Source: Candidatus Omnitrophota bacterium (GTDB taxonomy: Bacteria > Omnitrophota > Gorgyraeia > Zapsychrales > JANLHA01). Taken from it: a stretch of 64,000 nucleotides of DNA. The notes under the pieces are model-generated. The model was not told where the DNA came from and did no database searches. It saw nothing but the letters and a program-made list of their open reading frames with translations. Shown here one piece after another: positions 1 to 64,000 of the stretch (positions within the stretch are counted from its first letter, which is position 1; each line of letters opens with the position of its first letter). Position numbers and translations under genes: made by a program. Location of the stretch: assembly GCA_022711395.1 (NCBI GenBank), contig JAKLFA010000005.1, positions 132,302 through 196,301 of the forward strand, read 5' to 3'.

Positions 1-54
1 TAAAAGGAATGCTGGTCTTAGATGAACTGTCCGTGCGGCTGATCTGAACGATTT

Positions 55-1155
55 TCAGAACGCGGCTTTATTCTTTGCGGCAATGCGCTGGGTGTGCTCA
101 AAAAGTTGGGAAAAACATTTCCAGATCGCGTCACGGTATTCCGGTTTCATCTTGAGCTTTTTAACGATCTGCTCGCTGCGCTCAACGCGGGATCTGATCT
201 GGTCAAGAGCGTATTGGAGGCTTCCGGTTTCGACGAAAATTTTGCGGATGGCGCGAAGGTCTGCCAAAGAGATCTTGGGTTTTGAAAAATAACCGAGAAA
301 ATTCTTCCGCTTTTGGCCTTTCAAGGAATTGTAGGCATGGCATACGAGGATCGTTTTTTTGGACTCCTCAATATCACTCAAGATAGATTTTCCGATATTT
401 TTTTCTGTATCGAACACGCCGATAATATCATCCTGGATCTGAAAGGCTTGACCGATCAAAAGGCCCAGCTCCGCCAAAAGTTTGGTTTCCTTGGGCCCCG
501 CGCCCGACAGGAGGGCGCCAACGACCAAAGGGCAGTCAAAGGTATAACGCGCCGTCTTGAGAGAATAGTTGAGAAAGACATCGTATTCTGAGACTTTATT
601 GATCGGTAAAACCCCGTTCAGCGTATCGACAAATTCCCCCATGGCGGTAAAGGCTGCTGTTTGCACGAAGTATTTCAGGGCCTTTTCCATGCGCTTGGGG
701 GTTTCTTTAAAGGAAAGAAAGGCATCGATCGCCAAGGCGTAGACAATGTCTCCTGCGATAATACCCAGGTCAATGCCTAACTGATCGGGATTGCGGGAGG
801 GAGCGGCCTTACGCAACATCCTGTGCATGGTCGGTTTTCCCCGGCGCAGGTCAGACCGGTCAATAATGTCATCGTGGATCAGCATGAAATTATGCAAAAG
901 CTCGATGCAGGTGGATGCGTGATAAATATCCGTTGTGATATCCTGATTTTTACGTGAATAGCCCTGGTAAGAAAGGATCAAGAGCACGGGCCTGATGCGC
1001 TTGCCTTTGCGCAGGACAAAATCCTTGATGCTTTCAAACAGGAATGGATTAATCGTGAACAGGTTGTATTCATCACAGGCGCGATCGACAAAATTTTCAA
1101 GGCTGGCGTCGATGTTTTTGCGGATGTGTTCTAGCATAGGGGGGTATCGTAACAC
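55..1155 (-). CDS. polyprenyl diphosphate synthase (trans-isoprenyl diphosphate synthase family)
   Basis: 366 aa; first Asp-rich motif LIHDDIIDRSD and second motif FQIQDDIIGVFD, typical of IspA/IspB-type prenyltransferases. Confidence 0.85.
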   Translation of the reverse strand: MLRYPPMLEHIRKNIDASLENFVDRACDEYNLFTINPFLFESIKDFVLRKGKRIRPVLLILSYQGYSRKNQDITTDIYHASTCIELLHNFMLIHDDIIDRSDLRRGKPTMHRMLRKAAPSRNPDQLGIDLGIIAGDIVYALAIDAFLSFKETPKRMEKALKYFVQTAAFTAMGEFVDTLNGVLPINKVSEYDVFLNYSLKTARYTFDCPLVVGALLSGAGPKETKLLAELGLLIGQAFQIQDDIIGVFDTEKNIGKSILSDIEESKKTILVCHAYNSLKGQKRKNFLGYFSKPKISLADLRAIRKIFVETGSLQYALDQIRSRVERSEQIVKKLKMKPEYRDAIWKCFSQLFEHTQRIAAKNKAAF

Positions 1156-1226
1156 ACAAAAAGAGGGAGTTCAATATATTTTCGGGGCCAAAAAAACAGG
1201 ATAAGGCTGTTGCTTCTTCGTCCGGA

Positions 1227-1235
1227 TGATATAAT
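1227..1235 (+). promoter_or_regulatory. extended -10 element (TGATATAAT) upstream of the 1250 ORF
   Basis: TGnTATAAT match 15 nt upstream of a good RBS (AAAAGGAGA) and ATG at 1256/1250; the -35 box is weak. Confidence 0.35.
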
Positions 1236-1249
1236 ACAGCAAAAAGGAG

Positions 1250-1858
1250 ATGCGCATGAAAAAGGCGATCGTTGCCCTGTTGTTTTTGACATGTTTTATG
1301 GCCTCAAACGGGTTTTGTGAGGATTTTGTTTATTTGAAGAATGGAAAGGCCGTTTCCGGAGAGATCGTTCAGGAAACCCCCTATTCCATTAAGATCCGTA
1401 AAAGCAATGGTTCGGTCGAAGGGTTTTATGCCGATGAGATCGAACGTGTCGTTCGCGGAAATGACTCATCCGCTCAATTGACGGGGGCCCCGGATGAAAA
1501 GGCCGTTTTTCCTGAGCTTTCCGCGATTCCCGATCGGAAAAAAGAACTGATCCTGAGATTTTTGAAAGTCAGCGGAGTCTATGAATCCGTGTCCGAGTCC
1601 CTGGACAGCGTTGTCAAAAACCTCTCTGAGGATAAGCGTGCGGAAATCCGTAAAATCCTCTCTGTGGATGATCTGCTCATGCGCGTCGTGCCGATTTACG
1701 CAGCCTATTATAATGAGGAAGAGATCTCCGTATTGATCGATTATTACGGAAATCCTGTCATTCAAAAAAACATGAAATTGACCCCTCAAATTCTGCAGAG
1801 CGTCTTAAATGAGGTCATGAGGCATTTATCTCAAAAACTTCAAACATTGACTCCCTGA
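1250..1858 (+). CDS. secreted/periplasmic hypothetical protein (DUF2059-like C-terminus)
   Basis: N-terminal signal peptide MKKAIVALLFLTCFMASNGFC, with a possible lipobox-like Cys. Has a good RBS. The N-domain LKNGKAVSGEIV motif is shared with the ORF at 19147. Confidence 0.6.
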   Translation: MRMKKAIVALLFLTCFMASNGFCEDFVYLKNGKAVSGEIVQETPYSIKIRKSNGSVEGFYADEIERVVRGNDSSAQLTGAPDEKAVFPELSAIPDRKKELILRFLKVSGVYESVSESLDSVVKNLSEDKRAEIRKILSVDDLLMRVVPIYAAYYNEEEISVLIDYYGNPVIQKNMKLTPQILQSVLNEVMRHLSQKLQTLTP

Positions 1859-2136
1859 TCGCTTTTCGTTAAATTACACAACATATTGATTTTATTATAG
1901 TTAGAATATCAGACGAATGTCTGGAAAACTTTCGCGCGAGGAGCATCTTAGATTCAAAAACCTATTATTTTCAATGGGTTATGAATTTTATAATAGAAAT
2001 GATGGCCTCTTTGCGTATTTTAAGTTGCTTTTAAAAAAAGTTTTTGATATATTATGGAAGTTCTTAAAAATATATCTATTAAATATTAGTAACGATATTT
2101 AATCCCACCACACGTGTAAAGAATAGGAGTCGAGGT

Positions 2137-3435
2137 ATGATTGAACGCTACACGCTTTCCAAAATGGGTAACATTTGGACCGACGAACACAAGTTTTCAA
2201 TTATGCTCAAGATTGAAGTCCTGGTCTGCGAGGCCATGTCAAGGCTCGGTCAGATTCCCAAAAAGTCTCTGGAGAATATCAAAAAGAACGCAAGGTTCAA
2301 CATTGACGAGATCCGCGAACTGGAAGAAAAGACCAAGCATGATATTGTGGCGTTCATCAACAACGTCGGGAAATATATCGGACCGGAAGCGCGTTATTTT
2401 CATATGGGGTTGACGTCTTCGGATCTTTTGGATACCACTCTTTCAGTGCAGTGCGTTGAGGCCTGCGATATCCTTTTGGCTGATATTAAGAAGTTCATGC
2501 TGGCCCTTAAAAAACAATGCAAAAAATATAAAGATACGACCTGTATCGCCCGCACGCATGGAGTTCACGCGGAACCGACGACGCTGGGCCTTAAACTGGC
2601 CAACTGGTATGATGAGACCCGCAGGAACTGTGAGCGTCTGGAGAGGGCCAGGGACGAGATCAGTTTAGGAAAACTTTCCGGGGCAGTTGGAACATATGCC
2701 AACATTGATCCTTCGGTCGAAGAATATGTCTGCAGCAAACTTGGTCTTAAACCTGTCAATATTGCCACACAGATCATTTCCCGGGATATCCACTGTCAAT
2801 TCATGACAACGATCGCTTTGATCGGCTCTTCGTTGGACAAATTCGCAACGGAGATCCGCGCCTTGCAGAAGACGGAGCTTCGTGAGATCGAGGAGCCGTT
2901 TTTCAAAGGCCAGGTGGGGTCTTCTGCCATGCCGCATAAGCGCAATCCTGTGACATGCGAGCGTATTTCAGGGCTTTCTCGTCTGTTGCGCTCTAACGCG
3001 CAGGCTGCTTTTGAGAATATCAATCTTTGGCATGAACGGGACATCAGCCATTCATCGGTCGAACGGGTTATTTTACCGGACAGCACGATCGCACTGGATT
3101 ATATGTTCCACAAATTCACGCCGATCATTGAGGGCCTGCTTGTTTATCCCAAGAATATGGTCGAGAGCTTGACCAAAACAAAAGGGCTGATTTATTCTCA
3201 ACGCGTTCTGCTGGAACTGATGAACAAGGGCCTGGCGCGTGAAGAGGCGTATGAGATCATCCAGCGCTGCGCGATGCAGGTGTGGGATGAGAGTTCAGCT
3301 GATTTCCGCGACGTGTTGATCAGGGATCGAAAAGTGCGCAAATATCTTTCGGAGTCGAACATTAACGCTTGTTTTGATATTAAGCATTACACCCGGCATC
3401 GTGATTATATTTTCAAACGGGTCGGCCTTAAATAA
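2137..3435 (+). CDS. purB: adenylosuccinate lyase
   Basis: 432 aa; fumarate-lyase signature region GSSAMPHKRNP; full-length similarity to PurB. Confidence 0.95.
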   Translation: MIERYTLSKMGNIWTDEHKFSIMLKIEVLVCEAMSRLGQIPKKSLENIKKNARFNIDEIRELEEKTKHDIVAFINNVGKYIGPEARYFHMGLTSSDLLDTTLSVQCVEACDILLADIKKFMLALKKQCKKYKDTTCIARTHGVHAEPTTLGLKLANWYDETRRNCERLERARDEISLGKLSGAVGTYANIDPSVEEYVCSKLGLKPVNIATQIISRDIHCQFMTTIALIGSSLDKFATEIRALQKTELREIEEPFFKGQVGSSAMPHKRNPVTCERISGLSRLLRSNAQAAFENINLWHERDISHSSVERVILPDSTIALDYMFHKFTPIIEGLLVYPKNMVESLTKTKGLIYSQRVLLELMNKGLAREEAYEIIQRCAMQVWDESSADFRDVLIRDRKVRKYLSESNINACFDIKHYTRHRDYIFKRVGLK

Positions 3436-3467
3436 TAATGTCTTTGGCTACAAGAAAGGGTGTGAGT

Positions 3468-4172
3468 ATGGAAAAGCGCGAGAAGCTTTATGAGGGCAAG
3501 GCCAAGATCATTTATGCCACGGATAATCCTGATCTGGTGATCCAATATTTTAAGGATGATGCCACGGCGTTCAACGCCAAGAAAAAGGGCACGATCCAGC
3601 AGAAAGGGATCGTTAACAACGCGATCGCCTCCAAGCTGTTTGAATATCTGGGCTCTCATGGAATACCGACCCATTTTGTGAAAAAGCTGAGCGAGCGGGA
3701 AATGCTGGTCAAAAAAGTGGAGATCGTCCCGTTGGAGGTTATTGTGCGCAATGTGGCGGCCGGGTCTTTGTGCCGTCTTCTTGGGCTTGAAGAGGGGAGG
3801 GCCCTTCTGCAGCCGACTTTTGAATTCTGCTACAAAGCGGACGCCTTGAATGATCCGATGATCAATGAGTCCCATGTGCTGGCCCTTGATTTGGCCAAAG
3901 AAAAGGAAATGCTCAAGATCAAAGACATGACGATGAAGATCAATGATCTTCTGAAGAAATTTTTTGCTACGCTGAACGTGAACTTGATCGATTTTAAGCT
4001 CGAGTTCGGACGATATAAAGGCGACATCATTCTCGCGGATGAGATTTCTCCTGACACGTGCCGTCTTTGGGAGATCGGCACTAACCGCAAGCTGGATAAG
4101 GATCGTTTCCGTCAAGATCTCGGGAATATCGAGGAAGCCTACCAAGAGATCATGGCGAAAGTAACCGGTTAA
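3468..4172 (+). CDS. purC: phosphoribosylaminoimidazole-succinocarboxamide synthase (SAICAR synthetase)
   Basis: MEKREKLYEGKAKIIYATD... is the classical PurC N-terminus. The ATG at 3468 has an RBS (AAAGGGTG); the ORF-track start at 3438 lacks one. Confidence 0.93.
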   Translation: MEKREKLYEGKAKIIYATDNPDLVIQYFKDDATAFNAKKKGTIQQKGIVNNAIASKLFEYLGSHGIPTHFVKKLSEREMLVKKVEIVPLEVIVRNVAAGSLCRLLGLEEGRALLQPTFEFCYKADALNDPMINESHVLALDLAKEKEMLKIKDMTMKINDLLKKFFATLNVNLIDFKLEFGRYKGDIILADEISPDTCRLWEIGTNRKLDKDRFRQDLGNIEEAYQEIMAKVTG

Positions 4173-4267
4173 AACAATACGAAAGCAAAAGGCATAACGG
4201 GCGCCAGCGCAAGGCTTTGGTATTCAGCTCCAGGCGATAGAACGCGCTCTTGCTTTATTTTTAAAAT

Positions 4268-7177
4268 ATGTTCTGGCGAGTTGAAGTTCGTGAAAAATCC
4301 GATGTGTTTGACGCTCTTGGGGAAAGCGTGCATAAAAGCATCCTTGACCTGAGGCTTGACCATGTCCAGAAAGTCCACGTAATCCAGGTCTATATTTTTG
4401 AAGGGGACTTGGGCCAAAGGGAAGTTGAAAAGATCGCTGCTGAGCTTTTGACGGACAATGTCTCTCAGGAGTATTCTATTACGGAAGGTCAATACCCTGT
4501 CTTTGACCATTCGAATTCAAAACACCTCACTATTGAGATCGCGTTCAATCCCGGGGTCATGGATCCGGTCGAGGCCTCTACGTTAAAAGGGGTTCGTGAC
4601 CTTGGTGTCCAGGGAGTGAAAGCCGTTCATACCGCTAAACAGTATCATCTTTATGGTCCGGTCACTTCACAGGAGCGCCAATTGATCGTCGACAAAGTGC
4701 TGGCGAACAAACTGATCCAGCACGAGGTTCGGGAGACGGCGCAACCGCATAAGGCTCAAGCCGCGTCTGCTGTGCCCCAGGCGGTCAAGGTCATCACTGT
4801 GGATATTTTGGCAGCCGATGAAAAACGTCTTCTTGAGATCAGCCAAAAAGGGCAGCTGTTCTTGAATCTGAACGAAATGAAGACGATCCAAGGCTATTTT
4901 AAGAATTTGGGGAGAAACCCGACGGATTGCGAACTTGAAACGGTCGCCCAGACCTGGAGTGAGCATTGCAATCACAAGACGTTCCGAGGTAAGATCCGCT
5001 GCGAGGTCGTTGAGAACGGCCAGACGAAGATCATTGAGATCGACAATCTGTTTAAGTCCACGATCGCTAAAGCGACGCATGACCTGAATAAGCCCTGGTG
5101 TGTTTCTGTTTTTCACGATAATGCCGGGATCATTGAATTTGACGATGAGCATGATGTGTGTTTTAAGGTGGAGACGCATAATCATCCGTCCGCTTTGGAG
5201 CCGTTCGGCGGGGCAAATACCGGGATCGGCGGAGTATTAAGAGACACCATGGGAACGGGGCTGGGGGCCAAACCGGTCTGCAACACGGATATTTTTTGTT
5301 TTGCTCCGCCGGATTTTCCGCATGACCGGCTTCCGGCGGGAACGCTTCATCCCAAGCGGATCATGAAGGGCGTTGTTTCGGGCGTGCGCGATTACGGAAA
5401 CAAGATGGGTATACCGACGGTCAACGGTTCGATCATTTTTGATAAACATTTTGTGGGCAATCCTCTTGTGTACTGCGGCAATATCGGTATTATCCCTCGC
5501 GGAAAAGAGAGTAAAGAAACGTATACAGGCGATCTGATCGTTGCGGTGGGCGGGCGCACAGGGCGTGACGGGATCCACGGCGCGACCTTTTCCTCGGGCG
5601 AGTTGACCTCTGAATCGGAAGTGGTTTCTTCCGGCGCGGTCCAGATCGGGGACCCGATCCAGGAAAAAAAGGTGCTGGATGTTCAGCTCAAGGCCCGTGA
5701 CGAAGGGTTATATACGGCGGTGACGGATTGCGGGGCGGGCGGGTTTTCGAGTGCGGTGGGCGAGATGGGAGCTAAGACCGGCGCCAGGGTGGACCTGGAT
5801 AAAGCGCCGCTCAAATACAAGGGCCTGTCTTACATGGAGATCTGGATTTCTGAATCGCAGGAGCGCATGGTATTTTCGGTGCCGCCTAAGAATATCGATC
5901 GTTTTTTGGAGCTGTTCGCCCAGGAGAATGTTGAAGCGACCGTCATTGGGGAATTCACAAAGACCGGGCGGCTAGAGCTTTTTTATAGCGACGAAAAGGT
6001 CTGCGACCTGGACATGAGCTTTTTGCATGACGGTGTTCCCAAAATCACCAAGCAGGCCGTTTGGCGGTCCAAGGAGAACGCGGAGCCCCAGATAAAGCCG
6101 GCGCAAGATCTGACGCCGCAGCTTGAGGGGGCGTTGTCCCATTTTAATGTTTGCTCCAAAGAGTGGGTCGTGCGTCAATATGATCATGAAGTCCAGGGCG
6201 GAAGCGTGATCAAGCCTTTTGTGGGGGTCGATTGTGACGGACCGTCGGATGCCGCTGTCGTGGCCCCGAAGATGGGCTCACAGAAAGGGTTCGCGGTTTC
6301 CAACGGGATCAACATCCGTTACGGGATGATCGATCCGTTCTGGATGGCCGCGGGCTGCGTTGATGAAGCGGTCCGACAGATCGTTGCGGTCGGTGGTAAC
6401 CCGCAGAGGATCGCGCTTTTGGATAATTTTTGTTGGGGAAACCCGGACAAGCCGGACCGCCTGGGAGGGTTGGTGCGTTGCGCGCAGGGCTGTTATCAGG
6501 CTGCGGTGGAGTATGGAGCGCCGTTCATTTCCGGCAAGGACAGTTTGTACAATGAATACGCGGAAGGCGGTGAATCGATCGCGATCCCCGGAACAATTTT
6601 GATCTCCGCCATCGGGATCATGGATGATGTTTCGAAGGCCGTGACCATGGACCTGAAAAAGGAAGGGAACCTTATTTATATCGTCGGTGTCACGCGTGAT
6701 GAGCTGGGCGGATCGGTGTATTACGATATTAATGGCTGTTTGGGGGCTTCTGTTCCCCGAGTGGATTTCAAACAGGGCCAGGCTGTTTTTGAAGCGGTTT
6801 ACGCTGCCACGCAGAAAGGACTGGCAGCTTCCATCCATGATTGTTCTGACGGAGGGATGGCGGTCGCTTTGGCGGAGATGGCTTTCAGCGGGGGGCTTGG
6901 GCTTGAAGCGCGGCTTTCCCGGGTCCCGTTCGAGGGAAAGGACAAACGCAATGACACGCTTTTGTTTTCTGAAACGCATTCGCGGCTGCTGATCGAGGTC
7001 GATCCTAAAGACCAAAAAATATTTGAGGGTGTTTTTAAGGGCGTTCCGTTCGGATTGATCGGAAAGGTGACAAAGGTTGCGGAAGTTGTGATCTTTGGTC
7101 TGGATGATAAGACGCCGTGCGTCAAGGGCGGGATCAGGCAACTGAAATCAAAATGGCAGGCTCCGTTGGCGTGGTAA
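4268..7177 (+). CDS. purL: phosphoribosylformylglycinamidine synthase, PurS-PurL fusion
   Basis: 969 aa. The N-terminal ~80 aa are PurS-like (FWRVEVREK...VHVIQVYIFEG). The rest is FGAM synthase II with AIRS-like domains (HNHPSALEPFGGANTGIGG, GDPIQEKK). Confidence 0.9.
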   Translation: MFWRVEVREKSDVFDALGESVHKSILDLRLDHVQKVHVIQVYIFEGDLGQREVEKIAAELLTDNVSQEYSITEGQYPVFDHSNSKHLTIEIAFNPGVMDPVEASTLKGVRDLGVQGVKAVHTAKQYHLYGPVTSQERQLIVDKVLANKLIQHEVRETAQPHKAQAASAVPQAVKVITVDILAADEKRLLEISQKGQLFLNLNEMKTIQGYFKNLGRNPTDCELETVAQTWSEHCNHKTFRGKIRCEVVENGQTKIIEIDNLFKSTIAKATHDLNKPWCVSVFHDNAGIIEFDDEHDVCFKVETHNHPSALEPFGGANTGIGGVLRDTMGTGLGAKPVCNTDIFCFAPPDFPHDRLPAGTLHPKRIMKGVVSGVRDYGNKMGIPTVNGSIIFDKHFVGNPLVYCGNIGIIPRGKESKETYTGDLIVAVGGRTGRDGIHGATFSSGELTSESEVVSSGAVQIGDPIQEKKVLDVQLKARDEGLYTAVTDCGAGGFSSAVGEMGAKTGARVDLDKAPLKYKGLSYMEIWISESQERMVFSVPPKNIDRFLELFAQENVEATVIGEFTKTGRLELFYSDEKVCDLDMSFLHDGVPKITKQAVWRSKENAEPQIKPAQDLTPQLEGALSHFNVCSKEWVVRQYDHEVQGGSVIKPFVGVDCDGPSDAAVVAPKMGSQKGFAVSNGINIRYGMIDPFWMAAGCVDEAVRQIVAVGGNPQRIALLDNFCWGNPDKPDRLGGLVRCAQGCYQAAVEYGAPFISGKDSLYNEYAEGGESIAIPGTILISAIGIMDDVSKAVTMDLKKEGNLIYIVGVTRDELGGSVYYDINGCLGASVPRVDFKQGQAVFEAVYAATQKGLAASIHDCSDGGMAVALAEMAFSGGLGLEARLSRVPFEGKDKRNDTLLFSETHSRLLIEVDPKDQKIFEGVFKGVPFGLIGKVTKVAEVVIFGLDDKTPCVKGGIRQLKSKWQAPLAW

Positions 7178-7203
7178 TTGATCCTTAATCGAAGGAGAAA
7201 AGA

Positions 7204-7866
7204 ATGGTCCAATCTTCAGAACAAATACCCAATCAACTTAAATTTGAAGATCCATGGCGGGTATTCCGCATCATGGCGGAGTTTGTGAGCGGTTTTGAAC
7301 AGTTCGCGGAGATCAATAATGCTGTCACGATCTTCGGATCCGCGCGGACCAAGCCGGAAGACCCGATGTATCAAAAAACGGTGAAGACGGCGGAGCTTTT
7401 TGTGAAAGAGGGTTTCGCGGTCATTACCGGCGGCGGGCCGGGCATCATGGAGGCCGGGAATAAAGGCGCCAAGGAATCCGGAGGAGAGTCGATCGGGCTG
7501 AACATTGACCTCCCATTCGAACAGAAACCAAATCCGTTCATCACCCGCTTGGTCAATTTTCATTATTTTTTTATCCGCAAGGTGATGTTTTTGAAGTATG
7601 CCAAGGCCTTTGTGGTTTTCCCGGGAGGGTTCGGGACCCTGGATGAGCTTTTTGAATGCATCACCCTCGTGCAGACCCGGCGCGTGCAGACGTGCCCGAT
7701 CGTTCTTGTCGGGAAGGATTTTTGGGGCGATATGGTCAAGTGGGTCGAGAATAAATTATTGGGGGAAAAAAAGATCAATCCCACGGACATGGAATTATTC
7801 CATGTTGTGGATGAGCCTCATGAGGCCGTTCAGGTCGTGAAAGATTTTTATAAGAACAATAAATGA
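7204..7866 (+). CDS. LOG family protein (TIGR00730 Rossmann-fold nucleotide 5'-monophosphate phosphoribohydrolase/nucleosidase)
   Basis: 220 aa; motifs ITGGGPGIMEAGNKGA and VVFPGGFGTLDELFE diagnostic of LOG/PpnN-like lysine-decarboxylase-like proteins. Confidence 0.85.
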   Translation: MVQSSEQIPNQLKFEDPWRVFRIMAEFVSGFEQFAEINNAVTIFGSARTKPEDPMYQKTVKTAELFVKEGFAVITGGGPGIMEAGNKGAKESGGESIGLNIDLPFEQKPNPFITRLVNFHYFFIRKVMFLKYAKAFVVFPGGFGTLDELFECITLVQTRRVQTCPIVLVGKDFWGDMVKWVENKLLGEKKINPTDMELFHVVDEPHEAVQVVKDFYKNNK

Positions 7867-8678
7867 TGAGCAAGAAACCAAAAGTTCTAGTTTTGCGTAC
7901 GGCAGGCACCAATTGTGACCAGGAGACGGGGTTCGCATTCCAATATTTTGGGGCGCAGGCTGATTTTGTGCACGTGAACTCCCTGTTGTCCGGAAAGGTC
8001 CAGTTAAGGGATTATCATATTTTGGCCATTCCGGGAGGATTCACGTATGGGGATGATATTATTTCCGGCCGAATTCTCGCCAATGAACTGAAACTGCGTT
8101 TAGGAAAAGACCTTCAGGAATTCATTGATGAGGAAAAATTGATCATCGGGATCTGCAATGGTTTTCAGGTCCTCGTGCGGGCAGGGATCCTTCCCGGCGA
8201 ATTGCAGGGAAAAACCGTCTGGACGCCGAAAACGGAGCAGACATGCACGTTGACGTACAATGATTCCGCGAAATTCGAGGACCGTTGGGTCCATTTAAAG
8301 AAGAGCGGAGGATCGGTGTGGGTCGATGGGGTCGATGAGCTTCTTTATATTCCGGTGGCGCATGCGGAAGGGAAGTTCTTGACCCGGAACAGCGATATTC
8401 TGGATCAGCTGATCTCTAACGGGCAGGTCGTTTTCAGATATTGCTTGTCTGACGGATCGGAGCCGTCTTATCCGCATAATCCTAATGGGTCGGTCGAACA
8501 TATCGCCGGTATTACCGACCGGACGGGAAGGGTTCTGGGGATGATGCCGCATCCTGAAAGGCATTTTCTTTCGCGCCAGCATCCGTTCTGGACTCGCATG
8601 GACCGTAAGGGGTCGTTAGGTCAGGGGGCAAAAATTTTTGAGAACGGCGTTCGTTACGTGAAGGACCATCTTTTATGA
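7863..8678 (+). CDS. purQ: phosphoribosylformylglycinamidine synthase I (glutaminase subunit)
   Basis: 271 aa; class-I glutamine amidotransferase with catalytic Cys in GICNGFQ; translationally coupled (ATGA overlap) with upstream gene. Confidence 0.95.
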   Translation: MMSKKPKVLVLRTAGTNCDQETGFAFQYFGAQADFVHVNSLLSGKVQLRDYHILAIPGGFTYGDDIISGRILANELKLRLGKDLQEFIDEEKLIIGICNGFQVLVRAGILPGELQGKTVWTPKTEQTCTLTYNDSAKFEDRWVHLKKSGGSVWVDGVDELLYIPVAHAEGKFLTRNSDILDQLISNGQVVFRYCLSDGSEPSYPHNPNGSVEHIAGITDRTGRVLGMMPHPERHFLSRQHPFWTRMDRKGSLGQGAKIFENGVRYVKDHLL

Positions 8679-9697
8679 AAAAAATGACGTATAAATCGAG
8701 CGGAGTAGATATCGACGCGGGAAATGCGTTTGTCCGTGATATCCAATCTTCCGTGCGGTCGACCTTTGTGGATGGAGTTTGTTTGACCAAGGCGGGTTTT
8801 GGGGGATTGTTCTCTCTTAAGCCGGGGGAATACAAAGATCCGGTCATGGTCTCTTCAACAGACGGCGTCGGGACAAAGCTTTTGATCGCTCAGGCCAATC
8901 AGGTTCATGACACCGTCGGGATCGATCTGGTCGCGATGAATGTGAACGACATCCTTTGCGTGGGAGCCAAACCTCTGTTCTTTCTGGATTACATCGCCTG
9001 CGGAAAACTTGATCGCAAAGTGCTGGCGGATGTTGTCAAAGGAATAGCCCGTGGCTGCCGTCAGGCGGGATGCGCCTTGATCGGTGGAGAGACCGCCGAA
9101 ATGCCGGATCTATACGCGAAGGATGAATATGACCTGGCCGGTTTTACGGTGGGCGTCGTGGAGCGTTCCAGGATCATTGATGGTTCCAGGATCCGTGAAG
9201 GGGATGCGGTCATTGGCCTGCCGTCGAGCGGGATCCATTCCAACGGCTACAGCCTGGTGCGCAAGGTATTCTCAAAGTCCGAGCAGAAGGCGCGCGTGCG
9301 GGAGATCCTTAAGCCGACCAAAATTTATATTAAAGACGTTCTCCCGGTGATCGAGAAGTTTGATATTAAGGGCATCGCCCATGTTACCGGAGGGGCGTAT
9401 TACGAAAAATTGACAAAGATCCTGCCTCAAGGGCTGTGTTTTGAAATTAAAAAGGGAAGCTGGCCCATTCCGAAGGTCTTTAAGGATATCCAGGCAAAGG
9501 GCCATGTTCCTGAAGAAGATATGTATAAAACATTTAATATGGGTATCGGTCTGGCCATGGTGGTCGCGCCTGAAGTCCAACAACAGGTCTCGTCCGCTTT
9601 TAGGACAGCCAGGGTCCGTCATTATGTGATCGGGCGGGTCGTCTCTGATAAGAAACAACGGATCGTGTTCGTGTCTCAGGGAAAGGGTTCCAAATGA
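8675..9697 (+). CDS. purM: phosphoribosylformylglycinamidine cyclo-ligase (AIR synthetase)
   Basis: 340 aa; MTYKSSGVDIDAGN... and AIRS N/C domains. Confidence 0.95.
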   Translation: MKKMTYKSSGVDIDAGNAFVRDIQSSVRSTFVDGVCLTKAGFGGLFSLKPGEYKDPVMVSSTDGVGTKLLIAQANQVHDTVGIDLVAMNVNDILCVGAKPLFFLDYIACGKLDRKVLADVVKGIARGCRQAGCALIGGETAEMPDLYAKDEYDLAGFTVGVVERSRIIDGSRIREGDAVIGLPSSGIHSNGYSLVRKVFSKSEQKARVREILKPTKIYIKDVLPVIEKFDIKGIAHVTGGAYYEKLTKILPQGLCFEIKKGSWPIPKVFKDIQAKGHVPEEDMYKTFNMGIGLAMVVAPEVQQQVSSAFRTARVRHYVIGRVVSDKKQRIVFVSQGKGSK

Positions 9698-10977
9698 ATA
9701 TTTTGATCGTGGGTTCCGGCGGAAGGGAACATGCTCTTGCGTGGAAGATCAGCCAAAGCCCAAAAGTGAAAAAGATATTTTGCGCCCCCGGTAACGGCGG
9801 GATCGCCCAGATCGCGGAGTGCGTTGATATTGCATCGGATGACATCGCAGGGCTTGCGCAGTTTGCTCAGAAACATAGTATTGACCTGACGATCGTGGGG
9901 CCTGAAGCTCCGCTGGCCGCCGGGATCGTGGATGAATTTCAGTCGAAGGGATTAAAGGTCTTTGGGCCGAACCGGCTAGCCGCCCAACTCGAAGGAAGCA
10001 AGGTCTTTGCCAAAGAGTTCATGCACAGGCATGGGATTCCCACCGCGTCTTTTATGTCCTTTGATTCGATCTCCGAAGCCAGGGAATTCTTGCAGGAGAC
10101 CCAGTTCCCTTTGGTGATCAAAGCCGACGGCTTGGCTTCCGGCAAGGGCGTGTTTGTCTGTTATACCATTGATGAAGCTTTAAATGGGCTAAAAGAGATC
10201 GAGGAGCATATGGCCGAGGCCGGTAAGCGTATTCTGGTCGAAGAATGTCTTCGGGGAGAAGAGGCCTCGATCCTTGCGATCTCGGATGGCGAACGATATG
10301 TCGTTCTTGAAAGTTCGCAGGACCATAAAAGGATCTTTGATGATGACCTGGGGCCGAATACCGGCGGGATGGGGGCGTATTCCCCGGCTCCGGTCGTTAA
10401 CGACCTGATGCTCGCGAAGATCGAAACCCAGATCATTGAGCCCGTCATCCGCGGCATGGTGATGGATAAGATGCCGTTTCAGGGTGTTTTATACGCAGGA
10501 CTGATGATCACCGATGAGGGGCCGATGGTGTTGGAATTTAACGCTCGTTTTGGAGATCCGGAGACTCAAGCTGTTTTGCCGCGTTTAAAGACGGATCTTT
10601 TGGAAGTGATCTTGGCGGCCTGTGAACGAAGGATCGATCAGGTCGATTTGGAGTGGGACCGTCGGGCGTGTGTCTGTGTTGTGATGAGCGCGGGCGGTTA
10701 TCCGGGTTCTTATGAGAAGGGGATGGTCATTCATGGTCTTGAGAAGGCGGCCGCGTCGGGAGATGGGATCGTCTTTCATGCCGGCACCAAACGCCATGGG
10801 GGGGCGGTCGTAACGAGCGGGGGGCGTGTTCTGGGTGTGACCGCCTTGGGAGAGGGTATTGAAGGAGCGATTGCAAACGCGTATAAGATCGTGGACATGA
10901 TCCGTTTCGATCATTGTTTTTTTAGAAGGGATATCGGGGCAAAAGCTTTGAAAAGGATCGAGCAGAAAACGATTTGA
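9694..10977 (+). CDS. purD: phosphoribosylamine--glycine ligase
   Basis: 427 aa; MNILIVGSGGREHALAWK N-terminus, ATP-grasp core. Confidence 0.95.
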   Translation: MNILIVGSGGREHALAWKISQSPKVKKIFCAPGNGGIAQIAECVDIASDDIAGLAQFAQKHSIDLTIVGPEAPLAAGIVDEFQSKGLKVFGPNRLAAQLEGSKVFAKEFMHRHGIPTASFMSFDSISEAREFLQETQFPLVIKADGLASGKGVFVCYTIDEALNGLKEIEEHMAEAGKRILVEECLRGEEASILAISDGERYVVLESSQDHKRIFDDDLGPNTGGMGAYSPAPVVNDLMLAKIETQIIEPVIRGMVMDKMPFQGVLYAGLMITDEGPMVLEFNARFGDPETQAVLPRLKTDLLEVILAACERRIDQVDLEWDRRACVCVVMSAGGYPGSYEKGMVIHGLEKAAASGDGIVFHAGTKRHGGAVVTSGGRVLGVTALGEGIEGAIANAYKIVDMIRFDHCFFRRDIGAKALKRIEQKTI

Positions 10978-10998
10978 TCGGTTCTGAAAGGAGCGGTT

Positions 10999-11478
10999 AT
11001 GGCGAATGTGAAAGTCGCAATCATGATGGGAAGCAAATCGGACATGTCCGTTATGGAGGCCGCCGGCCAGGTTTTGGAAGGTTTTGGCGTTGGATTTGAG
11101 ATCAAGGTCCTTTCCGCGCACCGCACGCCTAAAGAGACCGCGGAATACGCTGAAAAATTGAGAGAGCGCGGCATTCAGGCCGTGATCTGCGGCGCAGGAA
11201 TGTCAGCCGCATTGTCCGGTGTGGTCGCGGCGCATACAACGCTGCCGGTGATCGGGGTTCCTTTGAACGCGTCAGACCTGGATGGGCTGGACGCGTTATT
11301 ATCGACTGTTCAAATGCCTCCGGGTGTTCCTGTGGCCTGTGTGGCTGTTGGAAAGGCAGGCGCGAAGAACGCGGCATTTTTGGCGTTAAGGATCATGGCC
11401 GTGTCTGATCCGGTGATCGAGAAAAAGTTGGTCGATTACCGCGAGGAGGAGAGGAAAAAGATCTTAGGAGGGGCTTAG
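10999..11478 (+). CDS. purE: 5-(carboxyamino)imidazole ribonucleotide mutase / AIR carboxylase catalytic subunit
   Basis: 159 aa; VAIMMGSKSD...SAHRTP signature of PurE. Confidence 0.9.
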   Translation: MANVKVAIMMGSKSDMSVMEAAGQVLEGFGVGFEIKVLSAHRTPKETAEYAEKLRERGIQAVICGAGMSAALSGVVAAHTTLPVIGVPLNASDLDGLDALLSTVQMPPGVPVACVAVGKAGAKNAAFLALRIMAVSDPVIEKKLVDYREEERKKILGGA

Positions 11479-12543
11479 GTGAACGGTGAGACCCGCGTGG
11501 TAGAAGTTCATCCGCATTTTCCTGAACGAGACAAGATTTCCCGTTGTGCCCGCGTCATCGAAAAGGGCGGGCTTGTTATTTTTCCGACGGAAACGGTGTA
11601 CGGTATTGCCGCCAATGCGGAACATCCCTTAGCGGTCCAGCGGTTGAAAGAACTCAAGAACCGCCCTGAGGACAAACCATTTTCAGTCGTGGTCCCCAAA
11701 CGCAGCGCCCTGATGAAACACACTCCCTTGCGCAGCGCGATGCTGTTTAAGCTGGTTGACCGTTTTTGGCCGGGGCCGTTGACCGTTGTTGTTCCGGCGA
11801 TGAAAGAAGGGCAGACCGTAGGGGTCAGGATGCCGGCGCACCCCGTGGCAACGCTTTTGTTGAATGAGGCTCAGTGCATGGTTGTGGCTCCTTCTGCGAA
11901 CCTTGAGGGGCATCCGGCCCCCTCGACATGCGCGGAAGCGCTGCGGGATCTTAATGGATTGGTTGATCTGGCCATTGATGGCGGGCGGGCCGAGTATGGT
12001 TCTTCTTCGACCGTTTTGGATTGCACGCAGGATCCTCCAAAGATTTTAAGGGAGGGGATCGTTTCCAAAAAGGATATCGATCAGGTCCGTTCACGCAAGA
12101 ACATCATGATGGTCTGCACCGGGAACAGCTGCCGGTCGGTGATGGCGGAATATTTGTTGAAGAAGTATTTAAAACCGGAACAGAATGTTGATGTGTATTC
12201 AGCCGGGATCAGTGTTTTTTTAAGCACGGCGGCAAGTTCGGGATCGTTGGAGGTGCTCAAGAAACGGGGAGTCGATGCTTCCCGCCATCTGTCGCAGGCG
12301 ATCAACTCAACCATGATCTATAAATCGGACATGGTCCTGGTGATGACCGAATCTCACCGGCAATCGGTCCTGCAGCACGCGCCGGAAGTCGCGGACAGGG
12401 TCTATTTGTTGCGGGAGTTCGTGGAGGAGGGGTCCGGCAAGAGCGCCGAGATCCCCGATCCGATCGGACAGCCGTTATCGGCTTATGAAGAGTGCGCTTC
12501 GGTGATCGATGCCGCGGTCCAAAAGTTGGCGAAGTTGCTTTAA
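11479..12543 (+). CDS. tsaC: fusion protein: L-threonylcarbamoyladenylate synthase (TsaC/YrdC domain) + low-molecular-weight protein (Tyr/Arg) phosphatase
   Basis: GTG start immediately after the purE stop. N-terminal YrdC fold (GGLVIFPTETVYGIAANA). C-terminal LMW-PTP with CX5R P-loop (MMVCTGNSCRS) and a DPIG motif. Confidence 0.85.
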   Translation: MNGETRVVEVHPHFPERDKISRCARVIEKGGLVIFPTETVYGIAANAEHPLAVQRLKELKNRPEDKPFSVVVPKRSALMKHTPLRSAMLFKLVDRFWPGPLTVVVPAMKEGQTVGVRMPAHPVATLLLNEAQCMVVAPSANLEGHPAPSTCAEALRDLNGLVDLAIDGGRAEYGSSSTVLDCTQDPPKILREGIVSKKDIDQVRSRKNIMMVCTGNSCRSVMAEYLLKKYLKPEQNVDVYSAGISVFLSTAASSGSLEVLKKRGVDASRHLSQAINSTMIYKSDMVLVMTESHRQSVLQHAPEVADRVYLLREFVEEGSGKSAEIPDPIGQPLSAYEECASVIDAAVQKLAKLL

Positions 12544-12594
12544 TTTGAAACACGAGGTTTATTAAAAATATTTGTTACGGCAAAAGGAAAACGC

Positions 12595-13056
12595 ATGAAG
12601 ATCTTTGTAGGTGCTGACCACAGGGGCGTGTCGCTTAAAGCGGAGCTGATCCGTTTGTTGGAAACGTTGGGCCATGCGGTTGTTGACGTCGGGGCTTATT
12701 GTGATCAGGAGCCTTGTGATTATCCTCCGATCGCTTTCGAAGTAGCCAAGAATGTTTCAAAAACACGGGGCAGCCGCGGCATTCTGGTGTGCATGAGCGG
12801 GGTGGGGCTTGCGATCGCGGCGAACAAAGTCCCGGGCGCTTACGCGGCGCTGTGTTACAATAAAGAAATCGCGAAATTGTCCCGGGAACATAATAATTCC
12901 AACATTCTGGTTCTGGGGGCAAAATTTGTTTCCAAAAAAGAGCTTCAGGAAATCATCAAGATCTGGTTATCGACCGAATTCGGAGGGGGGCGGCATTTGC
13001 GTCGTTTCAAGAAAATAAAGACGATCGAACGTACAACCATGAAAAAAGATTTTTAG
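12595..13056 (+). CDS. rpiB: ribose-5-phosphate isomerase B
   Basis: 153 aa; RpiB/LacAB family (MKIFVGADHRG...GILVCMSGVGLAIAANK). Confidence 0.9.
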   Translation: MKIFVGADHRGVSLKAELIRLLETLGHAVVDVGAYCDQEPCDYPPIAFEVAKNVSKTRGSRGILVCMSGVGLAIAANKVPGAYAALCYNKEIAKLSREHNNSNILVLGAKFVSKKELQEIIKIWLSTEFGGGRHLRRFKKIKTIERTTMKKDF

Positions 13057-13074
13057 ATCGAAAGAGAGAGATTC

Positions 13075-14328
13075 ATGCATCATCATTTGAAGAAAACAGA
13101 CCCGGAGATCTTTAAGGCGATCGCGGAAGAGCTGGACCGCCAGAAGAGCAATCTGGAACTGATCGCTTCAGAAAATATCGTCTCTGAGGCCGTGATGGAA
13201 GCCCAAGGCAGTGTGATGACCAATAAATACGCCGAAGGATATCCTAATCGGCGCTGGTACGGCGGATGCGTTCATGTGGATGTGGCGGAGGACCTGGCTA
13301 TTCAACGGGCGAAGAAATTGTTTGGTGCGGAGCATGTCAATGTTCAGCCTCACTCCGGATCGCAGGCGAACAACGCGGTCTACAATGTCGCGATCAAACC
13401 GGGGGACACGATCCTGACGCTGGACCTGGCCTGCGGAGGGCATTTGACGCATGGGCATAAGATGAATTTTTCAGGCAAGATGTACAATGTTGTGCATTAC
13501 GGCGTTAATAAAGAGACCGAGATGTTCGACTACGATCAGATCCGCTCCCTTGCCCGTGAACATAAACCGCAGTTGATCCTGGCTGGCGCCTCGGCTTATC
13601 CAAGGACGATCGATTTTGAAAAGTTCCGTTCGATCTGCGATGAGGTCAATGCGGTCCTGTTCGTGGACATGGCTCATATCGCAGGGCTTGTGGCCGCGGG
13701 GATCCATCCTAACCCGGTACCGTTTTCAGAATTCGTTACCACGACCACCCATAAGACTCTGCGCGGGCCCCGCGGAGGGATGATCCTCTGCCGTGAGGAG
13801 TTCGCCAAGCGCATCGATGCTAATGTCTTTCCGGGTATTCAGGGTGGGCCGCTCATGCATGTGATCGCCGCTAAGGCGGTAGCGCTGAAAGAGGCCCTAG
13901 CCGATGATTTCAAAATATATCAGAAACAGATCGTTAAGAATGCCAAGGCCATGAGCGAAGCCTTGACGGAGAAGGGGTTTCGGATCGTTTCCGGTGGGAC
14001 GGATAATCATCTGTTTATGGTCGATCTGCGCTCTAAAAAGATCACGGGAAAAGACGCCTCCGCTGTTCTGGATGAGGTCCATATTACCGTGAACAAGAAT
14101 CTGATCCCTTTCGACCCAGAAAGCCCCATGGTGACAAGCGGGATCCGTATCGGGACGCCGGCGTTGACGACTCGCGGCATGAAGGAGGCGGAGATGGCGC
14201 GTGTGGCGGATTGTATTGACCGGGCGATCGTCCACCGGGATGATCCCAAAGTATTAGAGGGTGTGCGCAAGGACGTATTGGCCTTAACGAAAGAATTCCC
14301 GATCTATACTGATCTGGAAATGAACTAA
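13075..14328 (+). CDS. glyA: serine hydroxymethyltransferase
   Basis: 417 aa; PLP-binding [14 protein letters not shown] motif. Confidence 0.97.
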
Positions 14329-14340
14329 CAAAGGCTGAGC

Positions 14341-14814
14341 ATGAAATGCCCATTTTGTGATTACAAGGAAACAAAGGTCATTGATTCCCGTATTTGCGGA
14401 GATGGCGGCTCGATTCGTCGCCGACGGGAATGTTTAAAGTGCATGAAGCGCTTTACGACCTATGAATATGTGGAAAGCGTTCCTTTAATGGTTGTCAAGA
14501 AAGATGGGCGCCGCCAGGCGTTTGACCGGACGAAGATCATCAACGGGCTGGTCAAGGCCTGCGAGAAAAGGCCGGTCTCGATCGCGAAGATTGAAGAGGT
14601 GACGACCGACATTGAGCGCATTATCCAGAAAAAATTTGACCGTGAGGTCGATTCCAGCGTGATCGGTGAAGAGATCATGAAAAAACTGGCCCAGTTGGAT
14701 GAAGTGGCTTATGTGAGGTTTGCCAGTGTTTACCGCCAGTTCCGCGACGTGAACCAGTTCATGAGCGAGCTGCAGCATATTCTGGAGCGGGAGAAGCTGG
14801 AAAAAAGGAAGTGA
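14341..14814 (+). CDS. nrdR: transcriptional repressor NrdR
   Basis: 157 aa; N-terminal zinc ribbon CPFC...CLKC and an ATP-cone. Confidence 0.95.
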
Positions 14815-14817
14815 AGC

Positions 14818-15225
14818 ATGGTTCGCGTAGAGCTGAGCCGGATTGTGATCGATGAAAGGCGGCAGGATCAGATCATCGTTCTTAAGGAGGTCTCAGGCCC
14901 GAGGAAGTTTCCGATCATGATCGGGATCCTGGAGGCTTCGAGCATTAAGATGAAGGTGACCGATGTTCAAATGCCGCGTCCGTTGACCCATGATCTTCTG
15001 TTGTCGACGATCGAGGGTCTGGGGGCCCAGGTTCAACACGTGCTGATCGACGACCTGGTGGAGGGCACTTTTTACGCGAAGATCATCCTTAAGACCCAGG
15101 ACGATAAAGAGCATTCGATCGATGCTCGACCCTCAGACAGTATCGCGCTGGCCGTAAGGGCCGGCGCGCCTATCTTCGTTGCGGATGAAGTCATCGAACG
15201 AGCTTCTGTTTCAAGTGTAGACTAA
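14818..15225 (+). CDS. bifunctional nuclease (BFN/DUF151) domain protein
   Basis: 135 aa; conserved RPSDSIALAVRAGAPIFV motif of the BFN family. Confidence 0.8.
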   Translation: MVRVELSRIVIDERRQDQIIVLKEVSGPRKFPIMIGILEASSIKMKVTDVQMPRPLTHDLLLSTIEGLGAQVQHVLIDDLVEGTFYAKIILKTQDDKEHSIDARPSDSIALAVRAGAPIFVADEVIERASVSSVD

Positions 15226-15229
15226 TCCT

Positions 15230-16678
15230 ATGATCTTCATGAGTGAACGCCCATATTTATGTGATGTGCGCAAGTTCGCCAAACGCCGTAAGGTCCGGGT
15301 ATATTTGGTGGGCGGATTCGTGCGCGATCTTTTTTTGAAGCGCGAATGCATGGACTTTGATTTCGCGGTCGAAAAGAACGCCATAGCCTTTGCCAAGGCT
15401 TTTGCCAAATCCATTCGCGGAGCGTTCATCCTTTTGGATGCTGAACACGGCTGCGCCCGTGTGGCAAAAAAAGAAAAAGGCAGGGTCCTGACGTATGATT
15501 TTGCTGACTTCCGTGGCAAGACGCTCAAGGATGACCTTAAGCGCCGTGATTTTACCATAAACACATTGAGCATAGATATTTCGTCTTTAGAGGATGGTGA
15601 TTGTCTTGAAAAAGGGATGGCGGATGCCGTCCGAGCAAAGCGTGACCTTAAAGATGGCCTGCTTCGCATGGCGTCCAAACAGGCTTTTGTTGAGGATCCA
15701 CTGAGGATTCTGAGGGCCTTTTCTCTGCAGGCCCAGTTGGGGTTCCGAATAGAAAAAGAAACGCTGAAGCAGATCAAAACAGATCGGGACCGTATTGCCG
15801 GAGTATCGGCTGAGCGCCTTCGTGATGAGCTGTTTAAAATCCTGGAGTCGGACCGTGCAGGGACCATCCTTAGGGCCATGGACCGCCTCGGGATCCTGGA
15901 CCGGGTGATCCCTCAAGTTCGGCTCATGTTCGGCGTTGAGCAGGGGACATATCATCATTTGGATGTTTGGCCGCACGCCCTTGAAACCGTTAAGCAATGC
16001 GACCAGGTGATCCGCATGTTCCGGAGCGATGAACGGATTTCAGGATATTTAAAAGAGAAGATAGCCGCCAATCACAGTCGGGCGGCCCTTTTAAGGTTTT
16101 CCTGTTTACTGCATGATATCGGAAAGCCTGATACCCGACGAAAAGAAGGGGACCGGATCTGTTTTCACGGGCATGAGCATGTGGGGAGGCAGATCTCGGA
16201 CCAGGTGGCAAAAGACCTTAAGCTTTCCACGCGTGAACGGCTGGCGGTCGGGACCATGGTTCGTTGGCACCTTCGCCCGGGATACCTTTCTAATTTCAAG
16301 CGGCCCAGCGAGAGAGCGTTCTTCCGTTATTTCCGCGACACGGCTGATGAAGCGGTCGGCATCGCGCTTCTGTCTTTGGCCGATCAGCAATCGACTTGCG
16401 GGCCGATGACCACGGAAGATGACCAGAGGCATCACAAGGACATTTGTTTGGAGATCATCGATCGTTTCTTTTTGGAAAAAGATAAAAAGCCATTTGTTCC
16501 ATTGATTAATGGACATGACCTGATAAACAGTTTAAAATTAAAACCATCGCCTCTTTTTAGTGAGATCCTTTCGAAGGTCGAAGAGGAACAGGGGCTGGGC
16601 AGGCTGACCACGCCCGAGGGCGCTTTGGCCTACGCCGCAAAGCTGGCAGCCCAATTGGGAAAGAAGAAACCTTCATAA
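15230..16678 (+). CDS. cca: CCA-adding tRNA nucleotidyltransferase with HD domain
   Basis: 482 aa; PolyA-pol head domain (VYLVGGFVRDLFL, catalytic D..D); C-terminal HD motif LLHDIGKP. Confidence 0.85.
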   Translation: MIFMSERPYLCDVRKFAKRRKVRVYLVGGFVRDLFLKRECMDFDFAVEKNAIAFAKAFAKSIRGAFILLDAEHGCARVAKKEKGRVLTYDFADFRGKTLKDDLKRRDFTINTLSIDISSLEDGDCLEKGMADAVRAKRDLKDGLLRMASKQAFVEDPLRILRAFSLQAQLGFRIEKETLKQIKTDRDRIAGVSAERLRDELFKILESDRAGTILRAMDRLGILDRVIPQVRLMFGVEQGTYHHLDVWPHALETVKQCDQVIRMFRSDERISGYLKEKIAANHSRAALLRFSCLLHDIGKPDTRRKEGDRICFHGHEHVGRQISDQVAKDLKLSTRERLAVGTMVRWHLRPGYLSNFKRPSERAFFRYFRDTADEAVGIALLSLADQQSTCGPMTTEDDQRHHKDICLEIIDRFFLEKDKKPFVPLINGHDLINSLKLKPSPLFSEILSKVEEEQGLGRLTTPEGALAYAAKLAAQLGKKKPS

Positions 16679-17539
16679 ATGTTATTTATTCAGGATACAG
16701 AGATCAAGATCATCAACGGCGACGGGGAAGAGCTTACGGCTGACGCAGTGGCCCTGGAATCTGTTGATGGCCTTGGGGACCAGGACGATCAAAAAGTTGT
16801 GTTGAGCCGGCAAGGCAATGGGCATCAGTATACGATCATGGCCAGCCTTGCTTTGCAGGGGACGCTGGCAGACGCCGAACGCGTGCGAAAGGGCTACAAG
16901 GATGTCCTTTATAAAGCGGCGGAGGTCGGAGCCAGAAGCCTGATCCTGATTCCTTTTGGATATGAGCGAGGGGTGATCCCGGCGATCGCCTCGGCGAAGG
17001 TTCTGGCCCAGGAACTGTTGCGGTTCATCCGTTTCGGGAAGCATCGATTCGAGAAGGTCTATGTTTGCGTGACCGATACAGAACATTTCGAGATCTTTAA
17101 ACAAAATTTGGGCGGTTATATCATTCATGTCCAGGATACGCTGGGGCTGGGGCCGTATGTGACGGTCGATGCGATCATTGAACTTGCTCAGGGGATCGTC
17201 ATTATTGAGCGGTCCAATCCGCCTTATGGTTGGGCCTTGCCGGGAGGGTTCGTTGATTATGGCGAGAGCTTGGAACAGGCCGTAGTGAGGGAGGTCCAGG
17301 AAGAGACTGGACTTCGATTTGTTGATTTTCGTCAAATGAAAGTTTATTCTGATCCAGGCCGGGACCCGCGATTTCACACGGTCTCCACGGTTTTTGCCGG
17401 CCGGGGAGAGGGGCAGCCGAAGGCTGCGGATGACGCAAAAAATTTGAAGATCATCGGACGGGATGAGGTGCTAAAATTAGAGTACGCTTTTGACCATAAA
17501 AAAGTCATTGAAGATTATTTGCTGAATTTTCAAGCATGA
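16679..17539 (+). CDS. macro-domain (ADP-ribose/Appr-1''-p processing)-like N-terminus fused to NUDIX hydrolase
   Basis: 286 aa. The C-terminal Nudix box is [24 protein letters not shown]. The N-terminal ~170 aa resemble a macro domain ([15 protein letters not shown]), but that match is weak. Confidence 0.7.
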
Positions 17540-17548
17540 GGGCCTGAC

Positions 17549-17755
17549 ATGGAATGTCTTAAGGAAAAAAACATGGCATATTGCAACTGTTCTTACAGCG
17601 GATGCGCTAAACATGGCATCTGCTGTCAATGCCTGCATTATCACCGGGCCAAAGGGGCTTTGCCGGCGTGTTATTTTCCTGAAGATATTGAGCGGGGATA
17701 TGACCGCTCTATTGAGAATTTTATCCGCGTGTGGCAACAGCGGCACCATTTGTAA
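17549..17755 (+). CDS. small Cys-rich protein (DUF6485-like)
   Basis: 68 aa with 8 Cys in CNCSYSGC...CCQCLHYH...LPACYFP pattern; good RBS (AAGGAAAAAAACATG). Confidence 0.5.
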   Translation: MECLKEKNMAYCNCSYSGCAKHGICCQCLHYHRAKGALPACYFPEDIERGYDRSIENFIRVWQQRHHL

Positions 17756-17775
17756 ATTTAGGAAAGGAGAAGGAT

Positions 17776-18366
17776 ATGATTTTAAGAGTATTGTTTTGTT
17801 TTTGCGTTTTGGGCGCGTCTTTGACCGGTGTGGCAGGCGCACAGCCAAAGGGGGACACGGAACTTTATGAACAGCAGCTCAGCCAGTATTCCAATTTTCA
17901 CAAAGAATACGCTGAACAGCAGCAGAAAGAGTATGTGGAGCGCCATACCGTCGTGCAGAAACTAAGACAGGAATTGAACGATCTGCTCGCGGAATATGAA
18001 GCTATTGAAGGAGAGAATGAGGACGCCAAGAAGAGCATTCAGGAACTTAAACAATTGAACAAAAAACTCCGCGACAATCAGGCTGAATTACAGGCCCAGT
18101 ATGAAAGCTTGGACCTTTTATATCAAGAGCAGCAGAAAGAGAACGAGCGTTTGAAGAACGAGATGAAAAAAAGCCGGTCAAAGTTCCAACAAAAGGTCCT
18201 GGATTCTTATAAGGAAGAGAACGCGATGCTCACTGAACAATTGACGGCGCTTCAGCTTCGGGAGAAGGAACTGGAGAGCAAGATCGTTGAACTGGAAAGC
18301 GCGCTGGCCAATGAGCCGCTTCAGCAAACGGGGGATGAAGAAAGCGCAGATTCGATTGCGGAATAA
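17776..18366 (+). CDS. secreted coiled-coil protein (hypothetical)
   Basis: signal peptide MILRVLFCFCVLGASLTGVAGA, followed by ~170 aa of Q/E/K-rich heptad coiled coil. RBS AGGAAAGGAGAAGGATATG. The upstream ATG at 17731 is unlikely. Confidence 0.6.
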   Translation: MILRVLFCFCVLGASLTGVAGAQPKGDTELYEQQLSQYSNFHKEYAEQQQKEYVERHTVVQKLRQELNDLLAEYEAIEGENEDAKKSIQELKQLNKKLRDNQAELQAQYESLDLLYQEQQKENERLKNEMKKSRSKFQQKVLDSYKEENAMLTEQLTALQLREKELESKIVELESALANEPLQQTGDEESADSIAE

Positions 18367-18462
18367 CGAGAGAGAAGTAAGGCTCCCTTAAATGAAATAT
18401 TTCATGGCGGGTTTTGTGATGGCCTGGCCGTTCCGCACTTTGTTTTAGACCCAAGAACACGT

Positions 18463-18488
18463 CTGTCTATCATGACAGCCCTTTTTTA
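18463..18488 (+). terminator. weak rho-independent terminator candidate
   Basis: stem CTGTC/GACAG with 6-nt loop followed by CCCTTTTTT. Confidence 0.3.
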
Positions 18489-18686
18489 AAATAAGGATTT
18501 TCCTGCAGCTGATCAGTTCCGGTTGAATCAGACCAATCAAAGATATCTATTTTTTCGAGAAATGGGGGAGGGGCCTTTTCTCAGGACCCTCGACCCTGTG
18601 GATCGGGCTTGAATAGGCGGCCCGCTTGTTTTGAAAAGGGGTTGGGCTGTGGTAGGATGAAGCATATTTTAAAGAAAGGCGCGCAT

Positions 18687-19184
18687 ATGAACATTTCATT
18701 GATCGGCATGGCGGGCGTTGGAAAAAGCACGGTCGGAAAAGCGCTGGCCCGAAAACTCGGCGTGCGTTTTTATGATACGGACAAGATCATCGAAGAGAAG
18801 GTCGGCCTTAGGCTGCAGTCGATCATCAATGATATTGGTGAACAGGATTTTCTTTTGATCGAGGAGGACGCGGTCCTTAATCTTGACCTGAGCGAGCCTT
18901 CGGTCGTTGCTCCGGGAGGGAGCGTTGTGTATTGCGAGAAGGCCATGGAATTCCTGCAGGAAGCGGGCGTTGTGGTCCAATTGAAGGCTGGGATCGAGGA
19001 TATCAAGGGGTGGATCACGAATATCCAGAACCGCGGGATCGTTCGTTTGAAAGGCAAGACGATCGAGGAATTATACGCGGAGCGTTCAAAATTGTATGAG
19101 CAGTATGCTGATCTGACGGTCGAAATAGGGAAACATCGAACGGTGGATGAAGTTGTTGAAGAGATCATCGGGAAGGTTTATTGA
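18687..19184 (+). CDS. aroK: shikimate kinase
   Basis: Walker A GMAGVGKSTVGK directly after Met and a shikimate-kinase fold. Start is taken at MNISLIG (18687), not the upstream in-frame ATGs. Confidence 0.8.
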   Translation: MNISLIGMAGVGKSTVGKALARKLGVRFYDTDKIIEEKVGLRLQSIINDIGEQDFLLIEEDAVLNLDLSEPSVVAPGGSVVYCEKAMEFLQEAGVVVQLKAGIEDIKGWITNIQNRGIVRLKGKTIEELYAERSKLYEQYADLTVEIGKHRTVDEVVEEIIGKVY

Positions 19185-20118
19185 TTTGAACGAACGGCTT
19201 CAAAGGATAATCATTGGAACGGCGATCCTGGCCTTGACATTGGCCGTCGGATCGGGCGCGGAAGAGGTTCTTTTAAAGAACGGGGACCGGATCACGGGGA
19301 CCATTGTTTCGGACAACGCGTCCGTTTTAAAGATCCAGAGTGACGCGTTGGGAATGCTTTCCATCGACCGCGCCTTTGTTCAATCCCCGGCGTATATTCA
19401 GAGAAAAGTCAGCGATGAAGATCGTCAGGAGGCGGCTGAGGAAAACAATAAGCGCCGAGCGGCGGAATGGTTGCGGAAACTGTCTTTGGGTTATCAGCAT
19501 TCCGGGGGGAACACAAGGAGGACCAGCGGGCGGTTAGGGGTTCAGTTGAACAGAAAGACGGAAATGGACGAATGGACCGCCCGAACAAGCCTGTATTATT
19601 CTTCTTCAGAGAACAAGATGGACGCGCAGAAAAGTTACGGGTTTTTGAGGTACGCCCATTTCTTTTCAGAGAAAAGGATATGGTATCATTTTTATAAGTT
19701 AGAGATCGATCATGACCGGTTCGCCAACATTGATTACCGCTTGCTTCCTTTGACCGGACTGGGATATTGGTTTTCGGATGCCAGCAACAACAAGCTGATC
19801 GGCGAGCTTGCCGCTGGTTACGAGCTCACTTCTTACCGTGACGGATCTCCCAGTTCCGATCAGGCCGTTTTGACGCCGCATATTATTTATCAGAAACAGT
19901 TGTTCAAAGGCTTTCGATTCGAAGCGGATAGCGTCATGTATTTTCCATTTGAGAGCTTTGAGCAGTACCGTCTGAGGTCAGAACATTCGTTCGTGCACGC
20001 TTTGACCGAAAAGATCTCCTGGCGGATCAGCCTGATCGATGAATTCAACGCTGCCGCTGAAGGGGATGCTAAAAAGAACGATTATCGCGTTGTTTACACG
20101 CTGGAATATGGATTTTGA
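19147..20118 (+). CDS. DUF481-family outer-membrane beta-barrel protein (YdiY-like)
   Basis: signal peptide, an LLKNGDRITGTIV N-domain, and C-terminal ...TLEYGF ending in Phe. The true start may be the in-frame TTG at 19186, just after the aroK stop. Confidence 0.75.
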   Translation: MKLLKRSSGRFIDLNERLQRIIIGTAILALTLAVGSGAEEVLLKNGDRITGTIVSDNASVLKIQSDALGMLSIDRAFVQSPAYIQRKVSDEDRQEAAEENNKRRAAEWLRKLSLGYQHSGGNTRRTSGRLGVQLNRKTEMDEWTARTSLYYSSSENKMDAQKSYGFLRYAHFFSEKRIWYHFYKLEIDHDRFANIDYRLLPLTGLGYWFSDASNNKLIGELAAGYELTSYRDGSPSSDQAVLTPHIIYQKQLFKGFRFEADSVMYFPFESFEQYRLRSEHSFVHALTEKISWRISLIDEFNAAAEGDAKKNDYRVVYTLEYGF

Positions 20119-20201
20119 AGCTTATTAAACAACGAAGAAAATATTGCCCCTTGAGAAGGTGTTTGTTATACTTAATATGATTTCCAGTCCATACCAAAGA
20201 G

Positions 20202-20606
20202 GTGGATGTGGTCAAATTCTATAAACGGAATTTTTTCACACACATCAATCAATACCAGAAAACGCTTCTTTATTCTGTCCTTGTCCCCTGTTTTGTGGGA
20301 TGCGTTATTATTCTGTTATGTTTAGATTATCTTTATTATGATTATACCGCCTTTTTAAATCGTTATGAATACAGGCATTATAAATCAGTGATCTTGTTTT
20401 TGTTGCCTGTGCTCTCTCTGATCTTGTTCGGGGTTTCTCTTGCCATGTTCTACGCATCCAATAAAATAGTTGGTCCATATGATCGGATCGTCCGTGAAAT
20501 GGATGAAATGCTTGAAAAAGGAGAGCGGAAGGCCTTGGGTGTCCGCAAAGGGGACACGATGTTTGAAGAGCTTCTTAAGAGGGTCAATAAGTTGATCGGC
20601 CGTTGA
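20202..20606 (+). CDS. two-TM membrane protein with cytoplasmic helical tail (hypothetical)
   Basis: 134 aa; two predicted transmembrane segments; AT-rich (~35 % GC) relative to surroundings. Confidence 0.5.
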   Translation: MDVVKFYKRNFFTHINQYQKTLLYSVLVPCFVGCVIILLCLDYLYYDYTAFLNRYEYRHYKSVILFLLPVLSLILFGVSLAMFYASNKIVGPYDRIVREMDEMLEKGERKALGVRKGDTMFEELLKRVNKLIGR

Positions 20607-20712
20607 CCATTCCTCATCAATACACTGTATTATAAAAAAGGCCCCCTTTTATAATTCTCAAACCAGCGGTTTGCGGATATACTTTGGGCAAAAGATCCCG
20701 CGAGGAAAACGT

Positions 20713-21186
20713 ATGAGTGAATCTTACGAAATCTTGAGAAAAGCGGTCGAACGGGTCGGGGCCAAGAAGGTGGCCTCGAGCCTTGGACTGTCGGTTTCCC
20801 TGGTTTATAAATGGTGCCAAAAGCCACCGGATGATGAGGATTTTTTAGCCAGCGGATCGGCCAATCCACTGGACCGGATCAAGGCGATCTATGATCTGAC
20901 GGGGGAAGAAGAAATCATTGACTGGATGTGCGGGTGCGCGGGGGGGTATTTGGTCAAGGATCCGCCGTATAAAGACATCGGGGATGCCCAGATGTTCTTT
21001 CAGATCCAGGGCCTCATTAAAGAATTTTCCGAAGCGTTGGACGCGATCTCCCAGTCCTATGAGAACGGCCATCGGATCACGATTGAAGAAGCCAAACGGA
21101 TCCGTAAAGAATGGAACGATCTGAAGCGCACTGGGGAAGGTTTTGTCCGGGCCTGTGAATCCGGACAATATGATAAATCTTCGTAA
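20713..21186 (+). CDS. putative HTH DNA-binding protein (phage CII/Nlp-like motif)
   Basis: VASSLGLSVSLVYKWCQ resembles the CII/Ner HTH-S.I..W motif. Start chosen at MSESYE with RBS GAGGAAAACGTATG. Confidence 0.5.
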   Translation: MSESYEILRKAVERVGAKKVASSLGLSVSLVYKWCQKPPDDEDFLASGSANPLDRIKAIYDLTGEEEIIDWMCGCAGGYLVKDPPYKDIGDAQMFFQIQGLIKEFSEALDAISQSYENGHRITIEEAKRIRKEWNDLKRTGEGFVRACESGQYDKSS

Positions 21187-21204
21187 TGAAAGAAGGAGGA
21201 AGAC

Positions 21205-21654
21205 GTGGAGAACTTATTACATCCTGCATTGATCTGGTTCTTTGTGGGGATCGGGCTTTTCCTTTTAGAAATGGTCACGCCCGCGTTCGTTATTTTGTTT
21301 TTCGGTATCGGAGCGTGGGTGGTCAGTATTCTGCTTTTGTTCGTTAAGTTGACCATCAACTATCAGCTGGCCGTCTTCATTGTGTCATCCATTTTATCGT
21401 TGGTGGTCTTGCGAAAGATCTTTAAGAAGATCTTTTTTGGATATACCGGTCATGAGCAGAACCCGGAGCAGAATTTTGATGAATTTTCAGGGGAAAAGGC
21501 CGTTGTCAAAGAGCCGATCTCTGCCCACCATGAAGGGCGGGTCGAACTGAATGGAACGCTCTGGACCGCGGAGGCGGAAGAGGATATCGCAGCCGGCGAG
21601 ACAGTGCGGATCATTAAGAAGGAAAATTTGACACTGAAAGTGAAAAAAATTTAA
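21205..21654 (+). CDS. NfeD-family membrane protein (OB-fold C-terminus)
   Basis: 149 aa; three TM helices plus a C-terminal beta domain; immediately upstream of an SPFH gene (classical NfeD-SPFH operon). Confidence 0.8.
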   Translation: MENLLHPALIWFFVGIGLFLLEMVTPAFVILFFGIGAWVVSILLLFVKLTINYQLAVFIVSSILSLVVLRKIFKKIFFGYTGHEQNPEQNFDEFSGEKAVVKEPISAHHEGRVELNGTLWTAEAEEDIAAGETVRIIKKENLTLKVKKI

Positions 21655-21693
21655 CATCGGTCCACGGATGTTGACAGAAAGAAGGAGGGCGGT

Positions 21694-22638
21694 ATGAGTT
21701 TCGGAACAGTGATGTTGCTGGGATTGATCGGACTTGGGTTTTGGGTGTTTATTAATGTGTGCGTGGTGGTCCCGCAGAAGAGCGCTTATATCGTTCAGCG
21801 TTTCGGGAAGTATCACAAGGTTTTGGACGCCGGCCTTCATTTTTTGATCCCGTTCGCCGACAGTATCGCGTATCGGCACACACTGAAGGAGCAGGCATTG
21901 GACGTTGCGCCGCAGACCTGTATTACCAGGGACAACATTACGGTCACGGTAGACGGGATCCTTTACCTTCAGGTCATGGATGCTGGACGGGCCTCTTACG
22001 GGATCAATGATTATCAGTTCGCTTCTACCCAGATCGCCCAGACCACGATGCGCAGCATCATTGGTAAAATGGACCTGGATAAGACCTTTGAAGAAAGAGA
22101 AGCCATCAATTCAGCGATCGTTCAGGCTGTTGATAAGGCCTCTGACCCTTGGGGCGTCAAGGTGACCCGCTATGAGGTCAAGAACATTGTTCCACCGCAA
22201 AGCATCAAGGACGCGATGGAAAAACAGATGCGCGCGGAACGCGAAAAGCGCGCCATGATCGCTGAATCCGAAGGTGAAAAACAGGCCAAGATCAATCGAG
22301 CTGAAGGGCAAAAGCAGGAAACGATCGCTTATTCTGAGGCTGAGAAACAAAAACGCATCAATGAAGCGGAGGGAAGCGCCTTTGAGATCGAGAACGTTGC
22401 AAAAGCAACGGCTGAAGGGATCCGTGAAATTGCCAACGCGATCAATCAGCCGGGAGGGCGGGAAGCTGTTAATCTTCGCATTGCCGAGGAATATTTGCAG
22501 CAGTTCGGCAAACTTGCCAGTAAGAATAACACGATGATCATTCCTTCGAACCTTTCGGATATAGCCGGAGTTGTGGCCACGGCAAAAAAAGTGCTGGATG
22601 AGGCTTCCGGAAAAATGAAGGGCGAGAACATATCGTAG
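21694..22638 (+). CDS. SPFH/band-7 (stomatin/HflK/C-like) protein
   Basis: 314 aa; N-terminal TM, SPFH core, C-terminal EAE/K-rich coiled coil. Confidence 0.9.
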   Translation: MSFGTVMLLGLIGLGFWVFINVCVVVPQKSAYIVQRFGKYHKVLDAGLHFLIPFADSIAYRHTLKEQALDVAPQTCITRDNITVTVDGILYLQVMDAGRASYGINDYQFASTQIAQTTMRSIIGKMDLDKTFEEREAINSAIVQAVDKASDPWGVKVTRYEVKNIVPPQSIKDAMEKQMRAEREKRAMIAESEGEKQAKINRAEGQKQETIAYSEAEKQKRINEAEGSAFEIENVAKATAEGIREIANAINQPGGREAVNLRIAEEYLQQFGKLASKNNTMIIPSNLSDIAGVVATAKKVLDEASGKMKGENIS

Positions 22639-22663
22639 GCCAGGACGATAAAGTAAGAAAAAA

Positions 22664-22700
22664 GGGCAAAATACAGTTTCGTATTTTGCCCTTTTTTATT
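22664..22700 (+). terminator. rho-independent terminator
   Basis: perfect 11-bp stem GGGCAAAATAC/GTATTTTGCCC, 6-nt loop, then TTTTTTATTT. Confidence 0.75.
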
Positions 22701-22712
22701 TGTGCTAAAGGG

Positions 22713-22740
22713 TTGCCAACCTTCGAGAACACGATATAAT
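22713..22740 (+). promoter_or_regulatory. sigma70-like promoter (TTGCCA-N16-TATAAT) for ECF sigma operon
   Basis: near-consensus hexamers 25 nt upstream of the 22765 start. Confidence 0.45.
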
Positions 22741-22764
22741 TGAGGCAAAGAGCCGAAGGTTTCT

Positions 22765-23364
22765 ATGAATGAATCCAATTCCTATGCGTCCGATCCGGAC
22801 GTCCTTTTGATGCTTGAATTCCAAAGAGGCGACAGAGCGTCTTTCGAGAATTTGATGCGCAAGTATTACAAGCGTATCTTTAATTTTGCTCTGCGCATGC
22901 TCAGAAGCCGTGAGGCCGCGGAGGATATCGCTCAGGAGACGTTTATCCGGGTCTATCAGGCGGCCCGCGCTTATCAGCCCAAGGCCAGTTTCCGCACATG
23001 GCTTTATACGATCTCAAAGAACTTGATATTAAATGAGTTAAATAAAAACAAGAGATTTTCTTTTTCAGTCAACGAAGAGCAGGATGGCGAAGAAGGACCG
23101 GTGCCGCGTCAGTTTGAAGACACTCAAACGCCCAGCCCTTTTGAAGCCCTTTCTTCAGCAGAGCGCGCCCAAAAGGTGCGTGCGGTTATTGAAAGTTTGC
23201 CTCCGCCGCAACGCATGGCGGTCGTGCTGTATCGCTTTGAGCGTTTATCGTATGAAGAGGTCTCTGAAGCCATGGGGACATCGGTTTCGGCCGTCAAATC
23301 CTTGCTCAGCCGAGCCAGAAAGAACCTGCGGGTCAGGCTGACGAGGATCAGGAAAGAGATTTAA
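22765..23364 (+). CDS. RNA polymerase ECF-type sigma-70 factor
   Basis: 199 aa; region 2 (IAQETFIRVY) and region 4 HTH (LSYEEVSEAMGTSVSAVKSLLSRAR). Confidence 0.9.
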   Translation: MNESNSYASDPDVLLMLEFQRGDRASFENLMRKYYKRIFNFALRMLRSREAAEDIAQETFIRVYQAARAYQPKASFRTWLYTISKNLILNELNKNKRFSFSVNEEQDGEEGPVPRQFEDTQTPSPFEALSSAERAQKVRAVIESLPPPQRMAVVLYRFERLSYEEVSEAMGTSVSAVKSLLSRARKNLRVRLTRIRKEI

Positions 23365-23406
23365 CGGAACTTTTTAAAGGGTTTTATGTTATAACTGGTA
23401 GAGGCG

Positions 23407-23922
23407 GTGATTATGGATTGTAAAAACATACAAGATCAAATGCCGGTTTTTTTGACCGGGGGATTGAGTGAACAGGATAGCGCCTTGATCCAGGAACACT
23501 TGATGCGTTGTGAGGCTTGCCAAAAGGAATTGGAAGTCTATAAATTGTCCTGGAACAGTCTTAAAGACTGGGAGGATGAGGAGCCGGACCCAGCATATAT
23601 CGCCCGTTTTTGGAATCGTTTGGCGCAGAAAAAGACCTGGCATGAACAGCTGATAGGCCCGCTTGTAACAGCATGGGCTGATAAGCGTCTTGTTCCGGTA
23701 TTTGTAAGTCTTTTTTTGATCGTGTTCGTAGGGTCAGCCACGATGCGTTATGCCTGGCAGGTCCATCAAGAAGAAGCGCTGGTGACGGCCTTGAGCGCTG
23801 AAGAGATCGATTTCATCCAGAACATTGAATTGGTCGAACAGCTTGAGGTCCTGGAAGACATGGACATGTTCGAAGACATGGATGTGCTTAAAGAATTTGC
23901 TGTGCCTGAAGCAAAGACTTAG
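23407..23922 (+). CDS. anti-sigma factor (zinc-finger, single TM)
   Basis: N-terminal HLMRCEACQ...zinc-binding anti-sigma motif, one TM, acidic periplasmic tail; follows ECF sigma. Confidence 0.7.
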   Translation: MIMDCKNIQDQMPVFLTGGLSEQDSALIQEHLMRCEACQKELEVYKLSWNSLKDWEDEEPDPAYIARFWNRLAQKKTWHEQLIGPLVTAWADKRLVPVFVSLFLIVFVGSATMRYAWQVHQEEALVTALSAEEIDFIQNIELVEQLEVLEDMDMFEDMDVLKEFAVPEAKT

Positions 23923-23934
23923 AGGGGAATTGAG

Positions 23935-24447
23935 ATGCGTAAGACAGGGCATGTGATTTTTTTTATTTTATATTGGCTGGCGCTAGCCACATCGTATTCT
24001 TTGGCTGCTGAAGAGATTAAAGGGCCGGAGGAGGTTGTACAGTATGATTTTGACATTGATTCCAAGCCGGGAGTTGTCGCCGGAATGGGCGGGGAGTATC
24101 ATAATTTAAGCGACCAGCAGAAAAAGGAATTATTGATCAAGTATAGGCATTTCCGCAGTCTTTCTAAGGAAGAGCAGGAAAAACTGAAAAATAATTGGAG
24201 AAAATTCGGTGGTCTTTCTCAGGAGCAGAGAGCTCAATTGAAGATGAAGATGAAAGAATGGGAAAGCCTTTCTCCGGAAGAACGCCAGAAGATCAAGGAA
24301 CGTCATCGCCGTTTTAAGAGCATGACGGATGAAGAACGCCGTCAGTTGCGTGAGCGCCGCCGCATGTGGAAAAAGCTTTCGCCGGAAGAGCGCCAGCGCT
24401 GGCGTCGGAAGGTCCGCCAGGAATATCTTTTAAATCAGCAACAGTAG
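23935..24447 (+). CDS. DUF3106-like periplasmic repeat protein
   Basis: signal peptide; four LS.EE(R)Q(K/R) repeats (LSKEEQEKLK, LSQEQRAQLK, LSPEERQKIK, LSPEERQRWR). Confidence 0.7.
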   Translation: MRKTGHVIFFILYWLALATSYSLAAEEIKGPEEVVQYDFDIDSKPGVVAGMGGEYHNLSDQQKKELLIKYRHFRSLSKEEQEKLKNNWRKFGGLSQEQRAQLKMKMKEWESLSPEERQKIKERHRRFKSMTDEERRQLRERRRMWKKLSPEERQRWRRKVRQEYLLNQQQ

Positions 24448-24461
24448 AATTTTTAAGGTCC

Positions 24462-25412
24462 ATGCCCCATCCTTTTTCAAAACAGACGGTTGTTTGCATC
24501 GTCGGTCCGACAGCGGTCGGAAAGACCGCGGTCAGTGTTGAATTGGCTAAATCCTGCCGGGGCGAGATCGTTTCTTGCGATTCCATGCAAGTTTATCAGG
24601 AGGTCTCCATTGCCAGTAACAAACCGTCTCCCGAAGAATTGACCGTTTCGCATCATCTTTTGGACTGTGTTTCTTTGGCGGACGAATTTGATGCTGTTCA
24701 GTACCAAAGAGCGGCGGCCGCTGTGGTCGAAAATATTTTTTTCCGCGGCAACCTTCCGGTTGTTACGGGGGGTTCCGGATTGTATTTGAAGGCGCTGATC
24801 GACGGGATATTTGAAGGAGTGGAAACGGATAGGGTTATCCGCGAGGGGCTGTTATCAGAAGCGGAGGAGTCGGGGGTGGACGCGCTGTATCAACGCCTGC
24901 AAAATGTCGATCCGGAAGCCGCCTCGAGGATCCATCCGCATGATCTTCGCCGGATCATCCGCGCTTTGGAGGTCTATCAGGCCAGCGGCAGGCCGATCTC
25001 TGATTGGCAAAAGAGCGCTCAGGGAATCGGAAAGAAATATCATGTTCTTATGTTTGGGCTGACGATGGACAGGGAGCGCTTGTATGAACGCATTGATCAA
25101 CGCGTGGAAAAAATGATAGAGCAGGGGCTTTTGGATGAGGTCCGGCGACTGAAAGGTTTAAGGCTTAGCAAGACCGCTCAGGCGATCATCGGGGTTCGGG
25201 AAATGTTGGCGTATCTCAATGGAGAATGCTCTTTAAAAGATGCAAAAGAGGCGATGAAACAGAATACCCGCCGGCTTGCCAAACGTCAGATGACGTGGTT
25301 CAGGGCCGAAAAAAGGTTGAAATGGATTGATCTGGAAAAACACGATACAATACAGGATGTGGTTGAGTCCATTCTTCAACAGATTGACGAAAGCAGGCCG
25401 TATGTTCCATGA
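24462..25412 (+). CDS. miaA: tRNA dimethylallyltransferase
   Basis: P-loop GPTAVGKT and a CDSMQVYQE motif. Start chosen at MPHPF (24462), just after the upstream gene stop. Confidence 0.9.
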   Translation: MPHPFSKQTVVCIVGPTAVGKTAVSVELAKSCRGEIVSCDSMQVYQEVSIASNKPSPEELTVSHHLLDCVSLADEFDAVQYQRAAAAVVENIFFRGNLPVVTGGSGLYLKALIDGIFEGVETDRVIREGLLSEAEESGVDALYQRLQNVDPEAASRIHPHDLRRIIRALEVYQASGRPISDWQKSAQGIGKKYHVLMFGLTMDRERLYERIDQRVEKMIEQGLLDEVRRLKGLRLSKTAQAIIGVREMLAYLNGECSLKDAKEAMKQNTRRLAKRQMTWFRAEKRLKWIDLEKHDTIQDVVESILQQIDESRPYVP

Positions 25413-26682
25413 TATTCGTGCGATGAATGAAAAAGAACGAGTGCTGGTCGTTGTGGTCACGCAGAAATTTCCTAATGTCTGGACTCCGCAGGATATTGCC
25501 CAGGAAATGCGGGAACTTGTCCTGACTTGCGGCGGAGATGTTAAAGACACGATCTTTTGTTCAGTGGAGAAATTTTCGCCTTCCCATTTGATCGGGCAGG
25601 GCAAGGTGAACGAGATCTTTGTGCGCTGCGCTGCCGGCGACATCGACACGGTCATTATGAGCTATGATCTGAAGGGTGTTCAGCAGCGCAATCTTGAACA
25701 GGATTTGAAGGTCAAGGTGATCGACCGCACGCAGCTGATCCTTGATATTTTTGCCAGGCACGCATCCAGCCTGGAAGGAAAGATGCAGGTTGAACTTGCT
25801 CAGTTGGAGTATGCCCTGCCGCGTCTGACCGGTCATGGTGAGGAAATGTCGCGTTTAGGCGGCGGCATCGGGACCCTGGGGCCTGGCGAAACACAGTTGG
25901 AAACGGATCGGCGAAAGATCGGGGCGCGGATCATAACATTGAAAGAGAAATTGGCCGAGATCGTTTCCAATCGAGCCGTGAAAAGGAAAAAAAGGGAAGA
26001 CAGTTCCGTTCCTTTGATCTCCCTGGTCGGCTATACGAATGCGGGAAAATCAACCTTGCTTAATGCCCTGACCGGGGCTCATCAGGTGACGCATGACGGG
26101 CTGTTCACGACGCTGGATTCTTTGGCCAGGCAATACACTTTGCCGAACCATCAGAAAGTGGTCCTTTCTGACACGGTCGGATTCATCCATCAGCTTCCGC
26201 ACAGTTTGATCGAGGCTTTTAAGGCAACGCTGGAAGAGGTGGCGGAGGCTGATCTTCTTCTGCATGTTCTGGATATCAGTAATCCGAAATCCCGCAATCT
26301 TTATGACGCCGTAAACGAAGTCTTAAAAGAGATCGGGGCGCTTGAAAAACCAACGATCACGGTCTTGAACAAGATCGACGCTGTTGAAGACCGCGGCTGG
26401 TTTGAAGGGATCTATGGTAATATCCATAATCCGATCGTGATCTCCGCGAAGACCGGAGAAAATCTGGATGTCCTGGCGCACAAGATCCTGGAGGACCTTT
26501 CTTACATGGTCGCTGAGGTTGACGTTGTTCTTCCGATCACCCGCATGGACCTGGTCAGCCTGGCCCACCGGGAAGGGGAGGTCTTTTCGATAAAATATTA
26601 TAACAATGAGATCCATTTGCGGGCTTCACTTCCTAAACGACGAGAAGGGCTGTTCAAGAAAGCGGCATGCCGAAAACCATAA
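25402..26682 (+). CDS. hflX: GTPase HflX
   Basis: HflX N-domain plus G-domain (GYTNAGKST, DTVGF, NKID); overlaps the miaA stop. Confidence 0.9.
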   Translation: MFHDIRAMNEKERVLVVVVTQKFPNVWTPQDIAQEMRELVLTCGGDVKDTIFCSVEKFSPSHLIGQGKVNEIFVRCAAGDIDTVIMSYDLKGVQQRNLEQDLKVKVIDRTQLILDIFARHASSLEGKMQVELAQLEYALPRLTGHGEEMSRLGGGIGTLGPGETQLETDRRKIGARIITLKEKLAEIVSNRAVKRKKREDSSVPLISLVGYTNAGKSTLLNALTGAHQVTHDGLFTTLDSLARQYTLPNHQKVVLSDTVGFIHQLPHSLIEAFKATLEEVAEADLLLHVLDISNPKSRNLYDAVNEVLKEIGALEKPTITVLNKIDAVEDRGWFEGIYGNIHNPIVISAKTGENLDVLAHKILEDLSYMVAEVDVVLPITRMDLVSLAHREGEVFSIKYYNNEIHLRASLPKRREGLFKKAACRKP

Positions 26683-28919
26683 CGCGCGGTCTTATGAATC
26701 CGAAAAAATATCTGAAAGTCTTTGCCGTTGTCCTGTTGTGTGGGCTGGGGTTCGCGCTGTATTCCAACACGCTCCAATCCCCGTTTCAGTTCGATGACGT
26801 TTTTTATCTTACAGATAATTATACGGTCAAAAGTATGGTCAAGGTTCAGGATCTGTGGCGCGATCCCGATATCGCCAAGCGCTGGGTGGGGTTTCTGACG
26901 CTGGCCTGGAATTACGCACTGGGCGGCGAAAACGTTCTTGGATATCATCTGTTCAACATTTGCGTGCATATCTTCAATGCGTTGCTGGTGTATTGGTTCG
27001 CGTCCTTGCTCTTCTCCCATTCCCGCTCTCGGGAAAAGCAGGCCGGGAGATGGCATCAAAATAAAGGAATTCTGGCATTTCTTGCGGCGGCAGTTTTTTT
27101 GGCTCATCCGATCCAGACCCAGGCGGTCACCTATATCTGTCAGCGCGTCACGTCACTGGCCGCCATGTTCTATCTATTGGCAATCTGTTGTTATTGGAAA
27201 GCGCGCTTTGAAGAGCGGCGGTGCGGCGGTGCGCGGCGAACGCTTTATTTGCTGGCGGTCGCGGCCTGCGTTGTTCTGGGCTTTTTCACCAAAGAGAACG
27301 CGGTCACGATCCCGGTGATGTTGTTTATACTGGAGATCTATTTCAATCCCGATCTCAAGAAGAGAAGTCTGCTGCGAGGCGCTCTTTGCCTCTTTTTTGT
27401 TTTGATATTGGCCTATGCGGTTTATCCTTTGAGTTTCAAAAGGATCTTCGCGGCCGAACTCGCGCAGGGGATCACATGGGATAAGTATCTGATCACGCAG
27501 TTTCGGGTCATTCTTAAGTATCTGCAGCTGATGGTTTTTCCGATCGGGCAGAACCTTGATTATGATTATCCGTTATCGCACAGTTTGTTTGAGGTCCGGA
27601 CGCTGTTGAGCTTTTTCGCGGTGGCGGGGTTGTTCACGGGGGCCGTTTATTTATTCAATAAAAATCGCCTGTTGTCGTTCGGGATCATATGGTTCTTTGT
27701 CACGATCTCCGTTGAGTCCAGCATTTTTCCTTTGGGGGACCTGATCTTTGAGCATAGGCTTTATTTACCTTCTGTCGGGATCATTGTTTTCTTTTTGACG
27801 GTCTTTGCTAATTTGTGCGCGGGAAAAAGACGGACCTTGATCGCAGGTTCGTTAGTCGTTGTTGGCCTTTTATCGTACCTGGCATATCAGCGCAATCTTG
27901 TTTGGCGCAGTGAACGTTCGCTTTGGGAAGATGTTGTTAGGAAGTCTCCCATAAAATGCCGGCCCCATATCAATCTGGGGAAGGCCTATTATCAGGAGAA
28001 GCGTTATGATAAAGCACTGGAAGTGCTTAACCGCGCCGTTGAGCTTGAGCCGCGGAATTTTTTAGCGTATTTGAACCGCGGCAACGTTTACAAGGCGCTT
28101 AAAAAATATCAGAAGGCGTACGAAGATTATGAAATGGTCCGTCATTTAGAACCCGCTTACGCGCCGGCGTATTATAATTTTGGCAATTTGATGTTCGAGC
28201 AGCGCCGTTATGTGGAGGCGGAGATGCTTTATAATTCCGCAATCGGTTGGCTGCCCCAGTATGCTGCGGCTTATTTCGGGAAGGCTAATGCGCTTAAGGC
28301 GCAGAAAAAATATGATGAGGCGCTTAAGTTCTATGAGAGGGCGTTGCATTTTAAAGGCCCTGAGGCTGAGATTTATAATAACATTGCCAATACATATAAA
28401 GAAACGCGCCGTTTTGACGAGGCGGTCCAATATTACTCCAAGGCCATCCGGCTTAAGCCTGACCTTCATGAGGCCTACAATAATCGGGGCAGCATTTATC
28501 ATTTGCAGGAGCGCTATGATCTGGCGCTTTCAGATTTTTTCAGCGCCCTTAAGATCGACCCCCGGTTCGCGGTCTCATATTATAATCGCGGCAACCTGTA
28601 CGCGACATTGGCGAAATGGCCGGAGGCGATCGCGGATTATACAAAGGCGATCGAGCTGTCTAATCTGCCCGAGGCGCATTTAAACAGGGCCTTGATCTAT
28701 AAATCCCAGGGGGAGTATCAAAAAGCCATTGTGGATTTTTCGCACGTCTTGAGGTTGGCGCCGCAGTATGCCCAGGTCTATTGGCAGAGAGGGCTGTGTT
28801 ATGAAGCTCTTCAAGAGCATGCTTTGGCGCAGGAGGATTTTTTAAAGGCCAAGCATTTCGGATTTCCTGCCGATGAAGCGGTGGCGGAACACAAAACGAC
28901 CGCAGAAGACCGGCCATAA
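26667..28919 (+). CDS. PMT/DUF2723-like polytopic membrane glycosyltransferase N-domain fused to C-terminal TPR repeats
   Basis: 750 aa; ~10 TM helices in the first 420 aa, then 8-9 tandem 34-aa TPR units (AYxNxGxxY... pattern). Confidence 0.8.
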   Translation: MPKTITRGLMNPKKYLKVFAVVLLCGLGFALYSNTLQSPFQFDDVFYLTDNYTVKSMVKVQDLWRDPDIAKRWVGFLTLAWNYALGGENVLGYHLFNICVHIFNALLVYWFASLLFSHSRSREKQAGRWHQNKGILAFLAAAVFLAHPIQTQAVTYICQRVTSLAAMFYLLAICCYWKARFEERRCGGARRTLYLLAVAACVVLGFFTKENAVTIPVMLFILEIYFNPDLKKRSLLRGALCLFFVLILAYAVYPLSFKRIFAAELAQGITWDKYLITQFRVILKYLQLMVFPIGQNLDYDYPLSHSLFEVRTLLSFFAVAGLFTGAVYLFNKNRLLSFGIIWFFVTISVESSIFPLGDLIFEHRLYLPSVGIIVFFLTVFANLCAGKRRTLIAGSLVVVGLLSYLAYQRNLVWRSERSLWEDVVRKSPIKCRPHINLGKAYYQEKRYDKALEVLNRAVELEPRNFLAYLNRGNVYKALKKYQKAYEDYEMVRHLEPAYAPAYYNFGNLMFEQRRYVEAEMLYNSAIGWLPQYAAAYFGKANALKAQKKYDEALKFYERALHFKGPEAEIYNNIANTYKETRRFDEAVQYYSKAIRLKPDLHEAYNNRGSIYHLQERYDLALSDFFSALKIDPRFAVSYYNRGNLYATLAKWPEAIADYTKAIELSNLPEAHLNRALIYKSQGEYQKAIVDFSHVLRLAPQYAQVYWQRGLCYEALQEHALAQEDFLKAKHFGFPADEAVAEHKTTAEDRP

Positions 28920-28941
28920 TAAGACGCATGCCCGCATGAAA

Positions 28942-30033
28942 TTATTTTGGCAAGAGGGCTTTTATGTTTTGGATGAAGATCTGAGTGTCAAAATTCTTCG
29001 CGCGGTCCACACAGGCCCGCCGGTAGTGATCAGGATCATTTTTAAGAAGAGCGCTCATTTTCTGGATTTCTGAACGCAGGGCATCAACGGTGATCGATTC
29101 GATCAGAACACCCGTTTCGGGAGTTACGGTCTCGCGGTAGCCGCCTTCCTTGGCGGCGATCACAGGTTTGCCTGATGCCATGGCTTCCACAAGGGTCATG
29201 CCGAAATCTTCGTCCGCGGCGGTCGCGATAAAACCTTTGCAGCGGGCATAGAGCTCGATCAACTCCTCTGAGCGGACCCAGCTTTTTACTTCCACATTAG
29301 ACGGTCTTTGTTTTTGTATCTGTTCTGCGTAGGCGCGGAAATGGCGGGATTGTTCATAGCTTCCGACGATGATCAGTTTTTCTTCAGGCATCCCGCGGAA
29401 GGCTTCGATCTGAAGGTCGACCCGCTTGTGGCCGATCAGCCGGTTGACCGAGAGCCAGTAATTCGAATGTTCACGGCAATGATACCGGCTGGTCTCGACA
29501 GGAGGATGAACAATGGCTGCTTCGCGGTTAAGGTATTTCTTGACGCGCGCGGAAGTGTTGTTCGAATTGCAGGCCATCCGCTCAACATGATCGGTGTAGG
29601 AAATGTTGAGCTTGCGATTATAAGAGACCCACAGGTCGAACAGCGGGCGTTTCAATGGATGGACGATGTTGGTGCGCGTGTAATCGTAGAGGTCCCAAAT
29701 CTCCCGGATCGGAGAGTGGACATACCAAAGGTTCGGTTTGTGGATGACCGCCGCGGACATCGCCCAATCTCCAGCAATGATGAAAAAATCGTACGGCTTC
29801 TTGAGCTTTAGCCTGCGAAAACGCCAAAGGGCCATCTGCTGACGGAAAGGGGCGTTCAGAGGGACTTTTCCGATCGAACGGACCTTTGCTGGATCGAAGC
29901 CCATCCGCCGGATCTTGTCTTCGTCGACATTGGTCGTGTAAATGTCCGCGTTGAGCTCTCTGGAGAGGGTCAGCGTGACGGCTTCCGCGCCGCCGATATT
30001 GTCCATGAAGTTGTGAAAGATGGCGATGTTCAT
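28942..30033 (-). CDS. glycosyltransferase family 4 (GT-B, group 1)
   Basis: 363 aa; C-terminal EDFGMTLVEAMASGKPVIA motif characteristic of GT4. Confidence 0.85.
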   Translation of the reverse strand: MNIAIFHNFMDNIGGAEAVTLTLSRELNADIYTTNVDEDKIRRMGFDPAKVRSIGKVPLNAPFRQQMALWRFRRLKLKKPYDFFIIAGDWAMSAAVIHKPNLWYVHSPIREIWDLYDYTRTNIVHPLKRPLFDLWVSYNRKLNISYTDHVERMACNSNNTSARVKKYLNREAAIVHPPVETSRYHCREHSNYWLSVNRLIGHKRVDLQIEAFRGMPEEKLIIVGSYEQSRHFRAYAEQIQKQRPSNVEVKSWVRSEELIELYARCKGFIATAADEDFGMTLVEAMASGKPVIAAKEGGYRETVTPETGVLIESITVDALRSEIQKMSALLKNDPDHYRRACVDRAKNFDTQIFIQNIKALLPK

Positions 30034-30053
30034 TGTCGATACAATAGCGGTTG

Positions 30054-31265
30054 TTATTTTTCTTTTATTCCCAGGATGCTGAGCATGAATGACGAAAAAA
30101 TGGTCTGTATCCCCACTGTTATGAGCGTGAGGGCGAGAACGGCGTTTTTGATCTCATTCAAGGCCCCGAGGTTGGTATGGAGCCATCTCTGAAGGATCGC
30201 CCAGTAAATCCCGGCCCCTATCAGGCTTAAAATAATCCCGGCGAAGCCAGCCTTTTCGATCGTGATGTAGCGATAAAATTTTTCAAAAATCGGAGTGTCG
30301 TCAAAATGCGTGATGGCATATGTTTTTGAAAACATCGCGAAGATGACCAATTGATAACCGATAATGATGAACAGGGCAAAGACAAAAAGCGGATGTTCTT
30401 GAAAACGGATGCCGCTTATTTGGAACATTTCAACATAACACAGAAAAAATCCGATAGACCCGATCATTAGCAGGGTGGCGCCGGGCAGAAAGAAAAGAAA
30501 TAGTGGGCTATAGAGAAGCATAAAACGCAAATGACGCCATCCGTCGCTGAGAGACTTCAGTTTGGAGCAGCCCAGGCGAGGGTTGTAATTGACGGGGATC
30601 TCGGCGGTCTTTAACTTCAATTTTTCGCATTTGATGACCATTTCAGAAGCGAATTCCATTCCGATCGTTCGCAGGTTCAGGCGTTCCAGGGCGGACCGTC
30701 TTATCGCGCGAAGTCCGCAGTGCGCATCGTGGATCTTGGAACGGAAAAATATCCTCAAAAGCCCTGAAAGGATGGGATTGCCGATGTGGCGGTGCGCCCA
30801 GGGCATTGCATGGCGGTGCATCTGCCCGTTAAAACGGTTTCCGATAACAAAATCGAAACCTTCTGTCAGCTTTTCGAGGAAAAGGGGAATCTGGTCGAAG
30901 TCATAGCTTCCGTCGCAGTCCGCCAAAAGGAGGAATGTCCCGTTAGCGGCTTTAAGCCCGGCGCGGCAGGCTGAACCGTATCCGCGTTCTTTTTCTTCAA
31001 TGATCCTTACGGAAGGAAATTGTTTCGCCACGGATACGCTACGGTCGGTCGAACCATTATCAATGATCAGGATTTCGGCAGAAAGGTTGTGCTCCTGAAG
31101 AACGCTGAAAATATGCTCCAAAGAAAACTTCAGTCCGTTTTCTTCATTAAGGCAAGGCAAAATAATGCTGAGTTCTGGTTCGTAATTGGACATAGGCATG
31201 AAAGAGATATTTATTTTAGTTATATATGAATCTCTGATTTTATCAACAGAAATATTCAGGATCAT
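30054..31265 (-). CDS. glycosyltransferase family 2 with C-terminal membrane domain (polyprenol-phosphate sugar synthase, GtrB/DPM1-like)
   Basis: LSIILPCLNEE...LIIDNGSTDRS GT-A motifs, a DCD motif, then 4 TM helices. The real start may be an internal Met (31199 or 31193) preceding the GT-A fold. Confidence 0.85.
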   Translation of the reverse strand: MILNISVDKIRDSYITKINISFMPMSNYEPELSIILPCLNEENGLKFSLEHIFSVLQEHNLSAEILIIDNGSTDRSVSVAKQFPSVRIIEEKERGYGSACRAGLKAANGTFLLLADCDGSYDFDQIPLFLEKLTEGFDFVIGNRFNGQMHRHAMPWAHRHIGNPILSGLLRIFFRSKIHDAHCGLRAIRRSALERLNLRTIGMEFASEMVIKCEKLKLKTAEIPVNYNPRLGCSKLKSLSDGWRHLRFMLLYSPLFLFFLPGATLLMIGSIGFFLCYVEMFQISGIRFQEHPLFVFALFIIIGYQLVIFAMFSKTYAITHFDDTPIFEKFYRYITIEKAGFAGIILSLIGAGIYWAILQRWLHTNLGALNEIKNAVLALTLITVGIQTIFSSFMLSILGIKEK

Positions 31266-31396
31266 GACCCAGGTGCTTGATATTTATATAAGAGAAGGGG
31301 GTTAGGCGTCAAATGTTTTGCCGTTATGACCATGTAAGGATTGAGAAAGAAGATCGTCTAATGGTTAGATTGTCTAATTATTTCTATTAGTTCATA

Positions 31397-31425
31397 TTGA
31401 CAAAAAAGTTATTTCATGGTATATT
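31397..31425 (+). promoter_or_regulatory. sigma70-like promoter TTGACA-N17-TATATT upstream of hspR-like gene
   Basis: consensus -35 and near-consensus -10 in AT-rich divergent intergenic region. Confidence 0.45.
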
Positions 31426-31443
31426 TTTGCTGAGCTAAGGAAA

Positions 31444-31725
31444 TTGGTCATGGACAATCATCATTTTGAACAATTTGATATCCAGCTGGATCCTAATGAG
31501 CCGCTTTTTATTATTGGCGTTGTGAGCCGAATTGTGGATATTCCGATTTGGACGTTACGTAAGTTGGATGAAATGGGGGTCGTTTCTCCTCAGAGGTTAG
31601 GAAGAAGCGTGCGGTGTTATTCAAAAGAGCAGATCAAGGTTTTGAATTATGTTCATTATCTTATGGTTGAAAAAGGGGTTAATATTAGTGGAATTAAGGT
31701 CATTTTAACAATGGAAGAGAGATAA
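31444..31725 (+). CDS. hspR: MerR-family heat-shock regulator HspR-like
   Basis: 93 aa; HTH IIGVVSRIVDIPIWTLRKLDEMGVVSPQR...GVNISGIKVIL closely matches Streptomyces/Helicobacter HspR; located directly upstream of hsp20-clpB. Confidence 0.8.
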   Translation: MVMDNHHFEQFDIQLDPNEPLFIIGVVSRIVDIPIWTLRKLDEMGVVSPQRLGRSVRCYSKEQIKVLNYVHYLMVEKGVNISGIKVILTMEER

Positions 31726-31742
31726 AAATTTTTATTTTAAAA

Positions 31743-31769
31743 TTAGCACTCGCATCGATTGATTGCTAA
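31743..31769 (+). promoter_or_regulatory. CIRCE operator (HrcA binding site)
   Basis: TTAGCACTC-N9-GATTGCTAA has 1 mismatch to the consensus TTAGCACTC-N9-GAGTGCTAA. It lies 44 nt upstream of hsp20. Confidence 0.75.
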
Positions 31770-31812
31770 AAAATGAACAATTAAATAACCTTATTTTACA
31801 AGGAGGTGTGAT

Positions 31813-32265
31813 ATGTCACTCGTAAAATGGAGAAAAAGAAACACAGACCCGTTTCGTGAGCTTTTCGAAATGGACCATCCGTTCTGGGGGATGTCGTTGT
31901 TCCCGCTATCGGAAATGGCTTCGTCCAGCCAGTTGGGAAATGGGTGGTGCCCGGCCATGGACATTTCGGCCGATGAGAATAATGTCTATGTAAAGGCCGA
32001 TTTGCCGGGGGTCAAAAAAGAGGACATCAGCCTTGCGGTCGAAAATGGTGTTTTGACCATACGCGGAGAACGGAAGGCCAGGGAAGAAACGAACGATAAG
32101 AACATCCGCAGGATTGAATGCTCTTACGGTTCATTTGAGCGAAGAGTCGATCTGGGAACGGATGTTGATGAAAGCAAGGCCAAGGCCTCTTATACGGATG
32201 GTGTTTTGGAGGTTGTGCTGCCGAAGGCGCAGAGCGCTCCGGCAAGATCCATAGAGATCAAATAA
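31813..32265 (+). CDS. Hsp20/alpha-crystallin family small heat-shock protein
   Basis: 150 aa; alpha-crystallin domain (AMDISADENNVYVKADLPGVKKEDISL...GVLEVVLPK). Confidence 0.9.
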   Translation: MSLVKWRKRNTDPFRELFEMDHPFWGMSLFPLSEMASSSQLGNGWCPAMDISADENNVYVKADLPGVKKEDISLAVENGVLTIRGERKAREETNDKNIRRIECSYGSFERRVDLGTDVDESKAKASYTDGVLEVVLPKAQSAPARSIEIK

Positions 32266-32336
32266 GGCTGTTTCCGGCGGGCGGCTGTTTGTTTAAAACG
32301 GCCCCCGCCGCAACGCGAATAAAATAAGGATTTGGT

Positions 32337-34952
32337 ATGACGTTTGAAAAATTTACAGTAAAAAGTCAGGAAAGCCTTCAGAAGGCGTTCCAATTGGCGC
32401 AGGAGCATCGCCATCAGCAAGTCGACGCCGAACATCTGGCGGTCGCGCTGCTGGAAGACCGTGCGGGAGTTGCCGCGACGGTCATATCCCGGCTTGGTGC
32501 AGATCCTGCTGAAATGGAGAAGGCATGCCGCCAGGAGATCTTGCGCCGCGCCAGGGTCGATGGGCAGGAACCGTTTTTGTCCCAGAAACTCAGCCGGATC
32601 CTGAGGGACGCTGAGGGCCTAGCCGGTCGAATGCAGGATGAATACGTCACACAGGAGCATTTGTTGATCTGTTTGTTTAAGGATGAGAGCAATGTGGCGG
32701 CGCAATTTTTACGACGGCAAGGCATATCCGAAAAGGATATCCTTTCGATCATCAAGAATGTCCGGGGAGGGCAGAACGCCGTGGACCAGAATTCCGAGGA
32801 AAAATATCAGGCTCTTGAAAAGTATGCGCGGGACCTCACCTTGCTTGCCAGCCAGGGAAAGCTCGATCCGGTGATCGGGCGCGACGAGGAGATCCGCAGG
32901 ATCATTCAGGTCCTTTCTCGGCGGACCAAGAATAACCCTGTCCTGATCGGCGATCCTGGTGTGGGAAAGACCGCGATCGTCGAAGGCCTCGCTCAGCGGA
33001 TTTTTGAAGAGGATGTGCCTGAGGGATTGAAAAAGAAAAAGCTCATGGTCCTGGATATGGGGGCCTTGATCGCCGGGGCCAAATTCCGTGGGGAATTTGA
33101 GGACCGGCTGAAGGCGGTCCTCAAAGAAGTGGAATCCAAAGACGGGGAAATCATTCTTTTTATTGATGAACTGCACACGATCGTCGGTGCCGGAAAGGCG
33201 GAGGGCGCGATCGACGCCGGAAATCTTCTGAAGCCAGCCTTGGCCAGGGGGTTGCTGCGCTGTATAGGCGCCACCACGCTGGATGAATACCGTCAGTATA
33301 TTGAAAAGGATGCTGCCTTGGAGCGCAGGTTCCAGCCGGTCCTTGTCAGTCAGCCTAGCGTGGAGGATACGATCGCGATCTTGCGCGGGCTTAAAGAACG
33401 TTATGAGCTTCATCACGGGGTTCGCATCCAGGATGCGGCCTTGATCGCCGCGGCCACGATGTCGGACCGGTATATCACAGAAAGGTTTTTGCCGGATAAG
33501 GCGATCGACTTGATAGACGAGGCGGCTTCACGCTTGCGGATCGAGATCGATTCTATGCCGCAGGAACTGGATTCGATCGAACGGCGTTTGCGCCAGATGG
33601 AGATCGAACGTCAGGCATTAAAGAAAGAAAAGGATGCCGCGTCCAAGGAGCGTTTGCAGAAACTGGAAGAGGATCTTGTTCAGTTGGAAGAATCCCGTCG
33701 GACTTTGCGCATCAGATGGCAGGGGGAAAAAGAAGCCATTGAACAGATCCAAAAGGTCAAGACGGAGATCGAGGAATATAAGCATAAGGCCTCTCAATTC
33801 GAAAAACAGGGCGATTTGGGTCGTGTGGCGGAGATCCGCTATGGAAAATTGATCGAGTTGGAAAAGAAACTGAAGGCCCAGAATGAACAGTTGTTGAAGA
33901 TCCAGCGCGCCGGCTCGCTTCTTAAGGAAGAGGTCGATGAAGAAGATATCGCTCAGATCGTTTCGAAATGGACGAAGATCCCGCTCTCCAAGCTTATGGA
34001 AGGAGAAACGGAAAAGCTGATCCATATTGAGGAAAGCTTGCGTTCCAGAGTCGTCGGGCAGGATGAGGCGATCGAATTGGTCGCTTCCAGCATTCGCCGT
34101 TCAAGGACCGGATTAAGCGACCCGAAACGTCCGATCGGTTCATTTTTGTTCGTTGGACCGACGGGTGTTGGAAAAACGGAGCTGGCCAGGTCATTGGCGT
34201 GGTTTTTGTTCGATGATGCGGAAGCGATGATTAGGCTTGATATGACGGAATATATGGAAAAGCATTCTGTATCCCGTTTGATCGGGGCTCCTCCTGGATA
34301 TGTCGGTTATGAAGAAGGCGGGCAGTTGACCGAAGCGGTCCGCCGCCGGCCATATTCCGTCGTGCTTTTGGATGAGATTGAAAAGGCCCATGCTGACGTT
34401 TTCAATATTCTTTTGCAGATCCTTGATGACGGCCGGCTCACGGACGGGCAAGGGCGTGTCGTGAATTTTAAGAATACGATCATCATCATGACATCGAATA
34501 TCGGTTCTGAGGATATCGCGAATTTAGATGATCGACAATCGATCCACCGGCAGATCACGGAAGCGCTGAAAGGGCACTTCCGCCCGGAGTTCTTAAATCG
34601 TGTGGATGAGACCATTATTTTCAATCGTCTCCAAAAATCCGACTTGTTTCACATTGTGGGTATTCAGTTGGAGCAACTTCAGAAGCGCTTGGAAGACCGG
34701 CACATGGAATTGGATGTTTCAAAAGACGCCAAAGAATGGCTGGTCGAACATGGATTTGATCCTGCGTATGGGGCGCGTCCTTTAAAAAGAGTGATCCAGA
34801 AGAATGTTCAGGACAAGATCGCGCTGGCCATGCTTAAGGGGGCAGTGCTTGAGAATAGTCGTATTGAGGTCGTTCGTGCCGGTTCAGGGCTTGAGGTGGA
34901 TACGGGCGGAACAAAAGGGAATCATCGTTCTTTGACAGGAGAGGATTTATAA
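32337..34952 (+). CDS. clpB: ATP-dependent chaperone ClpB
   Basis: 871 aa; two AAA+ modules ([16 protein letters not shown]) and a long coiled-coil middle domain specific to ClpB. Confidence 0.97.
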
Positions 34953-35018
34953 AAATCTCTTTTAAAAAGAAAGAAACAGCGTTATACTTCTGACGCATTC
35001 CTTTAAAAGGGAGAGGGC

Positions 35019-35705
35019 ATGAGTCCTGTGATTATCATGATCATTTTAGCCTGTGTGGGCGGGATCGCGTTGTTAAGCAGCGATTTTTTGACCAACAAAG
35101 ACCAGAGAAAACGGCATTTGGAGGCGCTGGTCAAGCTTTTGGACGCTAAGATCTCACAGATCGAAAGCCGGCCCAACTGTTTTCGATTAGAATTTGAATA
35201 TCGCCATCAGCAATTTGTTTATGAAGACATTGAAGATAAGGTCATGGATAAAGCGCAGTATCGTGGTTATTTGAAGCTTCCCACTCCGTTGGACCTGACC
35301 TTAAGTTTTACGGAACGCCTTCGAACACAAATACGAAGTTCCTCGCCGGCTTTTGGTGATCTTTCGCAGCAGGACGCCAGTTGGAAGCCCAGTGAGGTCA
35401 TGCTTCCTGCCAGTCTCAGGGAATTTAGCGCTTTTTCCAATGTGCCGGAACTGGCAACGCAGCTTTTTTCTGATGAAGCGGTCCCGCGTATTTTTGCCAA
35501 ATATAAAAACCGCGATACGCGCGGAAAGCCGTCTTTATCGATGGAAGTTGTCGATGGGATCATCATGTTGCGTTTTTATCCACCTGGAGAACTCAATCCA
35601 ACGATCCTGGATTTACGGAACAATACTCCGCTGATCGAGAATTATCTTGAAGATATGTTGATCATCAGCGCCTGCATGACACGCCTCAAGGAAGATCAAA
35701 AGTAG
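35019..35705 (+). CDS. hypothetical membrane-anchored protein
   Basis: 228 aa; single N-terminal TM; no recognisable domain; sits between clpB and hrcA. Confidence 0.5.
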   Translation: MSPVIIMIILACVGGIALLSSDFLTNKDQRKRHLEALVKLLDAKISQIESRPNCFRLEFEYRHQQFVYEDIEDKVMDKAQYRGYLKLPTPLDLTLSFTERLRTQIRSSSPAFGDLSQQDASWKPSEVMLPASLREFSAFSNVPELATQLFSDEAVPRIFAKYKNRDTRGKPSLSMEVVDGIIMLRFYPPGELNPTILDLRNNTPLIENYLEDMLIISACMTRLKEDQK

Positions 35706-35760
35706 ATAACTTGTTTGATTTTAATACGTTATGATTCTAAATCAATCCAAAGGGTGAGGA

Positions 35761-35788
35761 TTGACAAGAAAGTCTTTTTTGTTATAAT
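35761..35788 (+). promoter_or_regulatory. sigma70-like promoter TTGACA-N16-TATAAT for hrcA-grpE-dnaK-dnaJ
   Basis: consensus hexamers immediately upstream of CIRCE. Confidence 0.5.
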
Positions 35789-35794
35789 AACGGC

Positions 35795-35821
35795 TTAGCA
35801 ATCTCATTGTTTGAGTGCTAA
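35795..35821 (+). promoter_or_regulatory. CIRCE operator (HrcA binding site)
   Basis: TTAGCAATC-N9-GAGTGCTAA has 1 mismatch to the consensus. It lies 31 nt upstream of hrcA. Confidence 0.8.
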
Positions 35822-35851
35822 AAGATATAAAGGCATCTTCAAGAGGAGAGC

Positions 35852-36592
35852 TTGGATATGACAACAAAGCAATCAGTTTATCAAGAGCGCAAAGAGCGGA
35901 TCTTGGGCATTGTGGTCAATGAGTACATCCGCACGGTCACTCCGGTGAGTTCATCGTATATCGCGCAGCGTTATCTTTTGGATGTCAGCCCGGCAACGAT
36001 ACGCAATATTTTGGCGGAGCTTGAAGAGGAGGGCTATCTGACCCATCCGCACACGTCTGCCGGCCGTCTGCCTACGCAGGAGGGGTACCGGTTTTACGTG
36101 GACAATATCATGAATGAGATCTCACTTTTGGAAGAGCAAAAGCAGGTCATTAAGCGGGAATATGAAGAGGAAACCCGCAATCTGGAGCGGCTGCTTGAGA
36201 AAACGACCCAGGTGATCTCGGATTTGACGCATTATACAAGTATCATAACGGTTGACGGGAGCAATGATCGGGTGTTCTGCAGCGGGAGGCGTTTTGTCGT
36301 CGAGTATCCGGATTATCAGAATATTGAAAAGATCCGTAATATTCTTTCAGTGCTGGAACGAAAAGAACAGCTGATCCAGTTGATCAACTGTGAGCTTCAA
36401 AAGCGGGTCCAGGTCTTTATCGGTCACGAACTCGCCTGCAAGAACATGGATGACTGTGCGGTAGCGATCTCCAGTTACGCGTTGCACGACGGACAGACCG
36501 GGCGGATCGCTGTGTTGGGACCGGCGCGGATGGATTATGAGAAAGTGGTTTCTACTTTGGAATATCTTTCAAGATTGATGCATGAATTATGA
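35852..36592 (+). CDS. hrcA: heat-inducible transcription repressor HrcA (short form)
   Basis: N-terminal wHTH (ILGIVVNEYIRTVTPVSSSYIA) and C-terminal GRIAVLGPARMDYEKVVSTLEYL typical of HrcA; only 246 aa. Confidence 0.88.
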   Translation: MDMTTKQSVYQERKERILGIVVNEYIRTVTPVSSSYIAQRYLLDVSPATIRNILAELEEEGYLTHPHTSAGRLPTQEGYRFYVDNIMNEISLLEEQKQVIKREYEEETRNLERLLEKTTQVISDLTHYTSIITVDGSNDRVFCSGRRFVVEYPDYQNIEKIRNILSVLERKEQLIQLINCELQKRVQVFIGHELACKNMDDCAVAISSYALHDGQTGRIAVLGPARMDYEKVVSTLEYLSRLMHEL

Positions 36593-37224
36593 GGACGCCG
36601 ATGAGCAAGAAAGAACACGCTAAAGAACACGAAGCATGCCCTTGCGGTGAGGACGCTGCGCCGGTTGCGCCGGGCCAAGCGGAAGGCGAGGACATGATCA
36701 GCATTAAAAGTTCCGAGGTCCTCGCCCTTCAGGAGCAGGCAAAGGACTACAAGGATAAATATCTGAGAGTGCTGGCAGAATTCGAGAACGCTCGCCGGAG
36801 GCAGGAACGAGACAAGGCGGAATTTGTCAAATACGCCAATGAGGGGCTGATCGTTGAGTTCTTGAGCGTCCTGGATGATCTTGAGCGTTCTGTGACGACG
36901 GCCAGGGAAAAACATCAGGACTATGAGTCGTTCATTCACGGGGTCGAGATCGTGATGAAAAGGGTCTATGACCTTTTGAAAAAACAAGGCGTTGAACCGA
37001 TCGAATCCCTGGGAAAGATGTTCGATCCGCACAGTCACGAGATCCTGATGCAGAGCCCCAGCCCGGAACACGAGCATGGAACAGTGATCCAGGAGTTGCA
37101 GAAGGGTTATCGTATCGGAGACAGGGTCCTTCGGACCTCCAAGGTCGCTGTCGCGATGAATGCGTCATCCGGCGCAGCGGAAGAGCGGTCCGAAGACGTT
37201 AAAGAAGAGCAAACCGAAAAATAA
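36589..37224 (+). CDS. grpE: nucleotide exchange factor GrpE
   Basis: KDKYLRVLAEFENARRR motif. Confidence 0.95.
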   Translation: MRTPMSKKEHAKEHEACPCGEDAAPVAPGQAEGEDMISIKSSEVLALQEQAKDYKDKYLRVLAEFENARRRQERDKAEFVKYANEGLIVEFLSVLDDLERSVTTAREKHQDYESFIHGVEIVMKRVYDLLKKQGVEPIESLGKMFDPHSHEILMQSPSPEHEHGTVIQELQKGYRIGDRVLRTSKVAVAMNASSGAAEERSEDVKEEQTEK

Positions 37225-37266
37225 ATATGATCTGGTAAAAGATACAGGTTATGAAGGAGGACGATC

Positions 37267-39177
37267 ATGGCAAAAGCAATTGGTATCGATCTGGGAACAT
37301 CAAATTCCGCCGCCGCGGTCATGGAAGGCGGACGGGCGGTCATTTTACCGTCGGCTGAGGGAGCTGGTGTCGCTTCAGGCAAGGCTTTCCCTTCATTTGT
37401 GGCGTTCACAAAGGACGGGCAGCGCTTGGTCGGCGAGCCGGCCCGCCGGCAGGCACCGATCAACTCTGAAGGAACGATCTACGCGGCCAAGCGGAAGATG
37501 GGGAAAGATTATAAATTCAAAGTCTTTGATAAAGAGTTTACCCCGCAACAGGTGAGCGCGTTTATCCTTCAAAAGATCAAAGCGGACGCTGAAAAATATT
37601 TGGGTGAGACTGTTGATGAAGCGGTCATAACGGTCCCCGCGTATTTTAATGATAATCAACGCCAGGCGACGCGTGATGCCGGAGAGATCGCAGGGTTAAA
37701 GGTCCTGCGCATCATCAATGAGCCCACGGCGGCGTGTCTGGCTTATGGTCTGGACAAGGCGGGCAAGGACCAGAAGATCATGGTCTTCGATCTTGGCGGC
37801 GGAACACTGGATGTCACGATTATGGAGATGGGATGGGATGATGAGCATAAAGCGGCGACGTTCGAGGTCCTTTCGACCAGCGGCGACAATGAGCTTGGCG
37901 GGACAGATATGGATAACGTGCTGATCGCCCATATTTGCGAAGAATTCAAAAAGACAAGCGGTATTGACCTTAAGAACGATAAAATGGCCTTTCAGCGCCT
38001 GCGCGAAGCGGCGGAAAAGGCCAAGGTCGAGCTCTCAAGCACGATCTCAACGGAGGTGAATTTGCCTTTTATCACCGCGGATGCCAGCGGTCCCAAACAT
38101 TTGACCATGACCATTGAGCGGTCCAAATTGGAGTCTTTGATCAATCCGATCATTGAACGCTGCCGTCAGCCGATCATTCGTGCTTTGAAGGACGCTTCGG
38201 ATAAGATCGGCGGCCAGGTCAAGGTCGACCGTGTCATCATGGTCGGGGGCCCTACGCGCATGCCGTGCGTTCAGGCCTTTGTGGAGCGGGAAGTCGGCCA
38301 GACCATCGAGCGTGGGATCGACCCGATGGAATGCGTGGCTTTGGGTGCCGCGATCCAGGCTGGGATCGTCAGAGGCGAAGCTAAAGAAGTGCTGCTTCTG
38401 GATGTCACGCCGTTGTCTTTGGGGATCGAGACCATGGGAGGGATTTTTACAAAGCTTATTGACCGCAACACGACGATACCGACCAAGAAGAGCCAGGTCT
38501 TTTCAACCGCTGAAGATAATCAGCCTGCAGTCACGATCCGCGTTCTTCAAGGTGAACGTCAGATGGCCAATGACAACACGGAGCTCGGCCGTTTTGACCT
38601 GGTGGGGATACCGCCGGCGCCGAGAGGGATCCCTCAGATTGAGGTCACGTTCGATATTGATACGGATGGGATCGTCCATGTTTCAGCCAAGGATAAGGGG
38701 ACCGGTAAAGAGCAAAGCATCAAGATCACGGCCCCTCATAAACTTTCGGATGACGAGATCAATAAAATGGTCAAAGACGCCGAGCAGTATGCCGATCAGG
38801 ACAAAAAGCGCAAAGAAGAGGCCGAACTTTTGAATCAGGCCAATACCGTTGTTTACGCGACGGAAAAATCTTTAAAGGATTATGGAGACAAGGTTTCCGC
38901 TTCCGATAAAGAGAATATTGAAAAAGAGCTTAAGGCCTTAAAAGAAGCCGTTGGAAAAAAAGACGCTTCTGCCATCAAAGCGGGGATGGAATCCCTTCAA
39001 AAGGCCAGTCATAAGCTGGCGGAAGAGGTTTATAAAGCGACGGCCGCGCAGCAGGCGGCTCAGGGCCAGGGCGCTAACCCCCAGCCTGAAAGCGGCGCAA
39101 GTGGCAACGCGGAGAAAAAATCCGACAAGGCGGACGGTAAAGATGACGTCATCGATGCGGATTTCAAATCTGAATAA
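37267..39177 (+). CDS. dnaK: molecular chaperone DnaK (Hsp70)
   Basis: 636 aa; [18 protein letters not shown] motifs. Confidence 0.98.
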
Positions 39178-39185
39178 GACACCAG

Positions 39186-39232
39186 GACACTAAGGCACTA
39201 TCACACCAAGCGGTTTTTAGTGCCTTAGTGTC
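39186..39232. repeat. palindromic intergenic element, copy A (GACACTAAGGCACT ... AGTGCCTTAGTGTC)
   Basis: perfect 14-bp inverted repeat with a 19-nt T-rich loop, directly after the dnaK stop. A related copy lies at 60921-61010. Confidence 0.7.
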
Positions 39233-39264
39233 ATAATGTTCCCAGTGCCTTTGAGAAAGCGAAC

Positions 39265-40410
39265 ATGAAAAAAGACTACTACGAAATTCTGGGTATTAAC
39301 CGCGACGCCGGCGTTCAGGATATCAAGAAGAAATATCGGTCCCTGGCGTTGAAATATCACCCTGATCGTGTGCCTCAAGATCAGAAAAAGGAGGCCGAGG
39401 AAAAGTTTAAGGAGATTTCTGAGGCCTATGGTGTTCTCTCTGATCCTGAAAAGAGAAAGTTATACGATCAGTATGGTCATGCGGGTATTGACCGGAATTT
39501 TACCTCTGATGATATTTTTCGAGGTGCTGATTTCAGCGGGTTTGGGGATCTGGGAGATATTTTCAGCCAGTTCTTCGGCGGCGGCGGGGGTTTTGATATT
39601 TTTGGCGGCGGATTTGGTGGAAACGCCCGGCAGGCGGGTCCGCGCCGGGGGCGCGATATTCAGTATGAAATGGAAGTAACTTTAGAAGAAGCGTTTTCGG
39701 GTGTAACTAAAAAGATCACGGTCCCGCGCTATGAGCACTGCGTGGATTGTAACGGATCTGGGGCCAAGAGCAAAGACCATGTCAAGACCTGCTCCGCGTG
39801 CGGCGGTTCGGGACAGGTCGTGATGGCGAGCGGATTTTTCCGCATGGCGCAGACCTGTTCATCATGCGGAGGCCAGGGCCGTGTTGTGACAGAGCATTGC
39901 CCCAAATGCTCCGGCCGCGGTATGGTGAAGGTGACCCGTCATATTGAGGTCAATGTTCCTGCCGGGGTCGACAGTGATAGCCGTTTGCGTGTTAAGGGCG
40001 AAGGTGAAGTTGGCGCGGGAGGGGCCGGGGATCTTTATTTATACATTCTTGTAAAGAAACACCCGGTCTTTCACAGGGTGAACGCGGATATTGAAATGGA
40101 CCTGGGGGTGAGTTATATCGTGGCGGCTTTGGGGGGAGAGGTTTCGGTGGCGACTTTAAGCGGCGAGGTCAAGATGAAGATCCCCGCCGGCACGCAAAGC
40201 GGAAAAGTTTTCCGGTTAAAAGGAAAAGGGATGTCGGTCTTACGCGGGAACGCTTTGGGCGATCAGTATGTGCGGGTCATGATCGAGGTGCCGAAGCGTT
40301 TGTCGGCAGCGGAACGCGAGCGCCTTGAGGAGCTTGCCAGGATCACGGAAACCCCTGTGGACCAGGAAAAAGAATCCCCGTTGGATAAGGTGAAAAAGAT
40401 CTTTAAATAA
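39265..40410 (+). CDS. dnaJ: molecular chaperone DnaJ
   Basis: J-domain HPD, G/F-rich linker, four CxxCxGxG zinc-finger repeats. Confidence 0.97.
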   Translation: MKKDYYEILGINRDAGVQDIKKKYRSLALKYHPDRVPQDQKKEAEEKFKEISEAYGVLSDPEKRKLYDQYGHAGIDRNFTSDDIFRGADFSGFGDLGDIFSQFFGGGGGFDIFGGGFGGNARQAGPRRGRDIQYEMEVTLEEAFSGVTKKITVPRYEHCVDCNGSGAKSKDHVKTCSACGGSGQVVMASGFFRMAQTCSSCGGQGRVVTEHCPKCSGRGMVKVTRHIEVNVPAGVDSDSRLRVKGEGEVGAGGAGDLYLYILVKKHPVFHRVNADIEMDLGVSYIVAALGGEVSVATLSGEVKMKIPAGTQSGKVFRLKGKGMSVLRGNALGDQYVRVMIEVPKRLSAAERERLEELARITETPVDQEKESPLDKVKKIFK

Positions 40411-40423
40411 GCGGAGGAAAAAG

Positions 40424-40687
40424 ATGCCGACCTATCAATATGAATGCAGCGGATGCGGCCATGCTTTTGAGAAGATGCAGTCTATCACAGAGGCGAAATT
40501 AACGGTTTGCCCTTCTTGCAAGAAAAGCACGTTGCACCGTTTGATCGGGACCGGTTCGGGCCTGATCTTTAAAGGAAGCGGGTTTTATCAGACAGATTAC
40601 AAAAACAAACCCTGTTCACCCAACACCTGCCCAGTTCAAAAAGATTCTGGCGGATGCTGCGCGGATTCTGGCAATTGCCAGCATTAA
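40424..40687 (+). CDS. FmdB-family zinc-ribbon protein
   Basis: MPTYQYECSGCGH...CPSC plus a Cys-rich C-terminus. Confidence 0.75.
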   Translation: MPTYQYECSGCGHAFEKMQSITEAKLTVCPSCKKSTLHRLIGTGSGLIFKGSGFYQTDYKNKPCSPNTCPVQKDSGGCCADSGNCQH

Positions 40688-40702
40688 GTTATGCCTTCCC
40701 TG

Positions 40703-40738
40703 AGCCCGGAGAAAATTCCTTCTCCGGGCTTTCTTATA
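40703..40738 (+). terminator. rho-independent terminator of dnaK-dnaJ-fmdB operon
   Basis: perfect 10-bp stem AGCCCGGAGA/TCTCCGGGCT, 8-nt loop, followed by TTCTTATAT. Confidence 0.6.
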
Positions 40739-40889
40739 TATTGGGAATAAACAAGTTATATGATGAAGGCTTTTTTTAAAGAATTTAATTTTATTAATAA
40801 TAGTATTCTGTTATCATTTTTTGGACTTAGGGTTAAAGAAAATCAGCTTTTTAAAGGAAAAAAGGGCGTTTTGCCCGCAGGATGATCGT

Positions 40890-42158
40890 ATGACAGAAAT
40901 AAAACCATTTTCAGCCGTGTTCTATAACAAAGATAAAGTTCATGACTTGGATTCCGTGATGTGCCCGCCTTATGATGTCATTTCTCCGGAACAGCAGAAG
41001 GCATATTATAAATTATCGGATAAGAATTTTATTCGGGTCTTGCTGGCTCAGCAGAAGTCAACCGACACAGAAAACGATAACAGGTATACTCGTGCCAAGG
41101 CGACATATGACCAATGGCTCAAAGACGGCACGCTGGTCCAGGATGACCGGCCGTGTATTTATTTTTATCGGCAGGAATACAAGGTCTTGGGCACCCGCCA
41201 CAGCCGATTGGGATTCATTTCGCTGATGAAGATCCAGGACGAAGAAGGAGCCAAGATCTATCCTCATGAAAAGACGCATGCTGCGGCGAAAGAAGACCGT
41301 TATAAACTTTGGAACGCGGTCAATTCCTGTTTAAGTCCGATTTTTGTTTGCTTTTCGGATCGAGAAAAAAAGGTGGAGAAGATCTTTGTTGGCGATGTTT
41401 CCAAGACAGCCCCTTTTATGGATATTCTGGATCAGGATGGCGTCCGGCACATTGTATGGCGCCTGGAAGACGACAAGTTGATCAAAAGCATCGTAGACGT
41501 CTTGCAGGACCAACCGGTTTTTATCGCGGATGGGCATCATCGTTATGAAGTCGCCCGCCAGATCAGGAACGCCCGCATGTCCCGTTCGGGAAAGAAGAAT
41601 GGGGCCGAGCCGTATAATTATTTGATGACGTATTTTACTAACATGGATTCCCGCGACCTGCAGATCTTTCCGATGCACAGGATCGTGAAAAAGTTCCCGG
41701 ATGATCTCGCTTTTTTGGAAGAATTCTTCAGGGTCGACCGTGTCAAAAAGCCTGAAGACCTGGTCGTTCTGGCGGCCAAAGCCGGCCACAACGAGCACGC
41801 GTTCGGTCTATACATGAAAAATAACATGTGTCTTTTGCGCTTAAAGAACAAACTCCTGATCGATAAAATGGTCAAAGAAGGCTCGCCGGAATATAAACGG
41901 CTGGATGCCGCTATTTTAAAAGCGTTCGTTTTTGATCAGATCGGCATCCCGTCAGAAGACATTACCTACACCAAGGACATGAATGACATTATTCGGATGG
42001 TGGACAGCGGAGAAGCCAAAGCGGGGTTTGTCATGAACCCGGTACGGATCCAGCAGTTGAAGAGCGTTGCTTTAAACGGCGAAAAAATGCCGCCCAAAAC
42101 GACATATTTTTATCCCAAGCTGTTGTCAGGGCTGACAATTTATAGATTTGATTCGTGA
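40890..42158 (+). CDS. DUF1015 family protein
   Basis: ~420 aa; conserved DUF1015 blocks (IADGHHRYE, FPMHRIV). Start chosen at MTEIKPF, which has an RBS; the ORF extends to 40821. Confidence 0.8.
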   Translation: MTEIKPFSAVFYNKDKVHDLDSVMCPPYDVISPEQQKAYYKLSDKNFIRVLLAQQKSTDTENDNRYTRAKATYDQWLKDGTLVQDDRPCIYFYRQEYKVLGTRHSRLGFISLMKIQDEEGAKIYPHEKTHAAAKEDRYKLWNAVNSCLSPIFVCFSDREKKVEKIFVGDVSKTAPFMDILDQDGVRHIVWRLEDDKLIKSIVDVLQDQPVFIADGHHRYEVARQIRNARMSRSGKKNGAEPYNYLMTYFTNMDSRDLQIFPMHRIVKKFPDDLAFLEEFFRVDRVKKPEDLVVLAAKAGHNEHAFGLYMKNNMCLLRLKNKLLIDKMVKEGSPEYKRLDAAILKAFVFDQIGIPSEDITYTKDMNDIIRMVDSGEAKAGFVMNPVRIQQLKSVALNGEKMPPKTTYFYPKLLSGLTIYRFDS

Positions 42159-42161
42159 CGG

Positions 42162-42224
42162 ATTCTAATATCAGCATTTTCCTGAGCGGTGTCTGATCAG
42201 GTTGCGGGTTCATGATATTAGAAT
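42162..42224. promoter_or_regulatory. 12-bp perfect inverted repeat ATTCTAATATCA / TGATATTAGAAT flanking a 39-nt spacer, followed by TTTTT
   Basis: seen directly in sequence between DUF1015 and accD; could be a terminator/attenuator or an operator. Confidence 0.4.
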
Positions 42225-42256
42225 TTTTATTACACCGGAATTTTCAAGGAGAACAT

Positions 42257-43102
42257 ATGCCTCTATTCGGTCGTCAAAAATATACCCTGGTGAAGGTCAA
42301 AAAAAAGAATATCCCGGAAGGGATCTGGTCTAAGTGTCCGGAATGCGAGGCTCCTGTTTATGTGAAGGCTTTGAAAGACAATTTGAATGTCTGTTTGAAC
42401 TGCCAATATCATTTTACGTTGACGGCGAAAGAACGGGTCGCGCTTTTGATCGATGAGGGGTCTTTTGAGGAGCTGGACGCCCATTTGATGTCAAAGGACC
42501 CGTTGAAATTTGAAGGACCGAAGACCTATGAATCAAAACTCGCCGCTGATCAGAAAAATACCGGGCTTCAGGATGCCGTGATCACCGGCCGGGGAATGAT
42601 CAATGGCCATGCAACGTATTTTGGGGTCACGGATTCTCAATTTATCATGGGGTCCATGGGATCTGTGGTTGGAGAACGCGTGACGCGCATGGTCGAGCAG
42701 GCCACCGAGCACAAAAAACCCGTTATTATTGTTTCTGGGTCCGGTGGGGGCGCGCGGATGTATGAAGGGATGTATTCTTTGATGCAGATGGCCAAGACCT
42801 GCGCGGCGCTGAGGCGCCATCATGAGGCCGGGGGGGTTTATATATCCGTTCTGGCCAATCCGACCATGGGCGGGGTCATGGCGTCATTTGCCGGCGTGGG
42901 GGACGTGATCATCGCGGAGCCCAGGGCGTTGATAGGTTTTGCCGGGCCGAGGGTCATTGAACAGACGACGCGCCAGCGTTTGCCGGAAGGGTTCCAGCGT
43001 TCAGAATTCTTGCTGGCCCATGGGCTGATCGATATGATCGTTGAACGCAAGGACCTGAAAAAGACAATAGCGGATATTATCGGGTATTCTCAGCCGGAAT
43101 AA
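42257..43102 (+). CDS. accD: acetyl-CoA carboxylase carboxyltransferase subunit beta
   Basis: N-terminal Zn ribbon CPECEAPVY...CLNCQYHF and a carboxyltransferase domain. Start chosen at MPLFG, which has RBS AAGGAGA. Confidence 0.9.
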   Translation: MPLFGRQKYTLVKVKKKNIPEGIWSKCPECEAPVYVKALKDNLNVCLNCQYHFTLTAKERVALLIDEGSFEELDAHLMSKDPLKFEGPKTYESKLAADQKNTGLQDAVITGRGMINGHATYFGVTDSQFIMGSMGSVVGERVTRMVEQATEHKKPVIIVSGSGGGARMYEGMYSLMQMAKTCAALRRHHEAGGVYISVLANPTMGGVMASFAGVGDVIIAEPRALIGFAGPRVIEQTTRQRLPEGFQRSEFLLAHGLIDMIVERKDLKKTIADIIGYSQPE

Positions 43103-43175
43103 AACAGTCGCGCGGGAAAAAACATTTTAAAGAACACCGTTTGAATTTTCCAACCAATAAGAACGCGATGACATC

Positions 43176-44282
43176 ATGGCACAGATCAGCCTGAAAAATG
43201 TGAGCAAGCTTTATAAGGGCGGCACGGTCCGCGCGGTCGATGACGTTTCTTTGGGGATCGAGAATAAAGAATTTCTGGTCCTGGTCGGGCCTTCCGGCTG
43301 CGGCAAATCCACGACCTTGCGCATGATCGCCGGCCTCGAAGAGGTTTCTCAGGGTGACATTTGCATCGGTGACCGTCGGGTCAACGATGTTCCGGCCCGA
43401 GACCGCAATATTGCCATGGTCTTTCAGAATTACGCTTTGTATCCCCACATGACCGTTTTTGAGAATATGGCCTTTGGCCTCAAGCTTCGTAAATATCCCA
43501 AAAGTGAGATCGAAAGAAGGGTCGTGGAGGCTTCGGAGATCCTTGGCATCAAGAGATATCTGAACCGTAAGCCGAAGCAACTTTCCGGCGGGGAGCGTCA
43601 GCGGGTGGCCCTGGGGCGGGCGATCGTCCGAAAGCCGCAGGCGTTCCTTTTTGATGAGCCGTTAAGTAATCTGGATGCCAAGATGCGTGTCCAGATGCGC
43701 AGCGAGATCCATAAGCTGCGCATCCGTCTGCAGACAACGTTCGTTTACGTTACCCATGACCAGACGGAAGCGATGACATTGGGCGACCGCATCGCGGTCA
43801 TGCGGGACGGACGGCTTCAACAGTGCGCGGACCCGATCAGCCTGTATGAGAAACCGGTCAATAAGTTCGTGGCGAGTTTCATCGGCTTACCGCCTATCAA
43901 TCTCATGAGCGGCCGGATCATCAAGAAAGACCGCAAAATGTATTTTGACGAAGGCCGTTTTAAAGTCGAGCTTGTTCAGACGATGTATTCCAAGATCGCG
44001 CCGTATGAGGGCAAAGAGATCATCTTTGGTATCCGGGCTGAGGACATTTATGATAAATTATTCACTTCCGAGGCGTCTCCTGAAAATACGGTCAAGGCGA
44101 CCTGTGAAGTTGTTGAACCGATGGGTTCAGAGGTATACTTATATTTGAATTCTGGAAAAAACACTTTCATTGCCCGTGTCGGAGCGCATAATCGTCCGGA
44201 AGTGAATCGGGATATGGACCTGGTGTTCGACATGAACAAGGTGCATTTCTTTGATAAAGACACAGATGCGACAATTATTTAG
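43176..44282 (+). CDS. sugar ABC transporter ATP-binding protein (MalK/MsmX/UgpC family)
   Basis: Walker A GPSGCGKST, signature LSGGERQRVALGRA, Walker B FLFDEPLSNLD, C-terminal TOBE domain; no permease or SBP genes adjacent. Confidence 0.9.
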   Translation: MAQISLKNVSKLYKGGTVRAVDDVSLGIENKEFLVLVGPSGCGKSTTLRMIAGLEEVSQGDICIGDRRVNDVPARDRNIAMVFQNYALYPHMTVFENMAFGLKLRKYPKSEIERRVVEASEILGIKRYLNRKPKQLSGGERQRVALGRAIVRKPQAFLFDEPLSNLDAKMRVQMRSEIHKLRIRLQTTFVYVTHDQTEAMTLGDRIAVMRDGRLQQCADPISLYEKPVNKFVASFIGLPPINLMSGRIIKKDRKMYFDEGRFKVELVQTMYSKIAPYEGKEIIFGIRAEDIYDKLFTSEASPENTVKATCEVVEPMGSEVYLYLNSGKNTFIARVGAHNRPEVNRDMDLVFDMNKVHFFDKDTDATII

Positions 44283-45546
44283 TTCCCGCCTGGCTTTGGG
44301 GCTTATCTTCAGCCTTCCTTTAGCTGGTTTTTGCCTTTATGTCGTTTTTTTGCAACCCCGTTTTCTCTTATCGTTTAGCGCGTCCCTTGTTTTTTTGCTG
44401 GGTATTTTTGTTTATCAGCACTTCCGGCTCGTTTGGTTGCGGGCCGAAGCTGAGCTGAAAAGACAGGATTTCCAGGAAAAAGCCAATTTGCTTGAAGCTC
44501 AGATCGAGCGCCAGTGGGTGGCGCTTAAATCCGCGCGCAAGAAACTGGTGGATTATTTTGAACTGAAGACGATCGCCGAGAAGCTGAACCAGAGTTTTTC
44601 GCTTTCGGATACATCCAGCGTGCTTTCTACCGAGGTTAGCAAACTGTTCGGGCATAAGGACCTGACGGTGATCCTCTATATTTTTCACTCCAAAACGGGA
44701 GAGCTGGGGATTTCGGCTTCCCATAAAGGGCAGATGGAGGTCAATATCAAGGCCAAAAAAGGCGATGTGTATGATCAATGGGTGGCCAAGAATCTGCAGC
44801 CGCTGCTGATCGAGGACACCGCGCGGGATTTCCGTTTTGACGCGGAAAAGATCAAGGTCGAGGATGACAGAACGATCTCTTCCTTGATGAGCGTTCCGAT
44901 GATGATCGGCGGTAAAGCGATCGGGATCCTTCGCATTGACAGCCCGGTGGAGAATTATTTTCAGACCGAACATATTCGGCTTTTATCGACGATCGGGGAC
45001 CTTGGCGCGGTCGCCATTGAGAACGCCCAGCTTTATGAAAAGATCGAAGAGCTTTCGATCCGGGACAGTTTGACGGAGCTGTATTTGAGAAGGCATTTTT
45101 TGCAGCGTTTAACTTATGAAATCAACCGGGAGATCCGTCAAAAAAAGGAACTGTCGTTCGTTCTGGTCGATCTGGATTATTTTAAAAAATACAATGACCA
45201 GTTCGGCCACATGGCCGGTGACATCGTGCTGAAGACGATTAGCATGCTTTTGGTGGAGGTTTTTAACATCCCCGGCAGCCTGGTGTGCCGTTATGGTGGC
45301 GAGGAGTTCGCCGTGTTCTTGCCGGATTGTTCCAAAGAACGGGCGGCGCAGTTAAGTGAAGAGTTCAGGGAGCGGGTCGCGGAGCAGGCGTTTTATCTCA
45401 AAAGGCAGGAGACCCGAATGACCGTTTCGGTGGGGGTCGCCTCACTTCCGCAGGACGGGATCTTGCGCGAACAGCTGATCGAAAAGGCGGACCGGGCGTT
45501 GTATAAGGCCAAACAGAGCGGCCGGAACCGCGTTTGCGTTTCGTAA
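44251..45546 (+). CDS. GAF-GGDEF diguanylate cyclase (membrane-anchored)
   Basis: two N-terminal TMs, coiled coil, GAF-like region, GGDEF domain with RYGGEEF active site and a possible I-site. Confidence 0.85.
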   Translation: MIKTQMRQLFSSRLALGLIFSLPLAGFCLYVVFLQPRFLLSFSASLVFLLGIFVYQHFRLVWLRAEAELKRQDFQEKANLLEAQIERQWVALKSARKKLVDYFELKTIAEKLNQSFSLSDTSSVLSTEVSKLFGHKDLTVILYIFHSKTGELGISASHKGQMEVNIKAKKGDVYDQWVAKNLQPLLIEDTARDFRFDAEKIKVEDDRTISSLMSVPMMIGGKAIGILRIDSPVENYFQTEHIRLLSTIGDLGAVAIENAQLYEKIEELSIRDSLTELYLRRHFLQRLTYEINREIRQKKELSFVLVDLDYFKKYNDQFGHMAGDIVLKTISMLLVEVFNIPGSLVCRYGGEEFAVFLPDCSKERAAQLSEEFRERVAEQAFYLKRQETRMTVSVGVASLPQDGILREQLIEKADRALYKAKQSGRNRVCVS

Positions 45547-45563
45547 GACAGGAGAAGTGTTTT

Positions 45564-46580
45564 ATGGTCGTGGCAGGTTTTCTACTTTTTCTTTATTGTG
45601 CGGTCACGGCGGGGGCGATGGCTTATTACATCGTGCTGAAGCAGGAGGACTGCGAGCTGGAGATCCTGAAGGCTAAAGAACGCTTTCAAAAATACATTTT
45701 GCAGGAAGACAGCATTCTGCAGGAACGTCAGGAGCTGGAGGACAAGGTCAGCCGGGTCTACACGCTTTACGACATCACAAAAGAGATCACCAAGACATAT
45801 GATAATGACGAGGCGTTTCAGATCTTTCAGCAGCGCCTGCGGGACCACGCGCAGTATGAATATTGCCTTTTGTTAAGTCCTCTTTCATCTGAGGTGAGCG
45901 CCTTAAAAAAAGACCCGGAACATCTTGTTTTTCCGGCCAAAGGTAAAAAGGAGCTGCTTGGGTATTTGGCGATCAAGGGCGGGCGAGAGGAAGATAAGGA
46001 CATCATTGAGATCTTGACCAATCAATTCGCGCTGGGTTTGCGGCGGATCCATTTGTATAAAGAAGTCGAACGGCTGGCGATCACGGATAGTTTGACCCAG
46101 GTTTTTACAAGGCGGTATCTGATGGAGCGCTTTACGGAAGAAATGAACCGGGCCAAAGCCAAGAACGTTAATTTGGCGTTTTTGATGCTGGACATAGACC
46201 ATTTCAAGAACATTAACGACCAATACGGGCATTTGGCCGGTGACCATGTTTTGAGAGAGGTGGCGAAGGTCATTAAAGAGGCCGTGCGCGAGATCGATAT
46301 TGTGGGGCGATACGGCGGGGAAGAGTTCTCTGTGATCCTTCCGGACACCAACCGTGAAGGGGCGCATTATGTGGCGGAACGCGTGCGTTCTGTGGTTGAG
46401 GCGCGGACGATCCGCGCGTATGACAAAAATATCCATGTGACGGTCAGCATTGGATCGACCGCTTTTCCGCATGACGGCAGAAAGATCTCTGAATTGATCG
46501 ACAAGTCTGACTGGGCGCTCTACCGCGCTAAAAAACTCGGGCGGAACCGTGTCTGCGCGTTCGGCGTCTATGAGGAATGA
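45564..46580 (+). CDS. GGDEF diguanylate cyclase (membrane-anchored)
   Basis: N-terminal TM, coiled coil, GGDEF with RYGGEEF. Start at MVVAGF has RBS AGGAGA; the ORF extends to 45534. Confidence 0.85.
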   Translation: MVVAGFLLFLYCAVTAGAMAYYIVLKQEDCELEILKAKERFQKYILQEDSILQERQELEDKVSRVYTLYDITKEITKTYDNDEAFQIFQQRLRDHAQYEYCLLLSPLSSEVSALKKDPEHLVFPAKGKKELLGYLAIKGGREEDKDIIEILTNQFALGLRRIHLYKEVERLAITDSLTQVFTRRYLMERFTEEMNRAKAKNVNLAFLMLDIDHFKNINDQYGHLAGDHVLREVAKVIKEAVREIDIVGRYGGEEFSVILPDTNREGAHYVAERVRSVVEARTIRAYDKNIHVTVSIGSTAFPHDGRKISELIDKSDWALYRAKKLGRNRVCAFGVYEE

Positions 46581-46614
46581 AATGATCAGAAGGAACTGTA
46601 ATGGAGGAACGATA

Positions 46615-48162
46615 ATGAACCGTAAAGCGCAGCATGTCATTGAATATTTGCTCCTTATAGCCAGCGTCATGGTTGTTTTTTTGGTCATTGCCGGACCGAT
46701 GGGATTTATCCGCAGAGGGGTTGATGACTCGATCAACCGGACGATGAACCTGATCAAGCCGGAAGATCCCGCGCGGGAGCTGACGGAATATTACTGGTCT
46801 TCTGCGAACTGTGATTGTTCCGGGTCGCGGCAATGCGTTTATCCGGGAGGGGATGAGATCTTTGTGATCTGCCGTTTCCGATGTGTCAGTAAAGATACGG
46901 GGGGAGTGGTTGATGACTGGTTCTGTTTGAATTTGCTGGGCTATAAACCTGCTCAGCGTTCCAGCTGTGGGAACCAGCCCTGTTGCGGTAACGGAGCGTT
47001 TGAGCCGTCCTATGGAGAACAATGCGACGCCAGCGCGGGTTTTACGGAGACGTGTGAAAGCCGTTTCGGGTCACAGCCCCATGGCTGGAGCGGTAGCGTG
47101 CGTTGCACGGATGATTGCAAGATTGCAGATGATTGCGGCGCGAACCCGCCTCCGAGGCCGGATGTATGCGGTGATAATAAATTGACGGGATCCGAGGATT
47201 GTGATGTCGTGAACGGGAACGCTGTTTTCAGGACAGGACTGTCCGCGGGATGCACGGACTATGTTTCAGCGGATGGCCAACCGTTTGAGGGAGGGGTCTT
47301 GGGATGTAATACGAGCGGCCAAACATGCACGATTGATAAGGGGAATTGTTATATCTGCGCTCCTGGAGATGAAGCGCGGTGCGGGAGCGGGCTGGAATCA
47401 AGGCCGGACCCACAATCTTCGGAAGATTGTTTCAGGAACGGGACCGAGTTTGTCAGCCGTCTCTGCACGCGGGAAAATGGCACGACGTTTTCTCAGGCCG
47501 AATGCCGTTCTAATGAGCAATGCGGAACGGGGTGCGCGATCATCGAGGATTACGCGACGCCTTGCCCGAATTCGACCACCCCAGCGAGCGGGGCCACACG
47601 GCCCTGGAGGTATGTTGATACGGTCCAAGGCTGTGATATGAATAACAATAATCCATTGATGAGCAAGACGTGCCTGGCTTGGTGCAATGGGGATCTGGAG
47701 AGCTATACCTATGGCGCTAACCGGACCGCGTGCCGGTGCCCTAAAACGGGGTTTGTGTTCGACCCTGTCGATCAAACATGCAAGTGTCCTTCGCCGCCTT
47801 TTGTGCTGGATGCCGATGGGAACTGTTTGCTCCCGGGCACATGGCTGAATGTGGATAATTCATCCAAAGATTGCGCCAGCACATGCGCGACCGCGAGCAT
47901 GTCTTCCGGACCGTCTCCGGAAGGGATGGTTTGCGCCTCCGGTGAGAACCGTCCCCAAACGGGACAAGGCGTCATCAGTTATGTTCACGGGATTTGGGGA
48001 GGGGATCGTTGTTTGCATGAGATCACGGAAGGGCCGATCGATATGACCCTTGTGCACGTTGAGTCCAAAGACCGGTATGAGTGTTACAGGCCGGGCCAAA
48101 AGAGAGATCATGACGCCACAGATATTCTGGTGGCGTGTTATTGTATCGTGGCTGAAAATTGA
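46615..48162 (+). CDS. large secreted Cys-rich protein with Flp/TadE-type (class III signal) pilin-like N-terminus, paralog 1
   Basis: start MNRKAQHVIEYLLLIASVMVVFLVIAG with RBS GGAGGA. About 50 Cys residues. N-terminal 300 aa ~60-70 % identical to the next gene. Confidence 0.7.
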   Translation: MNRKAQHVIEYLLLIASVMVVFLVIAGPMGFIRRGVDDSINRTMNLIKPEDPARELTEYYWSSANCDCSGSRQCVYPGGDEIFVICRFRCVSKDTGGVVDDWFCLNLLGYKPAQRSSCGNQPCCGNGAFEPSYGEQCDASAGFTETCESRFGSQPHGWSGSVRCTDDCKIADDCGANPPPRPDVCGDNKLTGSEDCDVVNGNAVFRTGLSAGCTDYVSADGQPFEGGVLGCNTSGQTCTIDKGNCYICAPGDEARCGSGLESRPDPQSSEDCFRNGTEFVSRLCTRENGTTFSQAECRSNEQCGTGCAIIEDYATPCPNSTTPASGATRPWRYVDTVQGCDMNNNNPLMSKTCLAWCNGDLESYTYGANRTACRCPKTGFVFDPVDQTCKCPSPPFVLDADGNCLLPGTWLNVDNSSKDCASTCATASMSSGPSPEGMVCASGENRPQTGQGVISYVHGIWGGDRCLHEITEGPIDMTLVHVESKDRYECYRPGQKRDHDATDILVACYCIVAEN

Positions 48163-48203
48163 AGCCGGGAAAACGCCGGAGCCCATAAAGGAAAGAGAGA
48201 TCA

Positions 48204-50135
48204 ATGAATCGAAAGGCGCAGCAGATCATTGAATATTTGCTTTTGATCGCCAGTGTCCTGCTTGTTTTTCTTGCTGTTTCGGGACCGAACGGCTTCATTC
48301 GGGTGAGGATGGAGGATTCCATTAACCGGACCCTGAATTTGATCAAGAAGGATGACCCGGCGGGTTCTGCTCCGTATTTCTGGTCTGCGGCCAATTGTGA
48401 TTGTTCCGGCCAGCGATCTTGTGTTTATCCGGGCGGTGATGAGGTTGTTGTGACATGTTCTTATGCATGCATTAATAACCTTACCCACGCTCCGGTCAAT
48501 GACTGGCTCTGCTTAGATTCTTTAGGATACAAACCTTCAAGCGAGATGGGATGCGGGGATGATCCCTGTTGCGGGAACGGGGCCTTCGATCTTGCCTACG
48601 GGGAGTTCTGTGACGCCAGCGCGGGTTTTACGGAGACATGTGAAAGCCGTTTCGGGTCACGTTTATACGGCTGGAGCGGAAGCGTGCGCTGCACGAATGA
48701 TTGCAAGATCACGGATGATTGCGTCGAGAATCCTCCTCCGCCGCCTGATGTCTGCGGGGACAATAAGCTGACCGGCAGTGAGGTTTGCGATGAGGTGGCC
48801 GGTGTGGATATTTTCGCGCCGGGAGTTCCTGGAAACTGCACGGACTACATGGTAAGCGGCCATTTTTTTGAAGGAGGCATCTTGGGTTGTGACACAAGCG
48901 CGGACCCTTGCAAGGTGGACACGGGCGACTGTTATCGCTGCGGAGCATGGGGAACCGGGACGTGCGGGACCAGGACGGGTGCTTCGAGGGCCAATCCCAC
49001 ATCACCGGCCCATTGTTCGAAGGACGGCACGGAATTCCTCAGCCGCAATTGTACACGGGGCGATGGAACAACTTTCCTGCAGGGGCAGTGCCGGACCAAC
49101 CCCGCCTGCGGCAATCAATGCGGCATTAGGGAAGATTATTCGACCCTTTGTCCCGGGTCATCAACCTATAGTTACGATCATGACTGGCAATACGTCGATG
49201 ATTTGGCGAATTGCACAGCGGAAGACTGTGTCGCTTATTGTAACGGCGATCTGGTCGTCAGAAGCGGGGGCTGCCACTGCCCTAAGAACAATTTTGTGTT
49301 CAATAGCGAAACGGAAAAATGTTTCTGCCCAAGCCCGTTTGTCATCGTCACCGGCAATTGTCAGCTTTGCGGTAACAGAACATGCGAATCAGCGCCTCCC
49401 GCTAACGAGACTTGCGAGAATTGTCCTGTGGATTGCGGCGAGTGTGACACTCCCGATGATTACGGGGCCTGGCAGAGAATTTCGACGGATGTGTATGGTT
49501 CTTGGAGCCCCATCTCCGGAGGCCGTGAAGTTACGGGAAGCTGTATCGCTAATTACCGCATCCCAAGGGATACGTGTTCGATTGTTGCCAGCGGCGATCA
49601 GTTGCGTGAATTTACTTGCGGGCGGGATGATTGCATCAATTTTTGGGGCTATATCACGCAATTTACCCCGCAGTGTGACGATTCAAGGACCTGCACGGAT
49701 GTCGTTGTCTGGGATACAACGAGGTTACAGGCTAAGTACCGGACCCGCAGCGTGGAATGTAACAATCCGGACATTTATAACCCGGACCGCTACGGGTCAT
49801 GGTCGAGCTGGACGACGATCAATGGTTCATGTTACGACATTCCTTATCGGGACCGGGAGACCTGTGATTATGCTTTTGAGGATTATCCTTACGAATGTGA
49901 ATCTTTCGAAAACAATAAAGATTGTAATGACGTGGAGTGCCAAAATCTTGGCAACGTTCAATATTGCACCTATAAAGAACGAGAGGTCAAATGCTTCAAC
50001 GGCGGGGAAGACACCTGCGATAATAACTCGTTGGCTTCTTATACTTGTCCGGACGGAGTGGCCAAGCCCGCCTGCCGCGATGTGAACCTTTATCAGGGGA
50101 TAGGAGGTTCTTACCGCACGGTGACGTGCAACTAA
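48204..50135 (+). CDS. large secreted Cys-rich protein with Flp/TadE-type pilin-like N-terminus, paralog 2
   Basis: start MNRKAQQIIEYLLLIASVLLVFLAVSG with RBS AAAGGAAAGAGAG. 643 aa and very Cys-rich. Shares the CDCSG, CCGNGAF and GFTETCESRFGS modules with paralog 1. Confidence 0.7.
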   Translation: MNRKAQQIIEYLLLIASVLLVFLAVSGPNGFIRVRMEDSINRTLNLIKKDDPAGSAPYFWSAANCDCSGQRSCVYPGGDEVVVTCSYACINNLTHAPVNDWLCLDSLGYKPSSEMGCGDDPCCGNGAFDLAYGEFCDASAGFTETCESRFGSRLYGWSGSVRCTNDCKITDDCVENPPPPPDVCGDNKLTGSEVCDEVAGVDIFAPGVPGNCTDYMVSGHFFEGGILGCDTSADPCKVDTGDCYRCGAWGTGTCGTRTGASRANPTSPAHCSKDGTEFLSRNCTRGDGTTFLQGQCRTNPACGNQCGIREDYSTLCPGSSTYSYDHDWQYVDDLANCTAEDCVAYCNGDLVVRSGGCHCPKNNFVFNSETEKCFCPSPFVIVTGNCQLCGNRTCESAPPANETCENCPVDCGECDTPDDYGAWQRISTDVYGSWSPISGGREVTGSCIANYRIPRDTCSIVASGDQLREFTCGRDDCINFWGYITQFTPQCDDSRTCTDVVVWDTTRLQAKYRTRSVECNNPDIYNPDRYGSWSSWTTINGSCYDIPYRDRETCDYAFEDYPYECESFENNKDCNDVECQNLGNVQYCTYKEREVKCFNGGEDTCDNNSLASYTCPDGVAKPACRDVNLYQGIGGSYRTVTCN

Positions 50136-50262
50136 GAAGGGATTGGTCCCGTTCTTGTATCGCAGAATTTCCCGTTTTTTCTGTCAAAAGACGTCTTGCA
50201 AGCGCCCCCTTTTTCCGCTAGAATAAATCCGCTTCTTTAATATCAATATAAATATTATAACT

Positions 50263-51195
50263 ATGAAAAAATATACAGTAGGTGTGGATGTCGGCGGGAC
50301 GAACGTCAAGTTTGGCCTCATTGACCCCGCTGGGGTTGTCCTTCATCGAAACCGTTTAGTCACAAAATCTTACGGTTCTGATAAAAACAAGCTCATTAAG
50401 GCTTTGGCTGATGGGGTTCTGGGTCTGATCGCGGCCAGCGGTATTTCCAAGGCTCAGGTCGCAGGGGTGGGGATCGGCCTTCCGGGCCTGGTGAATCCAA
50501 AAGACGGCCTTGTCATTTTTCTGCCCAACATTCCGGGATGGCGGAATGTTCCGTTAAAGTCAAGACTTGAAAAACATTCAGGGCTGCCGGTCTATCTGGA
50601 AAACGACGTGAACCTTATTACGCTTGGTGAATGGGGGTTTGGCGCAGGATGCGGATGCCGCAATATGATCGGCATGACCTTAGGCACGGGCGTTGGCGCC
50701 GGGTTGATCCTGGACGGGAAATTGTATCGGGGGGAAGGGTTCGCCGCCGGTGAATTGGGTCATATGCCGATCAATTTTGAAGGGCCGCGCTGCAATTGCG
50801 GTTCGTTCGCTTGTTTTGAGACATTTGTCGGTAACGGCCGGCTTCAGCAGCGCGCGGCGGATATTTTTCAGCGTGCGGATATCGCGCTTGAGGATGTTTT
50901 TCAGCTGGCGAAGTCCGGCAACGCGAAGGCCCTGCGTTTTTGGCAGGAGACCGGAGAAACGATCGGGACCGGTCTGATCGGGGCCGTGAACCTGCTTAAC
51001 CCGACGCATATCGTGATCGGAGGAGGGGTTTCGCGCAGCCATCAGTTCTTGTTTCCGGCGATCCGCCGGACTATCAAGGCGAGGGCCATGGCCGTCCAAG
51101 GGCGGATGGTCAAGATCGTGCGCGCCCGTTTAGGGGATGATGCCGGTATTATCGGGGCTCAAATTTTAGTTAACCAGGAACAGCAGGCAAAATGA
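50263..51195 (+). CDS. ROK-family sugar kinase (glucokinase/N-acetylhexosamine kinase-like)
   Basis: N-terminal GVDVGGT ATP motif; ROK zinc motif CNCGSFAC. Confidence 0.85.
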   Translation: MKKYTVGVDVGGTNVKFGLIDPAGVVLHRNRLVTKSYGSDKNKLIKALADGVLGLIAASGISKAQVAGVGIGLPGLVNPKDGLVIFLPNIPGWRNVPLKSRLEKHSGLPVYLENDVNLITLGEWGFGAGCGCRNMIGMTLGTGVGAGLILDGKLYRGEGFAAGELGHMPINFEGPRCNCGSFACFETFVGNGRLQQRAADIFQRADIALEDVFQLAKSGNAKALRFWQETGETIGTGLIGAVNLLNPTHIVIGGGVSRSHQFLFPAIRRTIKARAMAVQGRMVKIVRARLGDDAGIIGAQILVNQEQQAK

Positions 51196-51196
51196 T

Positions 51197-53308
51197 ATGA
51201 GAAAATTTCTTATTCGATGCGCGTGTGTGATGTTCTGTGTGATGATTTTGAACCCTTCTGCCAGCCACGCTCAGCAGGAGCTGTCCGCCGTTGAGATCGA
51301 CGGCGATCAGATGGAATACTCGGTCGAAGATAACAAGGTCGTCGCCAGCGGCAATGTCATCGTTTCCAAAGGGGATGTCCGTTTGAAGGCGGACAGGATC
51401 GAATATTTCAGGGATTCGCAAGAGGCGGTGGCTGAGGGGAACGTCGTTTTGGAACGCGGCGGACAGCGTTTAGAAGGCCGGAACATGACCTTCAATTTCA
51501 AGACCATGGTCGGCGGGTTTGAAGAGCCGGAGATGGTCGCCCCGCCGTTGTTCGGCAAGGGAGAGCGCATCATGCGCCTGGACGATGAGCATTTCCGGAT
51601 CTATGACGGTTATGTGACGACATCGGATTTTGATGATCCGGAGACGCGCGTCACGGCGCGCACGATCGATGTTTATCCGGAAGATAAAGCGGTCGCGCGG
51701 AACGTGAAATTCAAGATCGGGAAGGTCCCGGTCTTTTATTTGCCGCGCTACACTTATGATCTGAAACACCGCAAGCCCACCATTGTTTTGACCCCGGGGT
51801 ATTCCGGTGAATGGGGCGGTTTTGTTCTGGGAAGATATCATTACAATACCCCGGAAAATTACGAGCTGGTCTTTCACGCGGATGTGCGCGAACGCAAGGG
51901 TTTCGGCTGGGGGGTCGATGATATTTATAGAACGGAAAACTTCGGGAGGGGTATCCTGCGGACCTATTACACGCATGAACGGGATATCGGCAGCAACCGC
52001 CTTTGGGATGATTATCAAACGGTCGTCGAAAAAGAACGCTACAAAGCGGACTGGCGGCATCGGTGGAACGTGGATGATGAGACAACGGTGGTGGCCCAAT
52101 ATTATAAATTGAGCGACAGCGAATTTTTGAAGGATTATTTTGAATCGGAATATGACCAGGATTCCAGCCCGGAAAGCTATGTGGTGGCCTCCCGCGCGAT
52201 GTCCTACGGGACGCTTGCCGCGCGCGCGGATTACCGGGTCAATCAGTTCGTCAGCACCGTTGAGCGCCTGCCGGAAGTGAAGTATTCCTTGCCCAGCGCG
52301 GAGATCCTTGATTCAGGATTTTATTTTAAGAACAGCAGTTCATATTCCAATCTTGTCAAACAGGAAGCCAATCCCAGCGATAATGACCGACGGACGCAGC
52401 GGGTGGACTTTTCCAATGAATTGTCCAGGCCCTGGAAGATCGGTTTTATCGAGACGCGTCCTTTTGTGGGGACGCGGCAGACGTATTACAGCAGGGCTGT
52501 CAATCCCGATCATTACGATACCGTGCGGGGGGTTTTTGAAACAGGGATGGATGCCAGCACCAAATTTTACCGGACCTATGACGCCCGGACCAACATCCTG
52601 GGGCTGGATATTAATCAGCTTCGCCACGTGATCACTCCCTCGGCCGCGTATTTATACCGCCATGATCCGACCATCACCGCGACCCAGCTTGACCAGTATG
52701 ACGGGGTGGACGCGCTGACTCATCAGGACCGGGTCAAATTATCCCTGGAGAACAAACTTCAGACCAAACGGGAAGACCAGAGCGTGGATTTGGTGCGGAC
52801 CTCGGTCTATACGCATTATCTGTTTAATGAAGAAGGCGCGCGCAACAGCAAATGGGACAACTGGTTCATGGATGTGGAAGTCATTCCGTATAGCTGGTTA
52901 AGTTTTTATGTCGACGGGGAATATGATGTGGACCTTAAAGATATCCAAACGGCGAACTTTGAAATGTATATCAACGATCCCGGGAAGTTGTGGTATCTGC
53001 GTTTCGCCGACCGTTATGAAAAGAACCTGGATAATCAGATCGACACCGAGGTCGGCGTGAAGCTGAACCCCAAATGGGATTTTCGCGTCCGGCAGCGTTA
53101 TGATATCCAGTCCGGGCAGAGTAAGGAGCAGGAGTATGGTTTTGTGAGGGACCTTCACACCTGGCTCATGCATTTGACCTTTAATAAGCGGCAATTTGAT
53201 GGGGAAGAGTTCTGGGTCATGTTTTCGCTCAAGGAGTTCCCGGATTTGAGGTTCAGCGCCTCCCGGGCCTGGAGCGGCGGGGCGGAACGACCGGGCTACG
53301 CCAAGTAA
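51197..53308 (+). CDS. lptD: LPS-assembly protein LptD (OstA family)
   Basis: 703 aa; signal peptide, OstA-like N-domain (VEIDGDQMEY...GNVIVSKGDVRLKADRIEY), large C-terminal beta-barrel. Confidence 0.85.
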   Translation: MRKFLIRCACVMFCVMILNPSASHAQQELSAVEIDGDQMEYSVEDNKVVASGNVIVSKGDVRLKADRIEYFRDSQEAVAEGNVVLERGGQRLEGRNMTFNFKTMVGGFEEPEMVAPPLFGKGERIMRLDDEHFRIYDGYVTTSDFDDPETRVTARTIDVYPEDKAVARNVKFKIGKVPVFYLPRYTYDLKHRKPTIVLTPGYSGEWGGFVLGRYHYNTPENYELVFHADVRERKGFGWGVDDIYRTENFGRGILRTYYTHERDIGSNRLWDDYQTVVEKERYKADWRHRWNVDDETTVVAQYYKLSDSEFLKDYFESEYDQDSSPESYVVASRAMSYGTLAARADYRVNQFVSTVERLPEVKYSLPSAEILDSGFYFKNSSSYSNLVKQEANPSDNDRRTQRVDFSNELSRPWKIGFIETRPFVGTRQTYYSRAVNPDHYDTVRGVFETGMDASTKFYRTYDARTNILGLDINQLRHVITPSAAYLYRHDPTITATQLDQYDGVDALTHQDRVKLSLENKLQTKREDQSVDLVRTSVYTHYLFNEEGARNSKWDNWFMDVEVIPYSWLSFYVDGEYDVDLKDIQTANFEMYINDPGKLWYLRFADRYEKNLDNQIDTEVGVKLNPKWDFRVRQRYDIQSGQSKEQEYGFVRDLHTWLMHLTFNKRQFDGEEFWVMFSLKEFPDLRFSASRAWSGGAERPGYAK

Positions 53309-53335
53309 GAAAGTTTTGATAAGAAAGGATGTCGC

Positions 53336-54673
53336 ATGAATATCGCAGTCATCGGCGCGGGATATGTCGGGCTGGTCACCGGTGTGTGTCTGGCGGAGAT
53401 CGGCCATAAAGTCATCTGTATAGACAATGATGAGAAAAAGATCAAGGCCCTTAAGCAGGGGGCGTGCCCGATCTATGAGCCGGGCCTCGAGCAGATGATG
53501 GCCGGCCTGTGCAAAAAGAAGCGGTTGAGCTTTACGACGTCGATCCGGGAGGCGACCCAAAGATCGGAAGTGATCTTCATCGCGGTCGGGACGCCTTCGA
53601 AAAAGAACGGCGATGCTGACCTGACCTATGTGGAGAACGTGGCCCGACAGATCGCTGAGAATATGGACAGCTATAAACTGATCGTGGAGAAATCCACTGT
53701 GCCGGCCGAGACCGGCCAGCGAGTCAAGCGCACGATCATGCTGAACCTTCCGCAGAAATACCGCAAAGGAAAGAACGCTGTGGCATTCGACGTGGCGTCA
53801 AACCCCGAATTCTTGCGGGAAGGGTCCGCCATTGAGGATTTCATGAACCCGGACCGTGTGGTCATCGGCGTGGAATCAAAAAAAGCGGAAGAGCTTCTGC
53901 GTGAGGTGTATAAGCCTTTAAAACCGAAGATGGTCGTGACTAATATCAATTCAGCGGAGATCATCAAGCATGCTTCCAATTCTTTTTTGGCGACCAAGAT
54001 CTCCTTCGCGAACGCGCTTTCGCAGATCTGCGACCGGGTGGGGGCGGACGTGCTGAAAGTCGCGGAGGGTATGGGGTATGATAAAAGGATCGGCCGCTCA
54101 TTTTTGAACGCCGGCGTCGGTTACGGCGGAAGCTGTTTTCCGAAGGATGTCGATGCTTTTATCCGTCTGAGCCAACGCAGCGGTTATGAGTTCGAGCTTT
54201 TGAAAGAGGTTCGCAATATCAATGAGCTTCAGAAGAGAGCGTTCGTTCAATTCATTGAAGACAAGCTCTGGATCCTGAAAGGAAAGACGATCGGCGTCCT
54301 GGGGCTGGCCTTTAAGCCGGACACGGATGATATGCGCAAGGCCCCATCGATCGATATCATCCAGATGTTTTTGGCGGAAGGGGCCAGGGTCCGGGCATAT
54401 GACCCTCAGGCAACGGAGAACGCGAAAAAGGTCATGAAGAAAGCAGCGTATTTCAAGGATGCTTATACGATGGCCAAAGGTTGTGATTGTTTGGTCCTTT
54501 TGACGGAGTGGGAGGAATTCAGCCGCCTTGATTTCAGGCGTTTGGCGAAACTGATGAAACAGCCCATTCTTTTCGACGGAAGGAATTTTTACTGGCAGCA
54601 CGGCCTGGAGAAGTTCGGGTTTGAATATCACGGGATCGGTCGCGGCCAGGGCGGCTTAAAAGGTTCTGTTTAA
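53336..54673 (+). CDS. ugd: UDP-glucose 6-dehydrogenase
   Basis: 445 aa; NAD motif IGAGYVGL, catalytic Cys in GGSCFPKD. Confidence 0.9.
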   Translation: MNIAVIGAGYVGLVTGVCLAEIGHKVICIDNDEKKIKALKQGACPIYEPGLEQMMAGLCKKKRLSFTTSIREATQRSEVIFIAVGTPSKKNGDADLTYVENVARQIAENMDSYKLIVEKSTVPAETGQRVKRTIMLNLPQKYRKGKNAVAFDVASNPEFLREGSAIEDFMNPDRVVIGVESKKAEELLREVYKPLKPKMVVTNINSAEIIKHASNSFLATKISFANALSQICDRVGADVLKVAEGMGYDKRIGRSFLNAGVGYGGSCFPKDVDAFIRLSQRSGYEFELLKEVRNINELQKRAFVQFIEDKLWILKGKTIGVLGLAFKPDTDDMRKAPSIDIIQMFLAEGARVRAYDPQATENAKKVMKKAAYFKDAYTMAKGCDCLVLLTEWEEFSRLDFRRLAKLMKQPILFDGRNFYWQHGLEKFGFEYHGIGRGQGGLKGSV

Positions 54674-54692
54674 CGAGAAAGAGAGTCCGCGG

Positions 54693-55997
54693 ATGAGCGC
54701 GCAGCTTTTAAAGAAAATAAAAACGAAAAAGGCGGTTGTTTCTGTCCTGGGGTTGGGATATGTCGGGCTTCCCTTGGCGGTGAATTTCGCCAAGGCGGGG
54801 TTTACGGTCTGCGGGTTTGACACGGATGAGGACCGGGTGAACAGGGTGTCGACCCGGAAAAGCTATATCGCTGATATTCCGCAGAAGGACCTTGCGGGCG
54901 TTGTGCGCAGCGGGCATCTTTCGGCCACAACGGATTTCAGCAGATTGTCGGAAACGGACGTTGTGATCATCTGCGTGCCGACGCCTCTTAAGAGCAAATA
55001 CACACCGGACGTGTCTTATATTATCGGGGCGGTGCGGATCCTGAGAAAGTATTTGAAACGCGGGGTTCTGGTCGTTCTTGAGAGCACGACCTATCCGGGG
55101 ACGACCAGGGAAATGATCCAGCCGGAACTGGAGAAGTCGGGCCTCAAAGCGGGGAAGGATTTCTTTTTGGCGTTCTCTCCGGAGCGCATCGACCCGGGCA
55201 ACAAGGTCTATGACGTGACCCGCATCCCGAAAGTTGTGGGAGGCTTGGACGCCCAAAGCGCGAAACTTACCAAAGAGCTTTATTCCAAGATCATCAAAAC
55301 GATCCATCCGGTCTCTTCACCCGAGGCGGCGGAGATGACGAAGCTTTTGGAAAATTCGTTTCGGATCATCAATATCGGCTGGATCAATGAAGTGGCGATG
55401 ATGTGCGAAAAAATGGGCATTGATATCTGGGAGGTCATTGAGGCGGCCAAGACCAAGCCGTTCGGGTTCATGCCGTTCTATCCCGGCCTTGGGGTGGGCG
55501 GCCACTGCATTCCGGATGATCCATTGTATTTATATTGGAAGGCAAAGCGGTATGGGTTTGATTCGAAATATATCAAGCTCTCGGCGGACACCAACGCTCA
55601 GATGCCTGCCTATGTGATCCGTCGCATCGCCCAGGCCTTGCAGGAACGGAAAAAAACGTTGAAAAAGGCCAAGATCCTGGTCGTGGGAGTCACCTACAAA
55701 AAAGACGTGAGGGATTTGCGCAAATCACCGTCTTTGAACCTGATCCGGCTGCTGCAGGAACAGGTTTCTAAAGTTGATTATTTCGACCCGTTGATCCCAT
55801 ATCTTGAGATCTTCAATATCCATCAGAAAGTATCCGTGGTGCCGACACCGGAATCGCTGCGCCGTTATGATTGCGTGGTGATCGCCACGGACCATTCGCA
55901 GATCGATTATCAAAAACTGCTCAAACACGCGCGCCTGGTCTTTGATACGCGCAATGTCTATAAGTCTGTCCGAAGCGCGAAAGTGATTCGGTTATAA
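54693..55997 (+). CDS. UDP-N-acetyl-D-hexosamine 6-dehydrogenase (WbpA/TviB/WecC-like nucleotide-sugar dehydrogenase)
   Basis: 434 aa; LGLGYVGLP NAD motif, catalytic Cys GVGGHCIPDD. Confidence 0.85.
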   Translation: MSAQLLKKIKTKKAVVSVLGLGYVGLPLAVNFAKAGFTVCGFDTDEDRVNRVSTRKSYIADIPQKDLAGVVRSGHLSATTDFSRLSETDVVIICVPTPLKSKYTPDVSYIIGAVRILRKYLKRGVLVVLESTTYPGTTREMIQPELEKSGLKAGKDFFLAFSPERIDPGNKVYDVTRIPKVVGGLDAQSAKLTKELYSKIIKTIHPVSSPEAAEMTKLLENSFRIINIGWINEVAMMCEKMGIDIWEVIEAAKTKPFGFMPFYPGLGVGGHCIPDDPLYLYWKAKRYGFDSKYIKLSADTNAQMPAYVIRRIAQALQERKKTLKKAKILVVGVTYKKDVRDLRKSPSLNLIRLLQEQVSKVDYFDPLIPYLEIFNIHQKVSVVPTPESLRRYDCVVIATDHSQIDYQKLLKHARLVFDTRNVYKSVRSAKVIRL

Positions 55998-56009
55998 GGA
56001 GAGAAGTCC

Positions 56010-56963
56010 ATGGGGCGCAAAAAAAATGTGGTGATCACGGGAGGGGCGGGATTTTTAGGGAGCCATTTATGCGATCTGCTGTTGTCGGATGGCTATAAGG
56101 TCTTCTGTGTCGACAACCTGATCACCGGAAGCATGAAGAACATCGAGCATTTGAAGCGTGAACGATGTTTTGAATTCATTAAGCATGATATCTCCAAACC
56201 GATCACGATTTCAGGGCCGCTTGATTTCATCCTTCATTTTGCCTCTCCGGCGAGCCCGATCGATTATCTGATGTATCCGATCCAGACCTTGAAAGTGGGT
56301 TCTTTGGGGACGCACAATAGCCTGGGTCTTGCCAAGTGCAAGAAAGCGCGCTTTCTTCTGGCCTCGACGTCTGAAGTCTATGGGGACCCTCTGGAGCACC
56401 CTCAGAAGGAAACCTATTGGGGGCATGTGAACCCCATAGGCCCTCGGGGAGTCTATGATGAGGCAAAACGTTTCGCGGAAGCGATCACGCTGGCCTATCA
56501 CCGGTATCACAAGGTTGACGTCCGCATTGTCCGGATCTTCAACACCTACGGGCCGCGGATGCGCATTCACGACGGGAGAGTCGTTCCAAATTTTATTTAT
56601 CAGGCCCTGCGCGGCCAGCCGCTGACGGTTTACGGGGCGGGCCGGCAGACGCGATCATTCTGCCATTATTATGATCTGATCGAAGGGATCTACAGGCTGC
56701 TCCTTTCGGATCATGTGGGGCCGGTCAATATCGGGAATCCTTCTGAGTTCACGATCCTGCAGTTCGCTAAACTTGTGCTGAAACTTTCCGGCTCCAAGAG
56801 CGTGATCAAATATGAACCGCTGCCGACGGATGACCCAAAACGGCGCAAGCCGGATATTTCGCTTGCCAGGCGCCTGCTCAAATGGGAGCCGGTCGTGCAG
56901 TTGGAAGAAGGTTTGCGTGAGACCATTGCCTGGTTCCAGGAAAAAGGATGCCTTGAGAAATGA
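56010..56963 (+). CDS. UDP-glucuronate (or UDP-GlcNAcA) decarboxylase, UXS/ArnA-C-like SDR
   Basis: 317 aa; [18 protein letters not shown] YxxxK; high similarity to UDP-xylose synthases. Confidence 0.85.
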
Positions 56964-57964
56964 CCAATAAAGACTGTGCTCCCTTTCCCAATCCTGAATT
57001 AACGGCGGCAGCGGCAGCCGATTTCCTAACGAGAATGCTCATGATCCGCCGTGCCGAGCTTAAGATCGAAGAACTTTATCCTCTTGAACAGATGAAGACC
57101 CCGGTGCATTTGAGCCTAGGCCAGGAGGCTGTTTCCGCCGGCGTGTGCATGCATTTAAACCGGGATGATGCGGTCTTCAGCAATCACCGCAGTCACGGCC
57201 ATTACTTGGCCAAGGGCGGAAGCCTTAAGGAACTCATCGCGGAGCTTTATTGCCGTGAGACAGGCTGCTCCAAAGGCCGTGGGGGTTCCATGCATGTGAT
57301 CGCCAAAGATGCCGGTCATTGGGGAAGTTCTTCGATTGTTGCGGGCGCGACGCCCCACGCGGTGGGGGCGGCTTTGGCGTTTCAAATGCAAAAGAAAAAC
57401 GCCGTCGCGGTTTGTTTTTTAGGTGACGGGGCCTGTGAACAGGGGGTTTTTTTTGAGAGCATGAATTGGGCCGCGCTCAAAAAAGTCCCGGTGGTCTTTG
57501 TGATCGAGAATAACTTTTATTCGGTCAGCTCACACATTTCCGTGCGGGAGGTTAATGAATTTTTATACAAGCGCGCCTGGGCGTTCGATATTCCTTCGTT
57601 CAGGGTCGATGGAATGAACCCGCTGGATGTTTACGCTTCAGCGGCGGAAGCCGTTGAGCACGCGCGCTCGGGAAAGGGGCCGTTCGTCGTTGAATACGTT
57701 CTTCAGCGTTGGCGCATGCACGTCGGTCCGGGCGATCCTAACGCCGCGCTGTACCGTGCGCCCGAGGAGCTGCAGGCTGGCTATCAGCGTGACCCGATCA
57801 AAGAATTTGTTGAACATGTTCTTACGGCCGGGATATTGAAGGAGCAGGAGATCGCGCAGATCAGCTCGCGGGTCGATGGTGAGGTCGAAGAGGCATTTGT
57901 CTTCGCGCAGAACAGCCCGCTGCCTGACGGGGGGGATCTCGCGAAGTTTTTATTTGTCGACTAG
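56960..57964 (+). CDS. TPP-dependent dehydrogenase E1 component alpha subunit-like (sugar-modifying two-carbon transferase candidate)
   Basis: 334 aa; TPP-binding motif GDGACEQG...ENN; overlaps previous gene by 4 nt. Confidence 0.85.
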
Positions 57965-57988
57965 ATAACAGAAAGCTGTTTTTCAATT

Positions 57989-59044
57989 ATGCCATGGACC
58001 AAATTACAAGTTGAACGTGAAGAGCCGGCGTTTGATGAGAACGCAGGGGACAATGTCCGCAAACTGGATTTCGGGACTGCCTTGCTTGAAGCGCAGGACC
58101 AGGCGCTCGCGCGCGATCCGCGTGTTTTTGTCATGGGCCAGGGAGTGAATGACCCCAATGGCGCGTTCGGCACGACGAATGCCCTTTACAAGAAGTACGG
58201 CCTTGAACGCGTTTTTGACACGCCGCTCAACGAAGAGTCCACGATCGGCATCGCGCTGGGGGCCGCTATGGCGGGTATGCGTCCGGTGGTGGTCCATAAT
58301 CGTCCGGATTTTCTTTTGATGGCCATGGACCAGATCGTCAACCATGCCGCCAAGTGGAGCTATATGTTTGCCGGACAGGTTCCCTTGCCGGTGGTCATCC
58401 GCTCATGTGTCGGAAGGGGATGGGGGTCTGCGGCTCAGCATTCGCAAACTGTGCACGGGCTTTTTCATCATGTGCCGGGATTAAAGATCGTTCTGCCATC
58501 GACCGCTTATGATGCCAAGGGGCTTTTGATCTCAAGCATCGCTGACAATAATCCGGTTTTATTTTTTGAGCAGCGATGGCTTTATAAACATCAAAGCCAT
58601 GTCCCGGAGTATGTTTACGCGGTCCCGTTCGGCCAGGCCGCCGTGAAGCGGAAAGGAAAAGACGTGACGGTCGTCGCGGTATCGCACATGGTCATTGAAT
58701 CGTTGCGGGCGGCCGATGAGCTTGCTGCAGAGGGGATTGATGTCGAGGTGATCGACCCCCGGACGATCCGTCCGCTGGATATTGAGACGATCCTGGCTTC
58801 GGTCCGTAAGACCGGGCGGCTTGTGGTGGCGGACCTGGCCTGGACAACAGGAGGCTTCGCGGCGGAAGTTGTTGCCGTGGTTACAGAGCGGGCATTTCAT
58901 GGCCTGAAATGCGCTCCCAGGCGCGTGGCGTTTCCGGATCTTCCGACCCCGGCGGGATACACCCTGGAACAGGCGTTCTATCCAGGGGCGAAAGACATCA
59001 AAAAAGCAGTTCTGGAAATGGTTCGACCCAGCGAGAAGGTTTGA
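57989..59044 (+). CDS. TPP-dependent dehydrogenase E1 component beta subunit-like (transketolase-like Pyr and C-terminal domains)
   Basis: 351 aa; similarity to PdhB/AcoB family. Confidence 0.85.
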   Translation: MPWTKLQVEREEPAFDENAGDNVRKLDFGTALLEAQDQALARDPRVFVMGQGVNDPNGAFGTTNALYKKYGLERVFDTPLNEESTIGIALGAAMAGMRPVVVHNRPDFLLMAMDQIVNHAAKWSYMFAGQVPLPVVIRSCVGRGWGSAAQHSQTVHGLFHHVPGLKIVLPSTAYDAKGLLISSIADNNPVLFFEQRWLYKHQSHVPEYVYAVPFGQAAVKRKGKDVTVVAVSHMVIESLRAADELAAEGIDVEVIDPRTIRPLDIETILASVRKTGRLVVADLAWTTGGFAAEVVAVVTERAFHGLKCAPRRVAFPDLPTPAGYTLEQAFYPGAKDIKKAVLEMVRPSEKV

Positions 59045-59047
59045 GAT

Positions 59048-59983
59048 ATGGATGAACAATCGGTCATTTTTATCAGCGGAGGTAACGGTCTTAAGGCACG
59101 GGCCATCGCGGAACATTTTGGTTCCCTGGGCTATCGGCGCCTTTTGACAGCGCGTTCAGCCGGGCTGGATATCCTGAGCCGCGAAGCGGTTGATGATTTT
59201 TTCAAAGAATATCATCCTGCCTATGTGATCATAAGCCCACTGGCATCTGAGGAGCCCTCGGGCGTTGATAATCGTCCGGCAGAATATTTTTTGATGAACA
59301 TGCTGGGGCAGACGCATGTGATCGATGCCGCCTATCGCCATGGAGCGAAAAAACTTTTGTACTTGGCGGGCGGTGATGTTTACCCCCGTCAGTGTCCGCA
59401 GCCGATGAGGGAAGAATATATCGCCGCTGGTCCGTTATGCCCTTATAATCGGGCGAACGCTATCGCGCAGGCGGCCGGGATCGCGATGTGCCAGGTTTAC
59501 CGGAAGCAGTATCAGTTCAACGCGGTGGTCGCGGTCTCTTCCATGGTCTACGGCCCTTCGGGAGGGGAAGATGAGGGCCGGCAGGGATTTTTGTCTGAGA
59601 TGATCGATCTTTTTGTCGAGGCGGTAGCGGAAAACGCAAAGAAGGTCCGGATCGTCCGGAATCCCGATGTCCGCAGGGAATTTTTGTTCTCAGCGGACTT
59701 TGCCGAGGCCTGCGAATTTCTGTTGCGCCATTATGACGGGAAAGAGCCCGTGAACATTGGTTCCGGCGTGGATGTTTCGATCCGCGATCTTGCCGAAATG
59801 ATCAAAGACATTTCCGGGTTCGAAGGGGCCATTGAATATGATGGACGCGCGCATGACGAGGACTTTCAACGGCTTTTGGATGTCGCGTCCCTGCACACGA
59901 TGGGATGGATGGCCAGGACTGTCTTGCGGGAAGGCCTTGTGCGTTTGTGGGAGACGTCTTATAAGAAAGGATTGCTGATATGA
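59048..59983 (+). CDS. GDP-L-fucose synthase-like SDR (epimerase/reductase homolog, possibly non-canonical active site)
   Basis: 311 aa; Fcl/GER1-like fold (KKLLYLAGGDVYP, MVYGP); see finding about missing S/Y/K. Confidence 0.75.
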   Translation: MDEQSVIFISGGNGLKARAIAEHFGSLGYRRLLTARSAGLDILSREAVDDFFKEYHPAYVIISPLASEEPSGVDNRPAEYFLMNMLGQTHVIDAAYRHGAKKLLYLAGGDVYPRQCPQPMREEYIAAGPLCPYNRANAIAQAAGIAMCQVYRKQYQFNAVVAVSSMVYGPSGGEDEGRQGFLSEMIDLFVEAVAENAKKVRIVRNPDVRREFLFSADFAEACEFLLRHYDGKEPVNIGSGVDVSIRDLAEMIKDISGFEGAIEYDGRAHDEDFQRLLDVASLHTMGWMARTVLREGLVRLWETSYKKGLLI

Positions 59984-60912
59984 AGATCTTGGTTACCGGC
60001 GGGGCGGGTTACATCGGTTCGGTCCTGGTCCCGCGCCTTTTGAAAGAGGGCCACACGGTCACGGTTCTGGATAATTTCATGTATAAGCAGAGTTCGCTTT
60101 TAGATTGCTGCGTGGACCCAAAGCTTGAGGTCGTGCGGGGGGACGCGAGGGATCCCGCCCTGGTGGAGCGTCTCATGAAGACGGCGGACGCTATTTTTCC
60201 GCTGGCGTGCTTAACGGGCGCGCCGTTGTGCGCCATGGACCCGGATACGGCGCGCGGCGTGATCGTTGATGCGGTGCGAAAAATTCTGAAGGTCAAAAGC
60301 AAAGACCAGATCATTGTTTATCCGACCACAAACAGCGGTTACGGGATCGGGGAACGGGATAAGATGTGCACGGAAAAATCTCCGTTAAAGCCGGTGTCGC
60401 TATACGGTCGGTTGAAGGTGGAGGCGGAAGAAACGATTCTTCAGGCCGGAAACGCGATCACTTTAAGGCTGGCCACGGCATTCGGGGTCAGCCCGCGCAT
60501 GCGGCTGGACCTTCTGGTCAATGATTTTACTTACCGGGCGGTCTATGACCGTTATCTGGTGATCTTTGAGGCGAAGTTCCGCCGGAATTTTATTCACGTG
60601 CGTGACGTGGCCAAGGCGTTCTCTCACGCGTTGAACAATTTCGAAAAAATGAAGGACCAGGCCTATAACGTCGGGTTAAGCGACGCCAATTTGAGCAAAT
60701 GGCAGCTGTGTGAAGAGATCAAGAAATTGATCCCTGATTTTTATTTTGTTGAGTCGGACATCAATGAGGACCCGGATAAACGGGACTATATCGTCTCCAA
60801 CGAAAAGATCGAGGCGGCAGGGTTTAGGCCGGACCATTCGCTTCAGTCGGGCATTGTGGAATTGATCAAAGCCTATAAGATCATCAAACGCAACCAGTAT
60901 GCGAATATTTGA
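59980..60912 (+). CDS. NAD-dependent epimerase/dehydratase (extended SDR)
   Basis: 310 aa; VTGGAGYIGS Rossmann motif, YGRLK YxxxK. Confidence 0.8.
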   Translation: MKILVTGGAGYIGSVLVPRLLKEGHTVTVLDNFMYKQSSLLDCCVDPKLEVVRGDARDPALVERLMKTADAIFPLACLTGAPLCAMDPDTARGVIVDAVRKILKVKSKDQIIVYPTTNSGYGIGERDKMCTEKSPLKPVSLYGRLKVEAEETILQAGNAITLRLATAFGVSPRMRLDLLVNDFTYRAVYDRYLVIFEAKFRRNFIHVRDVAKAFSHALNNFEKMKDQAYNVGLSDANLSKWQLCEEIKKLIPDFYFVESDINEDPDKRDYIVSNEKIEAAGFRPDHSLQSGIVELIKAYKIIKRNQYANI

Positions 60913-60920
60913 AATGACAA

Positions 60921-61010
60921 GACACTGGGGCACTAAGGCACTTCGACACTGGTGTCTTAGCAACTTGGTTTTAAGTTTTTTAGTGCCCTAGTGTCTTAGT
61001 GCCAGGTGTC
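60921..61010. repeat. palindromic intergenic element, copy B (GACACTGGGGCACTAAGGCACT ... TTTTAGTGCCCTAGTGTCTTAGTGCCAGGTGTC)
   Basis: shares the GGCACTAAGGCACT and TTTTAGTGCC(T/C)TAGTGTC cores with copy A at 39186-39232; internally palindromic (GACACTGGTGTC). Confidence 0.7.
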
Positions 61011-61030
61011 TTTAATAAGGTTGAGCGGTC

Positions 61031-62536
61031 ATGTCGTTAGATATTTTGTTCATACATCCTAATGCGGCAGAAATCCTTTATCAGGGGCTGAATAAAACAT
61101 ATTCCGCGATCGAACCGCCGATCTGGGCGGGGATGCTTGCCAATCATGTGCTGAGCCGCGGTTACAGCGCTGAGATCCTGGACACCGAGGCGTTGCAGGC
61201 CACCGATGAACAGGCGGTCGGCTGGATCACAAAGGTTTGCCCGCGTTTAGCGGCATTTGTGATCTACGGTCAGCAGCCCAGCGCGTCCACTCAGAATATG
61301 GAGGGCGCTGTTCGGCTGGCGGAAAAATTGCGCGCCGTGGCGCCGGAGCAGAAGATCTTGTTTGTCGGGGCGCACGTGGCCGCCCTTCCTTTTGAAACAT
61401 TGGAAAGGCATGGATGTATTGATTTTGTGTGCCAGAACGAAGGCGTTTATACGATCTCCGGACTTTTGGCCACGGACCTCCGTTCGAAGCTCGACAAGGT
61501 TCGGGGATTGGGATGGAGGAGTGAAAAGGACATTGTCTTAAATCCGCCGTCCGCGATCGTTTCACAAAAGGACCTGCAGAAAGAATTGCCGGGCGTGGCG
61601 TGGGACCTGTTGCCGATGGAGCGTTACCGCACGGCCCTGTGGCACGCGCTTCCCAACGGATGCGTTCGCGAGCCGTTCGTCTCGCTTTACACCAGTTTGG
61701 GCTGCCCGATGAAATGTTCGTTCTGCATGATCAATATCATTAACCGTCAGGATAACGCCTATTCAGACGGAAGCGCGGTGTTCCGTTACTGGGATCCGGA
61801 ATTTATCATCAAGGATTTTGAGCGTTTCGCCCGGATGGGGATCAGGAACATCAAGATCGCGGATGAGCTTTTTGTCTTTAAGAAGGAACATTTTTTAAAA
61901 TTGTGCGAACTGATCATTGAGCGCGGGTTTGATTTCAATATCTGGTGCTACGCGAGGGTCGATATGACGCGGCCTGAATATCTGGAAACGATGAAGCGGG
62001 CCGGGGTCAACTTCTTGGCGCTCGGCATTGAAAGCGGTAATGCGCGGGTCCGGAGCGGGGTGACCAAGGGGCGGTTTAAGGAAACGGACATTGAACAGGC
62101 CGTCCGGACGATCCAGGATTGCGGGATCTCCGTGGCGGGGAATTATATTTTCGGATTGCCGGATGATGACCGTGACAGCATGCGGGAGACTTTGGACCTG
62201 GCCAAGAGATTGAACACGGAAATGGCGAACTTTTATTCGGCGATGGCCTATCCGGGAAGCCCTCTTTACGGCATGGCGCTGCAGGAAGGGTGGGCGTTGC
62301 CGGAGCGTTACGCGGGATTTTCGCAGCATTCGTATTACACGCGGCCTTTACCGACGAAATATTTAAGTGCTGAGGAAGTTTTGGCGTTCCGGGACAAGGC
62401 GTGGATGGAGTATCACACGCGGCCGGAATTTTTGACGGTGCTCAAAGAAAAATTCGGGCAGACGGCCGTTGATGAAACGCTGCGTTCGACCCGGATCAAA
62501 CTTAAACGAAAGATCCTAGAGGAGGCGGGGATATGA
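61031..62536 (+). CDS. B12-binding domain / radical SAM protein
   Basis: 501 aa; N-terminal cobalamin-binding-like domain, radical SAM Cys triad GCPMKCSFC. Confidence 0.85.
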   Translation: MSLDILFIHPNAAEILYQGLNKTYSAIEPPIWAGMLANHVLSRGYSAEILDTEALQATDEQAVGWITKVCPRLAAFVIYGQQPSASTQNMEGAVRLAEKLRAVAPEQKILFVGAHVAALPFETLERHGCIDFVCQNEGVYTISGLLATDLRSKLDKVRGLGWRSEKDIVLNPPSAIVSQKDLQKELPGVAWDLLPMERYRTALWHALPNGCVREPFVSLYTSLGCPMKCSFCMINIINRQDNAYSDGSAVFRYWDPEFIIKDFERFARMGIRNIKIADELFVFKKEHFLKLCELIIERGFDFNIWCYARVDMTRPEYLETMKRAGVNFLALGIESGNARVRSGVTKGRFKETDIEQAVRTIQDCGISVAGNYIFGLPDDDRDSMRETLDLAKRLNTEMANFYSAMAYPGSPLYGMALQEGWALPERYAGFSQHSYYTRPLPTKYLSAEEVLAFRDKAWMEYHTRPEFLTVLKEKFGQTAVDETLRSTRIKLKRKILEEAGI

Positions 62537-63531
62537 TCATCAGCCGCACGCCGTTTCGGATATCATTTTTCGGAGGGGGGACCGATTATCCCGGATGGTT
62601 TAAGGACCATAAGGGCGCGGTTCTGGCCACCACGATCGATAAGTATTGTTATATCACCTGCCGGTATCTGCCGCCTTTTTTTAAGCACAGATCAAGGATC
62701 ATGTATTCCCAGATCGAGCTTGTCCAAACTATTGACGAGATCGACCATCCGGCGGTGCGGGAGGTCCTTCGTTTTTTGGATATTCAGGAAGGCGTTGAGA
62801 TCCATCATGACGGCGATCTGCCGGCGAGGACCGGCTTGGGTTCAAGTTCTTCATTCACTGTTGGGCTTCTGAATTCGTTGTATGCCCTTTTGGGAACGAT
62901 GCCGACCAAAGAGCAGCTGGCGCGGGAAGCGATCCATATTGAACAGGACCTTTGCAAGGACGTGGTCGGCTGCCAGGACCAGACCCTGGTCGCTTATGGG
63001 GGTTTGAATTTCATTGAGTTCGGCGGTGAGAATCATTTGAAGGTCCGTCAGGTCACCATCGGAAAGGAAAAGATCCAGGGGCTGCAGGATCATTTGATGA
63101 TGTTCTTCACGGGATTTTCACGGACGGCCTCCACGATCGCCGAGCATCAGATCCGCAATATTCCTGCGAGGACCGCGGAATTGAAAGCGATGTATGACAT
63201 GGCGCTTCATTCCGTGGAGATCCTTAACCGCGGGGACCTGGATGATTTTGGGCGGCTGCTTGATGAAAGCTGGAAGCTGAAGAAGTCCTTGTCCGACAAG
63301 ATCACAACGTCTGAGATCGACGCGATGTATGAGGCGGCGCTAAAGCACGGCGCCCTGGGCGGAAAGCTTTTAGGCGCGGGTGGCGGGGGTTTTGTCCTTT
63401 TGTTCGTTCCGCCGGAAAAGCAGCCCCGGGTGAGGCAGCAGCTGAAAAAGTATCTTCAGGTCCCGATCAAGTTCGAGGACCTGGGATCGCAGATCATTTT
63501 TTATCAACCGAACACGGGAAAAGTGGATTGA
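62533..63531 (+). CDS. GHMP-family sugar kinase (D-glycero-D-manno-heptose 7-phosphate kinase HddA-like)
   Basis: 332 aa; PFRISFFGGGTDYP N-terminus and PARTGLGSSSSF ATP-binding motif of the HddA/COG2605 family. Confidence 0.8.
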   Translation: MIISRTPFRISFFGGGTDYPGWFKDHKGAVLATTIDKYCYITCRYLPPFFKHRSRIMYSQIELVQTIDEIDHPAVREVLRFLDIQEGVEIHHDGDLPARTGLGSSSSFTVGLLNSLYALLGTMPTKEQLAREAIHIEQDLCKDVVGCQDQTLVAYGGLNFIEFGGENHLKVRQVTIGKEKIQGLQDHLMMFFTGFSRTASTIAEHQIRNIPARTAELKAMYDMALHSVEILNRGDLDDFGRLLDESWKLKKSLSDKITTSEIDAMYEAALKHGALGGKLLGAGGGGFVLLFVPPEKQPRVRQQLKKYLQVPIKFEDLGSQIIFYQPNTGKVD

Positions 63532-63533
63532 CA

Positions 63534-64000
63534 TGACGAAAACGGTTTCAGAGATCGACGCGCTGGTCTTGTGCGGGGGGATGGGGACGCGGTTGCGCTC
63601 GGTGATCGGGGAACGGCAGAAGGTTGCCGCGGAAGTTGACGGCCGCCCGGTTCTTTCCATCCAGCTTGAGCGTCTGGCGAAGCAGGGGGTCGAACATGTG
63701 GTTTTGGCTGCCGGCTTCGGCGCCGCGCAGATCAAAGAGGCGGTTGATCAGAACGACTTCGGTTTGGATATTGATATTTCCGTTGAGCCGCAGCCTTTGG
63801 GGACCGGCGGGGCCATCAAGCATGCCCGGGCTTTGGCCAAAAGGAAACAATGGATCATCATGAACGGGGACTGCCTGTTCGATATTTCGTTCGCCGATCT
63901 GTTGCGTTTCCATAATGAAAAAAGATCCCTGGTGACGCTGTCCGTTTGTCCCCGTGATGACGCGCAGGATTACGGAACGGTCGAGTTCGACCCTCAGCAC
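63534..64000 (+). CDS. sugar-phosphate nucleotidyltransferase (HddC/GMP-like), 5' partial - continues beyond window
   Basis: LVLCGGMGTRLR nucleotidyltransferase motif; ATG 3 nt after upstream stop; truncated by window edge. Confidence 0.75.

Follow-up and report, generated by a model that had tools for sequence, protein, structure and literature searches.

Mirrored octamer arrays form a family of intergenic palindromes near bacterial stop codons, with copies in the dnaK–dnaJ spacer and a polysaccharide cluster of Candidatus Omnitrophota

Results

Palindromic elements in a Candidatus Omnitrophota genome

The 64,000-nt stretch of a Candidatus Omnitrophota MAG analyzed in this study, which is designated as the window, possesses two palindromic elements (copies A and B), both located between plus-strand genes as originally predicted (Table 1). 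Copy A occupies the dnaK–dnaJ spacer. Because a promoter and a CIRCE operator precede hrcA, copy A lies inside the hrcA-grpE-dnaK-dnaJ transcription unit, and the stem-loop following dnaJ is likely the true terminator of this operon. The original prediction described copy A as a perfect inverted repeat of 14 bp with a 19-nt loop, placed directly after the dnaK stop codon; the placement and the perfect pairing were confirmed, whereas the stem is 15 bp and the loop 17 nt, with one A–T pair more. Four independent assemblies have the same spacer sequence, and copy A is therefore not an assembly artifact.

Copy B lies between an NAD-dependent epimerase gene and a B12-binding radical-SAM gene. The same-strand cluster around it, predicted as a sugar operon, is better described as a nucleotide-sugar/polysaccharide cluster. 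Copy B displays the cores shared with copy A (GGCACTAAGGCACT, AGTGCCCTAGTGTC, and AGTGTCTTAGTGCC) and a nested palindrome with GACACTGGTGTC innermost, in line with the prediction. Two copies had been counted; both stand, but the total does not, since a third copy (copy C, L084:20621-20706) is present after priA, ~9 kb beyond the window. The MAG thus carries at least three copies in ~74 kb, each between same-strand genes. All three are located less than 10 nt past a stop codon, and on the sense strand the stem is followed 3' by additional NTAGTGYC units that stay unpaired.

Table 1. Features of the window and components of copies A and B
Feature	Position	Strand	Remarks
Canonical terminator	22658–22697		
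CIRCE sites (≤3 mismatches)	31743–31769; 35795–35821		
hrcA operon start	35761–35821	+	sigma-70-type promoter (perfect TTGACA-16-TATAAT) and CIRCE operator (1 mismatch)
dnaK	37267–39177	+	TAA stop 39175–39177, about 8–9 nt before copy A stem
Copy A, whole element	39178–39251	.	R1 match 39182–39236, 39–41 bits, E ~1e-7
Copy A, forward units	39178–85; 39186–93; 39194–201		GACACcag; GACACTAA; GGCACTAT
Copy A, left arm	39186–39200	+	GACACTAAGGCACTA; perfect 15-bp complement of 39218–39232
Copy A, loop	39201–39217	+	17 nt, TTTTT at its end
Copy A, degenerate unit	39202–09		CACACCAA, then loop
Copy A, mirror units	39217–24; 39225–32		TTAGTGCC; TTAGTGTC
Copy A, right arm	39218–39232	+	TAGTGCCTTAGTGTC
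Copy A, 3' units	39233–40; 39242–49		ATAATGTT (degenerate); CCAGTGCC
dnaJ	39265–40410	+	ATG 39265; downstream of copy A, same operon
Stem-loop, canonical terminator	40702–40731	+	GC-rich, T-rich tail; after dnaJ and zinc-ribbon ORF
NAD-dependent epimerase gene	59980–60912	+	TGA 60910–60912, 6–8 nt before copy B
Copy B, whole element	60919–61013	.	R1 match 60917–60999, 37–38 bits
Copy B, forward units	60921–28; 60929–36; 60937–44; 60945–52		GACACTGG; GGCACTAA; GGCACTTC; GACACTGG
Copy B, inner palindrome (tip)	60945–60956	.	GACACTGGTGTC
Copy B, mirror units	60980–87; 60988–95; 60996–61003; 61004–10		TTAGTGCC; CTAGTGTC; TTAGTGCC; AGGTGTC
B12-binding radical-SAM gene	61031–62536	+	ATG 61031; downstream of copy B

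Architecture of the element

Each arm is composed of head-to-tail 8-nt units with the family consensus CACTAAGG, which are followed, after a short loop, by a mirror array of CCTTAGTG; the units of the window genome are GRCACTAN (forward) and NTAGTGYC (mirror). With three units per arm in the alignment, the consensus of the family reads TTTTA-CCACTAAG-GCACTAAG-NNCACTAAG-loop-mirror. The termini are fixed (ACCAC...GTGGT), and the flanking consensus, TTTYA-CCAC...GTGG-TRAAA, places a T-run before the stem and an A-run after it. TRF assigned a period of 8 to window positions 60981-61003 (2.9 copies), L084:20668-20705 (4.8 copies), L081:9954-9987 (4.2 copies), L085:743-765, and L085:782-805. The cores that had been proposed as the repeat are shared as stated, but the true unit is an 8-nt tandem repeat. 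A fourth forward unit has decayed inside the loop of copy A and is intact in strain L085. Counts of forward and mirror units showed no polarity (8, 6 and 13 equal).

When up to two mismatches were allowed, GRCACTAAGGCAC had seven matches versus 1.21 expected, a number reached in none of 100 shuffles, and 12 of the 26 GRCACT/AGTGYC hexamers of the window fall within the two 100-nt copy sites. Copies A and B both fold with z-scores of -4.1 to -5.5 on both strands. Across the family, 87% of cells in a 26-bp helix pair, as compared with 30–46% when the partners are slid, and the variable helix positions show compensatory changes. For this count the helix was imposed by hand, and pairs were counted instead of relying on RNAalifold, which, given the repeated units, picked a slipped register.

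We considered whether the presence of a stop in each of the six frames (from TAA of CACTAAG and TAG of CTTAGTG, at period 8) might be a general rationale for the unit. This holds for the main unit and fails for variants including CACAAAG, CGCGAAG, and CCCAAG, and the rationale was rejected on this ground.

Distribution across phyla

A strict palindromic pattern was found at 73 genome loci, where ~8 would be expected by chance according to our own arithmetic, and ~71 of the 73 have further units not forced by the pattern together with ACCAC...GTGGT ends. These loci belong to Bacteroidota, Ignavibacteria, Balneolaceae, Calditrichota, Melainabacteria/Cyanobacteria, Elusimicrobia, Desantisbacteria, and UBP2, one octamer unit being common to at least seven phylum-level groups; the family is very probably cross-phylum. 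Strict-pattern loci number 11 in one Chitinophagales MAG and eight in one Saprospiraceae MAG. Cultured isolates of Runella and Pinibacter are among the carriers, which include Runella limosa DSM 17973, R. aurantiaca, Pinibacter soli, and Chitinophagaceae 26-R-25. A metagenome scan with a stricter pattern returned three loci and missed the contigs of the window itself, and hence says little about copy number.

A covariance model, R1, was built from the pattern loci alone, without any window sequence. In the window it matched only copies A and B (E ~1e-7), whose scores of 37–41 bits are modestly above the 29–33 bits of two chance-like pattern matches. R1 also recovered copy C, the L081 and L085 orthologues, and ~12 non-ascertained copies in other loci. 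Copies A and B almost certainly belong to a family of dispersed intergenic palindromes assembled from octamer units, and this family is far larger than had been guessed from the two sites. Chance similarity of two unrelated hairpins, to which we assign a virtually nil probability, is refuted by the excess of GRCACTAAGGCAC matches, the clustering of hexamers, the 73-locus family, and the R1 matches to the window copies and copy C; further copies and a conserved structure were both clearly found.

Searches of Rfam release 15 at the gathering threshold gave no match in the window or in 18 canonical loci, and below the threshold just miRNA-hairpin models appeared (15–27 bits versus gathering scores of 35–87). 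Exact-sequence full-text literature searches with three variants returned primer coincidences or nothing, literature searches on Omnitrophota repeats returned no description of such an element, and the Di Nocera catalogue does not list the octamer motif. No copies were present in the viral contigs scanned, and BLAST of the consensus against plasmid and phage records gave no matches, a search in which the low-complexity filter may mask the repeat.

The original prediction also listed a small structured RNA. An independent small RNA gene or riboregulator would account for the stable fold (z of -4 to -5), but we regard it as extremely improbable: local scans found no promoter-like site at the elements, Rfam yielded generic miRNA-hairpin noise only, the palindrome is symmetric on both strands without polarity, and the element starts less than 10 nt past a stop codon inside operons.

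Position relative to genes

Crude ORF calls place the element between genes in 52 of the 54 loci that could be scored. Of 54 elements, 20 fall in convergent spacers, for which the background is 17% (p = 4.5e-4). Divergent (promoter) spacers show no depletion (15% versus 16% background), and roughly half of the elements are flanked by co-directional genes. The nearest stop codon is at a median distance of 26 nt (within 20 nt in 32 of 67 cases) and the nearest start codon at 75 nt. In several convergent pairs (L009, L016, L023, L025, and L039), the element makes up the whole spacer, with 6–11 nt on either side.

This location raises the question of termination. A non-canonical bidirectional terminator or attenuator lacking a U-tract, hairpin-only or factor-assisted and with partial read-through into dnaJ, would fit the enrichment between convergent genes and the five pairs above, whose spacers leave no room for another terminator. 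In Xanthomonas, transcript starts or stops are more frequent at repeats that form structures (PMC4692102). We nevertheless consider such a terminator very unlikely, because the T-run upstream and A-run downstream of the stem are the reverse of a bidirectional terminator, the host genome has canonical terminators, about half of the elements are co-directional, and the Omnitrophota copies lie in gene clusters, where full termination would silence the downstream genes. The resemblance to a Rho-independent terminator, namely a stable stem-loop right after a gene, does not extend to the T-run, which is upstream of the stem or in the loop instead of downstream. Only 5 of 71 elements have a run of at least four T after the stem, local scans detected no stem-loop with a trailing U-tract at the elements, and textbook terminators are used elsewhere in the host genome (Table 1); the element is therefore no classical terminator, as had been predicted.

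In an all-against-all comparison of 519 ORFs from the ~8-kb flanks of 76 loci, no protein family recurred in more than five loci, and no transposase or parent IS was seen in these flanks. No target-site duplication was found; the flanking bases show palindromic covariation (CA...TG) rather than that of a direct repeat.

Orthologous sites and turnover of the arrays

Among nine Omnitrophota, a stable stem-loop lies just past the dnaK stop codon in all but L088, whose dnaK–dnaJ spacer is 2 nt. GRCACTAN-type units occupy this site only in the window species, L085, and L081; L086 and L087 have other 8-nt units there, and L082, L083, and L089 have plain hairpins. The fact that eight of nine spacers keep a stem-loop despite differing units suggests that the hairpin is selected for at dnaK–dnaJ, whereas L088, with no spacer room, indicates that it is dispensable. 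Unit number and register differ between the window, L085, and L081 (strains at 97% and 86% DnaJ identity), and relatives carry unrelated 7–8-nt unit arrays at this gene end and at others. The arrays probably grow, shrink, and re-register through replication slippage within the repeats. The element occupies an orthologous site in three Runella species and in two Paludibacter species, with the outer units invariant and the inner units and flanking synonymous sites changing.

These patterns bear on the possibility that the element is a DNA-level by-product or a selfish element without function for the host. The 7–8-nt arrays would arise from polymerase slippage, or a non-autonomous palindrome would spread by gene conversion or an unlinked enzyme, and the arrays would pile up where they are least harmful, that is, just past stop codons and between convergent genes. 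Such an origin, both in its mechanism and in this account of the location, is rather doubtful in our view. The perfect symmetry without strand bias, the shifts in unit number and register, and the unrelated arrays of relatives are consistent with it, as are the absence of the family from L082, L083, and L086–L089 and the paralogous copies in L035, L062, and L028, which within one genome are alike even in the loop sequence and point to duplicative spread. Published heptamer families behave similarly and have no known function (PMC4692102, PMC4679880). Against it stand the lack of a target-site duplication, of a recurrent neighbor gene in the 76 loci, and of copies in the viral, phage, and plasmid sequences searched, with the same caveat on filtering. 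The invariant outer units at orthologous sites also argue against it, as does the presence of some hairpin after dnaK in nearly every relative, and independent slippage would hardly yield one 8-mer in many phyla.

Discussion

Relation to known repeat families

REP, BIME, and REPIN sequences are multicopy extragenic imperfect palindromes of Proteobacteria, enriched at gene 3' ends and in convergent spacers (for reviews, see PMC3733652 and PMC2817692). Their families are species- or genus-specific, and RAYT, an IS200-like Y1 transposase, is typically flanked by REP sequences and usually single-copy. The octamer family is likewise an extragenic imperfect palindrome with 3'-end and convergent enrichment, so that the REP-like character originally proposed holds in these respects; however, the GTAG/CGTC head is missing, the ends being TTTYA-CCAC and GTGG-TRAAA, the arms are tandem 8-mers, and the unit crosses phyla. 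No RAYT was seen in the ~8-kb flanks of the 76 loci, and a single-copy RAYT could lie elsewhere in the carrier genomes. MITEs such as Correia/NEMIS, RUP, ERIC, and Nezha are also small non-coding dispersed palindromes beside genes, which are co-transcribed and able to alter mRNA stability, but the octamer family differs from them in the lack of a target-site duplication, in flanks that continue the palindrome, and in the lack of a terminal-repeat-only structure.

Copy A and CIRCE, the HrcA operator TTAGCACTC-N9-GAGTGCTAA, are both inverted repeats in one heat-shock operon and superficially alike in letters (GGCACTAA versus GAGTGCTAA of CIRCE), whereas the core is GCAC in the octamer and GTGC in CIRCE. 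The element is not CIRCE: the only CIRCE sites at three or fewer mismatches are the two given in Table 1, and the family adjoins unrelated genes.

Families of 7–9-nt tandem repeats offer a closer parallel, as the octamer family possesses head-to-tail arrays, dispersed intergenic copies, and unit variation at orthologous sites. Cyanobacterial STRR sequences, reportedly described by Mazel et al. in 1990, are said to be tandem heptamers dispersed in the intergenic DNA of one lineage, and we know of no function proposed for them in more than 30 years. The octamer units differ from STRR in sequence and length, and STRR are not characteristically hairpins.

The nearest known relatives are the heptamer pairs of Xanthomonas and Nostoc and the TAACTGA repeats. 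The heptamers GGGAATC of Xanthomonas and GGGGA(C/T)T of Nostoc/Anabaena form dispersed intergenic head-to-tail arrays of typically ~4 units, with a strong bias to adjoin or overlap stop codons and no known function; they occupy the same site in related species with varying length and sequence, and GGGAATC forms 70–75 convergent (inverted), stem-loop-capable pairs per genome (Rehm et al. 2015; PMC4692102). The octamer family resembles them in its short-unit intergenic arrays, stop-codon bias, and varying orthologous sites. It differs in that the unit is 8 nt, not G-rich, and without G-quadruplex potential, that the inverted-pair form is the rule and not the exception, that the unit ranges over many phyla instead of one genus, and that divergent spacers are undepleted. 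TAACTGA direct repeats occur in Beggiatoaceae, Cyanobacteria, and a few Bacteroidetes, mostly 1–43 nt before start codons and with one inverted case; they were proposed to be translational signals, and horizontal spread was suspected, with no vehicle found (MacGregor 2015; PMC4679880). Common to both families are intergenic short-unit arrays, stops in three frames (for the octamer, in the main unit), a unit identical in distant phyla, and overlapping phyla (Cyanobacteria and Bacteroidetes, including Paludibacter), whereas mirror pairs near stop codons distinguish the octamer family.

For decades, neither a function nor an origin has been established for dispersed short-unit repeats (STRR, TAACTGA, and GGGAATC). 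The present family adds a defined architecture, in which mirrored 8-nt arrays with ACCAC/GTGGT ends lie within ~10–25 nt of stop codons, and one unit in many phyla, which the cultured carriers, including Runella and Pinibacter, make testable. At the dnaK–dnaJ site of Omnitrophota, lineage-specific 8-nt-unit hairpins separate architecture from sequence as the maintained trait. The elements lack annotation, and contigs of MAG assemblies are likely to break at them.

Possible function

Our best guess at function, judged from sequence and position, is that of a REP-like or RNA-stability hairpin, as originally suggested. We tentatively favor, at somewhat less than an even chance, a transcribed hairpin that would protect or process upstream mRNA inside operons and would not act as a terminator. 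The element would be co-transcribed in the operon mRNA and act through its stem, a very stable hairpin forming immediately 3' of the upstream cistron. This hairpin might block 3'-to-5' exonucleases or serve as an RNase III target, such that the upstream message (dnaK, epimerase, or priA) would outlive, or be uncoupled from, the downstream one (dnaJ, radical-SAM, or fmt), leading to REP-like differential expression within the operon. REP hairpins, when transcribed, stabilize upstream mRNA inside operons; the REP sequence of E. coli malE-malF is said to do so (reportedly shown by Newbury et al. in 1987), and a stem-loop after dnaK reportedly operates in the B. subtilis dnaK operon, according to Homuth et al. 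in 1999. If the element controls mRNA fate, it would commonly determine operon stoichiometry in little-studied phyla while escaping annotation; otherwise, it would be a tractable model for the origin and spread of slippage-prone palindromes.

The RNA-hairpin reading is opposed by the antisense fold of copy A, which is stabler than the sense fold (-39.6 versus -31.2 kcal/mol), and by the undepleted divergent spacers. G.U pairs in the Omnitrophota hairpins number 27 on the sense strand versus 14 on the antisense strand, a weak and non-independent trend toward the sense strand. In 28 co-directional loci, sense-strand G.U and A.C pairs number 62 and 52, and the G.U versus A.C asymmetry at the most variable pair is 5 sense versus 8 antisense. 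Because neither strand bias nor unit polarity is present, selection on RNA is not favored over selection on DNA, and a DNA palindrome, made by slippage or selfish, stays a strong rival.

A role of the structure alone leaves unexplained the retention of a single 8-mer in different phyla. It is conceivable, though unlikely, that the CACTAAGG array is the recognition element of an undescribed trans-acting factor or mobilization machinery, representing either a widely distributed gene-end system (post-transcriptional or DNA-level) or a cross-phylum palindromic mobile element without a linked transposase, with the 8-nt period corresponding to one unit per binding module. A protein-binding site, also listed in the original prediction, stays conceivable. 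The array might be bound at several sites by a sequence-specific trans-acting factor common to the carrier phyla, with the palindrome regulating site access; the candidate would be a single-strand RNA- or DNA-binding protein reading one 8-nt unit per module, or a hairpin nuclease or recombinase. Both this role and these candidates seem to us decidedly unlikely. The CACTAAG unit is conserved from phylum to phylum, with loops and spacer bases variable, the ends are defined, and an 8-nt spacing misfits the double-helix repeat and suits single-strand recognition. The extra unpaired 3' units of the three Omnitrophota copies would also fit, although they are not family-wide, and a like idea was put forward for TAACTGA repeats (PMC4679880). 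On the other hand, no candidate protein or linked gene was found in the 76 loci, and the very different units that other Omnitrophota use at dnaK–dnaJ suggest that architecture matters more than sequence. An undescribed factor or mobilization machinery of the kind considered above would be common to Bacteroidota, Ignavibacteriota, Balneolaceae (Rhodothermota in GTDB), Calditrichota, Cyanobacteria/Melainabacteria, Elusimicrobia, Omnitrophota, and others.

Mirror arrays of octamers in the host genome

Both palindromes of the original prediction, copies A and B, were present between same-strand genes (table). Copy A is a perfect inverted repeat as described, with a 15-bp stem and a 17-nt loop rather than 14 bp and 19 nt. 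Its stem begins 9 nt past the dnaK stop codon (TAA, 39175–39177) and ends 32 nt ahead of the dnaJ ATG (39265), and copy B is surrounded by a same-strand nucleotide-sugar cluster. Rather than arbitrary palindromes, the arms are series of 8-nt units placed head-to-tail, in the order GACACcag-GACACTAA-GGCACTAT-(CACACCAA)-loop-TTAGTGCC-TTAGTGTC-(ATAATGTT)-cCCAGTGCC in copy A and as four forward and four mirror units in copy B, where, as in related copies, TRF detected period 8. By following a 40-kb contig from the same organism rightward past the window, we reached copy C, which shares the core GACACTAAGGCACT...AGTGCCTTAGTGTC with the window copies and carries five mirror units, of which two lie unpaired 3' of the stem. 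The host, a Candidatus Omnitrophota MAG recovered from metagenomes of anaerobic digesters, thus has three copies in ~74 kb; each of them separates same-strand genes and follows a stop codon by <10 nt. The dnaK–dnaJ spacer was base-for-base the same across four independent assemblies.

A chance origin of the likeness between copies A and B is excluded. The 13-mer GRCACTAAGGCAC matched seven times at ≤2 mismatches (1.2 expected; seven reached in 0 of 100 shuffles), 12 of the 26 GRCACT/AGTGYC hexamers of the 64 kb fall within the copy A and copy B spots, and both copies fold 4–5.5 sd better than shuffles on each strand.

Positions of the repeat elements and neighboring signals (plain coordinates, window; L081–L083 and L086–L089, dnaK–dnaJ loci of Omnitrophota relatives)
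Feature	Position	Description
Copy A	39186–39232 (stem and loop)	arms GACACTAAGGCACTA (39186–39200) and TAGTGCCTTAGTGTC (39218–39232)
Copy B	60919–61013	TGA of NAD-dependent epimerase gene 7 nt before; B12/radical-SAM gene 18 nt after
Copy C	L084:20621–20706	~9 kb past the window's right end; directly 3' of priA stop, ahead of fmt
Second CIRCE	31743–31769	1 mismatch; ahead of hsp20/clpB genes
Promoter, then CIRCE	35761–35821	perfect sigma-70 type (TTGACA-16-TATAAT with TG); CIRCE with 1 mismatch; ahead of hrcA
Intrinsic terminator	22658–22697	bidirectional A6-stem-T6, textbook form
Intrinsic terminator	40702–40731	12-bp GC-rich stem and T-rich tail; after dnaJ and zinc-ribbon ORF
Small zinc-ribbon ORF	40424–40687	PF09723 in relatives; directly 3' of dnaJ
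Hairpins of other octamers	L086:9916–10000; L087:7871–7954	dnaK–dnaJ spacers
Unrelated hairpin	L083:9925–9995	dnaK–dnaJ spacer; based on GGAATCCC / GGGGATTCC
Heptamer/octamer arrays	L081:17357–17385; L089:16431–16456 with 16581–16614; L089:17671–17702; L089:18786–18808	other gene ends
Alternating-unit arrays	L018:6927–7031; L050:5748–5998; L070:2736–2810; L062:7231–7286	units GGCGCGAAG, GGCACAAAG, GACACGAAG, GGCACTAAG
Composite palindromes	L028:1190–1370; L035; L061; L062; L072; L051; L006	Saprospiraceae/Chitinophagales MAGs

The family in other genomes

Further copies were found widely. The pattern CACTAAGGCACT-N(10–40)-AGTGYCYTAG, scanned over 185,579 species-representative genomes, matched 73 loci versus ~8 expected by chance (596e9 × 2 × 31 × 4^-20 × 2^-2; our own arithmetic). 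Two of these (Paraglaciecola and Virgibacillus) resemble chance hairpins; the other 71 possess additional units not forced by the pattern and common ends, with the consensus nTTnA-CCACTAAG-GCACTAAG-nnCACTAAG-loop-CTTAGTGnn-CTTAGTGC-CTTAGTGG-TnA. Many carriers are Bacteroidota (taxa as named in the records), including the isolates Runella limosa, R. aurantiaca, R. salmonicolor, Pinibacter soli, P. aurantiacus and Chitinophagaceae 26-R-25 as well as Saprospiraceae, Paludibacter and Draconibacterium, and strict matches reach 11 in one Chitinophagales MAG and 8 in one Saprospiraceae MAG. Beyond this phylum, the family occurs in Ignavibacteria, Balneolaceae, Calditrichota, Melainabacteria/Gastranaerophilaceae, a Coleofasciculaceae cyanobacterium, Elusimicrobia, Desantisbacteria and UBP2, and putatively in one Acetobacteraceae MAG, whose binning is taken as recorded.

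Covariance across copies bears out a conserved structure. In a 26-bp helix drawn by hand on the family alignment, standard pairs fill 87% of cells versus 30–46% with the partners slid, and variable pairs show compensatory changes (A-U 50/G-C 10; A-U 47/G-C 5; G-C 22/A-U 7). A covariance model built solely from these foreign loci detected only copies A (39–41 bits) and B (37–38 bits) in the window (E ~1e-7); it also recovered copy C, orthologues in two close relatives and, within the fetched loci, about 12 more copies unselected by the pattern. Since the two chance-like hairpins score 29–33 bits, the margin of the window copies owes partly to the shared 22-nt core; independent support for their membership is the 8-nt periodicity and the threefold recurrence in one genome.

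Position and persistence

According to crude ORF calls within the fetched loci, convergent spacers hold 20 of 54 elements versus a 17% background (p = 4.5e-4), and co-directional and divergent spacers hold 26 and 8, respectively, with no depletion of the divergent class. An adjacent stop codon lies at a median of 26 nt (≤20 nt in 32 of 67) and an adjacent start codon at a median of 75 nt; in several convergent gene pairs, the element is the entire spacer. With its period of 8, the unit CACTAAG provides TAA and its mirror CTTAGTG provides TAG in all three frames on both strands (e.g., L036:2382–2449, a family locus, and copy A). The forward-arm stop is kept in the common variants CACTGAG (TGA), CACTTAG (TAG) and CACTAGG (TAG), and is missing from CACAAAG and CGCGAAG.

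The same convergent spacer is occupied in three Runella species, and likewise one in two Paludibacter MAGs; at these sites the two outer units are constant, and the inner units and loop have diverged. We reached eight related Omnitrophota dnaK–dnaJ spacers via DnaJ homologues. Two relatives with 97% (L085) and 86% (L081) DnaJ identity keep the family, with four units per arm in differing registers and hairpins of -48 and -39 kcal/mol, and at 65–70% identity it is absent from the relatives examined. In two spacers (L086 and L087), ~-40 kcal/mol hairpins are built from other 8-nt tandem units (RRCACANG/CNTGTGYY; NNNCCCAAG x4 / CTTGGGNN x4); here a mirror array of period 8 is found again, with a sequence unrelated to that of the family. 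Plain hairpins occupy three more (L082, L083 and L089), and one locus (L088) has no spacer. The resemblance of the L083 hairpin to the Xanthomonas/Nostoc heptamers GGGAATC/GGGGATT may be a coincidence.

Operon context and excluded identities

The promoter and CIRCE ahead of hrcA place copy A inside an hrcA-grpE-dnaK-dnaJ unit, and an HrcA-CIRCE heat-shock regulon exists in this Omnitrophota genome. Most Omnitrophota relatives have the zinc-ribbon ORF at the same position; only some assemblies of the host species annotate it.

The initial proposal that the palindromes are not classical terminators was confirmed by the flank consensus TTT(T/C)A|CCAC...GTGG|T(A/G)AAA, in which a T-run precedes the stem and an A-run trails it, so that the flanks merely lengthen the stem; by the downstream T-run present in only 5 of 71 elements; and by local terminator scans, which were empty at the window copies. 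The two textbook terminators in the window indicate that the organism uses canonical ones where needed, and termination by the element without a U-tract is very unlikely.

The element matched no Rfam family, and identity with CIRCE or with a GTAG/CGTC-tagged REP was rejected. A strict MITE was also rejected, as the flanks co-vary palindromically and not as a direct duplication. Neither a linked transposase nor any other recurrent neighbor was detected in 76 loci; a viral contig scan gave no copies, and BLAST against plasmid and phage records gave no matches, although the low-complexity filter may mask the repeat.

RNA or DNA, and possible function

Strand comparisons gave little polarity. In 28 co-directional loci, the sense strand had 62 non-Watson-Crick positions of G.U type versus 52 of A.C type; at the most variable pair in single-orientation loci, G.U occurred 5 times in sense and 8 in antisense; and forward and mirror unit counts showed no polarity. 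In Omnitrophota only, G.U was found 27 times in sense versus 14 in antisense, a weak trend from non-independent loci, and the sense strand folded better in 5 and worse in 3 of 10 cases. The main rival to a functional RNA, a slippage product or selfish DNA palindrome without function that is tolerated at gene ends, is possible, if rather doubtful. A conserved trans-factor reading the units would best account for the same 8-mer across phyla, and is improbable overall.

We tentatively consider a REP-like, co-transcribed hairpin acting on the upstream message the most likely reading, so that the REP-like or RNA-stability idea is retained without the GTAG/CGTC tag. Cells require more DnaK than DnaJ. 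The co-transcribed hairpin fits this need, the operon positions of the elements, the reversed T/A flanks and the fact that one hairpin or another recurs at the dnaK–dnaJ junction. We infer that the element is transcribed through and that, immediately 3' of a cistron, its stem could act as a 3' exonuclease barrier or an RNase III site, which would raise the upstream message over the downstream one, or uncouple them, without terminating. The arrays would most likely change through slippage.

Related repeats

The octamer family was not found described in Rfam or in the literature searched, mostly outside subscription journals. The nearest described systems are the Xanthomonas/Nostoc heptamer families, which form stop-codon-adjacent inverted pairs of ~4 units with no known function and vary in length at orthologous sites (PMC4692102), and the TAACTGA repeats common to Beggiatoaceae, Cyanobacteria and Bacteroidetes (PMC4679880). 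Unlike these, the present family has an 8-nt unit, an obligatory mirror-pair form with fixed ends, and a single unit spread over many phyla.

Heptamer and octamer arrays also lie at other gene ends of Omnitrophota relatives, some starting in the stop codon: (GTAAAGC)x4 starts inside it, (ACAAGAC)x3.7 directly follows a stop codon and has a mirror array ~125 nt downstream, and the remaining two are (GGTTTTA)x4.6 and (TAGGGAAT)x2.9. Among the long alternating-unit arrays, whose variants lack stop codons, some contain direct units alone, and in one case a mirror array lies ~60 nt off. In Saprospiraceae/Chitinophagales, the CACTAAGG core is nested in ~140–200-nt composite palindromes that are nearly perfect and fold as low as -133 kcal/mol. 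Outer arrays flank a GAGTTGGCGNNCGGCTGGG module, with GAGTGTTT/GAGTGCCT to its left and AAACACTC/AGGCACTC to its right. A single base separates the outer unit AGGCACTC from the inner AGGCACTA, and the outer unit runs in the opposite polarity. Paralogous copies have even the loop in common, implying duplicative spread within a genome.

Follow-up and report, generated by a model that had tools for sequence, protein, structure and literature searches.

Tandem cysteine-rich proteins of Candidatus Omnitrophota with a prepilin-like N-terminal module are candidate modular pilins

Two adjacent reading frames in an anaerobic-digester MAG of Candidatus Omnitrophota, ORF1 and ORF2, encode proteins that start like small pilus subunits and continue into long cysteine-rich bodies. 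The start of both proteins, MNRKAQ(H/Q)(V/I)IEYLLLIASV, is as originally described. The question is whether this N-terminus is a pilin module or an ordinary membrane signal, and what kind of protein results from its fusion to such a body. A stretch of 64 kb, called the window in this report, was analyzed; the features are listed in Table 1. The evidence suggests that ORF1 and ORF2 are probably, if by no means certainly, modular Flp-type/class III-type pilins that act as filament-displayed adhesins.

Table 1. Features of the locus, with positions counted from the first nucleotide of the window.
Feature	Position	Strand	Basis or remark
GAF-GGDEF diguanylate cyclase gene	44251..45546	+	Pfam GGDEF E = 7.8e-44, GAF_2 E = 1.4e-9
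Second GGDEF diguanylate cyclase gene	45534..46580	+	Pfam GGDEF E = 1.3e-49
Shine-Dalgarno GGAGGA	46603..46608	+	Sequence read; six bases before ORF1 ATG
ORF1, putative modular pilin-like protein	46615..48162	+	515 aa, 43 Cys; NCBI HSA30673.1, annotated hypothetical
ORF1 pilin-like module, residues 1-50	46615..46764	+	Small-protein profile, 59.5 bits, E = 2.4e-11, Z = 1.8e9
ORF1 module A, residues ~57-124	46783..46986	+	Putative diverged ADAMTS-type thrombospondin type 1 repeat; alignment with relatives
ORF1 modules B and C, residues ~118-249	46966..47361	+	Two CG(N/D)x...GE.CD...C cysteine-rich repeats
ORF1 variable C-terminal domain, residues ~396-515	47800..48159	+	Unrelated to the ORF2 C-terminus; common to P0002
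ORF2, putative modular pilin-like protein	48204..50135	+	643 aa, 60 Cys; NCBI HSA30674.1, annotated hypothetical
ORF2 pilin-like module, residues 1-50	48204..48353	+	Small-protein profile, 57.5 bits, E = 9.9e-11, Z = 1.8e9
ORF2 conserved cysteine-rich stalk, residues ~55-390	48366..49373	+	Alignments and module dissection
ORF2 variable C-terminal region, residues ~391-643	49374..50132	+	Common to P0001, P0003 and the 858-aa L018 protein

Both reading frames lie where they had been placed. A mechanical call starts ORF1 at a GTG (46549). The supported start is the ATG at 46615, because the Shine-Dalgarno sequence precedes it, all homologues start with MNRKAQ and independent gene callers arrive at the same 515 aa. 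ORF1 and ORF2 directly follow two tandem GGDEF genes, as originally described (Pfam E = 8e-44 for GAF-GGDEF and 1e-49 for the second gene). The GAF-GGDEF gene overlaps the 3' end of an upstream ABC ATPase gene. According to gene callers the second gene starts with the ATG at 45564, and its stop is located 34 nt upstream of ORF1; in the interval from this stop to the start of ORF1, no terminator-like site was predicted by a consensus scan. The GAF-GGDEF gene is possibly a co-transcribed neighbor. The original prediction also connected the locus to c-di-GMP. Adjacency to the GGDEF genes is a fact, whereas the control link is circumstantial and derives from adjacency here and in one other genome; c-di-GMP may control ORF1 and ORF2.

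ORF1 and ORF2 are real tandem paralogues with unrelated C-termini. BLASTP aligns them with 56% identity over 409 aa (E = 4e-147), and beyond approximately residue 395 they are unrelated. Thus, the conserved N-terminal and divergent C-terminal parts are real, and the pattern recurs in another genome, but the shared stretch comprises ~400 aa instead of the proposed ~300 aa. The shared motifs CDCSG, CCGNGAF, GFTETCESRFGS and PPPxPDVCGDNKLTGSE are present in both proteins in this alignment, as claimed. Cysteine accounts for 8.3% of ORF1 and 9.3% of ORF2 (43 and 60 residues, not ~50 each) and is absent from the first 50 residues of either protein. The N-x-S/T sequons, described as numerous, amount to 7 and 9, slightly above the roughly 4 and 6 expected from a composition-based estimate. 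"Giant" overstates proteins of 515–643 aa. The whole proteins have no match in Pfam or NCBIfam and, in agreement with the original prediction, these databases and the profile searches contain no described family that spans either protein.

In ORF1 the N-terminal 50 residues consist of the leader MNRKA, a predicted cleavage site before Q6, E10 and Y11 (positions +5 and +6), a hydrophobic helix, a G-P-x-G break and a second, amphipathic helix. The AF2 models of ORF1 and ORF2 place helices at residues 3–26 and 31–47 with the break at GPxG; these models are of low confidence (pLDDT 44–47), and fold searches with them gave no significant match. A family of proteins of 57–78 aa, present on many Omnitrophota contigs, has the same small Flp layout of helix, break and helix, which is confined to the first 50 residues in ORF1 and ORF2. 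A profile built from 70 of the small proteins only matches residues 1–50 of both ORFs end to end (Z in Table 1 is the database size). The exhaustive search with the large-protein profile also returned proteins of 57–67 aa that match profile positions 1–50 only.

The family consensus is [KR][GA]/Q-x-[IV]-[IV]-E-Y-L-L-L, where the slash marks the predicted cut, followed by ~21 hydrophobic residues and P-x-G. Among all 79 members with this N-terminus, position -1 is Gly in 53 and Ala in 26, the latter being the leader end of ORF1 and ORF2. Gln at +1 and Glu at +5 (Q6 and E10), as in the QxSxExxxL-type class III motif, are invariant, and Tyr at +6 is found in 78/79. Further positions are Leu at +8 (77/79), Pro at +23 (55/79) and Gly at +25 (52/79). 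The information content of this alignment is highest from -1 to +9, unlike that of a Sec signal peptide. Flp pilins carry Tyr at +6, and archaeal EppA substrates have a leader ending with Gly, Gln at +1 and Glu at +5 (PMC3875500). Judged from sequence, the consensus combines the prepilin signatures of Flp pilins (E+5, Y+6) and of the archaeal class III type (Q+1), and the claimed Flp-type E+5/Y+6 pattern after Ala is borne out. These data support that the N-terminus of ORF1 and ORF2 is a conserved prepilin-like module, a full-length copy of the 57–78 aa Flp/class III-like family, and not a generic signal peptide.

Comparison with the Caulobacter Tad pilin (PDB entry 8u1k, verified in the PDB) by hhalign and HMM alignment places IEY and Gly25 in the same register. 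The hhalign P value is 4e-4, and the HMM score was reached by 2 of 5000 shuffles. A profile search of the PDB retrieved no pilins. The Pfam matches expected for the N-terminus, Flp_Fap (PF04964) or TadE (PF07811), were not obtained at threshold. PF04964 did not match ORF1 or ORF2, as whole proteins or N-terminal fragments, at E <= 10; four of nine small homologues match it (E = 1e-4 to 0.04, 14–22 bits, gathering threshold 32.2). The best Pfam match for ORF2 and many homologues is Class_IIIsignal (PF04021). The ORF2 N-terminus scores 15.6 bits (E = 0.015), below the gathering cut-off of 23.7 bits, and a 60-residue N-terminal fragment of ORF1 has no match. Seven of the nine small homologues match PF04021, one of them above the cut-off (P0021, 24.6 bits), and so does the relative P0010. 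Precomputed PF04021 matches exist for three more homologues, and JGI names some "UPF0333" or "Flp pilin". PF07811 matched neither the N-terminal fragments at E <= 10 nor the whole proteins at E <= 1. The TadE/TadF part of the proposed signature is not supported.

The body appears partly recognizable at the sequence level, as a diverged ADAMTS-type thrombospondin repeat, Myxococcus-related CGNG repeats and a fast-evolving distal domain. Module A contains an invariant Trp and seven invariant Cys in the layout W...C.CS..C...C...C...P...C. Three of eight aligned family members match PF19030 (best E = 2.7e-5), and relatives including P0010 and P0009 match PF19030 or PF00090; ORF1 and ORF2 themselves have no match to either Pfam model. 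The best PDB profile match of module A is THSD7A (8oxr, E = 0.058, not significant), which also ranks second in Foldseek with the low-confidence model (E = 1.0, not significant). For modules B and C, family profile positions 119–243 match the repeat proteins P0007, P0008 and P0011 (E = 2e-8 to 4e-6). P0007 in turn matches TIGR02232 myxo_disulf_rpt (E = 3.8e-11) and DUF4215 (E = 0.0035), families without a direct match to ORF1 or ORF2. The kinship to the Myxococcus repeat is thus transitive, as the profile matches P0007 with E = 2e-8 and P0007 matches TIGR02232. The stalk of ORF2 comprises the TSP1-like module A, two CGNG/CGDN repeats and further Cys modules, with a Cys pattern that is invariant across aligned family members. 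TSP1-like and myxo-repeat-like modules are also found in the non-pilin proteins P0007, P0008, P0011 and P0022. The architecture had been called unrecognized; this holds for the whole length, but not for these repeats within the body. Thrombospondin type 1 repeats act as extracellular adhesion modules, and the presence of modules of this type is counted towards the adhesin reading.

Additionally, a conserved N-terminus with varying C-termini, as anticipated, is seen in further relatives. ORF2 and P0001 are 92–93% identical in residues 1–390 and 83% in the C-terminal region, where ORF2 contains WSxW-like and [DE]TC...Y.C...C.DV motifs. Family profile positions 520–632 match P0012 and P0022. Two paralogues at another locus (L014) share 99.6% identity over 927 nt, after which they are unrelated, again constant at the N-terminus and variable at the C-terminus. 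At two more loci (L034 and L035) a small homologue lies next to a large protein whose pilin-like head is followed by another type of Cys-rich body.

The genomic context bears on how the module is used. No pilus machinery is seen in the window, consistent with the reported lack of Tad machinery. The genes tadV/cpaA, tadA/B/C and rcpA are absent from the window and from the 10 kb around any relative examined, and no A24 peptidase, TadA/PilB-type ATPase, platform protein or secretin is encoded within 10 kb of small or large members in ~20 distinct contexts. A T2SSE Walker motif is missing from the loci scanned, and the gene tables of L040 and L041, outside the scan, list no such gene. For Omnitrophota in general, genes of Tad and type IVa pili have been reported as common (PMC10066038). 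In every long context the small homologue is found in the same conserved block with an AlgE-like outer-membrane barrel, a ParA/BcsQ-like ATPase with CBM48 and membrane proteins. Its neighbors match Alginate_exp, AAA_31/BcsQ with AMPK1_CBM/CBM48 and, weakly, CBM30, and no pilus families; the block has a glycan-handling flavor rather than a pilus one. Together with pilin Pfam matches that are mostly below threshold, this is in line with a module that is no pilin but serves as the membrane anchor of an Omnitrophota-specific small membrane protein working with this block, possibly for glycan export or in the envelope. In that case, the module would link ORF1 and ORF2 to that system as inner-membrane-anchored, cysteine-rich proteins exposed to the periplasm or the surface. 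We consider this unlikely, although it is to be taken seriously. G/A(-1), Q(+1), E(+5), Y(+6) and the helix-break-helix layout match Flp/class III prepilins in exact register, and one homologue exceeds the PF04021 cut-off. Furthermore, pilin genes are often unlinked from the machinery, as in M. maripaludis (PMC3875500). Confinement of a thrombospondin-repeat-like adhesion array to the periplasm of a diderm would also be unusual; the gene for LptD lies two genes downstream.

The same signature evidence, the 79-member pattern and the small-protein profile, would equally fit a genuine and processed class III-type signal that serves only export or surface anchoring via a short pseudopilus-like or bindosome-like assembly, with no extended adhesive pilus. 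In archaea, large proteins other than pilins are known to carry class III signals (PMC3875500 cites the bindosome), and a large globular load is hard to fit along a filament. Nothing here separates a short assembly from tip display on a long filament, and in size and layout the small homologue corresponds to a major Flp pilin; this explanation is judged rather improbable. Ordinary Sec-secreted or signal-anchored Cys-rich proteins with a coincidental resemblance to Flp are the least probable case and would come as a surprise. A basic n-region, a single hydrophobic stretch, small residues at -3/-1 before Gly27 and the lack of above-threshold pilin family matches for ORF1 and ORF2 are in line with it, and putative signal peptidase I sites follow the hydrophobic stretch near residue 26 (AVS/G in ORF2, VIA/G in ORF1). 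On the other hand, invariant Q/E, Y in 78/79 and near-invariant LL across 79 diverged proteins are unlike signal peptides, in which the hydrophobic core does not begin with a charged Glu. Cleavage there would shrink the 57–78 aa homologues to ~30-residue peptides, and the homology runs through residue 50, past any Sec cleavage site.

For the preferred reading as modular pilins, the following course is proposed. A prepilin (A24) peptidase would remove the five-residue leader MNRKA before Gln6. The hydrophobic helix with Glu+5 and Tyr+6 would then allow the protein to dock into a Tad-like or other type IV filament, with the 57–78 aa small homologue as its presumable main building block. The bulky ORF1/ORF2-type protein is most likely positioned at the tip. 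There, a thin cysteine-rich stalk may present the variable C-terminal domain so that it binds a surface, perhaps that of a host or prey cell, and the tandem paralogues may represent alternative binding specificities. ORF1 and ORF2 are good candidates for attachment proteins of these possibly parasitic Omnitrophota nanobacteria, because each fuses a complete small pilus-subunit-like copy to a thrombospondin-repeat-like Cys-rich stalk with a variable end.

Module A has the layout of the thrombospondin type 1 repeats (PF19030 TSP1_ADAMTS, PF00090) of THSD7A, ADAMTS and apicomplexan TRAP-family adhesins, but occurs in bacteria, fused to a pilin-like module, and reaches no TSP1 Pfam threshold. Modules B and C share the CG(N/D)G..(D/E).GE.CD core with the Myxococcus cysteine-rich acidic repeat (TIGR02232; Pfam DUF4215), but are longer (~55–65 aa) and contain extra Cys. 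CofB (discussed in PMC8179133) and TcpB of type IVb systems as well as TadE/TadF/TadG also combine a pilin-type N-terminus with large C-terminal domains. Priming of assembly and a position at the tip are attributed to these low-abundance subunits. They have no sequence relationship to ORF1 and ORF2, and their C-terminal domains are beta-repeat/beta-sandwich or vWA folds, not Cys-rich repeats.

Among the small pilins, Flp pilins (Caulobacter crescentus PilA, PDB 8u1k, PF04964) agree with the family in the short basic leader ending with G/A, E+5, Y+6, ~20 hydrophobic residues, a Gly break near +25 and a short second helix. They comprise 45–60 aa when mature, whereas ORF1 and ORF2 add 465–590 aa, invariably carry Gln at +1, miss the PF04964 threshold and have no tadV/cpaA or tad genes nearby. 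The EppA-processed archaeal class III pilins (DUF361/UPF0333, PF04021; M. maripaludis EpdA-E, MMP0600/0601/0709) share Q+1, E+5 and a leader ending with Gly. This archaeal family likewise includes ~60-aa major-type and larger minor pilins, with genes scattered away from the machinery (PMC3875500). In contrast, the present family occurs in a bacterial diderm host and has Tyr at +6, which M. maripaludis pilins lack; the larger archaeal members (130–300 aa) are not cysteine-rich repeat arrays.

The concept of modular pilins is established; in Streptococcus sanguinis, for example, PilB bears a vWA module and PilC a lectin module (Raynaud et al. 2021, PMC8179133; PMC9934059); the text of Raynaud et al. 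(PMC8179133) does not mention Flp or Tad. ORF1 and ORF2 would belong to this class, defined by a pilin module plus domains not specific to pilus biology, if their module is truly a pilin. Like modular type IV pilins, they join an N-terminal pilin(-like) module to bulky domains that are not pilus-specific, and tip display and direct adhesion are predicted for both. Modular type IV pilins have an N-methylation-type class III signal (IPR012902) and a globular type IVa-like pilin domain, whereas ORF1 and ORF2 combine a 45-residue Flp/archaeal-type helix hairpin (Q+1/E+5/Y+6) with what appears to be an array of cysteine-rich thrombospondin-like and Myxococcus-type repeats.

The two tandem ORFs of the original prediction and the motifs quoted for them were all found as described. 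They are deposited at NCBI as HSA30673.1 (ORF1) and HSA30674.1 (ORF2), both annotated as "hypothetical", on a 209,946-bp contig of a Candidatus Omnitrophota metagenome-assembled genome (MAG). The mechanical call opens ORF1 at an upstream GTG. The sequence supports the ATG as the start codon, because GGAGGA is located six bases 5' of it, every homologue begins with MNRKAQ and independent gene callers arrive at 515 aa. No cysteine precedes residue 50 in either protein, and beyond it the cysteines are evenly distributed. ORF1 and ORF2 align over 409 residues at 56% identity (BLASTP, E = 4e-147), with no relationship past residue ~395. N-glycosylation sequons had been proposed as a further feature; their counts are close to expectation and are not taken as meaningful. 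No convincing intrinsic terminator is present 3' of ORF2, where a hairpin has z = -0.93 and lacks a U-run.

Positions of the features discussed, in the window and in related genomic or metagenome loci
Sequence	Feature	Position	Strand	Length and cysteine content
Window	strand bias and GC-skew trend	1-64000	+ (nearly all genes)	
Window	heat-shock cluster	31378-40410	one strand	
Window	FmdB-type zinc-ribbon protein	40424-40687		87 aa
Window	GTG of the mechanical ORF1 call	46549		
Window	ORF1 (from ATG 46615)	46615-48162	+	515 aa, 43 Cys (8.3%)
Window	ORF2	48204-50135	+	643 aa, 60 Cys (9.3%)
Window	hairpin 3' of ORF2	50133-50157		
Window	sugar-nucleotide/envelope-glycan cluster, past LptD	53336-64000		
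L011	small-homologue gene block	5719-11062		
L014	tandem family members	10001-13485		528 and 527 aa
L017	GAF-GGDEF gene	11163-12428	-	
L018	large family member	606-3182		858 aa, 75 Cys
L034	small homologue and large pilin-headed protein	1482-2886		78 aa; at least 318 aa, cut off
L035	small homologue and large pilin-headed protein	4637-5975		78 aa; at least 318 aa, cut off

A word-indexed search of 5.8 billion proteins returned three relatives of ORF2, and an exhaustive profile search with HMMER, across 1.84 billion cluster representatives, returned 22 proteins at E <= 0.001. Seven of these 22 are large relatives (363-674 aa) in which the N-terminus is present together with the cysteine pattern. 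One further entry (P0004) is a miscalled C-terminal piece of ORF1 itself, and the remainder are small proteins, which align to profile positions 1-50 only, or repeat proteins, which align to individual modules of the body. The host of one large relative is a GTDB species representative named Candidatus Omnitrophota, that of another an Omnitrophota MAG. The metagenome scan added the large protein of locus L018, which shares its ENA sample (ERZ795055) with the window and lies on a different contig; the database entry P0012 is a miscalled internal fragment of it. Neither ORF1 nor ORF2 as a whole has a match in Pfam or NCBIfam. The family is very small, lineage-specific and annotated solely as hypothetical.

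Six contigs from anaerobic digester metagenomes are 99.97-100% identical to the window. In the loci L001 and L004-L006 annotation missed ORF1, with either a C-terminal fragment of 167 aa or spurious small ORFs called in its place. A real absence of ORF1 from some metagenome gene tables (L001, L006) was considered and rejected, since at the DNA level these loci match the window at 100%; the missing gene is a gene-calling omission and not variation. Several annotations missed ORF1, and therefore database counts underestimate the family.

The N-terminal 50 residues occur as a protein of their own. Nine proteins of 57-67 aa from the exhaustive search align to positions 1-50 of the large-protein profile, searching with an N-terminal-module profile gave 69 proteins of 53-91 aa, and the metagenome scan yielded 19 further loci with small homologues of 57-78 aa. 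To avoid circularity, a separate profile was built from 70 small proteins alone, with the large proteins excluded. Even at a database size of 1.8 billion, it matches ORF1 with 59.5 bits (E = 2.4e-11) and ORF2 with 57.5 bits (E = 9.9e-11) and nothing else in the window. The matched span, residues 1-50, corresponds to essentially the entire small protein.

Information content across 79 distinct members peaks between positions -1 and +9. Position -1 is Gly in 53 and Ala in 26 members. All 79 have Gln +1 and Glu +5; this invariance is partly due to anchoring of the alignment, yet no member has an N-terminus without them. Tyr +6 (78/79), Leu +8 (77/79), Pro +23 (55/79) and Gly +25 (52/79) follow. 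The pattern corresponds to the predicted G/XXXXEY signature of Flp pilins, together with a +1 Gln as described for archaeal EppA substrates (PMC3875500).

Pfam support for a pilin is weak, with a register that is consistent across the matches. Class_IIIsignal (PF04021) aligns to ORF2 in register with E = 0.015 and 15.6 bits, below the cut-off of 23.7; it also matches the relative P0010 and seven of the nine small homologues, one of these matches lying above the cut-off. Flp_Fap (PF04964) matches four of the nine (E = 1e-4 to 0.04). The proposed relationship to TadE was not borne out, as TadE had no match in the Pfam scans. In hhalign, IIEY of the family pairs with AIEY of the mature Caulobacter Tad pilin (sequence checked against PDB entry 8u1k; P = 4e-4). 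The small-protein HMM aligns to this pilin in the same register, from IEY to Gly25, with a score reached by only 2 of 5000 composition-preserving shuffles. Against PDB sequences, the N-terminal-module profile gave chance matches to glycosyltransferases only. Two AlphaFold2 runs with 9-sequence alignments are poor overall (mean pLDDT 44 and 47); moderate confidence is limited to the N-terminal helices and residues ~80-110 and 190-300 and leaves out the C-terminal domains. Both models show a helix at 3-26, a G-P-x-G break and a helix at 31-47. We conclude that residues 1-50 form a complete Flp/class III-type pilin-like module with a predicted cut after Ala5.

The body that follows contains ~25 invariant cysteines within the first 375 residues (alignment of ten large members). 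Module A (residues ~57-124) has one invariant Trp and seven invariant Cys. For this module ORF1 and ORF2 have no direct Pfam match; three of eight aligned members match TSP1_ADAMTS over it (best E = 2.7e-5), and P0010 carries canonical TSP_1 and TSP1_ADAMTS domains also further along the protein. In the PDB, the module A profile matches best to the thrombospondin-repeat didomain of THSD7A (8oxr, E = 0.058). Foldseek, run on the low-confidence model, ranked 8oxr second (E = 1.0, probability 0.82); nothing in this search reached E <= 0.001, and its thrombospondin-repeat matches are hints only. From the matches in the relatives and the ranks of 8oxr, the most likely identity of module A is a divergent form of the thrombospondin type 1 repeat. 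Such modules are best known from animal matrix proteins and the invasion adhesins of apicomplexans.

For modules B and C (CCGNG.. and CGDN..GSE.CD), the matches are to repeat units of P0007, P0008 and P0011, at E = 2e-8 to 4e-6. P0007 in turn matches the Myxococcus cysteine-rich repeat TIGR02232 (E = 3.8e-11) and, weakly, DUF4215. The C-terminal region of the ORF2 type contains WSxW-like and [DE]TC...Y.C...C.DV motifs. These are multiplied in the large L018 protein, the TC...Y.C...C.DV motif several-fold, and occur also in the non-pilin protein P0022. The C-terminus of the ORF1 type is common to P0002 only.

A similar N-terminal and a divergent C-terminal part, as originally predicted for the window pair, are observed there and again in the pair at locus L014 (Omnitrophota MAG GCA_046542295.1). 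The L014 genes are 99.6% identical over their opening 927 nt and 27 nt of upstream sequence and unrelated beyond, a pattern pointing to recent duplication, to gene conversion or to a swapped 3' cassette. The window pair shows this design in an older state, with ~70% DNA identity across ~750 nt and repeat families at 73-77%. The C-terminal part also differs more between ORF2 and its 88% identical relative P0001, which are 92-93% identical over residues 1-390 and 83% identical over residues 391-643. The idea of diversity generation or cassette inversion within the window was rejected. No inverted repeats or other signs of programmed switching were found there, and the only sequences repeated directly are the 5' parts of the two paralogues (73-77% identity).

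Two GGDEF diguanylate cyclase genes, the first with a GAF domain, lie directly 5' of ORF1, as domain matches for the predicted cyclase pair confirm. Between the second of them and ORF1 lie 34 nt in which the scan flagged no terminator-like site. The surrounding genes are housekeeping genes, nearly all on one strand: purine synthesis, the heat-shock cluster, accD and an ABC ATPase precede the GGDEF genes, followed by ROK, LptD and sugar-nucleotide genes. The 64-kb window contains no pilus genes. At other loci with large members the neighbours are SMC (preceding, L007 and L017), thiolase (preceding, L014) and a radical-SAM gene (adjoining, L018). At L017 (MAG GCA_964450385.1) a GAF-GGDEF gene is located immediately after the family member P0005, in convergent orientation. 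The proposed link to c-di-GMP thus recurs once as an adjacency, and an association is not established: the two GAF-GGDEF proteins are only 35% identical over the GGDEF domain, and orthology therefore does not follow.

The cumulative GC skew of the window climbs steadily throughout. Together with the strand bias this is consistent with one replichore with strong co-orientation of genes and replication. The heat-shock cluster comprises a MerR/HspR-like regulator, Hsp20, ClpB, a 228-aa protein, HrcA, GrpE, DnaK and DnaJ (assigned from translations, with Pfam for DnaK and DnaJ only). The FmdB-type protein (Zn_ribbon_8) has an added cysteine-rich tail (CSPNTCPVQKDSGGCCADSGNC). Past LptD, the glycan cluster includes two UDP-glucose/GDP-mannose dehydrogenase paralogues, several epimerases/dehydratases, the alpha and beta subunits of an E1-type dehydrogenase and, judged from translations, three further ORFs, one radical-SAM-like, one GHMP-kinase-like and one a nucleotidyltransferase.

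The small homologue is found in one invariant gene block in every long context (L009, L011, L015, L019, L022, L024, L026, L027, L032, L036-L038, L040, L041). The block encodes an Alginate_exp (AlgE)-like outer-membrane barrel, a 190-aa transmembrane protein, a ParA/BcsQ-like ATPase with AMPK1_CBM/CBM48, a DUF4870/MamF-like membrane protein, a Lys-rich protein with an EF-Tu-D2-like end, the small homologue itself and a 135-aa 'LIRRYLIWCYKTTKE' protein, followed by rpsO-pnp-ftsK. It contains no pilus genes. At L034 and L035 the gene directly after the small homologue encodes a large protein with the pilin-like head, a hypothetical protein of Omnitrophota by annotation. Its body consists of CxxCxPCCGDGxC...DC repeats, unlike that of ORF1 and ORF2, and therefore the pilin head is joined to at least two kinds of body. 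A TadA/PilB-type ATPase motif is absent from the loci scanned, and the gene tables of L040 and L041 list no such gene. No Tad or type IV machinery adjoins any family member in the window, the 10-kb flanks of related loci or the metagenome and genome scans. Because of this, and because the neighbourhood of the small homologue is glycan-flavoured, the N-terminal module may also be read as a membrane anchor outside any pilus. In that case the finding would reduce to a small family of surface proteins, rich in cysteine and specific to the lineage.

The best-supported reading is that ORF1 and ORF2 are modular pilins on a minimal Flp/class III scaffold, with cleavage, assembly and adhesion all inferred. 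The original observation is confirmed, and its interpretation as pilin-like adhesins is supported in part. An A24 peptidase would take off the leader, and the helix with Glu +5 would put the protein, probably at the tip, into a filament built of the small homologue. The slender disulfide-rich stalk would display a variable binding domain, and tandem paralogues would provide alternative specificities. A more far-reaching version seems rather unlikely to us as a whole: filaments of a phylum-wide 57-78 aa Flp/archaeal-hybrid pilin would be capped by a few pilin-headed, eukaryote-like (thrombospondin-repeat) cysteine-rich adhesins, whose distal domains are swapped or duplicated as cassettes and decide host or prey recognition. 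The invariant neighbours of the small pilin (AlgE-like barrel, ParA-CBM48 ATPase, membrane proteins) may, in that version, also be an undescribed assembly or anchoring system. The cassette idea derives from the near-identical 5' and unrelated 3' parts at L014 and from the tandem divergent paralogues of the window.

Omnitrophota are widespread, uncultured, ultra-small bacteria with suspected predatory or parasitic lifestyles. To our knowledge, no adhesin or host-recognition protein of the phylum has been described. ORF1 and ORF2 are concrete, testable candidates for attachment proteins. Tad and type IVa systems are reported to be common in Omnitrophota and are tied to such lifestyles; the chief genomic clue to attachment comes from Tad and type IV pili (PMC10066038). 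In a 2026 preprint, giant-protein genes of the phylum are flanked by secretion or pilus genes, with a Tad-pilus assembly cassette at one locus. If the modular-pilin reading is true, thrombospondin-repeat-like modules sit on a bacterial filament subunit, and tandem copies that vary at the distal end of a constant stalk offer a handle on specificity and its evolution. The modular principle, described among type IVa-like pilins (PMC8179133), would then reach to a minimal Flp/class III scaffold as well. On that reading the gene pair would be a variant of the known modular pilins and tip adhesins.

Follow-up and report, generated by a model that had tools for sequence, protein, structure and literature searches.

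What does the operon beside lptD in this Omnitrophota-like bacterium produce? Its 3′ part, at the end of the window (the whole 64-kb stretch of DNA that was analysed), combines genes for nucleotide-sugar enzymes, a pyruvate dehydrogenase (PDH) E1-like pair and a radical SAM enzyme. Judged from sequence comparison, the operon most likely starts from a GDP-linked heptose and, by deoxygenation, carbon branching and a radical modification, makes a sugar of an outer-membrane glycan. No published description of the operon or of its core enzyme set was found in the literature.

Organization of the locus

The 3′ part of the window contains the following features:

56010-56963, plus strand: UDP-glucuronate decarboxylase of the UXS type, an SDR (376 bits, E = 1e-111, to human UXS1 structures)
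56960-57964, plus strand: ThDP-dependent E1-like alpha subunit, PP domain (Pfam E1_dh, E = 4e-70, 236.6 bits; GDG...NN ThDP motif)
57989-59044, plus strand: ThDP-dependent E1-like beta subunit, Pyr domain and C-terminal domain (Pfam Transket_pyr and Transketolase_C)
59048-59983, plus strand: first SDR, GDP-fucose-synthase family (Pfam Epimerase; NCBIfam GDP-L-fucose synthase, 218 bits, below cutoff)
59980-60912, plus strand: second SDR (Pfam Epimerase), homologue of PDB 6vo6/6vo8
60929-61003, no strand assigned: REP-like inverted-repeat hairpin in the 118-nt spacer upstream of the radical SAM gene
61031-62536, plus strand: radical SAM enzyme with an N-terminal cobalamin-binding-type domain (Pfam B12-binding, 37.6 bits, cutoff 32.1, and Radical_SAM)
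62533-63531, plus strand: GHMP sugar kinase of the HddA/WcbL/LmbP type (Pfam GHMP_kinases_N/C; HddA model 152 bits, cutoff 600)
63533-64000, plus strand: sugar-1-phosphate nucleotidyltransferase, cut by the window end (Pfam NTP_transferase; 240 aa on the full contig)

Open reading frames and Pfam domains thus place all the genes named in the first-pass annotation, from the UXS-type decarboxylase through the E1 pair, the two SDRs, the B12-domain radical SAM enzyme and the kinase to the truncated nucleotidyltransferase, where it had put them and on the plus strand. Four-nucleotide overlaps had been claimed at four junctions. They are present at 56960, 59980 and 62533 (ATGA), but absent at 63531: the kinase stop codon TGA occupies 63529-63531 and the next gene starts with the ATG at 63533 (TGA-c-ATG). 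From the ROK gene (50263) to the window end the genes are spaced by -4 to 27 nt, the sole exception being the 118-nt spacer with the hairpin 5′ of the radical SAM gene. The region 60905-61035 folds with -46.3 kcal/mol (z = -4.0). The motif G[GA]CACTAAGGCACT occurs in 5 copies in the window, against 0.18 expected, and is also found at 39186-39232.

The contig of the window is also present in a JGI metagenome (L001) with 100% identical proteins, and its continuation past the window end is visible there. A gene just beyond the window encodes a DegT-family protein in which the PLP lysine is replaced by histidine, as in ColD/E1-type 3-dehydratases. Genes for gmhA, gmhB and glycosyltransferases had been suggested as a check downstream. 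A GmhB-like HAD phosphatase gene and glycosyltransferase genes of the GT9, GT2 and GT28 families are indeed located there, the GT9 product scoring above the heptosyltransferase II cutoff, but neither the window nor the other part of the contig that was examined contains GmhA. GmhA-like SIS genes adjoin the corresponding genes in the loci L009, L011, L071, L073, L076 and L089.

Conservation of the core module

The core module consists of the genes for the ThDP enzyme, the second SDR, the His-type DegT protein, the radical SAM enzyme, the kinase and the nucleotidyltransferase. It is conserved across Omnitrophota and is found in about ten further phyla; the combination had been called rare, which is wrong. 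The module occurs on plasmids of two cultured strains, pDMC1 of Solidesulfovibrio magneticus RS-1, where it adjoins a NUDIX gene and lies near lhgO, and AZO_p6 of Azospirillum lipoferum 4B. In Omnitrophota, nearly every locus has Ugd-DH2-UXS upstream of the ThDP genes. The module is found without Ugd and UXS in Elusimicrobia, Sedimentisphaerales, Chloroflexota, Acidobacteriota, Nitrospira, cyanobacteria, Bdellovibrio and SAR11, and UXS is missing from the module loci outside Omnitrophota. The linkage to the upstream UDP-sugar genes is thus Omnitrophota-specific. UXS is a neighbour outside the cross-phylum core, and possibly an alternative source of a 4-keto sugar.

Probable genes for heptose activation and modification

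The closest structures to the kinase are WcbL (4usm/4usk, 134 bits), a putative heptose-7-phosphate kinase (4n3o, 122 bits) and 3k85. Its identity to the counterparts in the module is mostly 56-81% and falls to 39-47% in the most remote loci. The gene probably encodes an anomeric kinase for heptose 7-phosphate. The full-length nucleotidyltransferase (L001 12503-13225) matches the models for mannose-1-phosphate guanylyltransferase with 158 bits and HddC with 147 bits, both below cutoff, and is probably a guanylyltransferase. The GmhB-like HAD protein, the kinase and the nucleotidyltransferase all score under the NCBI equivalog cutoffs, which, like the lack of GmhA on this contig, counts against a heptose pathway.

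The second SDR aligns with 6vo6/6vo8 over 308 residues without gaps (400.7 bits, about 58% identity) and keeps the YxxxK motif; within the module it shows 57-73% identity across phyla. 6vo6 itself shares 96% identity with a 313-aa protein cluster of Campylobacter jejuni. Consistent with this match, we take 6VO6 to be Cj1427 of C. jejuni. The function of Cj1427 is that of a GDP-heptose C4-dehydrogenase (PMC10680097, PMC7949155), and together with the HS:5 C3-dehydratase it yields GDP-3-deoxy-4-keto-heptose in vitro (PMC10680097). By its sequence, the product of the first linked DegT gene is a 3-dehydratase of this His type: of 67 orthologues, 65 carry histidine instead of the PLP lysine. For the second DegT protein, all 29 sequences have lysine there. 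The linked Cj1427-like SDR and His-type DegT genes lend comparative support to the earlier reading of the kinase and nucleotidyltransferase as a putative HddA/HddC-like heptose-activation pair.

The first SDR matches solved chains deposited as GDP-L-fucose synthase with 140-151 bits; three of these, 7anc, 7anh and 7m13, are presumably C. jejuni heptose C4-reductases. The gene is accessory (absent from L006 and L010), and its product is probably an epimerase or reductase whose target is the GDP-keto-sugar or the carbonyl of the branch.

The radical SAM enzyme

The radical SAM enzyme shows 65-72% identity across Omnitrophota, with an invariant CPMKCSFC cluster motif. Its top curated family is HpnJ, with 174 bits far under the cutoff of 577.6. 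The AF2 model (pLDDT 80, pTM 0.86) gives TM scores of 0.56-0.67 to AprD4, TsrM, MgmA, OxsB, CysS and TokK. Methylases and non-methylases of this type are not separable by sequence (PMC12931638). Methylation, rearrangement and dehydration are all candidate reactions, among which the sequence does not discriminate.

Proposed pathway

We propose, with somewhat better than even confidence, that the genes between 56960 and the window end, together with those that follow on the contig, encode a modified GDP-heptose pathway for an envelope glycan. The GHMP kinase would phosphorylate heptose 7-phosphate at C1, the GmhB-like phosphatase would remove the 7-phosphate and the nucleotidyltransferase would form GDP-heptose. 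The Cj1427-like SDR (59980-60912) may then oxidize C4, and the His-type DegT enzyme may remove the C3 hydroxyl to give GDP-3-deoxy-4-keto-heptose. The E1 pair, acting without E2 and E3, would decarboxylate a 2-oxo acid, most simply pyruvate, and add the ThDP-bound acyl anion to the C4 ketone. The result would be a 4-C-acyl branch and a nine-carbon sugar, by the logic of YerE in yersiniose biosynthesis and of the E1-like pairs of avilamycin and paulomycin biosynthesis; ThDP-dependent sugar branching has precedent in the literature (PMC9306805, PMC4802897, PMC10338323). The radical SAM enzyme might then alter the carbon skeleton by C-methylation, radical cyclization or rearrangement, or diol dehydration. 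The GDP-fucose-synthase-like SDR would epimerize or reduce the product, and the downstream GT9, GT2 and GT28 enzymes would install it. The substrates and the step order are our inferences, as are the donor acid and the reaction of the radical SAM enzyme; no result constrains the order or the acid.

Role of the ThDP-dependent enzyme

The NCBIfam models that fit the window proteins best are those for PDH E1 alpha/beta, GDP-fucose synthase, HpnJ, HddA and HddC. Of these proteins, only the E1 beta subunit reaches a curated cutoff, narrowly, with 327 bits where the PDH E1 beta subfamily requires 321. PDH E1 subunits are the closest relatives of known structure (for the beta subunit, PDH E1 beta of G. 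stearothermophilus with 257 bits), and the alpha subunit keeps the catalytic histidine used for lipoyl acylation. These features would suit an ordinary pyruvate or acetoin dehydrogenase E1 located among sugar genes by chance. We nevertheless consider that explanation very improbable, since neither the 64-kb window nor any of the syntenic loci mapped contains an E2, E3 or lipoyl gene, and since the position in a sugar operon is conserved across phyla. Among syntenic loci, E1 beta shows 65-84% identity. E1 alpha also stays below the PDH equivalog cutoff (314.8 vs 393.85 bits) and carries an HVGPG loop common to other E2-less E1s. Each plasmid-borne E1 alpha gene with 37-43% identity precedes a gene for a lipoyl protein or a dihydrolipoamide acyltransferase, and an unrooted tree, with just four such E2-linked references and without AviB1/B2, Plm8/9 and AlmDI/DII, separates these alphas from the module E1s, including that of the window, in 97 of 100 NJ bootstraps. 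Furthermore, the ThDP slot holds four interchangeable architectures: the full E1 alpha/beta pair, a mini-E1 (210 + 178 aa) without the beta C-terminal domain, which substitutes in most Omnitrophota (37 of 53 loci), a split transketolase-like pair in some loci, and a single-chain YerE/ALS-like enzyme in L085.

UXS and E1 alpha are translationally coupled in this window, the stop codon of the former overlapping the start of the latter. This may indicate that the pair is functionally tied to UDP-4-keto-xylose, and it counts against the GDP-heptose reading. Ugd and the UXS-type decarboxylase would then supply UDP-4-keto-xylose, the E1 pair would add an acetyl branch to this pentose as in eurekanate, and the kinase, nucleotidyltransferase and Cj1427-like SDR would form a separate, ordinary heptose pathway. 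EvdS6 is proposed to act so with the E1-like EvdU5/EvdS3 (PMC10338323), and the recurrent Ugd-DH2-UXS genes of Omnitrophota fit such a route. Outside Omnitrophota, however, the ThDP enzyme co-occurs with the Cj1427-like SDR, His-DegT, kinase and radical SAM genes in the absence of Ugd and UXS. The window UXS is also close to human UXS1, and enzymes of that type normally reduce the keto intermediate, EvdS6 being an exception; we regard the pentose route as rather unlikely. Quite unlikely, in our view, is a ThDP enzyme acting before nucleotide activation. Like transketolase or DXS, it would lengthen a sugar phosphate or make one, and the SIS/GHMP/HAD/NTP set would turn this into an NDP-higher-sugar, compare the transaldolase-initiated GDP-octose route of lincosamides. 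The split transketolase-like pairs, the NTP-SIS-HAD-transaldolase genes adjoining the module in L011, and a kinase only about 30% like canonical HddA while about 60% conserved within the module would agree with it. Against it, we know of no E1-type enzyme that synthesizes a ketose phosphate, and the slot in L085 holds a YerE-like enzyme. Moreover, the Cj1427-like dehydrogenase and His-type dehydratase would yield the exact 3-deoxy-4-keto acceptor of characterized branching enzymes (PMC9306805, PMC10680097).

Branching of a GDP-heptose remains our preferred reading. The central ideas of the first-pass annotation, a sugar-branching E1 pair, a branched deoxy-heptose for a surface glycan and a further carbon-skeleton change by a B12-type radical SAM enzyme, would seem to hold on these comparative grounds.

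Comparison with known systems

The proposed logic is that of yersiniose A, formed from CDP-4-keto-3,6-dideoxyglucose by YerE and YerF, and of its relatives with a longer branch, ErwE and MMAR_2332. In that pathway a 3-deoxy-4-keto NDP-sugar arises by PMP-dependent 3-deoxygenation and receives a C4 acyl branch from a 2-oxo acid through a ThDP enzyme, a reductase follows, and the product enters LPS or LOS (PMC9306805). The window differs in its putative nucleotide and scaffold (GDP-heptose instead of a CDP-6-deoxyhexose), in the putative source of the 4-keto group (a Cj1427-type oxidase instead of a 4,6-dehydratase), in the ThDP enzyme (an E1 alpha/beta pair instead of an ALS-like flavoprotein) and in the additional B12-type radical SAM enzyme.

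AviB1/AviB2, Plm8/Plm9 and EvdU5/EvdS3 are PDH-E1-like heterodimers encoded without E2 and E3 among NDP-sugar genes, and the addition of a two-carbon branch from pyruvate is assigned to them (PMC4802897, PMC10338323). They are likened to the window pair by description, not by sequence. An E2-less Streptomyces plasmid E1 alpha shares 44-47% identity and the HVGPG loop with that of the window and falls on the same side of the tree. The pairs of Actinomycetota act on dTDP- or UDP-deoxysugars of antibiotics, whereas the window pair is encoded on the chromosome of a diderm, in an envelope locus that is linked to lptD and includes putative GDP-heptose enzymes.

AprD4, the top fold match of the radical SAM enzyme, and HpnJ, like other non-methylating B12-domain radical SAM enzymes, share its two-domain architecture. 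AprD4 acts on a sugar ring but does not use cobalamin. HpnJ is genetically tied to the formation of a cyclopentane carbocycle from an aminosugar (PMC9092360); it differs in that the window enzyme scores far below its cutoff and hopanoid genes are absent nearby.

The capsular heptose pathway of C. jejuni (GmhA, HddA, GmhB, HddC, Cj1427, HS:5 C3-dehydratase and C4-reductases) resembles the locus in the type of its kinase/nucleotidyltransferase pair, and also in the C4-dehydrogenase, the His-type C3-dehydratase and the GDP-fucose-synthase-like reductase (PMC10680097). It contains neither a ThDP enzyme nor a radical SAM enzyme, and its products are stereoisomeric or deoxy heptoses rather than branched sugars.

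Organization of the gene locus

The genes of interest form a packed row on the forward strand that starts at 50263 and runs to the end of the window.

Genes of the packed row
50263-51195, + strand, ROK protein
51197-53308, + strand, LptD
53336-54673, + strand, UDP-glucose 6-dehydrogenase (Ugd)
54693-55997, + strand, second NDP-sugar dehydrogenase (DH2)
56010-56963, + strand, UXS-type UDP-glucuronate decarboxylase, an SDR (376 bits to human UXS1)
56960-57964, + strand, E1 alpha (Pfam E1_dh)
57989-59044, + strand, E1 beta (Pfam Transket_pyr and Transketolase_C)
59048-59983, + strand, SDR of the GDP-fucose synthase family (Fcl-like SDR)
59980-60912, + strand, Cj1427-like SDR
61031-62536, + strand, B12-domain radical SAM enzyme (Pfam)
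62533-63531, + strand, GHMP kinase
63533 to the window end, where it is cut, + strand, nucleotidyltransferase

Each of the domains named in the first-pass annotation was confirmed by Pfam and NCBIfam. Three of the four 4-nt overlaps it had listed are present as ATGA, at 56960, 59980 and 62533; the junction at 63531 reads TGA-c-ATG and has a 1-nt spacer instead. The continuation of the row beyond the window end is found in L001, the same contig in a JGI metagenome, with 100% identical proteins. There, the remainder of the nucleotidyltransferase (240 aa) is followed by genes for a DegT protein, a polysaccharide deacetylase, a GT9, a second DegT protein, a GT2, a GmhB-like HAD protein and a GT28, and by priA. 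The GT9 scores above the cutoff of the heptosyltransferase II model (157.7 against 134.6 bits). The first-pass annotation had asked for gmhA, gmhB and glycosyltransferase genes downstream. The glycosyltransferases GT9, GT2 and GT28 are present there, as is a GmhB-like HAD protein that scores below its model cutoff; no SIS/GmhA gene was found in the window or the locus. In other phyla, SIS genes adjoin the homologous gene sets.

The other genes of the window are housekeeping genes, namely pur genes, glyA, cca, miaA, hflX, hrcA-grpE-dnaK-dnaJ, accD and genes for two GGDEF proteins. With Rfam at gathering thresholds no match was obtained anywhere in the window, so that no cobalamin riboswitch is present, and a promoter and terminator scan of 48-64 kb yielded hits at chance level only. 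The REP-like inverted repeat G[GA]CACTAAGGCACT occurs in five copies against 0.18 expected, and is located in two intergenic spacers, 39186-39232 (dnaK/dnaJ) and 60929-61003 (SDR/radical SAM). The 131-nt stretch 60905-61035 has a fold of -46.3 kcal/mol (z = -4.0). Just upstream of the ROK and LptD genes, the ORFs 46549-48162 (537 aa) and 48204-50135 (643 aa) have no Pfam match at E <= 1e-5 and E <= 1e-3, respectively. Two fusion proteins are encoded elsewhere in the window: a Sua5/YciO/YrdC domain with a low-molecular-weight phosphotyrosine phosphatase domain (11479-12543, 354 aa) and PurS at the N-terminus of FGAM synthase (4268-7177, 969 aa).

The E1 pair

The ThDP-dependent, pyruvate dehydrogenase (PDH) E1-like proteins, an E1_dh alpha and a Transket_pyr/Transketolase_C beta, carry the ThDP motif GDG...NN in the form FLGDGAC...VIENN. 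The alpha subunit fails both PDH E1 equivalog models, with 314.8 and 205.5 bits against cutoffs of 393.85 and 411.35, respectively. The beta subunit also fails the PDH equivalog model (310.6 against 454) and exceeds the cutoff of just one subfamily model, with a margin of 6 bits (327 against 321). E2, E3 or lipoyl genes were found neither within the 64-kb window nor in any syntenic or module locus that was mapped. The plasmid-borne reference E1 alphas, with 37-43% identity, are each directly followed by a dihydrolipoamide acyltransferase or lipoyl protein. A neighbor-joining tree placed 18 module E1 alphas and one E2-less natural-product E1 alpha from Streptomyces on one side and four E2-linked E1 alphas on the other, a split recovered in 97 of 100 bootstraps; this plasmid-borne Streptomyces protein, which groups with the module, is the proxy for the E2-less sugar-branching E1s, AviB1/B2, Plm8/9 and EvdU5/S3 being outside the tree. 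The E2-less E1s have an H-V-G-P-G loop in common, where the E2-linked E1s have H-S-x-x-D. The grouping with true dehydrogenases beside adjacent E2/E3 genes, which the first-pass annotation had set against its sugar-branching reading, was not seen in this tree of E1 alphas and in the loci mapped. The E2-less pair lies among NDP-sugar genes predicted to yield a 4-keto sugar, flanked by the UXS-type decarboxylase and the Cj1427-like C4-dehydrogenase, and this synteny is conserved.

The position of the ThDP enzyme (the slot) is occupied by different proteins in different loci. In 37 of the 53 Omnitrophota loci with the same type of radical SAM enzyme it is filled by a mini-E1 consisting of a 210-aa and a 178-aa protein. 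The former covers only the N-terminal two-thirds of E1_dh (the first 170-180 positions) and the latter has Transket_pyr without Transketolase_C.

Mini-E1 genes in homologous loci
L019, 6058-6690 and 6787-7323
L053, 6833-7462 and 7481-8017
L014, L020, L013 and L029, likewise

The full-length E1 of the window lineage is the minority type within its phylum. The slot holds a split transketolase-like pair in Bdellovibrio sp. HCB290 and a 631-aa single-chain protein with TPP_enzyme_N/M/C domains, of the YerE/acetolactate synthase type, in a Prochlorococcus SAG. In heterotetrameric E1, the E2 binding domain docks on the C-terminal domain of the beta subunit, as seen in the G. stearothermophilus E1-PSBD structure. 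Since the slot tolerates both the loss of this domain and a YerE-type enzyme, its occupants would be free-standing ThDP carboligases or decarboxylases and not components of a complex. This swapping of ThDP enzymes is the most telling argument against a complex role of the E1 pair. The sequence evidence argues against the pair as a dehydrogenase-complex component, and that it is an ordinary PDH E1 is very unlikely.

In the Prochlorococcus SAG AG-409-P03 (L085, 11517-17580), the genes next to that of the radical SAM homolog encode a YerE/ALS-like ThDP enzyme, a second radical SAM-SPASM protein and a PanB-like ketopantoate hydroxymethyltransferase. The last of these could provide a substituted 2-oxo acid donor, leading to a longer branch.

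Probable enzymes of heptose activation and modification

The Cj1427-like SDR aligns without gaps over 308 residues with PDB entries 6vo6 and 6vo8, deposited as 'putative sugar-nucleotide epimerase/dehydratase' (400.7 bits, about 58% identity), and contains the catalytic YxxxK of SDRs. In a protein search the 6vo6 sequence showed 96% identity to a 313-aa Campylobacter jejuni cluster, and we take 6vo6 and 6vo8 to be structures of Cj1427. The bound NADH of Cj1427 is recycled by alpha-ketoglutarate (PMC10680097; PMC7949155). Together with the C3-dehydratase of C. jejuni HS:5, Cj1427 converts GDP-heptose into GDP-3-deoxy-4-keto-heptose in vitro (PMC10680097). An L-2-hydroxyglutarate oxidase gene (lhgO) is located a few kb downstream of the gene set on plasmid pDMC1 of Solidesulfovibrio magneticus RS-1 (L093, 25444 onward). 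It would fit the alpha-ketoglutarate/2-hydroxyglutarate cycle of a Cj1427-type enzyme by recycling 2-hydroxyglutarate.

The DegT protein encoded immediately downstream of the nucleotidyltransferase gene (L001 13222-14388, some 250 nt beyond the window end) reads 'lyaaHiit' where perosamine synthetase reads 'ffgnKiit', so that a histidine stands at the position of the Schiff-base lysine of sugar aminotransferases. Across the loci this position is His in 65 of 67 orthologs and Lys in all 29 copies of the second DegT protein. The top NCBIfam match of the His-DegT is RfbH. The histidine is the signature of ColD/E1 (RfbH)-type PMP-dependent NDP-4-keto-sugar 3-dehydratases.

The Fcl-like SDR (59048-59983) matches several structures deposited as GDP-fucose synthase with 140-151 bits, among them 7anc, 7anh and 7m13, which we believe to be C. 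jejuni heptose C4-reductases. The nearest structures to the GHMP kinase are heptose-7-phosphate kinases, WcbL with 134 bits followed by 4n3o and 3k85; its best family is HddA, with 152 bits against an equivalog cutoff of 600. The nucleotidyltransferase is nearest to mannose-1-phosphate and heptose-1-phosphate guanylyltransferases and stays under the equivalog cutoffs of both families, with 147 against 300 for HddC (NCBIfam). The GmhB-like HAD protein on the same contig scores 159 against a cutoff of 178.

The radical SAM enzyme

The radical SAM enzyme has a CX3CX2C motif with invariant C225, C229 and C232 and a Pfam N-terminal B12-binding domain. Among the curated families HpnJ scores best, with 174.2 bits against a cutoff of 577.6; no hopanoid (hpn) genes are present at the locus. 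The fold of its AF2 model (pLDDT 80, pTM 0.86) matches AprD4 (top), TsrM, MgmA, OxsB, CysS and TokK with TM scores of 0.56-0.67. The motif and, in the model, the Rossmann B12-binding domain and the TIM-barrel core are features of cobalamin-dependent (class B) radical SAM enzymes. AprD4 has the same fold and works without cobalamin. Non-methylating members are not separable from methylases by sequence or structure, according to a 2026 review (PMC12931638). C-methylation is our tentative first choice for the reaction, radical cyclization or rearrangement is a possible if doubtful second, and an AprD4-like diol dehydration is unlikely; the remainder falls to some other reaction.

Two radical SAM subfamilies were observed. 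The window type has an NRQDNAYSD insertion and 65-72% identity across Omnitrophota. The second type, about 41% identical to the window's enzyme, goes with a full E1 pair in other Omnitrophota, Elusimicrobia and Sedimentisphaerales (L004, L006, L010 and L011). On plasmid AZO_p6 of Azospirillum lipoferum 4B (L099, 3745-6010), genes for methylthioadenosine phosphorylase and methylthioribose-1-phosphate isomerase adjoin the E1/DegT block and may serve to salvage SAM by-products of the radical SAM enzyme.

Distribution of the module

The ThDP enzyme, Cj1427-like SDR, His-DegT, radical SAM enzyme, GHMP kinase and nucleotidyltransferase are together referred to as the module. E1 alpha and the radical SAM enzyme have their closest relatives in Candidatus Omnitrophota MAGs, several of them deposited as 'uncultured Planctomycetales'. 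The order ROK-LptD-Ugd-DH2-UXS-[ThDP enzyme]-SDR-SDR-rSAM-GHMP-NTP-DegT is conserved in dozens of Omnitrophota species representatives, so that the row is a conserved envelope locus of the chromosome rather than an island. Outside Omnitrophota the module recurs without Ugd and UXS and in shuffled order, with GmhB, SIS and the Fcl-like SDR optional. Its carriers include Elusimicrobia, Sedimentisphaerales, Acidobacteriota, Nitrospira, Leptolyngbyaceae, Bdellovibrionales, Paenibacillus, delta- and other Proteobacteria, and SAR11 single-cell genomes; a Chloroflexota locus has all members except the radical SAM enzyme. In most phyla the best-conserved members are the Cj1427-like SDR (57-73% identity) and the kinase (56-81%).

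Glycan islands with the module occur in SAR11, Prochlorococcus, Bdellovibrio, Azospirillum and others. On pDMC1 of the cultured magnetotactic sulfate reducer S. magneticus RS-1, the genes are arranged as GT2-GT2-rSAM-NUDIX-kinase-E1a-E1b-Fcl-DegT-SDR-NTP, followed by GT-C (L093 11992-20970; locus tags DMR_RS21980-22020). The module is split into two blocks on AZO_p6 of A. lipoferum 4B, and it is also present in Bdellovibrio sp. HCB290 and HCB288. A search of a plasmid collection gave matches in Azospirillum and Solidesulfovibrio only. The view that such a gene set is rare was thus wrong, as it extends across Omnitrophota and many other phyla. The description of the set as uncharacterized stands: a literature search found no paper joining heptose with radical SAM and thiamine or cobalamin, and homologs with names bear generic labels only.

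Proposed biosynthetic route and its alternatives

In the route that we propose, the kinase, GmhB and the guanylyltransferase would turn heptose-7-phosphate into GDP-heptose. The Cj1427-like SDR would oxidize C4, as its strong homology suggests, and the His-DegT would deoxygenate C3, in line with its active-site signature and the C. jejuni precedent. By analogy, the E1 pair would add the ThDP-bound acyl anion of a 2-oxo acid to the C4 ketone; analogs of this branching step are YerE (PMC9306805) and Plm8/9 and AviB1/B2 (PMC4802897). The radical SAM enzyme would act next, the Fcl-like SDR would reduce or epimerize, and the product would be transferred onto an envelope glycan. In the Sedimentisphaerales locus L011 (1-2494), genes for an NTP-transferase, a SIS isomerase, a HAD phosphatase and a transaldolase are clustered upstream of the module. 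These presumably correspond to the enzyme set that leads to GDP-octose in lincosamide biosynthesis (LmbO/N/K/R), so an octose may be the starting point in some lineages.

The 4-nt coupling of UXS and E1 alpha in the window would favor a eurekanate-like route, with UDP-4-keto-xylose from the adjacent UXS as the acceptor of the E1 pair (PMC10338323); the occurrence of the module across phyla stands against this route, which we consider unlikely. It is improbable that the ThDP chemistry takes place on a sugar phosphate, prior to nucleotide activation. Phosphonate-type chemistry, with a Ppd-like decarboxylase, a Fom3/PhpK-like methylase and a cytidylyltransferase, was rejected because there is no PEP mutase and GDP-sugar enzymes are found as the SDR and DegT partners. 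Bradyrhizose was dropped as a product, as no link was found; its candidate cluster is reported to be centered on a dTDP-glucose 4,6-dehydratase, with genes otherwise unknown (PMC4743980). An Arn-like L-Ara4N reading of Ugd, UXS, the second DegT, the deacetylase and GT2 was also considered and concerns flanking genes only.

Within the GDP-heptose route, a caryose-type carbocyclic higher sugar is a quite improbable product. The ThDP enzyme would place an acetyl group on C4 of GDP-3-deoxy-4-keto-heptose, and the HpnJ-like radical SAM enzyme would take the hydrogen from C7; by forming a C7-C8 bond at the branch carbonyl, it would produce a 4,8-cyclo-3,9-dideoxy-nonose skeleton. Caryose, whose origin is given as unknown in PMC9092360, agrees with this scheme in atom count and substitution (7 + 2 carbons, 3-deoxy, 9-deoxy, tertiary alcohols at C4 and C8). 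If true, the scheme would provide carbocyclic LPS sugars with their first biosynthetic route and B12-domain radical SAM enzymes with a new C-C bond-forming reaction, and carbocyclic sugars would be widespread among uncultured phyla.

Comparison with known systems

If the proposed route is right, a 9- or 10-carbon branched (or carbocyclic) sugar is a common, unrecognized envelope component in many uncultured bacteria. The four ThDP architectures in one slot, including the minimal 210 + 178 aa E1, represent a natural experiment on the minimal needs of a carboligase. As the carriers S. magneticus RS-1, A. lipoferum 4B and Bdellovibrio sp. HCB290 are in culture, the pathway is directly testable.

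ThDP enzymes are known to branch NDP-sugars in the formation of a few LPS sugars (YerE type) and of actinomycete antibiotics (E1-like type). The locus would unite such branching with the oxidation and deoxygenation of GDP-heptose of the Campylobacter type, and with a radical SAM step. As the individual chemistries are known, it can be regarded as a variant of ThDP-dependent branched-sugar biosynthesis. Its novelty is the combination of a GDP-heptose scaffold with a B12-domain radical SAM step and with an E1-type enzyme, which three others can replace, together with a wide spread in mostly uncultured diderms.
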